Source of the DNA: Eledone cirrhosa | Taxonomy: Eukaryota | Direction of reading: 5' to 3' | Assembly (NCBI GenBank): GCA_964016885.1 | Contig: OZ024740.1 | Span: 156,922,001-156,986,000, forward strand | Length of the DNA stretch: 64,000 nucleotides | Part shown: piece after piece, positions 1 to 64,000 of the stretch | Layout of the letters: the number at the start of each line of letters is the position of its first letter | Position numbering within the stretch: the stretch's first letter is position 1 | Position numbers and translations under genes: made by a program | Notes under the pieces: model-generated | What the model saw: the letters and a program-made list of their open reading frames with translations, nothing else | What the model was told of the DNA's origin: nothing | The model's database searches: none

Positions 1-309
1 TTCATGCATACATAAATACATAAATACATACATCTATCTCTCTCTCAATATATATATACATACATGCATATACACATATACACAAGAACATTTACACAAG
101 AAAATACACACACATATATGTACATACATCCATAAATGATACATACATCCATAAATGCATAGATACATAGATACCTCCATAAATACTACATGCATACATA
201 AATACATTCATATACGCATACATGCATACAAACATAACACACACACACATACATACATACATACATACATACATACATACATACATACATACATACATAC
301 ATACATACA
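1..309. repeat. Degenerate then pure (TACA)n microsatellite, 5' flank of an R4/Dong-like insertion
   Basis: Uninterrupted TACA units at about 250-309; decayed units upstream. Confidence 0.95.
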
Positions 310-3300
310 ATGGCGACCGTTGTGGTCAGTGTCCGATAATTGGACGTGTGTAATTACGGCTTACATGAAGGCAACATACCATATATTGGAAAAAGTTGAG
401 CTACATTACGCGGTAAGATTACATACAATAATTCTACATAAGTGTTTGAACTGTAAGTGTGTTGTAAAACACCTATTTATATGAACGATACATACACTTA
501 TGATATATGAACGATACATACACTTTAACATATAAATGCAACGTTGTTATATTACATTTATAAAGAAATATAAAAGTAACGTTTTCGATTCAGAAACAAA
601 AATATAAGTGTTTGAACTGTGAATGTTGTGAATATGTTGTAGAACACCTATTTATATGAATGATACATAAACTTTAACATATAAATACAGCATTGTTATA
701 TTATATTACATTCGTAAAGGAATATACTAAGTAACGGTTCTTTTTGTTCTCGATTCAAACGATTCAAGAACAACGTTTAAAACACAGTTGTAGAATTAAA
801 AACTAACTGAAAAGAAATATTACCCAAGCTGTGAATAACTTTAAATTTGATTCTGACAGAACTTTGTCGTAACTTTTAAAGAAGATCATCGACTATTTAA
901 AAAAAATAAATACAAAATATTAGTGAATAGACGAACTCATCATGGCAAAAAGTACAAGTCTCCTTCGACCAAATCGCAATTACAACCGTTGTATACAGTG
1001 GAGCTACGAGCTTAACAAAGAATTATATGAAGCATACAAACAATCTGAACCCCAAAAGTTCGGTTTTATGCAAAGGCTAAAAACTTTATGGAACTCCAAA
1101 CACCCAGAATTAGACTTTTCTCCAAAGCATCTAAATGAACAGGCAAAACGTATCATTAGATGTAAATTGATACATCTAACGGAATCGAGTGATACTACAA
1201 ATACAGCCCTTGTAGACAACCACCCCACCTCCACTGACAGACAAAGAGAATGGCCGGCTAAATCTAACAGTGAACAGCTCACCAACAATTTTGCTGAAAT
1301 CCATCCCACTTCCACTGAAGAACAGCGAGAAAGGTCAGCTGACTCTAGTAGTAATTGTCACCACATCAACAACGAGGCTGCAATTCATGACTCTACTGAA
1401 CAAACAGAGCACCAAAAACTTGTGGGCACCCTACAAGTGATATGGAACGATATGTTTCAAGAGATACACAGCCTTAATGTGAGTGACAGACCATACAACA
1501 CTAGAGTCAGTAAAGAACCCACTAAATTGGAATTGGAAGCGGTGAACGAAATAGCTGGCAATTATCTGAAGGCTATACGATCTAAAGGTGTAGAAACGAC
1601 ATTTGAAACGCTCAATGTTTTGTTATATGTTTCAGCTGTCACATTGCTATCATATAACACACATCTAAAACCACGCAATCAAGATACAAACAGAAAGCCT
1701 GAACCAGCGTGGATGCGAAATTTAAAAACCAAAATTTTGTCCCTGAGACGAAGTATCTCACACATCGCAGTCGTTATGAAATGCAACATAGAGAGAAACT
1801 TCACACGACACCAGGAAGACCTAAAGAAAAAGTTAGAGAGACGATTTGGAGATACCAAATTTAAAACTTTGAACTCCAAATTACACCAGTTGAAACAACA
1901 ACTCACAGCTACAACAGAAAGACTAAAATATAAGTCAACAGCCCATAAACGACAAGTGCTAAATAGATTGTTTGCCAGAGATCCTAAATCAGTTTATCGC
2001 AGCTTCGGTGGCAAAAGCTCAATCCCTGTAAACGACACCCCTTCAAAAGAACAGGTTGAGAACTACTGGAGATCTGTATGGGAAACGGATGACGGATTCA
2101 ACAGACAAGCTAATTGGCTAAAACAACTGGAACAGGACTACTGCCAACATGTCCAGACAAAACAATATGACATAGATGGGTCAATACTGGAAACAGCTCT
2201 ACAGAAAATGTCGAATAGGAAATCGCCAGGCCCAGACCTCATTACAGGATACTGGTTGAAGAATTTCACTTTCTATCGGCAAGATCTCATACGGCTGTTT
2301 ACAGAAACCATTAAGGGCACACAAGAACTGCCCAGATGGTTATCAACTGCCACTACTCTCCTCATTCCCAAAAATAGCCAAACCACCCTTGCTAAAAATT
2401 ACCGCCCAATTGCCTGCCAAAACATCATGTATAAATTATATACTGGGTGCCTTAACCTGTTCTTACAGGATCACTGTCCTACCAACAACATCATAACACC
2501 TGAGCAAGCTGGTGGAAAGAGGGAGGTGTGGGGTTGCATAGATCACCTACTAACTAACAAAATGATTCAGGAAAAAACAACAAAGAATCGCAGAAACATG
2601 ACTGTCGTGTGGCTGGACTATCAAAAAGCATTTGATAGTGTACCTCATGGGTGGATTATTAAGGCTTTACAGTTAGCTAAAGTCCCACAACCATTGGTAG
2701 CTGCTGTTGAGCGCCTGACCAAGAACTGGTACACCAATTTGATCCTTAGAGGTGAGAAGGAGCAAGTTAAGACTGATAAGATACATTACCAGAAGGGCAT
2801 CTTTCAGGGTGATAGCTTGTCAGTGCTACTCTTCGTTCTCTCACTGAATCCACTATCTTACCTACTCAGGAAACAAGGTGGACAAAGAAGTGGGCCCAGA
2901 AGTATCTCCCATCTTTTCTTTGTTGATGACCTGAAGTTGTATGGGCCAAATATCAATGACATCAAGAAACAATTGGACCTCATTACACAATTTTCAACCG
3001 ACATCAAAATGAAATTTGGTGAGTCCAAGTGTGCATATTTGGCAGTAAAACGTGGAAGAGCTGTGCCCTCCTCTAGAAATCTAGATAGGAACGGCCTGAC
3101 AATACAACCTCTGCAGTCAGGTGTCAACTACAGATATCTTGGACAGGATGAGAATGTCAGATATGATGGACCCATAAATAAGGAGAGAACCAGAACTGAA
3201 TACCTCAGAAGAGTAAAAAAAATATGGTCATCAGAACTGTCAGCATACAACAAATACATTGCCCACAATACCTATGCTGTGCCAATTATAACGCCAACAT

Positions 3301-4531
3301 TTGGCCTACTGAACTGGTCATTGCAAGAACTAAGTGAGATGGATGTTAGAACTCGTAAACTTCTCAGTGTTACTGGGAACTTTAACATCAATGGTGATGT
3401 GGATAGGCTATACTTCTCACGCAAGGAAGGTGGCCGGGATCTAAAATCAATATTAACAACATATGAGACCCGGATAGTAACACTGAAGCAACACCTTCAA
3501 CAGAGGAAAAAGGTTGGCGACCATCTTGCTCAGGTTTATGAGCATGAAAAAAGAAATATCATTAGAATAGCGACTGATCTGGAGGAGAGATATGGAATAA
3601 AGCCTGATATAAATCTCTCACCCAGAGAAATCGGAAGATCCTATTCAATGTTCAAACAAGAAAAAAAAATTGACCAATTTACAGAGAAAGTTGTGCATGG
3701 ATACTTGAGGCGTAAAACACAGACCATAGAGGGGATAAACCACTCAAAAAGCCTGGCATGGAGTTCCGACAAGTTTATGACATCACACCTTGAGGGATAT
3801 CTCTATGCAATACAGGAACAAGAACTCCCTACCAAATATCTGCTGCACAAAAGAGGAGGGCCAGCAGCTGACAATAAATGTAGGCTATGTAAAACAAAGA
3901 TCGAGGATGTAAGCCACATTGTTGCCAGCTGCGAAAGAATGTCATCTCGCTACTACCTCCTCATGAGACACGATGGGATAGCTAGAACTATCTGGAACGC
4001 ACTTCGGAAAACAAAATTAACAACAAACGAGGAAGAATATATTGAGACAGATGGCACTAAGGAATACTGGTGGAACCTGAAAATAAAAACTGCCACCAAA
4101 TTAAAGCACAACCGGCCTGATATTGTAGTTTGGGACCACACATTGAAAACGTGTTCTGTTGTGGAGATCAGCTGCCCACTTGATGTAAACGTTGTCAGAA
4201 AAATACAGGAGAAGGAGGACATCTATGGACCATTGATGAGGAGCTTACAAATCCAGTATCCAAGATACACCTTTAGCTTCATACCCATCATTATTGGTGC
4301 TACGGGTTATATACCAATCCGCTTGGACCAAAGTATGACCGAACTTGGATTTGCGGACAAAAAGCGCAGCTCCCTAATTCATAGTCTACAAATGGCTGCG
4401 ATAGCTGGCACCTTCAAAATATGCAAAACATTCTTGCGATTCAAGGGATGACAATTTCTTTTCTTTTACAACCTTGCCACCAGGAAGGTGGCCGGTCAAA
4501 AAAATATACTCGAAATTAAGAGAAAGAGAAA
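310..4531 (+). mobile_element. Full-length R4/Dong-clade non-LTR retrotransposon (family A) inserted in (TACA)n
   Basis: About 630-bp 5' UTR with an internal repeat (ataagtgtttgaactg...aacacctatttatatgaa at ~439 and ~604), single RT-RLE ORF, ~80-bp 3' UTR, TACA arrays on both sides. Confidence 0.9.
942..4451 (+). CDS. Reverse transcriptase plus restriction-like endonuclease polyprotein (1169 aa, uninterrupted)
   Basis: Motifs KSPGPD, NYRPIAC, LDYQKAFDSVPH, GIFQGDSLS, LFFVDD, YRYLG; CCHC knuckle CRLC-x8-H-x4-C; RHD; PD-(D/E)xK nuclease RPDIVV...VEISCP...KEDIY. No APE domain. Confidence 0.93.
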   Translation: MAKSTSLLRPNRNYNRCIQWSYELNKELYEAYKQSEPQKFGFMQRLKTLWNSKHPELDFSPKHLNEQAKRIIRCKLIHLTESSDTTNTALVDNHPTSTDRQREWPAKSNSEQLTNNFAEIHPTSTEEQRERSADSSSNCHHINNEAAIHDSTEQTEHQKLVGTLQVIWNDMFQEIHSLNVSDRPYNTRVSKEPTKLELEAVNEIAGNYLKAIRSKGVETTFETLNVLLYVSAVTLLSYNTHLKPRNQDTNRKPEPAWMRNLKTKILSLRRSISHIAVVMKCNIERNFTRHQEDLKKKLERRFGDTKFKTLNSKLHQLKQQLTATTERLKYKSTAHKRQVLNRLFARDPKSVYRSFGGKSSIPVNDTPSKEQVENYWRSVWETDDGFNRQANWLKQLEQDYCQHVQTKQYDIDGSILETALQKMSNRKSPGPDLITGYWLKNFTFYRQDLIRLFTETIKGTQELPRWLSTATTLLIPKNSQTTLAKNYRPIACQNIMYKLYTGCLNLFLQDHCPTNNIITPEQAGGKREVWGCIDHLLTNKMIQEKTTKNRRNMTVVWLDYQKAFDSVPHGWIIKALQLAKVPQPLVAAVERLTKNWYTNLILRGEKEQVKTDKIHYQKGIFQGDSLSVLLFVLSLNPLSYLLRKQGGQRSGPRSISHLFFVDDLKLYGPNINDIKKQLDLITQFSTDIKMKFGESKCAYLAVKRGRAVPSSRNLDRNGLTIQPLQSGVNYRYLGQDENVRYDGPINKERTRTEYLRRVKKIWSSELSAYNKYIAHNTYAVPIITPTFGLLNWSLQELSEMDVRTRKLLSVTGNFNINGDVDRLYFSRKEGGRDLKSILTTYETRIVTLKQHLQQRKKVGDHLAQVYEHEKRNIIRIATDLEERYGIKPDINLSPREIGRSYSMFKQEKKIDQFTEKVVHGYLRRKTQTIEGINHSKSLAWSSDKFMTSHLEGYLYAIQEQELPTKYLLHKRGGPAADNKCRLCKTKIEDVSHIVASCERMSSRYYLLMRHDGIARTIWNALRKTKLTTNEEEYIETDGTKEYWWNLKIKTATKLKHNRPDIVVWDHTLKTCSVVEISCPLDVNVVRKIQEKEDIYGPLMRSLQIQYPRYTFSFIPIIIGATGYIPIRLDQSMTELGFADKKRSSLIHSLQMAAIAGTFKICKTFLRFKG

Positions 4532-4567
4532 ACATACATACATACATACATACATACATACATACAT

Positions 4568-5157
4568 GGTGGCTGCCAACTCGTTTTCGAGTACGGCCAC
4601 TACTTTATATCCATGTAGGAGAACTCCTACCGATGCGCTGAACAAGCGTGACTTTTTAGTCCAGCCAGCGACTTGAAAACTCTGGTACAAACACTACACT
4701 TGTGACAATTATTGACACATGGTACCATGTAACGACAAGTGCAGAGAGATCTCCAGACATAAAGCAATGCCTGTGCCGTGAAGCTTTTATAGTGAGCAAA
4801 GGCACTGCACAAAGCCAGTCCCACTCTCTTAACCAAGATGATATTTACCAAAAAGAATAACAAGTCAACATCATTGGATACCATCAGAGTTGCAGGTGTT
4901 ATATCAGAGTTTGCCTTCTCCTAGAATTCTGCCTTGACAAAGGCTAAGGGGTCATTTCTCCCGGTGATTTTGGATGGCCATTGACTCTTAAGAGCTCCTT
5001 TTCCCTTTGACAGGTTTTGTTTTTAGTCCTGCAGGATGTCCAAAGTCACCCTCCTCACCAAGAAACCTTGGTGGGGTTGCAAGTTTAGTCGCCAACGACC
5101 CGACCATGAGACAGGTTGTACTGGGATACATGTTACCAGTAGCACCAACTGGTGACC
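4568..5157 (-). mobile_element. Short non-autonomous RTE-derived element (5' UTR fused to 3' end), flanked by (ATGT)n on both sides
   Basis: The 3' part encodes a C2H2 remnant (CSVCTRVFKSLAGLKSH) like the last finger of the RTE at 5413. Its terminus (tggccgtactcgaaaacgagttggcagccacc) resembles that RTE's terminus (tggccatactcgataacgagggggcagccatc). The 5' part is GC-richer and hairpin-rich. Confidence 0.7.
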
Positions 5158-5231
5158 ATACATACATACATACATACATACATACATACATACATACATA
5201 CATACATACATACATAACATGCATGAATACA

Positions 5232-5335
5232 TGATGGCTGCCCCCTCGTTATCGAGTATGGCCATTGCACGAGAAAAAAGAAAAAAACATAGTAATAACA
5301 ATAATAATAATAATAACAACAATAATAATAACGAC

Positions 5336-5367
<32 letters not shown>

Positions 5368-7268
5368 CACACGCACATACATAAACATATCTATACACAT
5401 ACACGATAGCAATTAACAGCGCTGCGATTGAATATGGCTCTTTATCCCAGCCAATGATCTAAAATGTCTTGCACAGAGTCGGCAGCCAAAACATTCACTG
5501 GGAATAGCCGGCTGTGGTTGGAGTTCGTGTACTTTTGCATGTCGTTTGAGCCCTCCTGCTGATTTACATTCTCTACCACATGCTTGGCAAACGTGATGAG
5601 TAGCATCTCCAACAGCAGCCTGGTAGTCAACCACTGGTCTTACTTTATGACTGCGAAGATGACTTTCGCGTCCAGCTTTGCTTAGGCAGAGTCTCGCACA
5701 GACGCTGCATGTCAGCACCATAGGTAGGACCTTCGCTGTCTGGAAGTGCAAGAGCAATGCCCTTCCTCATATCCCGCTTTACTTTCTCGTATGCGATTCG
5801 AGATGCCTCAAAGGCAACTTTTCCCTCAAATACAGTCTTTCTCCATTTATTACGATCAGCAACAATATTCTCCCATGTATCAGCAGAGATGTTAGCGTCT
5901 TTCAGAGAGGCTTTCAAGGAATCCTTATACCTCTTTTTTGGTTTATGTGGCGGTCGTTTTCCTTTAACTAACTCTCCATAAAAGAGTTGTTTTGGTATTC
6001 TAGAATCCTTCATCCTAGCAAGGTGACCACTCCAACGGAGTCGTTGCTTAAGCACAAGAGCTTCTATACTGTCACACATAGAGCTTTCCAAAATCTCGAC
6101 ATCACTGATGTGGTGCCTCCAGTGAACACCATGGATCCGTCTGAGACACATCTGATGGAAACGTTCCAATTGCTTAAGGTGGTGTCGATATGTGACCCAG
6201 GTCTCGCAGGCATAAAGAAGAGAAGAGAGCACACATGCCTTGTACACCTTTACCTTTGTCTTCTTGCATATGCCTCGCCGACCCCAGAGTCGCCTTTCTA
6301 GCTTTCCTAAAGCATCACTTGCTTTCCTAATCCTGAGTGGGATTTCACTATCAAGGTTGCTGTATCGATTGACAGTGCTTCCCAGGTAGACAAACTGATC
6401 AACCACTCCAAGTCGTTGGTTCACTGTACTGCTTACCAGGGAGAGGTTGGTACATGACGACGGTCTTCTTGAGACTGACAGTCAATCCTAGGGCAGTGCA
6501 AGCATCAGAAAATGCATTCAAAATGTGCTGCATATCACTCTCTGTGTGCGCTACAAGATCGCAATCATCTGCATACAAGAAGTCTCTTATGATTGATGTA
6601 AATACTTTTGTTTTTGCAGCAAAGCGCCTGATGTTAAATATGCTGCCTCGGGTTCGATATCGGATATAAACACCATGCTCGCAATTCCTGAATGCAATAC
6701 AGAAAACCATTGCAAAGTATATGGCAAACAGGGTCGGTGCTGGAATATCCCTCTGTTTCACTCCGTTTCTTACTGAGATAGGCTCCAACATGTTACCTCC
6801 GACATTAACCCAAGCCTTTATGTCGTCATGGATAGACCTAACTAAAGCAAGGAAATTATCAGGGCAACCAAGTTTATGGAGAACCTTCCATAATGCATTA
6901 CTGTTAACAGTATCGAAAACTTTTGTTAGATCGACAAAAACCTGATACAGATCCAAACCTTGTTCCATGCATTTCTCCTGGAACTGTCTAGCTGAGATCA
7001 TATCAGTAGGGCCGCGTCCAGCACGAAAACCAGAGATTGACTTTCAGGAAGAACACAATTTGCAATATGTGTCAGCAGACGGTCCAGAAGCACCCTACAT
7101 AAAACTTTTCCTACGATAGAAAGCAATGATATACCTCTGTAGATTCCCACAATCATTCCTGTTACCCTTTCCCTTGTACAAGACCACCATTACTGCATCT
7201 ATCCAGTCCTCAGGTACGGATTCATTAGCCCATATCCTGCCAAACAAAGAGTGATGTCGAGATTTTGG
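5232..7268 (-). pseudogene. 5'-truncated, frameshifted RTE-clade LINE with C-terminal C2H2 zinc fingers and (ATGT)n tail
   Basis: Fragments YRGISLLS, FVDLTKVFDTV, GVKQRD, FLYADD, FVYLGS, LLYACETW, LRWSGHLARM, RIPKQLFYGEL and three C2H2 fingers (ORFs 6399-7001, 5645-6424, 5413-5757). Confidence 0.9.
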
Positions 7269-7269
7269 A

Positions 7270-10200
7270 AAAACGTATCATTAGATGTAAATTGATACAT
7301 CTAACGGAATCGAGTGATACTACAAATACAGCCCTTGTAGACAACCACCCCACCTCCACTGACAGACAAAGAGAATGGCCAGCTAAATCTAACAGTGAAC
7401 AGCTCACCAACAATTTTGCTGAAATTCATCCCACTTCCACTGAAGAACAGCGAGAAAGGTCAGCTGACTCTAGTAGTAATTGTCACCACATCAACAACGA
7501 GGCTGAAATTCATGACTCTACTGAACAAACAGAGCACCAAAAACTTGTGGGCTCCCTACAAGTGATATGGAATGATATGTTTCAAGAGATACACAGCCTT
7601 AATGTGAGTGACAGACCATACAACACTAGAGTCAGTAAAGAACCCACTAAATTGGAATTGGAAGCGGTGAACGAAATAGCTGGCAATTATCTGAAGGCTA
7701 TACGATCTAAAGGTGTAGAAACGACATTTGAAACTCTTAATGTTTTGTTATATGTTTCAGCTGTTACATTGCTATCATATAACACACATCTAAAACCACG
7801 CAATCAAGATACAAACAGAAAGCCTGAACCAGCGTGGATGCGAAATTTAAAAACCAAAATTTTGTCCCTGAGACGAAGTATCTCACACATCGCAGTCGTT
7901 ATGAAATGTAACATAGAGAGCAACTTCACACAACACCAGGAAGACCTAAAGAAAAAGTTAGAGAGAAGATTTGGAGATACAAAATTTAAAACTTTGAACT
8001 CCAAATTACACCAGTTGAAACAACAACTCACAGCTACAACAGAAAGACTAAAATATAAGTCAACAGCACATAAACGACAAGTGCTAAATAGATTGTTTGC
8101 CAGAGATCCTAAATCAGTTTATCGCAGCTTCGGTGGCAAAAGCTCAATCTCTGTAAATGACACCCCTTCAAAAGAACAGGTTGAGAGCTACTGGAGATCT
8201 GTATGGGAAACGGATGACGGATTCAACAGACAAGCTAATTGGCTAAAAGAACTGGAACAGGACTACTGCCAACATGTCCAGACAAAACAATATGACATAG
8301 ATGGGTCAATACTGGAAACAGCTCTACAGAAAATGTCGAATAGGAAATCGCCAGGCCCAGACCTCATTACAGGATACTGGTTGAAGAATTTCACTTTCTA
8401 TCGGCAAGATCTCATACGGCTGTTTACAGAAACCATTAAGGGCACACAAGAACTGCCCAGATGGTTATCAACTGCCTCTACTCTCCTCATTCCCCAAAAT
8501 AGCCAAACCACCCTTGCTAAAAATTACCGCCCAATTGCCTGCCAAAACATCATGTATAAATTATATACTGGGTGCCTTAACCTGTTCTTACAGGATCACT
8601 GTGCTACCAACAACATCATAACACCTGAGCAGGCTGGTGGAAAGAGGGAGGTGTGGGGTTGCATAGATCACCTACTAACTAACAAAATGATTCAGGAAAA
8701 AACAACAAAGAATCGCAGAAACATGACTGTCGTGTGGCTGGACTATCAAAAAGCATTTGATAGTGTACCTCATGGGTGGATTGTTAAGGCTTTACAGTTA
8801 GCTAAAGTCCCACAACCATTGGTAGCTGCCGTTGAACGCCTGACCAAGAACTGGTACACCAGTTTGATCCTTAGAGGTGAGAAGGAGCAGGTTAAGACTG
8901 ATAAGATACATTACCAGAAGGGCATCTTTCAGCGTGATAGCTTGTCAGTGCTACTCCTCGTTCTCTCACTGAATCCACTAGCTTACCAACTCAGGAAACA
9001 AGGTGGACAAAGAAGTGGGACCAGAAGTATCTCCCATCTTTTCTTTGTTGATGACCTGAAGTTGTATGGGCCAAATATCAATGACATCAAGAAACAATTG
9101 GACCTCATTACTAAGTGAGATGGATGTTAGAACTCGAAAACTTCTCAGTGTTACTGGGAACTTTAACATCAATGGTGATGTGGATAGGCTATACTTCTCA
9201 CGCAAGGAAGGTGGCCGGGGTCTAAAATCAATATTAACAACATATGAGACCCGGATAGTGACACTGAAGCAACACCTTCAACAGAGGAAAAAGGTTGGCA
9301 ACCATCTTGCCCAGGTTTATGACCATGAAAAAAGAAATATCATTAGAATAGCGACTGATCTGGAGGAGAGATATGGAATAAAGCCTGATATAAATCTCTC
9401 ACCCAGAGAAATCGGAAGATCCTATTCAATGTTCAAACAAGAGAAAAAAATTGACCAATTTACAGAAAAAGTTGTGCATGGATACTTGAGGCGTAAAACA
9501 CAGACCATAGAGGGGATAAACCACTCAAAAAGCCTGGCATGGAGTTCCGACAAGTTTATGACATCACACCTTGAGGGATATCTCTATGCAATACAGGAAC
9601 AAGAACTCCCTACCAAATATCTGCTTCACAAAAGAGGAGGGCCAGCAGCTGACAATAAATGTAGGCTATGTAAAACAAAGATCGAGGATGTAAGCCACAT
9701 TGTTGCCGGCTGCGAAAGAATGTCATCTCGCTACTACCTCCTCATGAGACACGATGGGATAGCTAGAACCATCTGGAACGCACTTCGGAAAACAAAATTA
9801 ACAACAAACGAGGAAGAATATATTGAGACAGATGGCACTAAGGAATACTGGTGGAACCTGAAAATAAAAACTGCCACCAAATTAAAGCACAACCGGCCTG
9901 ATGTTGTAGTTTGGGATCACACATTGAAAACGTGTTCTGTTGTGGAGATCAGCTGCCCACTTGATGTAAACGTTGTCAGAAAAATACAGGAGAAGGAGGA
10001 CATCTACGGACCATTGATGAGGAGTTTACAAATCCAGTATCCAAGATACACCTTTATCTTCATACCCATCATTATTGGTGCTACGGGTTATATACCAACC
10101 CGCTTGGACCAAAGTATGACTGAACTTGGATTTGCGGACAAAAAGCGCAGCTCCCTAATTCATAGTCTACAAATGGCTGCGATAGCTGGCACCTTCAACA

Positions 10201-10284
10201 TTTGCAAAACATTCTTGCGATTCAAGGGATGACAATTTCTTTTCTTTTACAAAAAAATATACTCGAAATTAAGAGAAAGAGAAA
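7270..10284 (+). mobile_element. R4/Dong family A copy 2: 5'-truncated, ~345-bp internal deletion at ~9110, 3' UTR deletion
   Basis: Near-identical to 1145-4531. The junction ctcattac|taagtgag skips about 2989-3330 of copy 1. QGD is changed to QRD. Ends in a TACA array. Confidence 0.93.
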
Positions 10285-10295
10285 ACATACACACA

Positions 10296-10326
<31 letters not shown>

Positions 10327-10358
10327 CATACATACATACATACATACAGACATACATA

Positions 10359-10755
10359 ATTTATGCCTGTGATTATTGGGGAACTGGGGTATGTTAGTAA
10401 CTGTCTCAATACAAATCTTGAGAAGCGAGGGTTCAGAGGAACAGAAAGAACACGACTAGTTAGGAAATTACAAGTACAATCCATTAATGGAACAGTAAAA
10501 ATATGTAAAGCATTCCAAAAATGTTGCATCTAATAACTGCATATACACATGTACAGATGCAAAGCATATACACATGCACACATACAACTCAAAACATACA
10601 CATCCACACATACAATAACATCCATATTTACACATGCATGCATACATAATCTACCTAGTTGATGTGTAAATTCCAATGAGAGAGTCTTGTGTCTATGTTA
10701 GAAACCGGCTCTCTCTCTACTGGTAAAATTTTGTGAAATTATAAAACCAGAAGAA
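10359..10755 (+). mobile_element. R4/Dong family B, short 3' fragment in (TACA)n
   Basis: Matches 45098-45498; encodes FMPVIIGELGYV...VKICKAFQKCCI; TACA arrays on both sides. Confidence 0.88.
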
Positions 10756-10798
10756 CATACATACATAACACACACACATACATACATACATACATACA

Positions 10799-10829
<31 letters not shown>

Positions 10830-10849
10830 TCATACATACATACATACAT

Positions 10850-10880
<31 letters not shown>

Positions 10881-10897
10881 TACATACATACATAACA

Positions 10898-12545
10898 CAG
10901 GGTGATAGCTTGTCAGTGCTACTCTTCGTTCTCTCACTAAATCCACTATCTTACCAACTCAGGAAACAAGGTGGACAAAGAAGTGGGTCCAGAAGTATCT
11001 CCCATCTTTTCTTTGTTGATGACCTGAAGTTGTATGGGCCAAATATCAATGACATCAAGAAACAATTGGACCTCATTACACAATTTTCAACAGACATAAA
11101 AATGAAATTTGGTGAGTCCAAGTGTGCATATTTGGCAGTAAAACGTGGAAGAGCTGTACCCTCCTCTAGAAATCTAGAGATGAATGGCCTGACAATACAA
11201 CCTCTACAGTCAGGTGACAACTACAGATATCTTGTACAGGATGAGGACACATAAATAAGGAGAGAACCAGAACTGAATACCTTAGAAGAGTAAAGAAAAT
11301 ATGGTTATCAGAACTGTCAGCATACAACAAATACATTGCCCACAATACTTATGCTGTGCCAATTCTAACGCCAACATTTGGCCTGCTGAACTGGTCATTG
11401 CAAGAGCTAAGTGAGATGGATGTTAGAACTCGCAAACTTTTCAGTGTTACTGGGAACTTTAACATCAATGGTGATGTGGATAGGCTATACTTCTCACGCA
11501 AGGAAGGTGGCATCATATGAGACCCGGATAGTAACACTGAAGCAACATCTTCAACAGAGGAAAAAGGTTGGCAACCATCTTGCCCAGGTTTATGAGCATG
11601 AAAAAAAATATCATTAGGATAGCCATTGATCTGGAGGAGAGATATGGAATAAAGCCTGATATAAATCTCTCACCCAGAGAAATCGGAAGATCCCATTCAA
11701 TGTTCAAACAAGATGAAAAAATTGACCAATTTACAGAAAAAGTTGTGCATGGATACTTGAGATACCACTCAAAAAGCCTGGCATGGAGTTCCGACAAGTT
11801 TATGACATCGCACCTTGAGGGATATCTCTATGAAATACAGGAACAAGAACTCCCTACCAAATATCTGCTGCACAAAAGGGGAGGGCCATGAGCTGACAAT
11901 AAATGTAGGCTATGTAAAACAAAGATCGAGGATGTAAGCCACATTGTTGCCAGCTGCGAAAGAATGTCATCTCGCTACTACCTCCTCATGAAATACGATG
12001 GGATAGCTAGAACCATCTGGAACGCACTTCGGAAAACAAAATTAACAACAAACGAGGAAGAATATATTGAGACAGATGGCACTAAGGAATACTGGTGGAA
12101 CCTGAAAATAAAAACTGCCACCAAATTAAAGCAAAACCGGCCTGATATTGTTGTTTGGGAACACACATTGAAAACGTGTTCTGTTGAGGAGATCAGCTGC
12201 CTACTTGTCAGAAAATACAGGAGAAGGAGGACATCTACGGACCATTGAAGAGGAGTTTACAAATCCAGTATCCAAGATACACCTTTAGCTTCATACCCAT
12301 CATTATTGGAGCTACAGGTTATATACCAACCCGCTTGGACCAAAGTATGACTGAACTTGGATTTGCGGACAAAGAGCGCATCTCCCTAATTCATAGTCTA
12401 CAAATGGCTGCGATAGCTGGCACCTTCAACATTTGCAAAATATTCTTGCGATTCAAGGGATGACAATTTCTTTTCTTTTACTACCTTGCCACCAGGAAGG
12501 TGGCCGGTCAAAAAGAATATACTCGAAATTAAGAGAAAGAGATAA
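10898..12545 (+). mobile_element. R4/Dong family A copy 3: 5'-truncated, several small deletions and stops
   Basis: Starts at QGDSLS, collinear with 2806-4531 apart from short deletions; flanked by TACA/GACA repeats. Confidence 0.92.
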
Positions 12546-12562
12546 CATAACACACATACATA

Positions 12563-12875
12563 TTTAGGAAGCTGCAAATAGAGTCCATTAATGGAATTGA
12601 AAAATATGTAAAACATTTCAGGAATTCAGCATGTAATAACTGCATATACACACGTATAGATACAGAAACATATGCACGTGTACATATATCATTGAAAAAA
12701 AAACAGATCCACGTATGCAATAACACCCATAGCCGCTTACACACACAAACACATACATACGTACTTATCTAGTTAGTGCTGTCTAAATTCCAACGAAAGA
12801 GTCTTGTTCTATGTCAGGACCGTCTCTCTCTCTCTCTCTTGGTGAAAATGTATGAAATTATAAAAACCTGAATAA
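12563..12875 (+). mobile_element. Older, diverged 3' fragment related to family B
   Basis: Aligns by eye to 10460-10755 (tccattaatgga...taataactgcatatacac...aaattcca..gagtcttg...tgaaattataaaa). Confidence 0.7.
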
Positions 12876-12938
12876 CTTACGCATATATCTTTGATTCTTT
12901 CTGAAACTATATATGTCTTTTCGTATACGTCTCTTTAC

Positions 12939-12976
<38 letters not shown>

Positions 12977-13086
12977 TTATTAATTCTGGAAATATTACAC
13001 AAATATGACACTCCCCAAGTATAACAATATATATATATGCATATATACATACTCTTTCTTTCTTTCTCTCTATCTCTCTTTCCTCC

Positions 13087-13160
<74 letters not shown>

Positions 13161-13284
13161 TGTGGGAAAACAAAGATAGGTTAATAGAAAGATATTGTTA
13201 ATAGTTTATACAGATGATGACTAGAAGTGAATATAATATACAGGAAGATTGTTGAAGTCTAAAATATTTCTCTATATAGAAATA

Positions 13285-13380
13285 TAATTGTTTCTACTTT
13301 AGGCACAAGGCCAGCAATAACCCAGTGCATTACTGGTACTTTATTTTATCGACCCCGTAAGGATGAAAGGCAAAGTCAAC
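13285..13380 (-). mobile_element. 5'-truncated tRNA-derived SINE (family of 28554)
   Basis: Reverse complement of gttgactttgcctttcatccttacggggtcgataaaataaagtaccag...ggccttgtgcctaaagtagaaacaattat. Confidence 0.85.
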
Positions 13381-13470
13381 TGAAAAACTACAGTTTCAAA
13401 CAAAAGTTCTTACTTAGTTTAATAATTGTTTTCAATCGATAAATCATACTAGATTTTTCTTTTTAAGTTT

Positions 13471-15800
13471 TTGTGTGTATACGTTATAGTGTATATGTTA
13501 TTGTGTATATGTTATTGTGTATATGCTATTGTGTATATGTTATTCTGTATACGTTATTGTGTATACGTTATTGTGTATATGTTATTGTGTATATGTTATT
13601 GTGTATATGTTATTGTGTATATGTTATTGTGTATACGTTATTGTGTATACGTTATTGTGTATATGTTATTGTGTATATGTTATTGTGTATACGTTATTGT
13701 GTATACGTTATTGTGTATATGTTATTGTGTATATGTTATTGTGTATACGTTATTGTGTATATGTTATTGTGTATATGTTATTGTGTATACGTTATTGTGT
13801 ATATGTTATTGTGTATATGTTATTGTGTATACGTTATTGTGTATATGTTATTGTGTATATGTTATTGTGTATACGTTATTGTGTATATGTAATTGTGTAT
13901 ATGTTATTGTGTATACGTTATTGTGTATATGTTATTGTGTATACGTTATTGTGTATATGTTATTGTGTATACGTTATTGTGTATACGTTATTGTGTATAT
14001 GTTATTGTGTATATGTTATTGTGTATACGTTATTGTGTATATATTATTGTGTATATGTTATTGTGTATATGTTATTGTGTATACGCTATTATGTATATGT
14101 TATTGTGTATATGTTATTGTGCATACGTTATTGTGTATATGTTATTGTGTATACGTTATTGTGTATATGTTATTGTGTATACGTCATTGTGTATATGTTA
14201 TTGTGTATATGTTATTGTGTATATGTTATTGTGTATATGTTATTGTGTATACGTTATTGTGCATATGTTATTGTGTATATGTTATTGTGTATATGTTATT
14301 GTGTATATGTTATTGTGTATATGTTATTGTGTATATGTTATTGTGTATACGCTATTATGTATATGTTATTGTGTATATGTTATTGTGCATACGTTATTGT
14401 GTATATGTTATTGTGTATACGTTATTGTGTATATGTTATTGTGTATACGTTATTGTGTATATGTTATTGTGTATATGTTATTGTGTATATGTTATTGTGT
14501 ATATGTTATTGTGTATATGTTATTGTCTATACGTTATTGTGTATATGTTATTGTGTATATGTTATTGTGTATACGTTATTGTGTATATGTTATTGTGTAT
14601 ACGTTATTGTGTATATGTTATTGTGTATATTTTATTGTGTATACGCTATTATGTATATGTTATTGTGTATATGTTATTGTGCATACGTTATTGTGTATAT
14701 GTTATTGTGTATACGTTATTGTGTATATGTTATTGTGTATATGTTATTGTGTATATTTTATTGTGTATACGTTATTGTGTATACGTTATTGCGTATACCT
14801 TATTGTGTATACGTTATTGTGTATATGTTATTGTGCATACGTTATTGTGTATATGTTATTGTGTATATGTTATTGTGCATACGTTATTGTGTATATGTTA
14901 TTGTGTATACGTTATTGTGTATATGTTATTGTGTATACGTTATTGTGTATATGTTATTGTGTATATGTTATTGTGTATATGTTATTGTGTATATGTTATT
15001 GTGTATACGTTATTGTGCATGTTATTGTGTATATGTTATTGTGTACATGTTATTGTGTATATGTTATTGTGTATATCTTATTGTGTATATGTTATTGTGT
15101 ATACGTTATTGTGTATACGTTATTGTGTATATGTTATTGTGTATATGTTATTGTGTATACGTTATTGTGTATATGTTATTGTGTATATGTTATTGTGTAT
15201 ATGTTATTGCGTATATGTTATTGTGTATACGTTATTGCGTATACGTTATCGTGTATACGTTATTGTGTATATGTTATTGTGTATATGTTATTGTGTATAC
15301 GTTATTGTGTATATGTTATTGTGTATACGTTATTGTGTATATGTTATTGTGTATACGTTATTGTGTATATGTTATTGTGTATACGTTATTGTGTATATGT
15401 TATTGTGTATATGTTATTGCGTATACGTTATTGTGTATATGTTATTGTGTATACGTTATTGTGTATATGTTATTCTGTATATGTTATTGCGTATATGTTA
15501 TTGTGTATATGTTATTGTGTATATGTTATTGTGTATATGTTATTGTGTATACGCTATTATGTATATGTTATTGTGTATATGTTATTGTGTGTATGTTATT
15601 GTGTATACGTTATTGTGTATATGTTATTGTGTATATGTTATTGTGTATATGTTATTGTGTATATGTTATTGTGTATACGTTATTGTGTATATGTTATTGT
15701 GTATACGTTATTGTGTATATGTTATTGTGTAAATGTTATTGTGTATATGTTATTGTGTATATGTTATTGTGTATATGTTATTGTGTATACGCTATTGTGT
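13471..15800. repeat. 14-bp minisatellite (GTTATTGTGTATAY), about 165 copies
   Basis: Head-to-tail units with two dominant variants ending TATAT or TATAC; the long ORFs here are repeat artefacts. Confidence 0.97.
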
Positions 15801-16696
15801 GTTTGTTATTTGATATTTATAATAGTGACATAATATCTTAATATGTTCTATTAATATTGTTATAATGATAGTGAGTAGTATTATATAATGATATTGGATG
15901 CAGTGTGATTTTATCAATGAGAATATCTTCTGTTTATGTCCATTTATGCTTTGAGTTCAGCCCTTGATTACAGGAAAGAGTAGAAGTCTACGTATGTATA
16001 TCCCCCTAACCCCTGATCGTGTCATAGGGGGCGCCACATTTTACATATGGCGTATCTAGGTTATTTTAAGCCTGGTGGAGCCCATCTGTTCTGTAGGTCT
16101 AAAAATAGCTGATTTCTTCCAGAGAAGGATAAAGAGAGTGAGAGAATGGAAGTGAGAAAGAGATATAGAGGAAGTATCGACTAGACTGATACTTTTTTTT
16201 ATCATCCGCGAATATAGGAAAAGCAAAGTTGACCATCGCAGAATTTGTACACAGAAAACAGAGCCGAAACGAATACCACAAAACATTCTATCCGACTTTC
16301 TAACGACTCTTCAATTCGCTGCTTTCAGAAATCTACATACTGGGATCGGATATAATAAACTATGTTCTTCAATCCCTGGTATGGCCACAATTGATCGATT
16401 GAAACCACTTTATGATAATGGGATTCCTAATAAACGACCAATGCCATGCATTTGGGAAGAGTTTATTTTCGATTATATCGATGTAGCAACTTGACTGATA
16501 TTTTATTTGAAATCAGACAATAAAACGATGTAACTAATTATAACGACTCATTTAATCTGTCAGTGTACTGGTTCTAGCGTTCACTGCCCTTTGAAGCAAA
16601 TAATTTGATATCAAGATAAAAGAAGACATTGGAAGTTACACTAATAGTTTGAAAGTTAGGAATGAACTGCTAAGTTGTTAATATGAATGTTTTAAA

Positions 16697-16870
16697 TAAT
16701 TGTTTCTACTCTTTGGCACACAGCCAGCAATTATCCCAGTGCATTACTGGTACTTTATTTTATCGACCCCATAAGGATGAAAGGCAAAGTTAACTTCGGC
16801 GGGATTTAAACTCATACTATAAAGGGCCGTAACTCTATACTGCAAACATGGCGTCTGACCCTCTTCCGAT
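16697..16870 (-). mobile_element. tRNA-derived SINE (family of 28554), diverged 5' part
   Basis: Same central domain and 3' end as 28554-28767 on the reverse strand. Confidence 0.8.
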
Positions 16871-16947
16871 AACTAATTTTAGTGGGAAAGAGCAACAATG
16901 AGCATTCTGCTTCTTTCTCAGTTTCTTGCCCATAATATCAACTATTA

Positions 16948-17662
<715 letters not shown>

Positions 17663-17828
17663 ATTAAACGGATATTAGTCAACAGTAGTGATTGAGCAGA
17701 TATGATCAAAAGCCTTCCAATTATGACCATCCTATCTTTTTTCAGGCTTAGTTTATCAAGAACTACATTATCTAATATGCCCTTACTCTTATTTATGGGA
17801 GATTTAACTGATAATTCTGGCCCGTGTA

Positions 17829-17897
17829 GTTAGTAGTAGTAGTAGTAGTAGTAGTAGTAGCAGCACCAGTAGTAGTAGTAGCAGCAGCAGCAGTAAT

Positions 17898-17990
<93 letters not shown>

Positions 17991-18000
17991 TGTTGTTGTT
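17829..18000. repeat. (TAG)n/(CAG)n/(TTG)n compound microsatellite
   Basis: Directly visible. Confidence 0.95.
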
Positions 18001-18705
18001 ACTGCTGCTGTTCTTATATCTTGTTTTGCCCTTAGCCCGCCTCAGATGAGAACTATGATCAATGACATATAAGCTATCAATATTTCATATTTATCTTTTT
18101 CAGATGTAGTATATCCAGAACTACATTATCCAATGCATCAATTCTTTCTTTCATGTTAAGTCGATATAGGTTTATTTAACAGAATATGTGTTGTTCTTTC
18201 TGTTCGGTCGAACGACTTTGTATAATCTCACTTTGTTCAAATATGTTTACACTGAAATTCACTTTAACTGCGCTTTTAAAATTTTTGTCTTCAAAACAAC
18301 ACTAAATTATATGTAAAACATATGTCTCGTTGAAGTAAACTCATATCACCACATTCTATCTGGCTATGATGAAATTGGGTTCAAATTACCATACAACTGA
18401 TAAATGTTTGTTGCAATACACTCAGATAATCTTTTACGAAGATCTCATATTTTCATACAAACAAACATGGTGAATGTGTAATTGAAAATTGCCAATGAAT
18501 GTATCATTTATTTTGGCTATGTGGGTAAGAAATTCACTTGAAGCGAATGTAATTCTCTGTTCGATTCCATTGTGCGGTTGTCTTCTTCAATTGACCACTG
18601 AAGGAAGCTCAATCAGCAGAAATTCTCTAACCACTCATCCACACGCCTCCACCACACACACACACTATACCCTACATGTGTGTGTGTATATATATATATA
18701 TCAAA

Positions 18706-19396
18706 AATTGAAAAAGTGAAGAATAACATGGTCAACAGTACAAAAAAAGGGATTTATTAACATATATTTAAATATATTTAACATTATCATGTTTATACCT
18801 TCGTATCTCTCTATATTTTAACCACTCCCAATAACCACTTTCAATAATCTTAATGTTTAAATTTCTTCGCATATTTTTACTTATTTATTTTCATATTTTA
18901 TATTATTTTGTATCAACCTCGGTGTAACTTGTTTATTTATTTACATTTATTCCTGTATTAACATTAATTCATTTATTGTTGTTATCATTATTTTCCCTCT
19001 ATTTTTCTTTCTCTCTACCTTTATTTCTCCTTTATCCTTTTTTCTCTCCTCTTTCTACCCTCCTTTCTCTATCTATTTTTCTCTATGTCTTTTTCTCTCT
19101 CTCTATCTCTCTCTGCTTTCCTTTCTCTTTTTCTTTTTCCTTTTTCTTTCGTTTATCTATCTCTATTTCTCTCTCTATCTTTATTATTAATATTATTAAT
19201 GATGCTGTAATTTGAATTTATAAATTCAACGGTAATCCTAGTTGTCTCTGATGATCTGATTAAGCTAACATCGTATTTAAAAATGAGTGGTTCAGCAATT
19301 TTTAGACAACTTAATCAGTGAAACAATTGTTAGACTGTTGTAAATAAATCCCTTTTTTTCGTACTGTTGATCATGTTATTCTTCACTTTTTCAATT
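18706..19396 (+). mobile_element. PLE-like 3' end with inverted terminal duplication (arms 18706-18762 and 19339-19396)
   Basis: Arms are reverse complements; the left arm abuts a (TA)n run; a hammerhead and AATAAA lie at the right end. Confidence 0.72.
19244..19335 (+). ncRNA. Type I hammerhead ribozyme motif (U.U at 10.1/11.1, palindromic stem III)
   Basis: gtct CTGATGA t ctgattaag...cttaatcag t GAAA caattg TT agac: stem I gtct/agac, 9-bp stem II base. Confidence 0.72.
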
Positions 19397-20165
19397 GTAT
19401 TACTCCAAGATAAACTTACATAGGAATACAAGTGAAATCATAAACTCGCCATCTACGTAAAACTCTTGTTGAGTCAAACAACGCCGTACGCTAAAACTAT
19501 CCATAATAAGAAGTATTCACAACCTCTAACTGGATTACCTATAAAGATATTTTGTTATCCCTTATATATAAGTATATATACTCGACTGACCTCTTCCTCG
19601 CACTTCCAATCACTCACCCTCTGTTTCTTCCCTTCTCACTTCCTCCCGTTTGGCTAGTAGTGGGTTCTCTTCTTGCTCACATTTCACTCACGTCGGACGG
19701 CCTGTATCTTGGTCGCTCATGAAATCCACCCAGCTTATGCTGACCGGATAACCATGTTGCTTGTTTATTCCCATATTTGCGTTGCTTTCATCCTTCTATG
19801 TTGTTTACTTGTCTTACTCGCTTTACGCGATTTACTTGTCCCAATAGCTTTTTTTAGTTATTGCTCGCACCAACCTGTGGTATATGATTTTTAATGCGAT
19901 GAAATATCAATGATGGTTGGCAAATCACTGACGAAGGACTATTTTTATCATATGTAACCCATGTGCAACCACGCAGTATTCTTCTTTCTTCTCATGTTTA
20001 TATATATATATATATATATAAACGAAGCATGCTGTGTGGTTACTGTGAACAAAGTTTAAGATGGTAATATGGACGAAACAAGAGAAGAAACACTTCATCA
20101 GCTGTTAACTGCAGATCATAGATGTTTCGGAACTTAAAACAGGACATCGAACTCGATCAGCAGCG

Positions 20166-20336
<171 letters not shown>

Positions 20337-20795
20337 TTAAGATTTAGTCAGTAGTATACATTAAATCTCAATGAATAATATTGCTTAGAATATAATTCAG
20401 AGAACCTTATAAATAAAAATATAAAACCATCTTGATTAAAGTTCAGAATCAACATAGAGGCAAAACATTATTATAACGAAGATTTCATATCCACTAACTG
20501 TAGTTTCACAAATTAGATATCAGAATCAATCCTCCCAATTAATTAAGATGGCTAATTACCGCAAGAAATTATTTTATCATCAGAGAAGTAAAGCGCTAGG
20601 GAGGTTCTTTATTTTAGATTGCTTTACAGTGATCTTCCCTTTAGTCAATATATATATACATATAAGTATGTTTGTTTTGAAACAGTGAGCAAGTTTGAAA
20701 TTAGAAATAGAAGCTTTCACCGTATTTTTGACTAAAGAAATTTTAGCCTGATAATGGGGTTTAGAACCCTCAGAAAAATGGAAAAAAATGAGTAT

Positions 20796-20866
20796 TGACG
20801 TATATGGGAGTCGAACCCACATCTATGGTTATCCAGACCACTGTGCTACTATTACACCAACACATC
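20796..20866 (-). tRNA. tRNA-like cloverleaf with non-canonical anticodon loop (CUGGAUA)
   Basis: Acceptor gatgtgt/atacgtc, D arm gtgt-aatagta-gcac, anticodon stem gtggt/accat, T arm gtggg-TTCGACT-cccat, T-run about 8 nt downstream. Confidence 0.6.
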
Positions 20867-21157
20867 ACCCATCTCCTTCCATTCAAATTAGAAGCTACAT
20901 TCTTAGCAAATATAATGACAAGTAAGTATGTATGTTTGTTTTGAAACAGTGAGCTAGTTTGAAATTAGAAACAGAAGCTTTCACCGTATTTTTGACTAAA
21001 GAAATGTTAGCATGATAATGGGGTTTAGAACCCTCAGAAAAATGGAAAGCTTCTATTTCTAATTTCAAACTTGCTCACTGCTTCAAAACAAACATACTTA
21101 CTTGTCATTATACTTGCTAAGAATGTGAGCTTCTAATTTGAATAGAAGGAGAAGGGT

Positions 21158-21228
21158 GATGTGTTGGTGTGATGGTAGCACAGTGGTCTGGATAAGCAAA
21201 GATGTGGGTTCGACTCCCATATACGTCA
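21158..21228 (+). tRNA. Second tRNA-like cloverleaf, anticodon stem partly decayed
   Basis: A box TGGTGTGATGG, B box GGTTCGACTCC, downstream T-run. Confidence 0.55.
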
Positions 21229-21729
21229 ATACTCATCTTTTTCCATTTTTCTGAGGGTTCTAAACCCCATTATCAGGCTAAAATTTCTTTAGTCAAAAAT
21301 ACGATGAAAGCTTCTATTTCATATATATATATATATATATATAAAGTGTGAGATAGGGAAACAGACAGTGGGAGAGAAGTGATGGCACCTTAAGCCATCT
21401 CATTTCCTTATTAATTCTTATTTCTTTTAAATCAAAAGATGTTTTGAAAATCAGATATTGAGAAAAAATAAACATTTTTTCTTTTTTTCCTTTTCAATAA
21501 GAAACTAATAAATGTAGAGATGCTTTCAATTTATTTATTTGTTTATTTATTCATCTGTTTGCGTTTGCGAATAAAAACGTATATTAATGTATTTCTTTTA
21601 TAATGGAAGTGTTTAAGTATATAGTTTTTAGTTGCATTTGTAATTACATTTTCATCCTTGATGAATTAATACATCATTTGAAATGATCATATAATGATGC
21701 TGTACAATATTGATGCTTTCATTATTGAA

Positions 21730-22912
21730 TACTAGCTGAATTACCCGGCGTTGCACGGGTTACTGCTGTTCTTATTCAGATTAGTAAACAATAAATATGA
21801 AGATATATTTTTTTCTCATCATTATTTCAAAATATCTATATTTTATTTTTTAAATATCAAAATTGTAATGATAATAGAATTTAGAAATGAAAATCTGTCA
21901 ATCTTAAAGCACCTTAGGGTAAACAATATTCATTGTGTAATTTTTTGTTGGCGTTCAAATGATAAATTGTTGCTACACACTCACACACATACACTCTCAA
22001 TAACATATACTAAGACAGACTTACACAAACATACGCATAGCTTTTCACTTCATTTCTTTGTCATCCGATACATATGTATATGTATGTGTAGATGTATGTG
22101 TGTATTTAATAATGTACCCAATGAACTCGCGCACACCCACTCACAGACATATTCATATACAAAATGTGACGTCGTTGTGCTGTTTTCTATTGTTTTAATC
22201 AAAATGAAAATAAAAATTATCACACATACACTCACACACTCATACACTCTCAAATACATTCACACACATACACTCACACACATACACTCACACACTCTCA
22301 CATACATATACTAAGACAGACATATATAGACATGCATTCACGTACACCTGTCTGCCATCTCATATGTATCTGTATGTGTAGATGTGTGTGTGTTTAATTC
22401 TCTGAGGCCTAATGTTAAAATAAAAATTATCAAATATACACTCACACACACATACACTCTTACATACACCCACACACACATTCACTCTCACATACATATA
22501 GTAAGAACGACATACACAGACATACATTCACGCACACCTATTACTTGTGTAGATGTGTTTAATTGCCTGTATGAAGATAATGTGTATGCAACTTACTAAG
22601 GCTATATGTATGTGTAGATGAGTGTGTGTTTAATTCTCTAAGGCCTAACTTACGTAACGAACCCACAAACACCCACACACTCACATATTGCATACACACT
22701 CATATACAAAATGTGACGTCGTCGTGGTGGTTTACTATAGAAACGTTATTTTAGATTAAATATATTGTTTTAATCCAAATGAAAATAAAAATTACATGTT
22801 GACACTCTCGAGGTCTATAACTATTACTTTGTAAAATTTGATTTGATTTGGTCTAGCCGTTTGAGAATACATAAGAACAGACAGATAGACAGAGAATTTT
22901 ATATATAGGGAG
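21730..22912 (+). mobile_element. Non-autonomous Helitron/Helentron-like element with internal tandem duplications
   Basis: Start tactagctgaattacccggcgttgcacggg; end ttggtctagccgtttgag...acagacagatagacagagaattttatatatag; repeated internal blocks (catatacaaaatgtgacgtcgt at ~22155 and ~22701). Confidence 0.6.
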
Positions 22913-23156
22913 ATTCATTTATTTAAAATTAAATTAAAATTCCTACTATAGCTTTTTAAACATACTTTTTAATATTGTTTTACAAATTTCTTGATACTAA
23001 ATATCTTATGTTCAAAACATAAAAATTCAAAGACTTTGTTTAAAATAAAACACAAAAAAAACATCAGAATAGTAAATATGCATCAGGTGGGTTGGAGTCT
23101 ACTTTTAAATGAATAATTGATTGTATATATAATATATATATACGTCTATATATATG

Positions 23157-23251
<95 letters not shown>

Positions 23252-23255
<4 letters not shown>

Positions 23256-23440
23256 CAAATTTGGACGGGAAAAAAACAGAGGGGCAGACAATTAAAGGTT
23301 TATTAGGTTCACGCTCTTGAGAGGGGGGACGATTCGGGCATAAGCCCTTCTTCAGGAGAAAATGGATTAGGAAGAGAGTTCCGAGGGTGTGTGGTGGAGG
23401 GGTGGAATTGCATTTAGAAAAAAGGGGAAGGAGAACATAT
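23252..23440 (-). mobile_element. PLE 3' end with minimal hammerhead motif (core 23328-23355; GAAA mutated to GAAT)
   Basis: Minus strand CTGAAGA a gggc-ttat-gccc GAAT cgtc, then AATAAA, ending at a (TA)n array. Confidence 0.65.
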
Positions 23441-23528
23441 AAAAATAAAAAAAAAACAAAGAAAGTGTGGTAAGAAACCAGGTGTCGAAAAGGCCAGAGC
23501 TCAACCGTCGGGGTCGTGACTCTTTTCC

Positions 23529-23530
<2 letters not shown>
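23440..23530. mobile_element. Inverted-junction copy of the 17279/48872 family
   Basis: Antisense tail (aaagtgtggtaagaaacca) joined to sense gtcgaaaaggccagagctcaaccgtcggggtcgtgactcttttccta, then (TA)n. Confidence 0.75.
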
Positions 23531-23611
<81 letters not shown>

Positions 23612-23615
<4 letters not shown>

Positions 23616-23860
23616 AGAATGATTAAAAAAGAGGGTTTGCAAAAAGTACCTTTATAGCATGTACAAAAACTGATGTTAGCAAAGCCTGCTTCCTCCGGTT
23701 TGGATTATCAAAACATTTGTTATAAGTTGTTTTGATAACCCAAAATGGAGAAAGCAAGCTTTCCTAACATCAATTTTTAACATCAAAGTTATAAAGATCC
23801 TTTATATATATATATACCAGGTGCGTTTTACAAACCCTTTATTTTATCATTTTCCGTATA
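23612..23860. repeat. Old imperfect palindrome next to (TA)n
   Basis: aaaaactgatgttagcaaagcctgctt...ttatcaaaaca pairs with tgttttgataa...aagcaagctttcctaacatcaattttt; outer agggtttg/caaaccct. Confidence 0.7.
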
Positions 23861-24073
23861 TAAAGTTATCTGTATATGACGTCCACACTTGTTGTCACTA
23901 TATATTGGGAGTTACTAGTTTAGACTATAAAGACCATGTTCAATTAAGTACTCTATGTTTGGGAAAGTAGAGTGTATGTTTTATAAAAAGTTTGTGCTCG
24001 ATGCCTGAGTTATCCACTCGCCGTCGAAACAGCGGGAACTCAACCGTTGGGCACTAACTTTTAACAATATATA

Positions 24074-24148
<75 letters not shown>

Positions 24149-24165
24149 ATATATATATATATATG

Positions 24166-27100
24166 CTATTATTGTTAATATTACTGCTGTATTAACTTCG
24201 GATATTTACCATGTGGTATTCTAATTCTTACGTATCTCTCTCGGTTATTTACCATGCGACCCTCAGTGCCCCCCCCCCCTCTCTATGCCTCTCTCTAGGA
24301 TTACTACCCTATCTCTACCTATTCAACCTCATTCATCTTGAAACTATTGAAGAGATAAGACACTTTTCCCCTTATCTGCTAAAATGTATCATTAGAGTTG
24401 ATTTCATTTCGTTCCGGCCACCCATCCATACAAATCTTCGAAGGTATCTTAGTTAGTTTTTATGACGTTATTATTGTTAATATTACTACTGTTTTCTGCT
24501 GTATTATTGATAAATTTTCGAAGGTATCTTAGTTCTTATGACGCTATTATTGTTAATATTACTGCTGTATTAACTTCGGATATTTACCATGCGGTATTCT
24601 AATTCTATCGTATCTCTCTCGGTTATTTACCATGCGACCCTCAGTACCTACCTCACAATTTCCCTCCAACCCACCCCCTCACACCACCATAGTCTATTCG
24701 ACCAATCAAACCTCAGCATGCCATTTCCACGGCTGCTGCTACTACTACCTAACTAACTCTCTCCTCCTCTGGCGCAGCCCAACACACCCTGCCATTATCC
24801 CACCACCACTGTTCTTCTAGCCCTCAATTTTCCCACCGTTATGGATGGATGAGCTGAGAATAGATTTGAGCAACTCTGAATCAATAGATGAAATATGAAT
24901 CTGCGAGCTACCAAGCACCCACGTGAAGCGCCAACCCAGAGACCCTCCCCTACGAGTGTCGACAAATGCCCAAAACTCCGAGTTGGTACCATCAATGTAG
25001 GCTCAATGAAAGGAAGAGCAGGAGAAATCGTAGAAATGCTAGAGCGAAAGGAAATTGACGTATGCTGTGTGCAAGAGACAAGATGGAGAGGAGAGTCTGC
25101 CAGAGTCCTCGTAGGAAAAAGTCGGTGCTACAAATTTTTCTGGGTGGGAAATGACGATGGGATAGGTGGTGTAGGTATACTACTAGCTGACAAGTGGGTA
25201 GATAAAGTAATCTCAGTGTACAGGGTAAACGCAAGAATCATTAAACTCAGACTAGTCCTGAATAAAACAATTACCACAATAATATCAGCTTACGCACCCC
25301 AATCGGGGCTGCCAGACGAACTTAAGGATAGGTTTTACGAGTCCCTAATACACACTACTGCTCTAACAGACGACAAGGACTTCCTAATCATCGCAGGAGA
25401 TTTTAACGGACACGTAGGTAAACACTGCGACGGCTTCAATAGAGTACATGGAGGCCATGGGGTTGGCACAAGGAATGAGGAAGGATTCAGACATCTAGAA
25501 TTCTGCGACGCCAATGACATGTCGATATGTAACACAAACTTTAAAAAACCCGACAACCATCTGATCACCTATAGATCAGGGGAGCACTCTAGTCAGTTAG
25601 ATTTTATCCTCATCAGAGGACGTGACAGATGGACGGTCGTAAACACAAAAGCCTTCCCTAGTGAGGAATGTACATCCCAACATAGCTTAGTTGTCAGCGA
25701 CCTCACGGTCAGAACTAGACGAACCCGGAAACAGAGGCCAACCTGGAGAAGAAAGATCTGGAAGCTGAAAGTCCCCTCAACCAGTAACAGATTTAAAGAT
25801 ATTTTACTCAACGCCTACGACAGTAAAGAAGAACAGATAGAGACATTTAATGTAGAAGAGAACTGAGAGTTCCTAAAAAATAATTTACTAGAGGCGACGG
25901 ATGAGGTCTGTGGCTGGAGTAAGACCTCAAGCAGGAGGAGAGTGACTTGGTGGTGGAACAATAAGGTAGATGAACTAGTCAAGGCCAAGAGACAGGCATG
26001 GAAAGAATGGAAGAACGGGGGGAGCAGGGTACATTACATAGAGACCAAGAGGGAAGCTAGGCGACAAGTATACTTAGCTAGGAGGGAAGCAGAGGATAGA
26101 AAATTCAAGCATGTCTTACAACGTGAGGACCAGAAACAGGAGGTATTCAAGATTGCGAGGCAGTGTGTCAGAGATAGTTGTGATGTCATTGGAGAGAAGT
26201 GTATCCGGAATGATAAAGGTGAGCTTGCCCTCACAAGTGCTGAGAAGAAAGATGCATGGAAGAGTCATTATGATAGATTACTAAATGAGGAGAATGCATG
26301 GGAAGAAGAGACCCTACCCCAAGTAGACCCTATAGAGGGACCAGCAGTACAAGTAAGCGGCAGCGTAGTAAGTAAGGCAATCAAAGATATGAAGATGGGG
26401 AAGGCAACCGGTCCATCGGGTATAGCTGCCGAGATGCTGAAGGCATCTGGGTCTGTAGGTCACACTATAACCACACGTATCGTTAACCAGGTAATACTAG
26501 AAGGGGCCATACCAAAAGATTGGTGCAGTAGCATCATTGTCAACTGCTACAAAGGTAAAGGCGATGCACTAGATAGAGGAAACTATAGAGGTATGAAGTT
26601 GATGGACCAGGTCATGAAAGTAACAGAAAGAGTTATAGCACAGCTGATTAGGGACCGGGTGAAAATAGACGAGATGCAATTTGGGTTTGTACCAGGAAGA
26701 GGCACCTCTGATGCCCTCTTCCTTGTGAGGCAATTACAGGAAAAGTACCTAGCTAAAAGTAAGCCACTCTACTTGGCATTTGTCGACCTTGAGAAAGCCT
26801 TTGACAGAGTTCCACGTGCTGTAATCTGGTGGGCTCTTAGAAAACTAGGAGTAGATGAATGGCTTGTGAAAGCGGTACAAGCCATGTATAGGGGAGCAGT
26901 TAGCAAAGTTAGGATTAGCAATGAGTATAGCGAGGAATTTAGCGTACAGGTTGGGGTCCACCAGGGCTCTGTTCTTAGCCCTCTCCTGTTCATCATAGTC
27001 CTGCAGGCAATAACGGAGGAGTTTAAGACCGGATGCCCATGGGAACTCCTGTATGCTGATGACCTCGCACTCATAGCTGAATCTATGGTAGAACTAGAGA

Positions 27101-28325
27101 ATAAATTCCAAACCTGGAAGCAGGGACTAGAAAGAAAGAGTCTCAAAGTCAACATGACAAAGACTAAGGTCCTTGTAAGTAGACGAGAAAACAGAACCCA
27201 GATCCCCTCAGGGAAATGGCCTTGCTCAGTATGTAGGAAAGGTGTAGGTAGGAACTCCATTCTCTGCCCCAAATGCAAACAATGGGTACACAAGAGATGT
27301 AGCGGGATCTTAGGAAGCTTAATTAAGAATGTAGGATTCACATGCAGCAGCTGTGCTGAGACAGCAAACAGCAAACAGCCACAGGAAACAAGTACCACCA
27401 ATCTCTGGGAGGGCTCTGTAGAAACAGTAGACAGCTTCTGCTACCTAGGTGACCGAATTAGCAACGGAGGTGGGTGTTCAGAAAGTGCAATAATTAGGGT
27501 AAGAACGGGATGGAAGAAGTTTAGGGAACTACTACCACTGCTAGCTTCAAAAGGCTTCTCCCTCAGAATGAAAGGCAGACTGTATGATGCGTGTATCTGA
27601 ACAGCGATGTTGCATGGTAGTGAGACCTGGGCGCTGAAGGTGGAAGACTTACGTAGATTAGAGAGAAACGAAGCCTGCATGCTCCGATGGATGTGTAACA
27701 ATAATATACGTGAACGACAAAGCATAAATGAATTGAGAGAGAGACTGAGCATAAGAGGAATCAAATGCTGTGTGCAGGAGAGGCGGTTGCGCTGGTATGG
27801 ACATGTGATGCGTATGAAGGATGACAGCTGCATAAAAAGGTGCAGAGCACTAGAAGTTGATGGAAACCGCGGAGTGGGGAGACCCAAGATGACCTGGGAT
27901 GAGGTGATAAAAGCCGACCTTACCCAATTACACCTCTCAAAGACAATGACACACGACCGTGACTTCTGGCGTCACGCAGTAATACAGAGTACCCGACCTC
28001 CCATGGGTACATCCTGAAGCATATAGACAATATGCCCCCACACACCCCACCGCAAGGTGGTCGTGGAGGTGCCACGGCAAAAAAGCACCCAGCCCACACT
28101 GTAAAGTGGACGTGTAGGCGCCACGAAAAAGCACCCAGCACTCACTGTAAATGAGGTTGGTGTTAGGAAGGGCATCCAGCTGTAGAAATCAAGCCAAATC
28201 AGTTCCTGTATGAGCAAGGCATGGTCAGCCGACCAGACACTGCCCACAACAGGACAACCCGTCTAACCCATGCTAGCGTGGAAGAACGGACGTAAAACGG
28301 TGATGATGATGATGATGATGATGAT
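24166..28325 (+). mobile_element. Near full-length RTE-clade LINE with repetitive 5' region and (GAT)n tail
   Basis: ~100-bp direct repeat at 24166 and 24544; APE-RT ORF; 3' UTR with duplicated aaaaagcacccagc...cactgtaaa; tail gatgatgat at 28302-28325. Confidence 0.9.
24895..28017 (+). pseudogene. RTE ORF (APE endonuclease, RT with Cys/His finger insert), one frame broken by two TGA stops
   Basis: GTINV, CVQETRW, SAYAPQ, GDFNGHVG, SQLDFIL, NYRGMKL, DLEKAFDRV, GVHQGSVLSP, LLYADD, FCYLG, LRWYGHV. ORFs 24895, 25942 and 27607 share a frame; stops at 25864 and 27598. Confidence 0.92.
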
Positions 28326-28553
28326 ATGTATATATATATACAGACTTGACTTCGTAATGTTACTATCTAACTGATCCCATTCACAAGCTCTTACTCAAGG
28401 CGCATACCTCTTGGTCTTCGTTAGATCGAAACCTGCTCTCCGTGATTTTACATACTGAATTTCCTAACCAAATTGCTATATATATTGAATATAATGCCTG
28501 TTAGGCTTGAGTTGTACAGTGATTTCATATTTCCATTATTAAAAATAAAGTAA

Positions 28554-28767
28554 GGGCAGTCGATTGGCACAATCGGTAGAGCGTCGGACAACATGCTTTG
28601 CAGCATAGAGTTACGGCCCTTTATGATCTGAGTTCAAATCCCGCCGAGGTTAACTTTGCCTTTCATCCTTACGGGGTCGATAGAATAAAGTATCAGTCAC
28701 ACACTGAGGTCGATTTAATCGACTTCCCCCTCCCCCAAAATTGCCGGCCTTGTGCCTATATAAGAAA
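28554..28767 (+). mobile_element. Full-length tRNA-derived SINE with 18-bp target-site duplication
   Basis: A box tggcacaatcgg, B box gagttcaaatcc, central gcctttcatccttacggggtcgat domain; ccattattaaaaataaag at 28533-28550 and 28768-28785. Confidence 0.88.
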
Positions 28768-29049
28768 CCATTATTAAAAATAAAGCAATAATAATACAAA
28801 GAATATTACATATAAGTATATGTATTTGTGTAGGAGGATTTGTCTGTTTGTGTCTGGGCAGATAAAACTACCAAAAGAAAAACTATGTATTGAATAAAAT
28901 AATTTTTTTCATTACATATTTTTAAATAAATTAAAGTCTACTTTAAGAATATTTTATTTTTTATTTTTTTTATCCGGTCAGTTTATCTATTGAAATACAC
29001 AAATGCACACCCGTTTATGTTTCTCTCTCATTTCTTTTTTTTTTTCCAT

Positions 29050-29129
<80 letters not shown>

Positions 29130-29340
29130 CCTCTCTCACTGTCTCTCTCACGCACGCACAACTTTCTCTCGCTCACTCGATCTCCTGCTGTTTGCTTGTA
29201 TTTAGTATAGTTTGAAAATGGTCTATGATTATCTTTGTTTGAAATTCATTGTACACTTTTATATCAAGCACTGAATTGTATGTATAAAAGCATATATTAT
29301 TTTATATTTGATATAAAATATATATATATATATATATATA

Positions 29341-29830
29341 TGAGAAATTATGACCCCGACGGCAGAGCTCAAGCTGTTTCGACGGCTGTTTCTGGACTAA
29401 AGTAAGAGTTTTTTTTAGTCTGGTAAATAAATAGCCGAAATTTTCAAGGGGTACTTCCTTATATGGGAAGAATGTAGTTGTCAAGAGGATTGGACAAAAT
29501 TTGTAGTAGACACAGAAAAGTCTATGATAGCAGTGGGTGCGGGGTGGGGTGGCTGAACTTGCCTGTAGAACGATAGGGGAGTGGGTAGAGCCGGTCAAGC
29601 GTTGAAGGTGAAATCTACACGGCAAATTCTAAGGAATGTGTATGAAAGTAGGCCAGAGGAGGTAGGCAAAAAAAGGTTTCATGAGAGAATGGAGGAGGGA
29701 CGTTATAGAATTGGTAAATCAAATGAGATTAGGAGACAATGAAAAATTATAATAAAAAAGAATATAATAAAAAATGAGAGAAAGATATATCAGAATGTAA
29801 GATTGGAATGTGAGAAGTGAAATAAAGCAA
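29341..29830 (-). mobile_element. PLE-like 3' end containing the complete hammerhead (29353-29452) of the 17279/48872 family
   Basis: Minus strand acccc TTGAAAA ttt cggctattt...aaacagccg tc GAAA cagcttgagctctgccg TC ggggt; the 3' end abuts (TA)n. Confidence 0.7.
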
Positions 29831-30031
29831 AAACTAAGGAGTCTAACACAGCTGTTATATTTAGTTGGTATTGCTTTTTCGGCCAATGCTATAGAATGAG
29901 TTGCTTGATGAGAATTGTTGAAATTTTAGAATTGGGTAAAAATTAATACAACATCTCTGGGTCTAACACAGCTGCTATGAATAGTTAGTATAGCGTAATC
30001 GGCCAATGCAATCTATAAGTTACTGGGGTGG

Positions 30032-30289
30032 GGGTACTGAGGCTAAAGAGGCCCGATGGGCTGACTCGGGGTAGGCGAAAAGGGAAAAAACCAAAGAAAC
30101 GAACAAGGAATAAGATCGGTGGTGGAAAGAAGTGATAGGAGGAGACAAAGGGAAGAAGAAAACATAGAGCAAAAGAAAAGAGGTAGATCTACCTATATAA
30201 GTTGGGGTTTTCCTCGTTCGTTTCTTTGTTTTTTTCCCCTTTTCGCCTACTCCGAGGCAGCCCATCGGGCCTCTTTAGCCTCAGTACCC
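30032..30289. repeat. GC-rich fold-back, ~78-bp arms (30032-30110 and 30208-30289) with ~100-bp spacer
   Basis: gggtactgaggctaaagaggcccgatgggctg...gtaggcgaaaaggg pairs with cccttttcgcctac...cagcccatcgggcctctttagcctcagtaccc. Confidence 0.85.
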
Positions 30290-30545
30290 TAAGTCTGGTA
30301 ATGTTGAGCAGCTCACTGATACAGTTACGGTCGCTGAGCCGGTTGCCAGTCATAAGTCTCATGATGTGGTTCTGGAATGTAGAGAGCTTCTGAAGTGACC
30401 TTGTTGTCCAATTAACACAGTTAAGACCATATAACACAACTGGTAGGATGTAAGTATCGAAAATCTTAGCCTTAAAATAATAGGGAACTTGTTTTGATTG
30501 TAATTATTCCTTGTTCTTGTTGAAAGCTGCCCAACCTAGAGCTAT
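30290..30545 (-). pseudogene. LINE (RTE-like) RT C-terminal fragment
   Basis: LGWAAFNK, KAKIFDTYILPVVLYGLNCVNW, FQNHIMRLMTG. Confidence 0.75.
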
Positions 30546-30679
30546 CATTATTTTTTTTTTGGGGGGGGGGGGGTGCATATATGTGCATATATGTATATAT
30601 ACCGCGAAGGTTAAAGTATCAAGTTAAGATCTGGCGCGGGATAGCCTCCCTTAATGAAAGTGGGTGGAGTCTCTCTGAG

Positions 30680-30775
<96 letters not shown>

Positions 30776-30778
<3 letters not shown>

Positions 30779-31193
30779 TATTTACGTATCGAGAAAGAGA
30801 AAAAAAGGGGAGGAGAGGTGATACATATAGTTATTTGCCAAGTAGCGTATGCCAAAGGTGCTCGATACTAGTGCCGGCAGTATTAAATATTCGAAGTGTT
30901 AATATTTAGTGGGCTAGAGAGTTAGCAGAGCGTAAGCACGTGGGAAAGTTAAAAATCGGAGAATAGACCGTTAAAACATGTTTATTTAAAACAGCACCTA
31001 CGTACGTTTAGCCCAGTTGGGCTTCTCAAGGGCATAAATAATCAAAAGTGTTCCTTATATTGCTCGAGCAATATAAGGAACACTTTTGATTATTTATGCC
31101 CTTGAGAAGCCCAACTGGGCGAAACGTACGTAGGTGCTGTTTTAAATAAACATGTTTTAACGGTCTATTCTCCGATTTTTTACTTTCCCACGT
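30776..31193. mobile_element. Near-perfect ~256-bp palindrome (30938-31193, centre gctcgagc at 31063-31070) plus ~160-bp left tail between (TA)n arrays
   Basis: Arms differ at about two positions; each arm carries a hammerhead and AATAAA. Confidence 0.9.
31098..31137 (+). ncRNA. Minimal type I hammerhead, U3-A8 covariant core
   Basis: gccc TTGAGAA gccc-aact-gggc GAAA cgtacg TA ggtgc; the mirror copy in the left arm has GAAA mutated to TAAA. Confidence 0.75.
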
Positions 31194-31220
31194 ATATATA
31201 TATATATATATATATATATG

Positions 31221-32410
31221 CAAAGTTTTATTTAAATTGTTGGGTTACAACGAGTAAATATTTATAACTGATATAAAAGCACTCAACAAGTATTTGGAGT
31301 ATATTTACGATATTAAATAAATGGAAACTATATTTATAAAACCATATTTATTTCATTATATATATTTCAGGGATATCATATTAAAAATATGTTATGCCTT
31401 CTTCAGACAAAATACAATATAAACAGTCTTATAAATAGATAAATTTGACATACCTTTCAACTTCATCTTCCATTTAAAAAGTTGATTTGGTAGTGAAAAA
31501 TGTTAGGGACAGTTATAAAAAAGAAAGAAAGAAAGAAAGAAAGAAAAGAAAGAAAGAAAGAAAGAAAAAACGAAGAAAAAGAAGAAATGCATGCAACTAA
31601 ATAGAGAGAAAAAACAAAAAAATATAAAAATATTAAAAATAAAAATATTAAAAATATTAAAAATATAAAAAAATATTAAAAATGTTTTATTTTTTATTTT
31701 TAATATTTTTAATATTTTTATTTTTAATATTTTTATATTTTTTTGTTTTTTTATTTTTTATTTCTGATATTTTTATTGATATATTGATATCTGTTCTTTA
31801 TTTATGCTTGTACGATAATCATGTAGTGTAAAGACAAGAATAGTATTGTTAAAATTAATGTAGACTCTATATATATTTGTGTGTATGTACACATATATGT
31901 ATACTAGAATTTTTATAGCACAATGAGAATGTTTTCGTGTGAAATAGGAATTTGCAGAGTTGATCACGTAAATTCACATGGATGTCTATAGTATCGAATC
32001 TGGGATAACCTTCTATTTTATCTCAACTCTGATATAAACCTAAGAATTTTTAAACTAGACATATGATCATTATTTTTCACACATTATTGATACGTGTCTC
32101 ATTCATGAATACTGATATTTACATTATAATGCCTGATTCATACGAATTTATATTTTTACATTGATGAAACATAGTGTTTTAAATCTGCCTCGTTTATGTC
32201 TGGATATTTTTCTTTTCTCTCTATGTAACGGCTGTTTTCTCTCCTAACCACATATATCTCTCTCTATATTAATACTAGAACTAAATGAATAAATAAATAA
32301 ATAAATATATCATTGATACATCATTCAACTGGTGCCCAACTACCTATTTTCTTTCTCTCTATCTCTATCTATATCTATCTCTCTCTATTTTTTTTTCTCT
32401 CTCTCTCTTT

Positions 32411-32449
<39 letters not shown>

Positions 32450-32575
32450 CTGTGTTTTTTTCCTCTCTCTATATATCTCTCTCTGTTTCTTTACATGAAT
32501 TCCTCTCTCTATCTATCTCTCTATATCTATCTCTCTCTATTTAGTTGCATGCATTTCTTCTTTTTCTTCGTTTTT

Positions 32576-32615
<40 letters not shown>

Positions 32616-32827
32616 TTTTATAACTGTCCCTAACATTTTTCACTACCAAATCAACTTTTTAAATGGAAGATGAAGTTGAAAGGTATGTCAATTCTATCTA
32701 TTTATAAGACTGTTTATATTGTATTTTGTCTGAAGAAGGCATAACATATTTTTAATATGATATCCCTGAAATATATATAATGAAATAAATATGGTTTTAT
32801 AAATATAGTTTCCATTTATTTAATATC

Positions 32828-32830
<3 letters not shown>
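31221..32830. mobile_element. Fold-back cassette with ~300-bp arms (31306-31608 and 32533-32830), ~900-bp spacer and ~85-bp left tail
   Basis: Arms nearly exact reverse complements including a GAAA microsatellite; (TA)n on both outer sides; nested AT-only palindrome at ~31610-31752. Confidence 0.88.
32722..32787 (+). ncRNA. Type I hammerhead motif (mirror copy at ~31349-31414, minus strand)
   Basis: tattttgt CTGAAGA agg cataacatatt...aatatgatat c cct GAAA tatata TA atgaaata; 8-bp stem I with two wobbles. Confidence 0.68.
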
Positions 32831-32868
<38 letters not shown>

Positions 32869-33118
32869 AATAAAGATTCAGCGAGAATCGCATTTCGGCG
32901 GGCAAGAAAAGCGAAGCGAAATGCAAAAATCAGATATGATACTGGCAAAGTGCTCAATAGTTAAAAGCCAGAGCTAAACAATGTGTTAAGAAGCCATACA
33001 AAACTGAAAAGGTGGTCAAGAAGGCATTAACCACCCAAGCCAAAAACCAAATCAAGCTAAACAGGTCAAGACAAAATAAATGATAAAAAATAAATGATAA
33101 CCAGAATATATATATACG

Positions 33119-33157
<39 letters not shown>

Positions 33158-33346
33158 GTTGGCCCAAACGTCATACAGGGGTCGCAACTGTTTATATTTT
33201 TTATTTTATTTTATAATATTGAATAATGTAAAGGTATGACAAGGATTGGCGAATGCAAATTAATTTCCATTATGTCCTTTATGTTGTATCAAAATTTCAT
33301 ACATCAATGTGTACAATTTAGAAAGTTAATAAAAACTAAAACTATA

Positions 33347-33447
<101 letters not shown>

Positions 33448-33448
33448 T

Positions 33449-33894
33449 ATAAGATCAAAAGATGGTTAAAAGAGTTCCATATTTTATCATGCGCATTTCA
33501 AAAACAAATATCATCATGCAATAACATTTGCGTTTTCGTCAGATAAAATAGGGAGACATGATATGAAGATTAAAACACACTTGTGAATAGTGCAGTTTTA
33601 AATCAACATATCATATATATATATATCAACATAGCATATATATGTTGATTTAAAACTGCACTATTCACAAGTGTGTTTTAACCTGTCATGTCTCCCTATT
33701 TTATCTGACGAAAACGCAAATGTTATTGCATGATGATATTTGTTTTTGAAATGCGCATAATAAACTACATAGAACTCTTTTAACCATCTTTTGATCTTAT
33801 ATATTATTATTTATACTCCAGTTCTACAAACTGTAGAGTGCTACTTATCCGATATCTGCATTGCTTTATTGTACTACAATAAAACTCACCTCCT

Positions 33895-33897
<3 letters not shown>
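33449..33897. mobile_element. Fold-back cassette with ~160-bp arms (33449-33610 and 33642-33800) and ~95-bp right tail in (TA)n
   Basis: Arms reverse-complementary with a few differences; same family as 60423-60590. Confidence 0.88.
33700..33764 (+). ncRNA. Type I hammerhead ribozyme motif
   Basis: tttat CTGACGA aaacgcaaatgttatt...gatgatatttgttttt GAAA tgcgca TA ataaa. Confidence 0.78.
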
Positions 33898-33964
<67 letters not shown>

Positions 33965-34399
33965 TGTTGCTAGTTAAGACAAGTAAGGCTATTATTCAAC
34001 TTAGTATTGCATACGTAATGAAAGTAGACTGTAAATATTATTAAATGTTTGGATGCCCAACAGTCGAGCATAAACAGTTCCGGTGGTTATATAAGCAATG
34101 ATTTCCCATCTTGACATTTGAAACAGTTTAAAGTTGACTGTCGGGCATCCATTCTGTATATACGCACATGTGTTTTTTTCTCACCATTTTATTTTCATTT
34201 CCTCTGTTCCTTCCTTTCATCACTTTTTACTTTCTATTTATCTTCTATTTCTAACTCTATCTTCTGATGAAGGACTAGTGTCAAAAAAGTTATAACTCTC
34301 TTCCTACTATTTCAAGCGTTGAGCTAATATATTTCTTCCATATACTGTGCTTTTTGTTTTGTTATTTCTGCTTACCTTTTACACACACACACACATACA

Positions 34400-34476
<77 letters not shown>

Positions 34477-34636
34477 AAATAGTAGAAAGGAAAAAGAGAT
34501 ATTTTCAGTAGAAAATGTTGAAGAGAATTTTTCAGTGAAATATCAAAACATTAATTTATTTACTCTACCGGTTTCAGCATTATATGCATTGTCAATTGCG
34601 GATACGCAGAATATTGTTAAATTGCATATTTGTACA

Positions 34637-34691
<55 letters not shown>

Positions 34692-34694
<3 letters not shown>

Positions 34695-34815
34695 TTATGC
34701 TGAGATTGGTGGTGGTGGTGAAATTGCCGTTATATGACTGTTGTATTTAGTGTACACAGAGGGGGTTTTCTTCCATTTATAACCATTTTCTTTTTTGAAT
34801 ATAAAATGTATAATA

Positions 34816-34851
<36 letters not shown>

Positions 34852-34855
34852 TGCA

Positions 34856-34886
<31 letters not shown>

Positions 34887-35014
34887 TATTATACATTTTA
34901 TATTCAAAAAGGAAAATGGTTATAAATGGAAGAAAACCCCCTCTGTGTACACTAAATACAACAGTCATATAACGGCAATTTCACCACCACCACCACCACC
35001 AATCTCAGCATAAT
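34692..35014. repeat. Near-perfect inverted duplication bounded and centred by TAA/TTA microsatellites
   Basis: About 125 bp of unique arm plus (TTA)n-ctgca-(AAT)n centre; arms differ in GGT repeat number and about two bases. Confidence 0.92.
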
Positions 35015-35979
35015 AATAATAATTACTATTATTATTGTCTCAAGTTTTAACAAAATGTTTAATTCCAATATTAAGAAATATGTCAACACAAATACGCGAC
35101 TAACCCCATAGATTCACCGATCAAACAAAAATACAGTCTATTCAACAAAACTCAGTAACGACAACGCCATCACTACAGTCACCGCCACCGCCGCCCATCC
35201 ATCATTACTACCACTATCCCATCACCGCCGCCACCACTCCTTCATTTCTACCACCGCTATCCCTCCCTCCATTACCTTCTGTTAACTCACGAAAGGGGAA
35301 GGTGGCGGTATCACTAGACAATATTAATAAACAAGATTAATATTTAATTTTGGATCAGGAATGTTAGAGTCGAAAAGGAGAACAATGACAAAATGACTAA
35401 ATAACTAAAGATAATTTCACCACCAACACCACCACCACTACCACGATGAAAACTCTGGTCAAGTCGACTCAACCGCTGTTTCTACTCCAACTTCAACACC
35501 ATCACTACAGTACTACGATCACATCACCACCACCACTGCCTCATTATCGCTACCGCCGCTATTCGCTATTCTCTCCCACTACCTCCTGCTAATTGCTGCT
35601 AGCACAGCACCGCCACCACCGCCACCACCACCACCACCACTGCCTCATTGTCATTACCGCTGCTATTCTCTCCCGCTACCCCCTGCTACATCGTAGAAAC
35701 CCCACTAAAAGAGGAAGGCATCAAAATATATAAATAGACTGAATTGATGACCCGGTCAGAATAAAAAAAAAAAAATCAAAATCAAAGCAGCACAGCAACA
35801 ACGAAAAACGTAAAGAAAAGGAAAATGAAGAGAAAAACAAACAGACGGACAGAGAAGAGAAGGGAAAAACTAAGTCAGACATTCAAACACTACATTACAA
35901 TGAAACTTATGCTTATTCATTTTTGGGGGTTTTTTGCCTGTTTGTTTGTTTGTTTATTTATGTTCGTCTACAGCGTGAT

Positions 35980-38900
35980 AATGCCACACAGAAATCACGT
36001 GGAGTGACGAAACCACTGGAGGTGATGAAATCACCGGTGGTTATGTAACCATACATTCGCCAATCCTCGATAAGGGTGTTTAAATGTCGAACCTAAACAG
36101 TTCGAATAACGGTGAAATGGAGACTAGAATGTCATGTGACAGACTCTCACCCAACAGGTGCTCCCTGGATCAGCAGCAGGGACCTGGCTGTCAACCAAAT
36201 ACTGCTGGTGTCGGAGGAAGAAGAAGAAGGAAAGGGACCAGAACCAACTGGACGAAAGAATTGAATAGAACTGTTATGCAATGTTACCTGAAGAGTAACC
36301 CCAAGGAGAAAGGCTATAGGAAACAGATGCATAAAATCTGGAACGAGATCGGTCTATTTAAATTAGATGAACAAAAATTGGCCGGGCAGGCTCGGGTAAT
36401 AAGAACTAATGGGTGGATAAGCGAGCTGGAACTGGAGGAACTGAGCAGAGAGATTAGCTTGGAGATAGAGAGTGGAGTATGCCAGGCAAACGAGCCAGTG
36501 GGAAATGAAGGTGAAGAGGTCGAGAGAACGGAGGAACCACCCGAAGCAGACAATGATCTGAATGCTGAGATAAATAATACCTGGAACAGAGATACGGCCA
36601 CTGAGGAGATGAATGCTGACGGGCTAGGACAAGATTTGGTTGATATCCTAAACTTAGTGGTAGATGAATTGAACAATGATAGTGGGAGACATATGAAACT
36701 AAGATTTGTAGACAGGAAAAAGTTAAAAGAAACAACAGCTAAGGTAAACAAAGTCATCCCATACCTTGAGGCGAGGAGCCTTCACCAGTGCAACAATATC
36801 CTCAAAGCAACAGCAAATACGGTGAGGAAACTACTTGGTATAAAAGCGAGAGGAAACAACAGACAAGAAAGAGCAGAGCCTTGGTGGAAGAAACGACTGA
36901 GTGGTCAAATCAGGGAAATGAGAAATGACATTGGAAAGCTTGAGTCCCTACTGAATGGGACACTAAAAGACATAGACACTAAAAATAGACTGGAAATAAA
37001 GTACAAAACTAGGAGGAAAAAGTTAAATATTATCATAGAGGAACTGAAGCAACGCATTGTAGCAAAGAGTGCAAAAATCAGGCGATACGAGAACAGAGTC
37101 AGTCAGTATAGACAGAACCGCATGTTCGACAACAACCAGAAGATGTTGTTTGGACAGCTTGAAGGGAAAGAAAGAGGCAACGACTTGATCCCTGAGGCGG
37201 AACAAACTAAAACATTCTGGAGAGGAATATGGGAGCAGGATGTTAAACATAATGACCAGGCAGAGTGGATTAAGACAGTACAAAAGGAGATTAGTGAACA
37301 GGCACGCCAACAAACTGATTTGAGTATCACAGTTGAAACTCTTAGGGGGCAGGCCAAAAAACTAACCAACTGGAAATCACCAGGCCCAGATGGTGTGCAG
37401 GGTATTGGATTAAAAATATAACATCCCTCCAGCCGAAACTGACAACCATGTTCAATGACTGCTTGATGTCAGGTGAGGTACCAGAGTGGTTGACAAGAGG
37501 TACCACAGTTCTGATAATGAAAGACCGAATCAAGGGTAATGATGTTACCAAATATAGACCTATCACATGTCTGTCCGTAATGTGGAAACTGTTGACAAGC
37601 ATTATATCTGAGGAAATCTACCATCACCTCCACACAAACAACTTGTTACCGGACGAACAGAACGGATGCCGAAAGAAATCACGTGGTACAAAGGACCAGT
37701 TACTTATTGATAAGATGGTAATGAGGAATTGCAAGAGGAGACACACTGGTCTTGCCATGGGATGGATAGACTACAAAAAGGCATTTGACATGGTGCCTCA
37801 TTCTTGGATCACCAAAAGCCTGGAGATCTTCAAGGTGGCAGATAACATCAGACAGTTGTTGGGCAAAAGTATGAAGTCCTGGGAAACAGAGTTAACATCA
37901 ACTGGAGAATCCTTGGGAAGCGGGAAAATCAAGAGAGGTATCTTCCAGGGAGATAGTCTGTCCCCTCTGTTGTTTGTCCTTGCCCTGATGCCCCTGACCA
38001 GTGTACAGCGAAAAGTGAGAGCAGGATACAGTTTGGGAAGAGAGGGCTTACCATCAATCACCTCCTCTTCATGGACGATCTTAAGCTCTTCGGGAAGAGT
38101 GAGAAGGAGTTGGATGTGCTTGTTGACACTGTCCGTATTTTCAGCAATGATATATGTATGCAATTTGGTATTAGTAAGTGTGGAGTCATTGTGATGAGGA
38201 GGGGTAAGTTGAGCAGAAGTAACGGAATCCAGATACCAACAGGTGAGATGATAAAAGAAATTGACTCTGAGGAAGGATACAAGTATTTGGGCGTTCTGGA
38301 GGCTGATGACATCAAGAACAAAAAAATGAAGGAATTGATAAGAACTGAATACCTTCGGAGAGTAAGGAGCGTATTAAAGTCACATCTGAACAGTAGGAAT
38401 GCCATAAGTGCAGTAAATTCCCGAGCTGTGTCTATTATTAGGTACAGTGCGGGAATTCTGAGATGGAATGTTGCTGAACAAAAAGAAATGGATAGGAAGA
38501 CTAGGAAGCTATTGACTATCTACAACATGTTCCACAAGAGGAGTGATGTCGATAGACTCTACTCAAGGAGATCTGAGGGTGGAAGAGGTCTTATCAGCAT
38601 AGAGGACTGTGTTCAGATGGAGAAAAACACCTACACAAATATGTGACTGATAGTAAGGAGCCAATGCTCATAACTGTACTGAAGGAGGGGACAATAGGCC
38701 AGGGGATGTCCAAGGAGGAAATAACATCAAGGAGAAAGAGCAGCCTTCAGGAAAAATCCCTTCATAGTACCTTCTTTGAGAAAACTGAATTTAGAGATCC
38801 ACAGACATGGAACTGGTTGAAAAGAGGAGACCTTAAAAAGGCTACAGAAGGAATGTTAATGGCTGCGCAGGAGCAGGCCCTCAAAACGAAGTGGTTGAAA

Positions 38901-39579
38901 CACCACATTTACAAGGAGGAGGCTAGCCCACTGTGCAGGATCTGTGGAGAGAGAAAGGAGGCTGTGGCTCACATTGTATCCGAGTGTAAACACCTAGCCC
39001 AGACTCACTATAAGGGCTGGAGACATGATGTGATGGGCAGGGTGATCCACTGGCACCTATGCAAAGTAAACAACTTACCACATTCTGAGAAGTGGTATGA
39101 GCATAAGCCAGAGGCGGTGATAGAAAACGATCAGGTGAAGGTGCTGTGGGATTTTAGGATACAGACGGACAAGAAACTGGAACACAATAGACCTGGCCTG
39201 GTGGTTTTGGACAAGGAAAAAAGATCGTGCCTGATTGTGGATGTGGCCTGCCCATTCGACACGAGAGTGCAGGAGAAGGAGAGGGAGAAAATTAACCGAT
39301 ACCAGGACTTAAAGTGGGAGGTAAAAAGGATTTGGAACTGCCATGAAGTCAAAGTGGTCCCGATTGTCATAGGTGCACTAGGGACTATCTCAAAAAGTTT
39401 CCAGCGATGGTTAAAGAAAATTGGCCCCTTCACGCTTTTTGGAACGCTTCAAAAGGCATGCTTGCTGGGAACAGCAAGAACCCTCCGATACGTCCTGAAT
39501 ATCTGAGGCTGCAGGTAGTGGCTTGATATTCATTTCAACAAACTTTCCAGTTAACTAACATCAATGACTGAGACTCAAA

Positions 39580-39580
<1 letters not shown>
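35980..39580 (+). mobile_element. Near full-length Dong-like R4-clade element (family C) with three frameshifts, 3' end in (TAA)n
   Basis: ORFs 36084-37421, 37448-38194, 38071-38646, 38643-39506: WKSPGPD, YRPITCL, IDYKKAFD, QGDSLSP, FMDDLKL, CRIC..H..C, RHD, RPGLVV...DVACP. Confidence 0.9.
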
Positions 39581-39640
<60 letters not shown>

Positions 39641-39668
39641 TACAAGAACGAAGAAATGCCTACCAAAC

Positions 39669-41429
39669 ATTAAGTAAAATGCTCAATGAAACAAAACATG
39701 GATATAGAGTCTATGACAAAACCATTAATCACCTGTTCTACATGGATGACCTGAAACTATTTGCAAAAAATAATGAACAATTGCAAGGGCTATTATCCAC
39801 TGTGAAGCAGTTCAGTGATGACATTAAAATGGAGTTTGGACTGGATAAATGCGCCAAAGCAACGTTCACCAGAGGAAAGCTGCTGAAGAGTTCAGACATT
39901 AATCTTGATCGGGGGAACGTGATAAGAGAGCTTGATCAAGAACAAACTTACAAATATCTAGGTGTCTGTGAAGGAGACGGAATCAAGCACTCGACAATGA
40001 GGGAAAGGATAAGGAAGGAATGTTACCGCAGAGTCAGAGCAATCTTAAGAACGGAATTGAATGCAAGGAATAGGATCGATGCCATAAACACGCTTGCCAT
40101 ACCAGTAGTAACCTACAGTTACAATGTCATCAACTGGTCAAGCACAGAGATCCGTAGGCTCGATACAAAAATCCGAAAATTCTTAACCATGCACAGAATG
40201 CATCACCCTAAGGCAGACATAGATAGAATATATCTCCCTAGGAAAGAAGGAGGACGTGGGTTAATCCAGTTAGACATTGCGTTGAAAACTGCAACAATTG
40301 GATTATCCACATATCTAAGGGAATCACATGATTGGATGATCAAACTCGTTTTGAAACACGAAAGCACCAAAAGATCATATTCCATTACAAAAGATGCACA
40401 AAGATACAGTAATGGACTACAAATTTCAGAAGTCCCATTTACTGCTGAAATGGAAAACACAGAAAAAGCAAAGCAGGTAAAAGTAACTGCAAAGAAAGAA
40501 CTGCTACAGAAACTGGCTAAGAAATGGCAAGAAAAGCCTCTGTATGGAAAATACCCAGAGCGAGCTAACAATCCTGATGTTGACAAAACTTTAACTCATC
40601 AGTGGTTGGCATCCTCTGGACTGAAATCGGAGACTGAAGGACTGATTATATCCGCACAAGATCAGTGTCTGCCAACAAAATATTACCAAGCCAACATAAT
40701 AAAAAATGGGTGCAGCCCATTATGCCGTGTATGCAAAAAACAACCAGAGACCATTGACCATATAATTTCAATGTGCAGTCCTATAGCTCCAACCGAATAC
40801 CTAAACAGGCATGACAGAGCTGCACAATACATACATTGGATAATGTGCAAGCATTTTGACCTGCCCCATCAAAAGAATTGGTGGGAGCATCAACCACCTC
40901 CCATACTTGAAAAAGATCACATCTCAATCTTGTGGAACTTTAGCATCCAAACAGACCGAAAAATAGATGCAAATAGACCTGATATAATATTGAAGGACTT
41001 TCAAAGGAGGGTATGCCTGCTAATTGATATGTCTGTTCCAATAGACAAGAATGTATCTATAAAAACATTTGAAAAATTGAGCAAGTATAAGGACCTGGAG
41101 ATAGAAATTGGAAAAATGTGGAAATTGAGAACTAAAACAATACCAGTGGTTGTAGGCGCTCTGGGAATGATACCTAAGGGGTCTAACGACTACTTATCGC
41201 AAATCCCAGGAAACCCGCGTATAGGAGAAATACAAAAGATAGTACTAATGGGAACTGCCCATATACTAAGGAAGATCCTGTCAATATAAGTACATCACAA
41301 GTCTAAACACTAAGGATGCATGTGTGAATATGTGTGTTCTTTCTTGAACATGGCGGACCTTGTTGTCTCTTGAGGTCACTGGTTGTGACTTGGTGATAAC
41401 TCGTATAAACATAAAGCAAGATAAATGCA

Positions 41430-41430
<1 letters not shown>
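39669..41430 (+). mobile_element. 5'-truncated Dong-like element (family D) with open ORF 39679-41289, between (TAA)n arrays
   Basis: HLFYMDDLKL, YKYLG, GGRGL, CRVC..H..C, RHD, RPDIIL...DMSVP..EKLSKY; 140-bp 3' UTR then (TAA)n. Confidence 0.92.
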
Positions 41431-41499
<69 letters not shown>

Positions 41500-42430
41500 G
41501 TAATGATAATAATAATTTTCACATGCATGTTCATTCAGAGAAGAGAGTTCATTTGTCTGTCACACATCCGTGTGAATGTGTGTGTGTGGCAATGAGGTGT
41601 AAAAACGGTATATTCGAACAATTGCACCACTTGGTACTTGCCTCCTTACAAGAACGAAGAAATGCCTACCAAACTAATTATTGAAGTTCATATGAGTGGC
41701 TTATATGTTTGAAAGCAAGTATGACCGCAATATAACGATTGAAACCAGTAAAAGAATTGTATACTATAACTACAGCACATTGAGACGTATCTATTTACAC
41801 TTAAGTTTACTGAACCATTTTATACTTAAGTTGGCATTCTACAGCATGGTGTTGGTGTGATTATACGAAACATTACCTCTTCGGCACCCACCTGGCTTGC
41901 CACTTTAACACCTTGATCAACCACTGCTTTTTGTATGTACAGTTGTGTTGTTTACATGCAGACATCTCAAGCCGGTTCTTCGAATGTGTAACTTACACCC
42001 ATTTGTAGATAAGATAGAGTTTTATAGTAGTTTTGGTTTCAACCATGTATCTGATAGTTTTCAGAGCAGTTAGGTTTACATCCTTCTATCTGATAATGTA
42101 CATGAAGCAGTTGGCCTCTTTTCAGCCATATATTATCTTTACTCAACTCCTGCTGGTGTCTCGCTTGCAGCTATAAAACATTATTTACTTTTTCAGTTAA
42201 TATGTAATTGTTTAGCCCGTCAGATCAGCTCGTATTGAGAAGACCTATGAGCAAAGGCATCCCAGAAATTATCATACAATTTCAGGCACAGGATCAGGTA
42301 GTTCTAGAACGGTGTTTCCTTAAGTAGGTTCCAAGGAAACTCGGTGCTCCGCAAGGGATTTCCAAGATTCATCGAGATAAAAATGTTTTTAATAAAATAT
42401 CATAAATATTTATTATGTTTATTATATGAG

Positions 42431-42507
<77 letters not shown>

Positions 42508-42516
42508 CTCTCACTC

Positions 42517-42555
<39 letters not shown>

Positions 42556-43638
42556 CTCCCTCTCCTTCTCCCACGCTTTCTCTCTCTCAACAAATTATGT
42601 TTCATTTATTCTATTAATAAAATTATAGTTTGAGGGGTGTCTATAAAATAGATATGAGTTCCGCTATTTTGGAAACATCGTATAAGGATCCCACACCAAA
42701 ATTAGTTTGTGAATCACTATTTTAAATGCACCATGTATCCTCCCAGGAAACAGGTATGGCTAAGTGGATTAGGACTTCGTTTCAGAGTATGACACTCCAG
42801 ATTCGAACCTACCGAAAGGCCTTTGGAAAAAGTTACTTTAACCATCGCCTGGGGTCATCTAACGCCTTGGTGGTTGAAATTAAATAGACTAAAACCGTCA
42901 CAGTGTAATACGTTGATTCTGTCGGTAACTTATATTGTGTATGCATGAGCCAGCTACTTAAACATCAACTTAACAACTAGGACATTCAGTTGATCAAACA
43001 GTTGAATGATTATCATCGAAATCGACGGCACATCCCTCATTCATCCTTCCTTCTTAAAGATGCTTTTGTATGATTTGAAGATTTGGTGGGTATGTTTTGC
43101 ACGTTGATGGCCACATAAATGCTGTATCGTTTTCTCATCAGTTAACACGTTTTGGCCGCTGGTTGATAACGTAGAAAACATGTATTATGTTTTAAATTAG
43201 TAATACTAATTTGTTATACAGTATAGATTAGTATATTTAGATATTATTAAACAGAAGTTCCTCTAAAGCTGCGAATGTATCAAGATGGCTATGATCATCT
43301 CTATTATCTAACATCGTGTATCTAGGACTATCTTATCCAATTTGGAGTTCCTATTATGCTGTTGTAGTTTAGACCCAGATTAACCCTACTGGAATAAACC
43401 TATGATAAAAATGCATTCCACCCATGACCGACCCGTATACTTAAAAACATAATCCATCTAGTATTACGCTTTGAAATGTGTTATGTTGTTGTTATTTAGG
43501 TCATGGTGTTGGCCTTGTGTCTAAATCAGAAACCATTAGTTAGTCCGTAGTCAAATCTACCCAGGCATACGAAGTCATTCGATTAACACCCTATCTATTT
43601 ACAGATATACCGTATCTAAGACTACGTTATTTAATGTA

Positions 43639-43779
43639 CCGTATTTCCCGGCGCCGAAGACGCTTCGTCCTCGGAGACGCACCCTAATTTTGACACCCAA
43701 AATTTGAAAATAAATAATAAACAAGCTTCGGCCTCCAGGACGCATGGTAGATTTTTGAGATTTATGCCGGGAAATACGG
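43639..43779. mobile_element. Tc1/mariner-type MITE with TA target duplication
   Basis: TA-CCGTATTTCCCGGC...GCCGGGAAATACGG-TA perfect 14-bp TIR; second copy at 51098. Confidence 0.88.
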
Positions 43780-44925
43780 TATTTTTCCTATTATGTTGTT
43801 TAATCCTAAGTCAACACTGATCGAGCAGACCTTTCATCAAATGCATTCCAATCGTATAGGGAATTTGACTATTATTTCTCGCAGCATGACATATTATGTA
43901 GACTAAGTGAAAGGGATTTGAAGGGTTGTGTCAGGTTGTATAGGGCGATCGTAAATGAGTGATAGCGATTGTAGGAAGTTGGTTTTGTTTATTTAGACCC
44001 AGGTCATCCTTATTCAGAAGCAATCTAGCCTTGACCATTCCATTTGTCTAAGCATATATTATCTCTAAATTACTCACTATGTACTTCCTTTCATTAATAA
44101 ACAATAATTTGAGAGGGACTTCGCTGCTATATCTAGCAGGCCGAAGAACTAAGTAGAGGCATATTTATTAGATGGTGTGTAACCATTGTATGAGTGTGAC
44201 TGGTGAGCAGGCTCTGGTGTTACAAATAGTGCTGTGTTTTCTGACTCATAGGCTTTATGTAGCGAGACTAGGAGCCAATTCATGACGTAGCTAAAGCAGT
44301 ATTTTCGATATTTTATATGAACACTATAATATTGTAAGCAGCATATAATTTATATGCGTGTCAACGGGGAACCTCTATATGGTCAGTCAATCATCGAAAA
44401 TAGGCTGAGGAATTTCCTTCTTATCACACCCTAGAATCTCATGGTGTGGAGGAAATAATGTACTACTAAATACATTGTATCTAAAAAGATGGCACAGTCA
44501 TAATTGATTGCAGTGTTGGTCATGGTGATGCCGTTGATAATCGTGACGAGGGTGGTATCGGTGATGGTGATGGTGATGGTGTGAATGTGCTAGTTGTGTT
44601 GGTGATAGTGACGGTGTGTTCAATGGTGACTGTGTTGGTGGTAGCAGTGTTGCGGGTGGTAAACTTTTCATTTTAATTATATAAGGCGTTATCGATGCTC
44701 ACGTGGTCAACATCATCGGATGCTTCCGAAGCCGCATGTTTTTTTTTTCAGAGTTTCTCTCTCCTAGAAAGATGTTGTGACAACAACTGGGTGCATCTCA
44801 CACCCAATACATACATACATACATACATGCATGTATACATTCATATACATACATACATACATACATACATACATACATACATACATACATACATACATAC
44901 ATACATGCATGTATACATACATGCA

Positions 44926-45498
44926 GGCATAACAGACCAGATATTATTATAAGGGACTGGGAGAAGAAAACATGCACAGTAGTGGAAATAAGCTGCCCAG
45001 CAGATGCCAATATAATATCAAAGATTAGTGAAAAGGAGAATATTTATGCAGAATTGATGAGAAATCTGCAGATACTCTACCCTGATTACACCTTCAGATT
45101 TATGCCTGTGATTATTGGGGAACTGGGATATGTTAGTAACTGCCTCAATACAAATCTTGAGAAGCTAGGCTTCACAGGAACAGAAAGAACACAACTAGTT
45201 AGGAAACTACAAGTACAATCCATTAATGGAGCAGTAAAAATATGTAAAACATTCCAAAAATGTTGCATCTAATAACTGCACATACACATGTACAAATGCA
45301 AAGCATATATACATGCACACATACAACTCAAACCATACACATCCACACATACAATAACATCCATATCTACACATACATGCATACATACATATCTACCTAG
45401 TTGATGTTGTGTAAATTCCAATGAGCGTCTTGTGTCTATGTTAGAAACCGTCTCTCTCTCTATTGGTAAAACTTTGTGAAATTATAAAACCAGAAGAA
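44926..45498 (+). mobile_element. R4/Dong family B 3' fragment (RLE domain) in an isolated (TACA)n array
   Basis: HNRPDIII...VVEISCP...KENIY...MPVIIGELG; TACA repeats on both sides. Confidence 0.9.
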
Positions 45499-46258
45499 CA
45501 TACACACATACATACAGACATACAGACATACATTCATACATACATATATGCATATTGTGAAAAACCTGAGTTATGTCCACTGGATTAACAATGTGAAACA
45601 CCCTAGCGATAAAATACGAAGCTAAGGTCTCTCCATTGAATCGACATCACCATACGGAATCCTGTAAATACGCTTCCTTAATCATGAAACGACATTCAGA
45701 ATCCCAATATCGCTTCCTTAATCACGAAACGGCATTCAGATACCCAAATAAAAGACACCCCAGAAATTTGACAAATAAAATATGACAAGAACATAGATTT
45801 CTTCATCAAATGAAGGATACTAGAAAAATCTAGGCTCAAGACCTGCAGATTATGCAATGACGAGATAATATGGATATTGAATAATCTCCAAAACAATAAC
45901 AAACCACTTAACACACGTACAGAGTTCTTCTCGCGATGTTCTTATATGTCTTAGTACATTTTAAAGTACTGGCCACATTTAATATTGATTTATATCTTTC
46001 TTAATCAATCTATAGTTTCTAGCTCTCGCCCTCAAAATTATTAGTTAATTTAGCTTTTGTTCGCGCTATTTTCGATCAAATTTTCTCCACAAGACCATCC
46101 AGATTATTTTTCCTTCATTTGGAGCCCTTCTATCTTTACTTATTGTTCAGTATTTTCCGGTTCATTTTCATCGGCACAGGTTGAACCAGTTGGTCCTCAG
46201 GGCTAACGCAATGTAGGTACCTTTTATGGCACCGTTGCAGTTACTGGCCTTAATAATT

Positions 46259-46307
<49 letters not shown>

Positions 46308-46310
<3 letters not shown>

Positions 46311-46437
46311 GTAGAACATTTGAAGGTAATATCCGTAGTGGTAGAGCACTCAGTCCATGAGACGAGTTAGGTAGAAGTGGTTACACAACAGTTAGTTCAC
46401 CATATCGAGAACAATTGTTTCACCTTAGCGGATCCTC

Positions 46438-46443
<6 letters not shown>
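46308..46443 (-). mobile_element. PLE 3' end with minimal hammerhead (46407-46442)
   Basis: Minus strand gag CTGAGGA t cc-gctaa-gg t GAAA caattg TT ctc; 3' end at (TA)n; related remnant at 56742-56780. Confidence 0.68.
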
Positions 46444-46510
<67 letters not shown>

Positions 46511-46779
46511 TATATATATATAAACCCCGTAATACAACGGTTGGTGCATATTTGATTGTTGTTATATTGAGACCGTTTAGAAATGCTTTCCTCTTTATCT
46601 AGTTTAGAGCAGTACGCATCATTTTGGGTAATGTTGAGTATAATTTTATAGATTTGAATTTGTGGTATCGATTTATTGCTAAAGTTAAAGCAATTAACAG
46701 CCACAGTTTTATATATATATATATATATATGACTGTTAAATGCTTTAATAACTTCTACACAAATAAATCGAATTGTGCT

Positions 46780-47990
46780 ATGTCATTCACTGGACTGGCT
46801 AAGCCAATCATCGTCTGCCTTTGAACTCTCAAACTGTTTTTGCATAAGACCAAGTGCTTTTGTCAAATTTCAGATAATTTTTATTCATTTGCCATGTCAA
46901 CCTAGCCTTTCCCAGTGGTTGTTTTCCACCATATTTTCCACTCCAACATCTCATTCTCAGCACTACCATAGATATCTCTCTATTGTTCTCTCTGGTACTG
47001 TTTCCGCATCGATACCTATATACCACACACAATATACTGTAAAAATTCCTTTGCTGCGTTGCATTCATATTTTTCACACTGCCTTCGTATAAGTGCTACG
47101 CTTTAGTACGATAGAGAAAAATATAATAGACTGTAGTTTTAGTTTTTATACTGACTTTGTTTTTGCTTTGTTTTGTTTATTTGCCAAATGTCGGCAAACC
47201 TACTTAGTGCTGCTCCAGCTTTCCAAGTTTGATGTTGACCCTCTTGTCACAGCTTCCATCTGCACTTTTACTGTCATCTTGATATTTATGCGTTTGCACT
47301 TTTTTTTTGCATTAAAACATCAGCCATCGTGGTTTTTACAGAGTTTCGTGTTTGCTAACTTTCTCCATTCTTTCCAATGAATGCGATAGTATTGGCATAA
47401 CCCCAATAAAATAACATCATGTCATTGTCCAATATGAATCCGTATGTTTCTCGATCAATGTTCCTCATGCAAAAATCTGAACACGCCCTCGTCTAACACC
47501 AGTTGCAACAGCAAAACACTCTACTATTATATCATTAACATGTACAATTAGCACTTTAGACATTGCTTTTATTTTGTTTTCTAGTTTTCCGGATATTGCG
47601 AAACTTCTAATGATTTTCCTCATAACATTTCTATTTACATTGTCAAATGCTTTTTAAACGTCAAGAAAGCTGCAGTTGATTTATACACGATTGTGTTTCT
47701 GTATTATATGCAGGACAGCAAAACAGGAAATCAGTGCATGATCTCTGTCATGACATCCAGATTACCGGATTCTTAAAATGATGCCAGTTATCTCCATTAT
47801 ACTGATTAATAGAAACAATGAAAGCAGTTTTCTGATCACCACAGGTTGAAAGATTCCCTTCCAGTCTAAACAATAATTAAGAATACATTTCTTTGAAAGT
47901 TTAACAACAGCCGTTGTTTCCTATTCTTCTCCTATTTTCTAATCATTCGATATCATCTTACATAGGTTGCATACGTAGTACTGTCTCTTT
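46780..47990 (-). pseudogene. Ancient degenerate LINE RT fragment
   Basis: Minus-strand remnants KKAFDNVNR and FAVATGVRRG among many stops and frameshifts. Confidence 0.6.
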
Positions 47991-48347
47991 CATATGTAAC
48001 AATCTTACCAGATATTCCATCTATGCCTGAAGCTTACCAACCTACCTACCTACCAACCTACCTACCTACCTACCTACCTACATACCTACCAACCTACCTA
48101 CTTATCTACCTATCTATCTACCTACCTAATAACTTACTTCCCTACATATCTGCCTGCCTATTTACCTATCTCCCTACATACCCATCTGCCTACATACATA
48201 CATACATACATACATACATACATACATACATACATACATACATACATACATACATACACACATACATATATGTGTGTATCTGTATATTATATTTCTATTG
48301 TTTTATATATAAATTTGTTTGTCCATATGTGCATGTATGTTTGCTGT

Positions 48348-48567
<220 letters not shown>

Positions 48568-48579
48568 TATATATATATC

Positions 48580-48821
48580 ACGATAAATTAACGGAGCCAT
48601 AGACTCTCACCATTCCCTGTAAATAATGTGCTCAAAGGAGAAGAAATCCTGAGCTCTTTAAAATACAATATGTTGAAAAGGTAACACACTAGAGAGAGAT
48701 ACAGTGCACTATCAATAAAACAGGGAAAGAACCACCAAATTCCATACACTGGTGGTTCTTTCCCTGTTTTATTGATAGCGCACTGTATCTCTCTCTAGAG
48801 TGTTACCTTTTCAACATATTG

Positions 48822-48828
<7 letters not shown>
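48580..48828. repeat. Fold-back cassette with ~78-bp arms (48658-48736 and 48750-48828) and left tail between TA repeats
   Basis: aaaatacaatatgttgaaaaggtaacac...gaaccacca pairs with tggtggttc...gtgttaccttttcaacatattgtatttt. Confidence 0.88.
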
Positions 48829-48871
<43 letters not shown>

Positions 48872-48876
<5 letters not shown>

Positions 48877-49059
48877 TAAACCCCGACGGCAGAGTTCAAT
48901 TCGTTTCGACGGCTATTTCTGGACTCCAGAAATAGCCGTCGAAACGGCTTGAACTCTGCCGTCGGGGTTTAACTTTTTCCTATTACCCACTCTACTACCC
49001 TAAGTATTGAGTACTCTGGTACGTTATGGTCCATCTAGTTCCTTACCACACCTCCTTCG

Positions 49060-49060
<1 letters not shown>
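48872..49060 (+). mobile_element. Fold-back cassette centred (48924) in hammerhead stem II, with right tail, in (TA)n
   Basis: gacggctatttctgga-c-tccagaaatagccgtc GAAA cggc-ttgaactct-gccg TC ggggt; arms 48872-48923 and 48925-48976. Confidence 0.88.
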
Positions 49061-49127
<67 letters not shown>

Positions 49128-51097
49128 ACGATTTGTTATATCTTCATTATGTATATGAAGTAGTGATTCGTATTTCGCTATTGATCAGCTCAAGGTTCAA
49201 TCTGTATCGATCTAGCCCAAATCTGGAATCAAAAGCTAGTTGTACCTCTGCTGTGGTAATGACAGAATGAACCTGTAAGGCTTAGAAAGGTCTATAATGA
49301 TTCACATTCATTTATGGGGGACAGTTACTGTGTCTTTATTGGTGGTTTTGCTATAAGGAATGTTTTAATATGTGTGATAGGTGGGGGAAGGATCATAATG
49401 AAGAGGTGGTGGTGGAGAGAGGTGGTTGGTGTGAGTTGCGGGGGTGTGGTGTTTGGGCTGTTTCATAGCGAGGTGAGGCGAGGGTGCTGGGTGTGGTTTG
49501 GGAGGTGATTATGGGCTATGCGTGATGGGAGATGAAAGAGTGCGGTGTTGTACTAAGGGGGAGGGGGGTGTCAGCGGTTTGTCGACGAGGAATAAAATAA
49601 AATGGAGAAAAATGAAAAAAAATAAAGAAGTATGTTAACCTAGGTTAGGAGTAAGGCTTTGGTATAAACTATCTATATCCTTAAAGGGATATTTGTATTA
49701 TAAAAAATATTAAGGGTTGTGGTTAGTGTTTGAAATGAATATGAATAAATAGATGAATGCATAAATGAAGTAGTTGTTACACTTACTATGTGAACTAATC
49801 TATACACCGATACAGTGTATAGTGTGTGAAATGAATATAAATGTACATGTGCATACACACACGCACACATATATATATGAATGGATAAATTAAATAATTG
49901 TTTCTACTTTTGGCACAAGGCCAGCAACTACCCAATGGCTACACTAACTATATGGGCTAGCTTATACACCGGTACATACATATGCTAACATAGACTATAT
50001 GTAGTTACAGACACACACCCACACGTATATGCATAAACATGTCTGCATCTCTGTATATACACACACATTCAGATACATACGTATACATACATATAACTAT
50101 ATGAGTCTGCAGGCATGTACTCATATATATATACACACAAACTCAAGTATATGTGTATGTACTAGCAGTGCGTCTAGATAAATATCATATAGGCATATAT
50201 AGTGGTAAAACATTTTTTTATGATATGAGAAGGGTGAAAATGTAATAGTGATGGGAAATAAATGTAATAGTGATGGGAAATAAATGCAATAGTAGTAATT
50301 TATAGGATGCTGGTGGTTTGTGCATGTTTCTTGCGTGTGCGGTGTGTGTTCATGTGGGTGGAGTGGTGAATACATGGTGATATGTTTCCCATCGATGTGG
50401 AATTTGCATTAAGTAGAAATAACGCAAACAAGAAAAGTGTATAAGACAAAAGAAATAAGATAGAAAAACAATAAAGCGAAACCAAATGAAGGACGGGAGT
50501 CCTTTGACAGAGAAGTAGGCTGAAATAGGAAACATAGACAAACACAGTCAAACAATAAGGTCTTACGACTGACGTTAACTAAATTATATACAATAGATAG
50601 TCAAACGCTTGACATATAGGATTGTGTAATAAATGCTGGTTTATGGGTTTCCACCAAATTTACGACTAATATATTGTTTATAGTGATAGTATAATATTTA
50701 TTATTAATAGCGGTTCTTTGCTTTGCGGCTAATATTTTTATATATTTATCTCTGTTTTTATCCAAATATACCCATAATTTGTGTATCCATTCTTTGTCGC
50801 GATATCGTATCATTTGAATCTTTCCAACTAAACGGGTCTCCATTCTGTTGCATAAACTGGCATTACAAGTACAATACCACCTTAATACTTGAAAATGGAT
50901 GCCAGCATATGGCTGACGGGTAGAGATACAGTTGTCCGTTCGTCTTATATAATTGTTTTTCTGTGTTCATTTTCTGCTGTTTCTCCCTCTCATATATGAT
51001 GAACCTCAACTATAGACACACCACGGCACTGGCCCTTGCATCGAGCCATCATTACTGCATATAATCCTTCATGCAGGCATAAATACACCTATACATA

Positions 51098-51256
51098 CCG
51101 TATTTTTCGGCGCCGAAGACGCTTCCTCCTCGAGGACGCACCTTAATTTTGACAACCAAAAATTTGAAAAAAATAATAAACAACCTTCGGCCTCCAGGTA
51201 GATTTTTTAGACTTATTTTAGGAAAAAAGTAGCGTCTTCGACGCCAGGAAATATGG
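51098..51256. mobile_element. Tc1/mariner-type MITE, second copy
   Basis: TA-ccgtatttttcggcgccgaagacgc...gcgtcttcgacgccaggaaatatgg-TA; interior matches 43639. Confidence 0.85.
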
Positions 51257-52821
51257 TACTTGGCTGCATCAGCACTTCTAATTTTTCTTACACTTTCGTT
51301 GAAGACATTTCCAGTCACACCAGCATATAACCTAATCATACTTTCTGGATATTGCTCGCCATGCTTCTTCTTCTCACTACTTCTCATTGTTGACCTTTTA
51401 TATCTTTTTTCCATTTCAATTACAGTTCTTTCGACTCCAAAAACTAAACTTCCAGTGACTGCCTTATTTAAACTATCAAACTCATCACATCAAAATAAAT
51501 GTTCACATTTCATGCATTTATATCTACAAATTCTGTATTCTAGCGGATTGTTTGAACAATTCTTGAGACAGGTGTAACTTGAAGTCAGTTACCCGCAATT
51601 TCTAATGATTGATTTGGTAGTAAAGCCTGTATTGAATCATTTTATCAGTAAATGTTCCTCTTTGCTCCTTACTCAACAAACGTATCAGCGTTTGGCTTTT
51701 GTCAGGTGCTGTGACACTGGGTGGATCAGCAAATACTCTACTTGACAGCGTTTGGCTTGTGCCAGACGCTGTGACCCCGTTGGTAGGGGTAACAACTGCC
51801 AAATCCACCTCAATCGCCAATAACCCTGGAGTTCTGTGTCCTTCGTTTGTAATTTTTATTTTTTTTAAATAATTTTTTAAGGTTTCCCCTTTAAATATTG
51901 CTTCTCGTTTTGCCTTGTTTCCGTTCATTGTCTTGTTCTCGCTTTATTCAATTTCTTAAGTTTATATACATGTATGTAAGTATGTATGTATTCGAATATT
52001 ATGAGAAATGTCTATCTCAGTTTCAGCTATACTGAGTGTGCACGTCTGTTAGGGAAACATTGCTCTATAACTATCTTTCGACCAGTGTCTATAAGCTAAG
52101 CGTCCTTGACAAAGTCAGATACATATAAGATTGTGATCAGAAATTTATTGAAACTTTTTTCAAATTATTATGGAGAGTTGAATAACTAAAGACAGTATAT
52201 TTCATATGAATCCTCTATCTTCAAGCAAATCATTGCAAAATTACATACAAGTATATCTTCAGAGAGTAAGAAACCTCATTTTGTTTTTCAAATTATTACG
52301 GATAATATAAAAGCGTTTTTCATACGTATATAACAATTTATATATCTGGATTGAAACGTTTCAACAAAACATGAATTTTCAGTGAATTAAATTTGTGCAA
52401 TTCGGGATAGAAAGACTGTTAAATAGATACATTTAAATCAGATATGATAACATTTTGTTGCTTTCGTGTCAGAAAGATAGTAGTATATAGTTCACAATAA
52501 CAATGAAATCTACTTAGTTCTTTTATTCTGTTAAAGGCTTGTAGCTATTGACTAGATATTCACATATTGCCTGTGTCACGCCATATGCAGCTTACAGAGA
52601 TGACTATGGAAGCATATGTACGCTTCAGGAAGCCACACAATATGGCTGAATCTATGAGAAATATACTTAATGGAAAGTTTCCGCAATGTTTGAATGTCTG
52701 ATCAATTGTTCCCAGATTCTAGCAGAAATAATGAACTAGCATTATTTTCTATTTTAAACTGCGTGTAGCTCACTCCTTCTGGTCTGAAAACAACATATAA
52801 CTTCATTATATTTTATTTTAT

Positions 52822-52975
52822 AGGGCGGTGGATTGGCAGTATCGGTAGTGGGTCGGACGCCATGCTTTCAAATCCCACCGAGGTTGACTTTGCCTTTCAT
52901 CTTTACAGGGTCGATAAAATAAAGTACCAGTAATGCACTGGTTAATTGCTGGCCTTGTGCCTAAAGTAGAAACAA
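52822..52975 (+). mobile_element. tRNA-derived SINE with internal deletion and target-site duplication
   Basis: Matches the 28554 family; attatattttatttta-like duplication on both sides. Confidence 0.82.
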
Positions 52976-53725
52976 TTATATTTTATTTTATTACTCTAAC
53001 ATTCTTACTTCCATGAAAGGCAAGAAGAAACAATGTAATCCACTAATTTTGTACTAAAGGCACACGTAATAGTGGAATATTTATGTTCATTTATGTGAAT
53101 ATATATTTATGTTCATATTATGTTCATATCTACCACCTTTAAAATGTTTGCATCTGCATAATGTAGCTCGGTGTAAATTATTCCTGCAAAAGGTGACATG
53201 GTTATATCTTGAATATCTTTGATGAGAAGTCTGTTCCCCTAGCAGGATAGAATTGGTGCCAAAATAACACCAATAACAACAAAAAGCTCATCTTTGTCAA
53301 AACTACATTGTTTTTGTTTGTTTGTTTTTTTGTATTTTTTGTTTCACCTGTGAAGTTGTTATTATGATTGACAGAAACGGCAGAGTGTGAAGCAAACTTA
53401 TATCAAAGCCGTAGAAGAGATGGCTAGGATGGCGAAAAGAGTAATGATAGCTTTCCAGCAGTCACTATACTTCAATGGTTACTCTATAATGGTTACAATA
53501 TAAAGAAATACACAGATACATGCGAACACATACATATACATTGAATATATCCACATATATCCCTGAATTTGTGGTGCCAACCTCAACCGTTGTTGCTCTA
53601 TGAATAACTGGGACAAAATAATCCGAATGGATTAGATTGATTCAGTATCAGAGCTATGTAATACATTATAAAGAAAGAAGAAACACTAGATATAATTAAT
53701 AAGATATACCAAATTCCCTCATTAC

Positions 53726-53817
53726 TCCTCGACTACGTAGTTTCGTGACATATTATGCAAAACACTACATCACAGAGATACAGTATTTTTGTGAGGTTTG
53801 CCGACTTATCAAGAGGA
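53726..53817 (-). ncRNA. Type I hammerhead, U3-A8 covariant core, long stem II
   Basis: tcctc TTGATAA gt...ac GAAA ctacgtag TC gagga; 5-bp stem I, palindromic stem III, GUC site. Confidence 0.78.
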
Positions 53818-54039
53818 TACCTCATTTAGAATTTCAAAACACATCCGTAGGACGCGAGATAGAATCCCAAAAGGCGAAGGGGGGTCAATCACGTTATACA
53901 GCGGTCAAGAAACAGAGCTAAGCCTCTTACAATCAATAAAAAAATACCACAAAGGTGGAGGGGGTACTTATATCAAAGCCGTATATATATATATATATAT
54001 TACTCACATGTCGCATCTTTCCGACATCCATAAAAAAGA

Positions 54040-55664
54040 TTTACAACAGCTCTGGCTAGCAGAATATGGGATTTGAAAGACCAAGGTATCCAATATAAAT
54101 TGGATCGGTCAATTTTGAACCAATCTAAAGAATATGCAAGAGGAACAAGAAGGTGCACACTCTGCATAAGTGAAAAATATTGGATTTTACAGAACCTTAA
54201 ATCACCAAAAACCTGCCTAAACGCAAAAACAGAAATTTTCACCAGTTGCCCACACATGAAATCACACTTGCTTTCCACCTCATATAAACTTAACTCACTT
54301 TCAGATACTTATCCTCCATAAACTCTTGTTCTTCACTTTCCTTAAATTATCCTCTTTACAGACTTCTCTTTCTGATTTACTTTCATTTTTAACTTTATTT
54401 TTAACTTTATTTTAACTTTATTTTTATTTTTACTTCACATCCACCAGTGAATCCCCCCCCCCCCTACTTTTTGATTCACTTACCTAATATCTTCACATTC
54501 CACATTTTACTTCCCCATTTTCTTTCACTACCTGATATGACTGTCACTTGCGTTTTCCACTCAGATATATTCTGATGTTTCGCACCCGATTTTATATTTG
54601 TACTCATTTATTCATACGGCTGGTTTATAATTTGTATCTATGCGTGTGAGTGTGCATATGTGTGTATACGTTCTGTATATGTATACGAACGCCTCCGTAT
54701 GTGTGCGTGCGTACGTATATATATGTGTGTGTATGTGTGTTTTTATATCTGTTTTTTACATACTTATTTATACGTGTGTGTATATGTGGGTGAATGTATG
54801 TGTAGGTGTATGTATATATGTGTATATGTATACGTATGTATGGGTGTGTATGTATATATGTATATATATATATAGTCGCGTACGTACGTGTGATTAGATA
54901 TACATGTGGCGATATATAAATATACGTGCCTCGTGTGTATGTATGTACGCATGCATGCGCTTTTGTCTGTACGTATTTATATGTATATATATCTTTATAT
55001 ATATATGTATGTGTGTGTACGTGCGTACCTATGTTTGTTTTCTTTTTTCTAGTGTTAATTGATAACCCCTCCCTCTTACTTTCTCTTTGATTTAAAAAAA
55101 GAAAAATGTTTTCATTCCCATATATTGTTTCATTTTTATACATATATCGAGAATGACACTTCTTTTTACTATTGCACTCCCTTCCCTCTTTATCTTCCGC
55201 CTATAAGTGACCGCGCGCGTGTGTGTGTGTGTGTGTTTATACACGTGCTTTCATACTCGTATGTGTATTTAATAGCTGTATCTGGATGCGTGTTAACTAT
55301 ATTATCTTACAATTTCTTCTTCAACTCATATTATATACGTATTTGTGGTCACATATACACAAATATACTTGCCCTCATACATGTACTTACGCACACATTT
55401 TCACCATACATATGCATTTGTACATACACACATATGTACATTTGTGAGTGTATATACATACATATACACATACCCTAACTATATTTCCTTATTTTTATAT
55501 ATCTCTTGCATTACTTTTATTTATATATTTTTTTGCCCGTTAAACTCTTGCCTTTCTTGGGGAGATTTTTCAAATATTTCACTATGTTTTAAATTGCCTT
55601 GTCCGATGAACGAATGAGGACGTTTTTCGTATTCGTCTTATTCGGGAAACCTCTGGTAATGAGG

Positions 55665-55670
<6 letters not shown>
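54040..55670 (+). mobile_element. PLE 3' fragment: endonuclease C-terminus, long low-complexity 3' UTR, degenerate hammerhead at ~55604-55660
   Basis: IWDLK...RCTLCISEKYWI...LNAKTEIFTSCPH; cCGATGA a cgaatgaggacg...cgtcttattcg g GAAA cctctgg TA before (TA)n. Confidence 0.72.
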
Positions 55671-55701
<31 letters not shown>

Positions 55702-55717
55702 ATTCGCACACACACAC

Positions 55718-55805
<88 letters not shown>

Positions 55806-56559
55806 CCGTGTGTGTGTGTGTGCGAATTATTATATATATATTTCACACATCTTCCGTCAAACAAACAACGAAATTTCATTTACATGGCCACGCGAAGCTA
55901 TAATAAACGATACTTGGGGAAAGTGTCATACAGTGAACCGAACACTAGCTCACGAGATTGTGAAACTAACATTTTTACCACACGGCCATAACTACGTATA
56001 TATTTCTTTAAAAACGATTGCATAATCATATTATTTCGAATAATTGTGTTATCGCTTCGGTAAAGACTGTCACGATATAATTGGGAAGTTAGAATAAATA
56101 GCAGAAAACCTACGCTTCGGGTTGTTTTCTATTAGCATGTGTAGTGTGTATATTGATATTATACGCAGGTATATATACATGTAGATATGATACATCAAAT
56201 AAAATCGTAATTGACAATATACACAGAAATTGAACGAAGACTACGTTACACTGTCTTATGTAATCAGTAACGTAATACATGATAAATTAAAAAAATACAA
56301 TATTATATATAACTGCATTAGCAGAAAATTAGTGACAGAAAATTAGTATGTTTATTCAAGCGATCACCACCGGAAGTGTTGACATCACACACTCTCTCTT
56401 TCTATATATATGGTAGTTGAAGTGATGGTGGTGGCGACGATATACCAGTAGAACAACTTTGAAAAGAAGTCAATTATAAATTATTTATTTTTACGAAATT
56501 ATTTTTGTTTACGAAATTTTGTAGATAATTATGTAACATTCATTCATTATTTATTCAAA

Positions 56560-56668
56560 GTTCAAATCCCGCCGAGGTTAACTTTGCCTTTCATCCTTAC
56601 GGGGTCGATAAAATAAAGTACAAGTAATGTACTGGGTAATTGATGGCCTTGTGCCAATAGTAGAAACA
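56560..56668 (+). mobile_element. 5'-truncated SINE with 16-bp target-site duplication
   Basis: attatttattcaaagt at 56546-56561 and 56669-56684; empty site in the paralogous copy at ~59047-59062. Confidence 0.9.
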
Positions 56669-56791
56669 ATTATTTATTCAAAGTAATCCAACTTATTTTA
56701 CTAACGGGGTAAAATAAAATAAACTGTACGCAATCCCGCAGACCTTAGCGGATCCTCAGCTAGATTACGAGCTGAGGATCTTGTGTAACCA

Positions 56792-56897
<106 letters not shown>

Positions 56898-57011
56898 TGT
56901 ATGTATATATATATATTTGTATATGTTTGTATGTAAATGTGTTTCGAATAAATTGTTTGTTATCATTATATCACGTGACTCTGAACAATGTGTATTCTTT
57001 TATCATTGCAG

Positions 57012-57108
57012 GGTGAGGAAATGTCAAAAGATCACCAGAGATATTTACTGAAGAAAGCTAAACAAGAATGCTACGAGCGAATGAATCGGTCTTCCAGCGC
57101 TAATTTAA
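57012..57108 (+). CDS. Putative internal exon of a class B (secretin/PTH/calcitonin-family) GPCR, N-terminal helix of the hormone-binding domain
   Basis: Acceptor ttcttttatcattgcag, donor gttagt; 97 nt phase 0 to 1; peptide GEEMSKDHQRYLLKKAKQECYERMNRSSSANL resembles PTH1R [24 protein letters not shown] (recalled, not searched). Confidence 0.62.
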
Positions 57109-59429
57109 GTTAGTAACTGTTATATATAAATTCCATTTTATATTATCTTATTACAATGAATTTTTATAGTTTAAATACACTCCAGAATTTGATGATTTTG
57201 ATGTTGTTTAGATTCATGATTCAATAGTTTTCTGTTATCGTTTTCCAAACAACGTTCCTTGTAAATTCCTCTATGGTACACTGAACACCACTTACCTCAC
57301 TTATAATATTGTTTTCCACACTGTGAACATAATGGTTTTGCTTCATTGAAATGTTTGCTCTCCATACTTGCATTTTAGATGCCATCTTTATCCCTCTAAT
57401 ATAGGGTTTTGTCATATACATGACGAATGCAACGGTTCTATAAATATATATACCCATTTTTTTTAATTCATGCATACATACATAGCCGTGCACACGTATA
57501 TATATTTATGCATATATATTCATAAATATTTATATTTAAGTTACACACACTCACACGCACACACACATACACACACAGAAACACACACAAACATGTAACA
57601 TGTATGTGTAAGTGTGTAGTGTGTGTGTGTGTAAGTATTAATATATATATTACATAAGTATTTATACTAGTACATACCACATATTAGAAAATGTAAGATG
57701 AATTTAATGTACATACCCATTCATATACACATACATACACACATAGATACATGCATGATATTATGTATATACATATACATAATTTTATGTGTGTGTGTGT
57801 GTGTGTGTGGTTATGTGAATGTTTTTGTGTATGTGTGTAACTGAGATGATCAATTGTCTTAATACGTACGTAAACAAATCTACATCTATCCAATGCTATC
57901 CACGTAATCCCTAAACTTATATTCAACTGCACTCCCCACACAAGATAAAGGAAAATTTAACATGACCTTGAAAATCATACCTCGTTCCTCCCAACAAGAT
58001 AACAACCGAACCATATGAATTAATGTTATGACGTGACAGACGTCATCATGCCTTAGCCGTCGTATTACGTAGTTTCTATATTACTGACTCAGCGAAAACT
58101 ACATCCTTACATAACTGAAATACTACTCACATATGATCAGTACAATCGCCTGAAATACTCTCCGATGCCCTTAACAAACATGACATGATATATAGACACC
58201 CACCGAAATAAACAATATGCGTATTAATCAGAAGCTAAAGAGACCAAACCAAAACCCCTATAATCCCTCATTAAACTAATCAAAACCCTATCACACTTAG
58301 CGAACTAATTAAATCGACAGAAGATACGAACTTAAATTACTCGCTCCTCAAATAAATTACCAATTAAAATCGAAAAGAGACTCACTCTTAACAATGCAAA
58401 ACCTCTACCACCCTCTACACACGTTATAAGAATACTCACATTTTATGTATAGACCGGAGTTCAAACCAAAATTAAAAAAAAAACATAAACAGGCCCAAAC
58501 TACGCGAAACAATATTACTCAACGCTAAAATAAGAATTTCGTTCCAATCGGAACGAAATAATATTCACCAACCGATGAACATAAAAAGTAAATAGATTAG
58601 CTAAAATAATTAATAAAATACTAGCAGAAAAACCACACTTCGAGGCGTTTGCTGCTAGCATGTGTAGTGTGTATATTGATATTATACGCAAGAATATATA
58701 CATGTAGATATGATACATCAAATAAAATCGTAATTGACAATATAAACAGAAATTGAACGAAGACGTTATATTATTTTATGTAATCAGTAACGTAATCCAT
58801 GATACATTAAAAAAAGACGATATTATATATAAACTGCATTAGGAGAAAATTAGTTACAGAAAATTAGTATGTTTATTTAAGTAATCGCCACCGGAAGTGT
58901 TGACATCACACACTCTCTCTTTCTATATATATGGTAGTTGAAGTGATGGTGGCAACGATATACCGGAAGTGCAACTTTGAAAAGAAGCCAATTATAAATT
59001 ATTTATTTTTACGAAATTTAGTAGATAAATTATGTAACATTCATTCATTATTTATTCAAAGTGATCCAACTTATTTTACTAACGGGATAAAAAAATAAAC
59101 CGTACGCAGTCCCGTAGATCTTCCTTTATTATAGTTTAGATTATCTCACATGATTTATCTTGTGTGTAATTTCCGTCCAACGAAGTATCGAGCGAGTTAA
59201 AGATATATATACAGTACATACGCACCTGTGTAGAAGTGACCCAAGCCAGATTTCATCCCCAAGAGTAAGTCACTCATCCACATCTGTAAATCTGTTACGA
59301 CCTACTTAGCATAGTTATCGACAAGAGTCATTAAAGCGTCAGATTCAATCCATTTGTATTTTGGCTGGTTCACTGCGAACTCTATTGAAATTCCGCCGAC
59401 AAATTTAACTTTCATCCTTTCGGCACCGT

Positions 59430-59624
59430 CAAATACAGTTACATCCCACTGGCAGGGCGGGCAGGCCGGTACCTCCTCATCTCATTTGTACAGGTGAGTA
59501 AACTGGAGCAACGTGAAATAAAGTGTCTTGCTCAAGAAAAAAACACATCACCCGGTCCAAGAATTGAACTCGCAACTTTTCAATTGCAAGCCGAATGTTC
59601 TAACCACTATCAATGCGCCTTCAC
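59430..59624 (-). mobile_element. Second-family tRNA-derived SINE
   Basis: Minus strand gaaggcgcattgatagtggttagaac...gagttcaattc...cttgagcaagacactttatttcacgttgctccagt. Confidence 0.7.
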
Positions 59625-60160
<536 letters not shown>

Positions 60161-60228
60161 CAAGGTTTAGCAAATAAGAAAAAGTTTCAAAATAAATTTT
60201 AAAAAATGAACTCTACTCACTATGGTTA

Positions 60229-60313
60229 CCTTTACCGAGTCGGTTTCGAGTCTCAAAAGTAAATAGACAGTCCTTATGGCAGTCCATTGCAAATATAAAC
60301 TCTCGTCAGAAGG
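60229..60313 (-). ncRNA. Canonical type I hammerhead in a ~240-bp island between (TA)n arrays
   Basis: cctt CTGACGA gagt...actc GAAA ccgactcgg TA aagg. Confidence 0.82.
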
Positions 60314-60454
60314 ATCTTTTCACTCGGAGAATATAAAATTCCCGAGTTCAAGTTACAAACTGGCGCTATTCAAAATTGTTCACGAGATGAGAATAAATGA
60401 TGATATATATATATATATATATATAAGATCAAAAGATGGTTAAAAGAGTTCCAT

Positions 60455-60527
60455 CTATTTTATTATGCGCATTTCAAAAACAAATATCATCATGGGATGA
60501 TACATGCGTTCTCATCAGATAAAATAG
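60455..60527 (-). ncRNA. Type I hammerhead, family of 33700 (element 60423-60590)
   Basis: ctattttat CTGATGA gaacgcatgtatcatc...gatgatatttgttttt GAAA tgcgca TA ataaaatag; 9-bp stem I. Confidence 0.8.
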
Positions 60528-60612
60528 GGAGACATGATATGAAGTTTAAAAAACACTTTCGAGCAGTGAAGTGTTAAATCTACATATGAAATCTACATAA
60601 TATAATATAACA

Positions 60613-63470
<2,858 letters not shown>

Positions 63471-63473
<3 letters not shown>

Positions 63474-64000
63474 CAAAGGCATGTATTGAGTTAGAAACTC
63501 AAAATAGTCTCATTACAGTTAATTAGCTCTAGTAAAGAGGTTTTTCCGAGCCGTATAGTATAACTGAACAAAAAAGAAAAACGAACACAGACATATACAT
63601 ATATGTGTTCAAATCGTAATCGACCAGAATCGCTAAGGTGAAAAAAATACTAACTACAGACAATAGGGTTTGCTTGGCTCAATTTAAGAATAAATCAAGA
63701 AAAATTAATACAAACCAGAATTGTGGTAACTACCGATCACCCGGACAGTATTGATAGTACTGTTTCGCAATATTATTTGTGAAGAGGAATACCAAAGTCC
63801 TAGCTCATCAGCGGGTGAAGAAATTAGTAGTGGATAGTGTGTGTATATGTAACGCACATGGTCCCCGAACTTAGCGTGTCTCGCAGACTCACGCCACTAA
63901 AAATAGCAGCCGGGTTTACTCGACATTTGAATTAGCTCCACGAATTAACGGAGCCGAATATATCAAAGGCATGTATTGACTTAGAAACTCAAAATAGTCT
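63471..64000 (-). mobile_element. 490-bp unit with one hammerhead, beginning to repeat at 63961 (retrozyme-like or pLTR)
   Basis: tatcaaaggcatgtattga.ttagaaactcaaaatagtct at 63471 and 63961; abuts (TA)n; runs off the window. Confidence 0.7.
63738..63817 (-). ncRNA. Canonical type I hammerhead ribozyme
   Basis: cacccg CTGATGA gc...gc GAAA cagta-ctatcaa-tactg TC cgggtg; 6-bp stem I, 5-bp stem III, GUC site. Confidence 0.87.

Follow-up and report, generated by a model that had tools for sequence, protein, structure and literature searches.

Two R4/Dong-type retrotransposon families lying mostly within (TACA)n repeats of the Eledone cirrhosa genome

A stretch of 64,000 nucleotides of Eledone cirrhosa DNA, which we refer to as the window, contains several retrotransposon copies bordered by TACA repeats, and this raises the question of whether the repeat is the insertion target of these elements or simply the 3' tail that they carry. 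A preliminary description had divided the copies into two families, A (three copies) and B (at 10359, 12563 and 44926). Comparison of sequence identities confirms these copies, and all six of them lie on the plus strand. We consider it probable that they represent two R4/Dong-type families that lie mostly inside (TACA)n, were likely inserted by TPRT, and belong to a deep branch of elements associated with TACA or TACT.

Positions 310-941 are part of the full-length copy of family A (A1) because read depth begins at about 310-350 and one contig covers 320-1398; together, these observations rule out that 310-941 is non-element sequence. Read depth over the element climbs approximately 30-fold toward its 3' end. 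The second copy (A2) is 98%/96% identical to A1 and lacks both A1 bases 2987-3328 and the 3' stem-loop, two absences that the preliminary description overlooked. The family B copy at 44926 retains the final 114 codons of the endonuclease domain and is 55% identical to family A. The features of the window are collected in Table 1.

Table 1. Coordinates of the elements, their parts and the neighboring repeats in the window.
Feature	Position	Strand	Remarks
(TACA)n tract 5' of A1	121-309	+	15 perfect units at 250-309, degenerate farther upstream
Family A copy 1 (A1), full length	310-4531	+	5' motif common to relatives
GGACGTG motif near 5' end	342-348	+	
Single ORF, 1169 aa	942-4451	+	open; predicted model mean pLDDT 89
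N-terminal three-helix bundle, Myb/SANT-like (residues 22-74)	1005-1163	+	preceded by lineage-typical RxNRxY motif
Reverse transcriptase domain, FVDD intact	2364-3071	+	Pfam RVT_1 E 6e-25
Codon 833, GGRDL instead of conserved GGRGL	3438-3440	+	private to copy 1
CCHC zinc knuckle (C980, C983, H992, C997)	3879-3932	+	columns invariant
Restriction-like endonuclease core (P1059-D1060, E1075, K1091, Y1095)	4116-4226	+	matches R2 C-terminus in profile and fold
3' UTR stem-loop, ~40 nt before tail	4472-4495	+	compensatory changes across families
(ACAT)9 tract 3' of A1	4532-4567	+	doubles as (ATGT)n tail of next, opposite-strand element
3' end of RTE-like LINE	4568-4800	-	C2H2 motif; 38-nt terminus common to 5233; very high read depth
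(ATGT)n tail of RTE-like element	5157-5232	-	Dong-type insertion absent
RTE-like LINE, 5'-truncated	5233-7249	-	head to head with A2
22-nt filler at A2 5' junction	7250-7271	+	exact inverted copy of 6085-6106
Family A copy 2 (A2)	7267-10284	+	5'-truncated, internal deletion, 3' stem-loop absent, 5' flank non-TACA
(ACAT)n tract between A2 and B	10285-10358	+	
Family B copy	10359-10754	+	5'-truncated, 3' stem-loop present; 93% to 44926 copy
(ACAT)n/(ACAG)n tract between B and A3	10755-10894	+	
Family A copy 3 (A3)	10898-12545	+	5'-truncated, decayed; 92% identical to A1
Old family B copy	12561-12875	+	75% to 44926 copy; degenerate TACA 5', no 3' TACA run
(ATAC)n tract 5' of distant B copy	44807-44922	+	
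Distant family B copy	44926-45499	+	TACA-type run 3'

The open reading frame of 1169 amino acids that had been reported for copy 1 is borne out, and the best fold matches of its predicted model are R2 proteins. Within the N-terminal three-helix bundle, W20 and W50 are invariant, and the protein lacks an N-terminal zinc finger. A fold search with this bundle returned mainly Myb, SANT and trihelix chains, but at Z scores of 5-6 (6.0 at best), and searches with the N-terminal domain gave no Pfam match and no Foldseek match at an E value of 0.001 or better. No APE domain was detected in a Pfam search of the ORF. Copies 1 and 2 do differ as described, with GGRDL in the former and GGRGL in the latter; the G allele accounts for approximately 99% of contig depth and for 185 of 188 raw reads. 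Copy 1 carries private amino acid changes at 10 of the 24 sites checked, GGRDL and nine others, and its catalytic motifs are intact. Judged by these residues, copy 1 is open but aged.

The single ORF, reverse transcriptase, CCHC motif and restriction-like endonuclease support the proposed R4/Dong membership, and by this domain set the elements are R4/Dong-type non-LTR retrotransposons. They share with the Dong/R4 clade a single ORF, a putatively Myb-like N-terminus, a reverse transcriptase, a restriction-like endonuclease and, as far as the sequence evidence goes, site-specific insertion in a microsatellite. Dong of Bombyx mori, DongAg, DongBg and Darwinula Dong1/2 target (TAA)n (PMC3812793, PMC7998251), whereas the present branch occupies (TACA)n or (TACT)n and forms a separate clade, which places it outside Dong in the strict sense. 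The R2 proteins (R2Bm and R2Tg; PDB 8gh6, 9dou, 9nl2 and 9nl3) are the best solved relatives (profile E 1e-54, fold E 3e-34), but they differ in having N-terminal zinc fingers, in targeting 28S rDNA and in being only ~17-19% identical; the window contains no rRNA and the protein no N-terminal finger. WaldoAg1, WaldoAg2 and WaldoFs1 target ACAY microsatellites, ACAT/TACA included (PMC3812793). Waldo, however, is an R1-clade element with an APE endonuclease and two ORFs, neither of which is present here, and represents an unrelated enzyme with the same target. Dong-R4 elements are abundant in octopuses, with 51 families in O. vulgaris, five of them recently active (PMC9115989, PMC13282606). Families A and B may be among the octopus families, for which no target is given in the passages concerned or in the supplement of PMC13282606. 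A literature search, with Repbase, Fell et al. 2025 and Kojima and Fujiwara 2004 outside its scope, found no TACA- or TACT-targeting R4/Dong element. The branch is likely an undescribed, repeat-targeting one within a known kind of retrotransposon.

The TACA repeats previously noted on the 5' side of the copies at 310, 10359, 10898 and 44926 are present at all four. The old family B copy at 12561 has a degenerate 5' TACA flank (ACATAACACACATACATA), and A2 has none, adjoining instead an RTE-like element via a 22-nt inverted filler. Thus, five of the six copies, one of them degenerate, have 5' TACA. Since at least three TACA units lie directly upstream of 0.73% of plus-strand and 0.03% of minus-strand positions in the window, the background rate gives p ~1e-10 for this count, with the qualification that nested copies are not independent because they share one tract. 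The statement that all copies end in TACA repeats holds clearly for four of the six (at 4532, 10285, 10755 and 45499); the run of A3 is degenerate, and the old family B copy ends at 12875 in ACTTACGCATAT and not in a TACA run. The flanking repeats keep one polarity in the window and likewise among the relatives. Target-site duplications are unreadable inside a perfect repeat.

A1 is situated between at least 15 TACA units, degenerate over ~190 bp, and nine units that run into the 3' end of an opposite-strand LINE, which we take from its motifs to be RTE-like. The same tail, free of any Dong-type insertion, is found on a sister RTE-like element at 5233. Because copy 1 interrupts an (ATGT)n tail that belongs to an element on the other strand, the repeat is more than copy 1's own tail. 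From these arrangements, the (ATGT)n tails that RTE-like elements carry on the opposite strand appear to be among the landing sites in this genome. Another TACA tract, at 48191-48258, adjoins neither an RTE tail nor an element.

Junctions of other copies were read from public reads. Among the junctions listed, seven of nine clear 5'-truncation junctions are TACA, as compared to a background of 0.7%. The 12 'before' ends in a first set, the best 18 of 86 loose-end rows, comprise seven TACA-type ends (three from raw reads), one foreign non-TACA end, three consisting of the element's own sequence and one mixed restriction end. We looked for many copies with non-TACA 5' flanks, and among the junctions listed we found two clear non-TACA ones (X1 3225 and X4 2614) against the seven with TACA. 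In a second set, the best 24 of 1729 loose-end rows, none of 11 'before' rows is TACA; seven of them hold element-like sequence and one lies outside the element. Two ends of 8-9 nt also occur among these 24 rows.

Relatives with protein identities of 36-49% group into a single clade (support 100), separate from the TAA-flanked elements, two of which lie inside this window and which make up a clade of their own at ~29-34% identity. The TACA/TACT clade is sister to the TAA-flanked and insect elements in a weakly rooted tree without named Repbase R4, Dong and Rex6 sequences. Flanks were read at 24 of 48 relative loci, the others being internal fragments or distant matches. Among 13 metagenome loci in the clade, three have TACA on both sides (L005, L006 and L013), one has TACT on both sides (L003), seven have TACT on the recovered side and two are without a flank; polarity is constant. 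At L010, the 5' side contains both TACT and TACA units. The fourth target base, A or T, tracks the sample set and not the tree: an AU test, on a tree that omitted L014, L025 and L027, rejects a clade of the TACA rows versus the TACT rows (p-AU 3e-45), and the tree has three target changes. Trees were made with FastTree and a quick IQ-TREE run, and family B, being too short, was omitted from the full-length trees. The metagenome contigs, probably collapsed repeats, derive from only two id groups, so the evidence for a target that follows the host consists of two sample sets and this genome. L007 had been considered as a counter-example with TAA on its 5' side and TACT on its 3' side; its (AAT)17 reads as poly-Asn continuing in a linker-like open frame, and it was therefore counted as uninformative. 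A search for relatives in viral contigs returned none, and one in prokaryote genomes returned one distant locus.

A covarying 3' stem-loop is common to most of the clade. In an alignment chosen by eye, 94% of its cells are paired and six of eight pairs have changes on both sides; covariation was as high in 0 of 500 shuffles, and slid controls reached at most 46%. A held-out match lies directly before the TACT tract of L001 (330-369, E 0.004). L013 reaches its tract without a match, and A2 lacks the stem-loop. At the 5' end, GGAYGYR, a motif picked post hoc, occurs in six of eight full-length ends (shuffles: mean 0.24, maximum 3). We claim no 5' RNA structure because the 5' ends folded no better than shuffles in five of five cases. 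Rfam searches revealed no ribozyme or rRNA in the window and no ribozyme at nine loci, where the only matches were repeat-driven ones to mir-297 and two that were weak.

Flanks on both sides in the window, in reads and in distant relatives, together with the splitting of a pre-existing tract, support a genuine preference of these elements for (TACA)n tracts. On the model of R2, the protein would bind its own RNA at the 3' stem-loop, and the Myb-like domain and endonuclease would bind the TAC[A/T] repeat and nick its (TGTA)n strand. The read-through (ACAU)n tail of the RNA would anneal to the primer thus released, and cDNA synthesis would frequently stop early. Pairing of the 3' RNA tail with the primer is required in R2 (PMC13580325). 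The best fit to the data is that the protein favors a TAC-type repeat and that the fourth base is fixed with help from the RNA tail. Because relatives use TACT and the fourth base tracks the sample set, a looser protein preference combined with RNA-tail annealing fits at least as well as strict protein specificity, according to which all four bases are read by the Myb-like domain and endonuclease, with switches between TACA and TACT arising from protein changes. We give strict specificity appreciably less than an even chance. The 3' junctions are fixed in polarity and register, an RxNRxY motif peculiar to the clade precedes helix 1, and a role of the N-terminal Myb-like domain in guiding Dong to its target has been argued for (PMC7998251); however, strict specificity requires two or more independent switches that coincide by chance with the sample set, and TACT and TACA units are mixed in the L010 flank. 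Slightly more tentative is a broader version of the best-fit reading, in which an uncatalogued, widespread sister lineage of Dong has a protein that reads only a TAC-type core and a read-through tail that picks TACA or TACT, and its unrelated sub-lineages within one host converge on the host's repeat, in octopods from RTE-like tails.

An unspecific nuclease, targeted only by pairing of the tail with a nicked repeat such that the element stays with the repeat that it last occupied, is improbable. It would agree with a target that tracks the sample set, and RNA homology arms can redirect some R2 proteins (PMC13586686 and PMC13708176, on Fell et al. 2025). Yet TAC[A/T] is retained at all 11 flanked metagenome loci and in both window families, even though AT, AC, CT and AAT repeats are at least as common in the window, and the TAA clade stays separate. 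Finally, that the repeat is a 3' tail alone, with 5' TACA arising from a pile-up of copies or by chance in a repeat-rich genome, is very unlikely and largely refuted: one tract does nest four window copies, and the 5' flank is non-TACA in A2 and at two read junctions, but TACA precedes both copy 1 and the 44926 copy, upstream of which no family member lies, TACA occurs at seven independent read truncation points (among the best 18 of 86 rows), copy 1 splits another element's tail, and four relatives are flanked by TACA or TACT on both sides.

Target change in site-specific retrotransposons has a bearing on R2-type gene-insertion tools. A single genome here contains two sister clades, one with TAA and the other with TAC[A/T] targets, and just one target base separates close relatives; they therefore offer matched natural pairs in which to tell apart the contributions of Myb-like domain, nuclease and RNA tail. 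A likely RNA handle is the covarying stem-loop. Two groups of LINEs are linked in that the tails of one appear to serve the other as landing sites. If the RNA tail does pick the repeat, these elements would represent a natural RNA-tunable, site-specific retrotransposon.

The window is microsatellite-rich animal DNA in which two families of R4/Dong-type non-LTR retrotransposons, A and B, lie among other repeats. Copy 1 of family A is complete, and read depth over it starts at approximately 310-350 in four public contig sets, with a single contig covering 320-1398. Depth then increases approximately 30-fold toward the 3' end, a pattern that numerous 5'-truncated copies would produce, although summed depth does not equal copy number. 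An imperfect direct repeat (438-584 and 604-739, ~80%) lies within the family A 5' UTR, which is AT-rich. No DNA similarity between families A and B is detectable; their endonuclease domains are 55% identical across 109 residues, and family B clusters with the A branch. The closest named relative of the family A ORF is from Argonauta hians (64% identity over the RT region), which makes an octopod host likely.

Elements and other repeats of the window
Feature	Position	Strand	Remarks
Family A copy 1	310-4531		full length
Family A copy 2	7267-10284
Family A copy 3	10898-12545
Family B copies	10359-10754, 12561-12875, 44926-45499
14-bp satellite	13474-15810		~167 copies
Long inverted repeat	20704-21320		one tRNA-like match per arm: 20796-20866 (-), 21158-21228 (+)
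APE-RT LINE	24892-27971	+	PHD finger after RT; followed by (TGA)n, 28301-28325
TAA-type Dong, first	35950-39580	+	comparison group; the two are diverged and in tandem around (AAT)20
TAA-type Dong, second	39640-41429	+	comparison group; 5'-truncated, (AAT)n both sides
Palindromic elements, 100-380 bp, many	17278-17380, 23643-23803, 30938-31193, 33438-33811, 34673-35036, 48659-48828		several adjoin (TA)n or (AAT)n runs
342-codon frame	61948-62976	+	a copy of a 546-bp inverted repeat region lies on each side; we take the frame to resemble a GIY-YIG/Penelope-like C-terminus

The 1169-aa ORF of copy 1 contains an RT domain (Pfam, E 6e-25) and no APE domain, and its CCHC and PD/E/K/Y endonuclease residues are invariant over 27 relatives. 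Its best matches, both by profile and by the fold of a confident model, are solved R2 proteins. The closest structural neighbors of the three helices at residues 22-74 are chiefly Myb/SANT/trihelix domains, with a Z of only 5-6, in line with the Myb-like domain that PMC7998251 reports for R4/Dong. The reading frame and catalytic motifs are unbroken. Decay of copy 1 was assessed at 24 sites where most public reads disagree with it; the residue changes at 11 of these, and 10 of the 11 changes are private to copy 1 relative to the other window copies covering each site. Among the 10 is D833, the GGRDL in place of conserved GGRGL that the preliminary description had pointed out. By this comparison, copy 1 is best regarded as an aged copy.

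The preliminary description held that all copies end in TACA repeats and that several also have them upstream. The upstream observation stands, with TACA on the 5' side of five of six copies (one degenerate), against a background of 0.73% of plus-strand window positions; on the 3' side, four copies are clear, one is weak and one is without, so "all" does not fully hold. These counts are not independent, since four copies share one tract. The 5' exception is copy 2, which lies head-to-head with a 5'-truncated RTE-like element on the opposite strand; its 22-nt junction filler is an exact inverted copy of 6085-6106 and looks like a repaired deletion or template jump. The truncated TAA Dong opens at its 5' end (39640-39668) with an exact copy of 29 nt of flanking DNA at 41646-41674, approximately 130 bp past its 3' tract, which is likely the trace of a template jump at insertion. 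Perfect ACAT-class tracts of at least 16 nt in the window are all on the plus strand (10 of 10, ~5 independent), which may be chance.

Many non-TACA 5' flanks would have made the repeat only a tail. Among 18 listed of 86 loose read ends from other runs over 2950-3500, 12 are on the 5' side: seven TACA-type, one foreign non-TACA, three own element sequence and one mixed restriction end. The seven represent seven different truncation points and come from the public sets X1 and X7 and raw reads of X23. Among 24 listed of 1729 ends from the depth survey of copy 1, 11 are on the 5' side: none TACA, one foreign non-TACA, two too short to assign, seven element-like and one outside the element. Clear 5' junctions among those listed, a choice made by the tool itself, are thus seven TACA versus two others (p 4e-14 at a 0.73% background, 3e-8 at 5%). 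As read from these junctions, the TACA preference appears strong, not absolute, and we consider genuine targeting of TACA-type repeats very probable.

A metagenome scan returned 48 loci, of which 24 were examined. Thirteen join family A in one clade (support 100), separate from (AAT)n- or (AAAT)n-flanked elements, including the two TAA Dongs of the window. TACA lies on both sides of L005, L006 and L013; TACT lies on both sides of L003, on the 5' side of L001, L002 and L010, and on the 3' side of L007, L008, L012 and L014 (L014 is nearly identical to L008). L004 and L015 stop before any repeat. Repeat polarity is identical in all relatives. TACA loci all carry one id prefix and TACT loci another, each kind occurs in two sub-branches, and grouping the TACA loci alone as one clade is rejected (quick tree, p-AU 3e-45). 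That the fourth target base follows the sample set may be taken as a lead, not a rule, because there are two sample sets and contigs are collapsed. At the 5' junction of L006 (~77-115), a 16-nt tandem duplication spans flank and element start, as if the RNA held upstream repeat. In L001 (330-476), the family 3' stem-loop, a TACT tract and a full-length element follow one another, so tandem stacking occurs in the TACT group too. A distant relative, L025, is followed (~4400-4472) by what we take to be the terminal part of an 18S rRNA gene.

The 3' stem-loop lies approximately 40 nt ahead of the tail and is common to A, B and six relatives; its 6-bp stem, with a 5-nt loop, is accompanied by an outer 2-bp stem. 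In alignment windows chosen by eye, 94% of 86 cells pair, both sides change in six of eight pairs, and covariation is higher than in any of 500 shuffles or any slid control. Outside its training set, a model built from these windows matches L014 and a site just ahead of the L001 TACT tract (E 0.004); it matches neither the TAA Dongs nor L013 nor copy 2. GGAYGYR occurs near the 5' end in six of eight cases.

Behind copy 1, the tract of nine repeat units continues into the 3' end of a second, minus-strand LINE, which bears a C2H2 motif and which, from its protein motifs, we presume to be RTE. The 38-nt terminus of this LINE recurs (87%) in a sister at 5233-7249, as does its (ATGT)n tail, there without a Dong-type insertion. 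It is therefore probable that an RTE-type tail was already present and was split by the insertion of copy 1; the upstream portion of this tail is degenerate over ~190 bp. Microsatellites are known to arise from RTE tails (PMC2887409).

To the observed domains, flanks, polarity, truncation, clade and covariation we add three steps modeled on R2: RNA would be bound at the 3' stem-loop, a nick would be placed in the (TGTA)n strand, and priming would be aided by an (ACAU)n read-through tail. Avian R2 needs a pairing RNA tail (PMC13580325). We are reasonably confident in the reading as a whole, that these are R4/Dong-type elements targeted to TAC[A/T] with TPRT-like insertion, and within it we favor a protein core preference together with the tail. 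That the protein alone sets the target is possible but doubtful, and that the RNA alone does so is improbable; both assessments overlap with the main reading and are not additive to it.

In the portions of the sources covered, Dong, DongAg and DongBg target TAA and APE-type Waldo elements target ACAY (PMC3812793), octopus Dong-R4 families are reported without a stated target (PMC9115989, PMC13282606 and its supplement, PMC10294476), and the other microsatellite targets listed include none of TACA (PMC4640811, PMC8869645). PMC13586686 describes the screen of 4,464 assemblies in which Fell et al. 2025 looked for target preferences of this kind. A TACA/TACT-targeting R4/Dong was not found in the literature covered, which lies outside Fell et al. 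2025 with its supplements, Kojima and Fujiwara 2004 and Repbase, any of which may list it. The ACAY target of Waldo includes TACA-like repeats, but Waldo is APE-type whereas the family A ORF is without an APE domain. Dong targets TAA, whereas families A and B lie in TACA and their relatives in TACA or TACT, in a separate clade. The feature is real; it is not Dong in the strict sense, as its target is not TAA, yet it likely works like Dong.

Follow-up and report, generated by a model that had tools for sequence, protein, structure and literature searches.

Here, we describe a 658-nt insert between TA runs in a 64-kb stretch of genomic DNA (the window) that probably represents an abundant, non-coding tandem element, i.e., a non-autonomous retroelement that would be copied by the enzymes of Penelope-like elements (PLEs) from an RNA of more than one unit, and whose tRNA-like module would serve as a promoter and not as a cleavage signal. 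That the family is mobilised by PLE machinery, whatever the role of the tRNA, is very likely. The insert consists of two head-to-head arms with a unit of 261-264 nt (Table 1), and no open reading frame of at least 120 codons overlaps it.

Architecture of the insert and its tRNA-like module

The left arm comprises one unit and a 122-nt repeat of it (spacing 264 nt, 96% identical), which amounts to 1.46 units; read outward, a 5'-truncated piece of 122-126 nt precedes the full unit. The right arm is inverted, has a period of 261 nt and 1.06 units, and starts at a different phase from the left arm: it opens with the final 56 nt of one unit and continues into another, which ends 41 nt sooner than the left arm does. 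The tetranucleotide at the junction belongs to both arms. Over 224 nt the arms differ by nine substitutions and one indel (about 4.5%), and despite these differences they share changes that are rare in the family (20775, 20803 and 20669/20672), which fits a single event that copied one template twice. A first-pass annotation of this DNA had proposed a unit of about 262 bp, inserted in (TA)n as about 1.5 tandem and then about 1.05 inverted copies at another phase, and both the measured unit numbers and the TA runs at the two ends of the insert bear this out. Its term "circularly permuted" applies to the arms in that they begin at different phases, but neither to the tRNA, which is no permuted gene with the 3' half before the 5' half (tRNA model positions 1-71 are in order), nor to the family, in which the 3' ends are fixed and not random in phase.

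Table 1. Features of the insert and its flanks (window coordinates)
Feature	Position	Strand	Basis
Left (TA)n target remnant	20648..20662	.	Sequence
Left arm, 386 nt: 5'-truncated upstream unit, then full unit with tail	20663..21048	-	Repeat and arm comparison
41-nt AC-rich tail at outer end of left arm only; long 3' end 20663/20664, short 3' end 20704	20663..20703	-	Arm comparison; (TA)n loose ends in RAD reads
Hairpin H2, 7 bp	20730..20748	-	Predicted fold
Hairpin H1, similar to a T-arm (second, decayed); may be 3' half of outer tRNA relic	20755..20771	-	Predicted fold; matching right-arm half without Rfam tRNA match
Trailer strand of leader-trailer helix, holds T-run (T7 here, T5 in family majority)	20775..20793	-	Predicted fold; family variant at 20787
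tRNA-like module, GGA triplet, A and B boxes intact	20796..20866	-	Rfam RF00005, 56.7 bits; ARAGORN
Leader strand of helix, -1 to -19	20867..20885	-	Predicted duplex, -20.9 kcal/mol; 1 of 5000 shuffles equal
Possible 5' half (acceptor strand, D-arm, anticodon arm) of outer tRNA relic; overlaps helix strand	20877..20917	-	ARAGORN below default threshold after excision; matching right-arm half without Rfam tRNA match
5'-truncated upstream unit (pseudo-LTR equivalent)	20923..21048	-	Repeat analysis
Head-to-head arm junction, 4-nt overlap GAAA	21045..21048	.	Sequence
Right arm, 276 nt: end of upstream unit (56 nt including tail, to 21100), then unit ending at short 3' end	21045..21320	+	Repeat and arm comparison
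Right-arm tRNA-like module, anticodon stem partly broken; T5 at 21238-21242	21158..21228	+	Rfam, 40.9 bits; sequence
Right (TA)n target remnant	21321..21343	.	Sequence

Each arm holds one outward-facing tRNA fold (E 1.5e-9 in the left and 3.2e-5 in the right arm; the Rfam tRNA gathering score is 29). The two folds are also the sole tRNA calls of ARAGORN within the 64 kb, both with the anticodon GGA, and T37, a 4-nt variable loop, the A and B boxes and the T-run can be read directly in the sequence, so that Rfam, ARAGORN and the sequence itself agree on the outward-facing cloverleaves that the first-pass annotation had reported. Two pairs of the anticodon stem are broken in the right arm. A functional tRNA-Ser is expected to have a long variable arm and a purine at position 37. 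Judged by its sequence, a short-armed GGA module with T37 is not a plausible tRNA-Ser, in line with the same annotation, which had set the pyrimidine at 37 and the short variable arm against that identity.

Variants in public reads indicate that the family majority keeps both boxes and the acceptor pairing, has the top pair of the anticodon stem broken and carries a T5 run 9 nt downstream of the tRNA. All three acceptor-stem changes listed among 40 of the 125 variants keep the pair, and G18 is restored in about 99% of the read depth at 20850. Candidates for a parent tRNA were rejected: 12 viral loci with a similar D-arm (four Trp, three Lys, one Gly, four without a call) match at 39-47 of 71 positions, and phages gave partial matches only (E 0.02). 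In the viral contigs L003, L006 and L008 (151-225) a D-arm resembling that of a tRNA is present although ARAGORN makes no tRNA call; L003 and L006 have in addition a T-arm-like motif, but their anticodon arm is not normal.

The 18-19 nt upstream of the tRNA are predicted to pair with nucleotides 74-92 downstream, leaving a 3-nt bulge. This leader-trailer helix is stable only on the tRNA strand (-8.4 kcal/mol on the opposite strand) because its imperfect pairs are all G:U on the tRNA strand; the fold z-score of the region is -3.2 on the tRNA strand versus +0.6 on the opposite one, and the helix is weaker in the right arm (-12.5). It spans the T5 terminator and continues for 6-7 pairs beyond it, and the full helix would therefore exist only in read-through RNA. 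Seven family changes in the helix are listed among 40 of the 125 variants; four improve a pair, one breaks a pair and two bring no gain. Alternatively, the pairing may be what is left of an old inverted repeat.

Once the inner tRNA was removed in silico, ARAGORN fitted a long-armed cloverleaf with a TTG triplet to the remaining sequence at 94% and 96% of its threshold in the two arms, which are not independent of each other. In controls that kept the helix, none of 250 sequences per arm reached the score of this possible relic when both outer parts were shuffled; 5 and 2 of 150 did so when only the upstream part was shuffled, and 1 and 0 of 150 when only the downstream part was, figures that go with a hypothesis formed after viewing the sequence and with a poor acceptor stem. 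Hairpin H1 resembles the inner T-arm, and neither half of the possible relic has an Rfam tRNA match (right-arm halves). The relic would begin about 5 nt inside the natural 5' end of the unit, and most copies fall short of it. That the intact tRNA is nested in an older tRNA relic is quite possible, although we would stop short of calling it probable.

A dispersed family with one fixed and a probable second 3' end

Six public runs were listed as containing the stretch, none of them an RNA run, which says nothing about expression. Four of the six were compared over positions 20340-20955, namely two contig sets from a single sample and two RAD libraries from different samples labelled as the same species. 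Of the family features, 40 of 125 variants, 15 of 49 joints and 24 of the 931 loose ends are used below. The two contig runs contained 4310 and 4082 matching contigs, versus one for the flank, mostly 90-99% alike. Summed X1 depth is 5.7 in the unique flank and peaks at 337,633 at 20739-59, from where it declines toward the 5' end through 229,154, 99,627, 45,701 and 26,320 to 4,068. A steady fall of this kind, from the 3' part over the tRNA to the start of the unit, is what 5' truncation would give. Summed depth is not a copy number; the safe reading is that the family has thousands of copies, and tens of thousands are possible. The left junction of the insert is covered without difference by one contig in each of two runs of one sample, and this exact match means that the left junction is real.

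The long 3' end is marked by reads that pass from the element into (TA)n at 20664 (147 and 129 RAD reads, consensus agreement 0.68). A short 3' end near 20704, about 40 nt inside the long one, is present in the right arm. It is also implied by a doubling of contig depth from 20697-717 to 20718-38 and by the change 20701 T>A, which 140 of 188 and 138 of 188 RAD reads carry. Restriction at the AATT site where it is intact inflates this share, and the same change accounts for only 2.6% of X1 contig depth. The family thus probably has a second 3' end about 40 nt inside the first, less well shown than the long end. Apparent RAD ends at 20702, 20739 and 20889 lie at AATT sites and were discarded as restriction artefacts, together with the low-agreement loose ends at these sites. 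A drop in contig depth near 20905 was likewise rejected as a 5' end: the loose letters are a variant of the same junction, and the drop may stem from clipping of diverged subfamilies.

Tandem joints go back 229-256 nt across one junction, and the intervening letters are variants of that junction. The monomer of the family measures about 256 nt and units range from 256 to 264 nt overall. Joints to the opposite strand occur at at least five different places in the family.

Copies run through both ends of the tRNA. RAD depth is retained across its 5' end at 78-80% (position 20867) and still at 69% at 20875; contig depth is retained at 47% and 32%, respectively, with no plateau inside the tRNA. 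These values agree with the earlier view that the tRNA is internal and not a SINE-like 5' head, while the steeper fall of contig depth may mean that some copies start there. Neither CCA nor a scar was found at either tRNA end in the insert copy, and the listed indels of the family include no such insertion.

Probable PLE-type insertion and competing explanations

Insertions of PLEs are described as partial tandems with 5' truncation that favour microsatellites, frequently bear a truncated copy in inverted orientation at the 5' end and have a tail of 30-40 bp on one side (PMC8557442). For one PLE studied in vitro, PMC11167929 reports that both target strands are cut and extended, that reverse transcription starts at two internal sites with the tail being the sequence between them, and that hammerhead cleavage is unneeded, with uncut RNA as the main template. 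The insert carries the corresponding marks, namely a partial tandem, an inverted 5'-truncated copy, a one-sided 41-nt tail and a (TA)n target. They make a non-autonomous, PLE-mobilised element, as first proposed from the sequence, the most likely reading.

Other elements in the window show similar ends. One arm runs straight into (TA)n in five of the eight other fold-backs tabulated and comes within 11 nt of it in a sixth, and two do not fit; 1.2% of all window positions lie within 6 nt of a TA run. Where measured, the opposite arm of the (TA)n-abutting fold-backs is longer by 30-162 nt. The PLE copy at 60662-63446 has the same layout as the insert, with a GIY-YIG frame fragment (62832-61948, minus strand, E 2e-7), a microsatellite-rich 3' region, an inverted truncated copy (62821-63446) and, confined to the left arm, a tail of some 40 nt. 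Longer relatives of the GIY-YIG frame mostly have an RT domain, the nearest named one is from oyster (50%), and the CX4CxxC linker fits the description of Neptune/Nematis in PMC8557442. These findings point to an animal host with (TA)n-targeting PLEs, probably a mollusc, whose genome may resemble those of octopuses. On the sense strand of this copy, no canonical hammerhead core was found. Best local matches between the 3' end of the insert family and seven element ends in the window gave uncorrected p values of 0.03-0.97, with 0.20 for the GIY-YIG element. Separately, four short remnants of another PLE-type end lie in (TA)n at 17278-17380, 23485-23573, 29343-29398 and 48872-49061, two of them as fold-backs.

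As for ribozymes, no Rfam ribozyme family matched positions 20400-21600 at E up to 10, and none was among the 150 listed of the 171 matches in a scan of the 64-kb window to E 5; Rfam is insensitive to minimal hammerhead cores and missed those found by hand elsewhere in the window. A relaxed core scan of the tRNA strand revealed no hammerhead core with a closable stem II. The other strand has an arrangement reminiscent of a type III hammerhead (core-like motif 20748-20754, GAA 20773-20775), which was considered and ruled out: position 8 is A, 20754 varies and the GAA is lost at 20775 in about 99% of X1 depth. By Rfam and motif check the insert thus has no convincing hammerhead, as the first-pass annotation had stated, its sole core-like motif being broken in the family. 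Hammerhead-like motifs do occur in other repeats of the window. A fold-back in (TA)n at 30776-31193 has a minimal U3-A8 core at 31102, a core variant described for schistosome PLEs. A PLE-type end whose hammerhead has a long stem II and a palindromic stem III occurs twice, at 33438-33897 as a fold-back with an 85-nt one-sided extension and again at 60393-60620. Further hammerhead-like cores are located near 23360 (minus strand), by the short PLE-type remnants, and at 63811 (minus strand) within a retrozyme-like, partially tandem non-coding unit of about 480 nt (63480-64000).

We propose that tandem copies are transcribed, likely by Pol III from the A and B boxes of the upstream unit with read-through of T5, or alternatively by Pol II read-through transcription. 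In the transcript the leader would pair with the trailer and lengthen the acceptor stem by 18-19 bp, which is predicted to hinder RNase P and RNase Z and to leave the template whole; leader pairing that extends the acceptor stem, with short pairing, is reported to inhibit bacterial RNase P (PMC9433436). By analogy with the published PLE mechanism, a (TA)n-targeting PLE would then nick both strands and prime at two internal sites about 40 nt apart. Both cDNAs would end early and join head to head at the 4-nt overlap, giving the structure seen in the insert, a fold-back with the tail on one arm. The weakest part of this model is the inferred role of the tRNA module as promoter and of the helix as protection of the template. 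Since Pol III is expected to terminate at the T5 run that most family members have behind the tRNA, the model needs read-through twice. Fixed 3' ends and variable 5' ends on a tandem template can account for the apparent permutation, which needs no RNA circle. The proposed copying "from a multimeric or circular RNA" hence stands for a template of more than one unit but not for the circle, as a linear tandem, two priming sites and 5' truncation suffice.

Processing via the tRNA fold, also suggested at first, fares worse: copies cross both tRNA ends, CCA is absent and the predicted helix extends the acceptor stem. In its developed form, RNase P or RNase Z would cut the multimer in place of a hammerhead, and the monomers would be ligated into circles that the PLE reverse transcriptase copies round. 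The conservation of cloverleaf, boxes and acceptor pairing across the family (including the three listed acceptor changes), the failure to detect a ribozyme and the halving of contig depth near +1 are compatible with such a cycle, and a circle would also allow copies across the tRNA ends; retrozymes of similar size are reported to make circles (PMC7229834). It is nonetheless unlikely, given the tRNA ends without CCA or scar, a helix predicted to bury both cleavage sites, the predominance of uncut RNA as template of the PLE studied in vitro (PMC11167929) and the fact that PLEs are normally tandem without circles. It is tempting to go further and to propose an undescribed, widespread class of animal Penelope parasites with a tRNA module in place of the retrozyme hammerhead, in which the nested tRNA and the helix would set RNase P/Z cutting into monomers or circles and host tRNA processing would control the life cycle; we regard this as speculative and rather improbable.

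Other explanations dispense with a dedicated non-autonomous element. An autonomous PLE family with a tRNA in its untranslated region could have the unit as its 3' end or pseudo-LTR, most copies being truncated before the frame. The end structure equals that of the coding PLE at 60662-63446, which also has no canonical hammerhead core, and strong 5' truncation hides the upstream sequence in most copies. However, the tail of the previous unit lies 5' of the unit in both arms and at every upstream contig joint and loose end listed (24 of 931 loose ends), and no 120-codon frame overlaps the insert, which makes this origin very unlikely. Just as unlikely is an ordinary or composite tRNA-derived SINE, mobilised by LINEs, with the outer relic as its head and by chance tandem and inverted at this locus. 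Against it stand the lack of an A-rich or repeat tail, of a target duplication and of a sharp 5' end at either tRNA start, the terminator 9 nt past the inner tRNA and the inverted joints at many phases, even though the Pol III boxes are intact, the copy number is high, LINE-type RT frames are common in the window and the possible outer relic would have the place expected of a SINE head, some 5 nt from the natural 5' end. Least probable, and in our view hardly credible, is that the insert is part of a normal tandem array of tRNA genes or a fold-back artefact of the assembly. The left tRNA copy does pass tRNA finders at default settings, but GGA sits on a short-armed body with T37, and thousands of truncated copies, 5-15% diverged, are dispersed; moreover, the arms are asymmetric and 4.5% apart, the left junction is found in reads and inverted joints recur in other copies. 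Our preferred reading therefore remains a non-autonomous element copied by PLE enzymes from a tandem RNA, with the tRNA module as its putative promoter.

Relation to known elements

The titles and abstracts that we searched contained no description of a ribozyme-free, tRNA-bearing, PLE-mobilised element, within a scope that left aside repeat libraries (Repbase, Dfam), subscription journals and older SINE papers, and the family may be deposited in repeat libraries under another label. Three motifs of the element are absent from the small supplement of an octopus repeat paper, which contains no library, and scans for the element pattern in viral contigs, metagenome contigs and prokaryote genomes found nothing. 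New here is a tRNA on a predicted leader-trailer helix of 18-19 bp, which includes T5 and has its stability on the tRNA strand alone. Non-autonomous PLEs as such are already known; in the best reading, the family adds to them a variant that has no ribozyme and carries an internal tRNA-type promoter. If true, the family would be a PLE-dependent counterpart, with a tRNA-type promoter, to the LINE-dependent SINEs and the LTR-dependent TRIMp3. Such families would be mistaken for unclassified SINEs or tRNA pseudogenes and raise tRNA counts. As a 260-nt template whose two 3' ends can be mapped, the element would be a compact substrate for studying PLE RT recognition in trans, and it would help to ask if PLEs and retrozymes require their hammerhead.

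With PLEs and their non-autonomous derivatives the insert shares the partial tandem, the inverted 5'-truncated copy, the tail at one end, the (TA)n target and 5' truncation, as described in PMC8557442 and PMC11167929; head-to-tail copies of a non-autonomous PLE are known from MRC1 of Chlamydomonas (PMC8557442). It differs in that it has no reading frame, bears a whole tRNA fold inside the unit and shows no convincing match to PLE ends in the window. Animal non-LTR retrozymes are likewise non-coding tandem units (170-400 nt, compared with 256-264 nt here) with a proposed dependence on PLEs (PMC7229834; bioRxiv 10.64898/2026.07.22.740005), but are defined by a type I hammerhead per unit, which was not found in the insert family. 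Schistosome Sm-alpha and Sj-alpha resemble it in having a tRNA-derived Pol III module in a tandem unit, where the upstream unit transcribes the next (PMC2770079, PMC6765202). Sm-alpha is described there with an active hammerhead, whereas the insert family is without one and instead has the predicted leader-trailer helix and PLE-type ends. In Cassandra and Helenus TRIMs (TRIMp3), a small-RNA gene in the terminal repeat acts as the Pol III promoter of a non-autonomous retroelement (PMC10886601), the role that the tRNA module probably has here. The true LTRs, PBS/PPT, 4-5-bp target duplications and dependence on LTR elements described for TRIMp3 have no equivalent in the insert, which has inverted arms and TA flanks.

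Short length, absence of coding capacity, A and B boxes and high copy number are features that the insert family has in common with tRNA-derived SINEs as defined in SINEBase (PMC3531059). Compared with that definition, the intact tRNA of the insert is internal and followed by a terminator, and the ends are PLE-like and not LINE-like. The insert sequence contains no LINE-type tail or target duplication, and the listed loose ends of the family are (TA)n target. Octopus SINEs were reportedly described by Ohshima and Okada in 1994. The window also contains another tRNA-type SINE family of ordinary appearance, represented by five pieces (13276-13380, 16696-16870, 28572-28710, 52866-52986 and 56559-56676). 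RT-encoding non-LTR elements occupy 927-4451, 7229-12562 and 36084-41289, including one open frame of 1174 codons with broken copies nearby that are 98% identical, and a 2.3-kb satellite with a 14-nt unit extends from 13474 to 15810.
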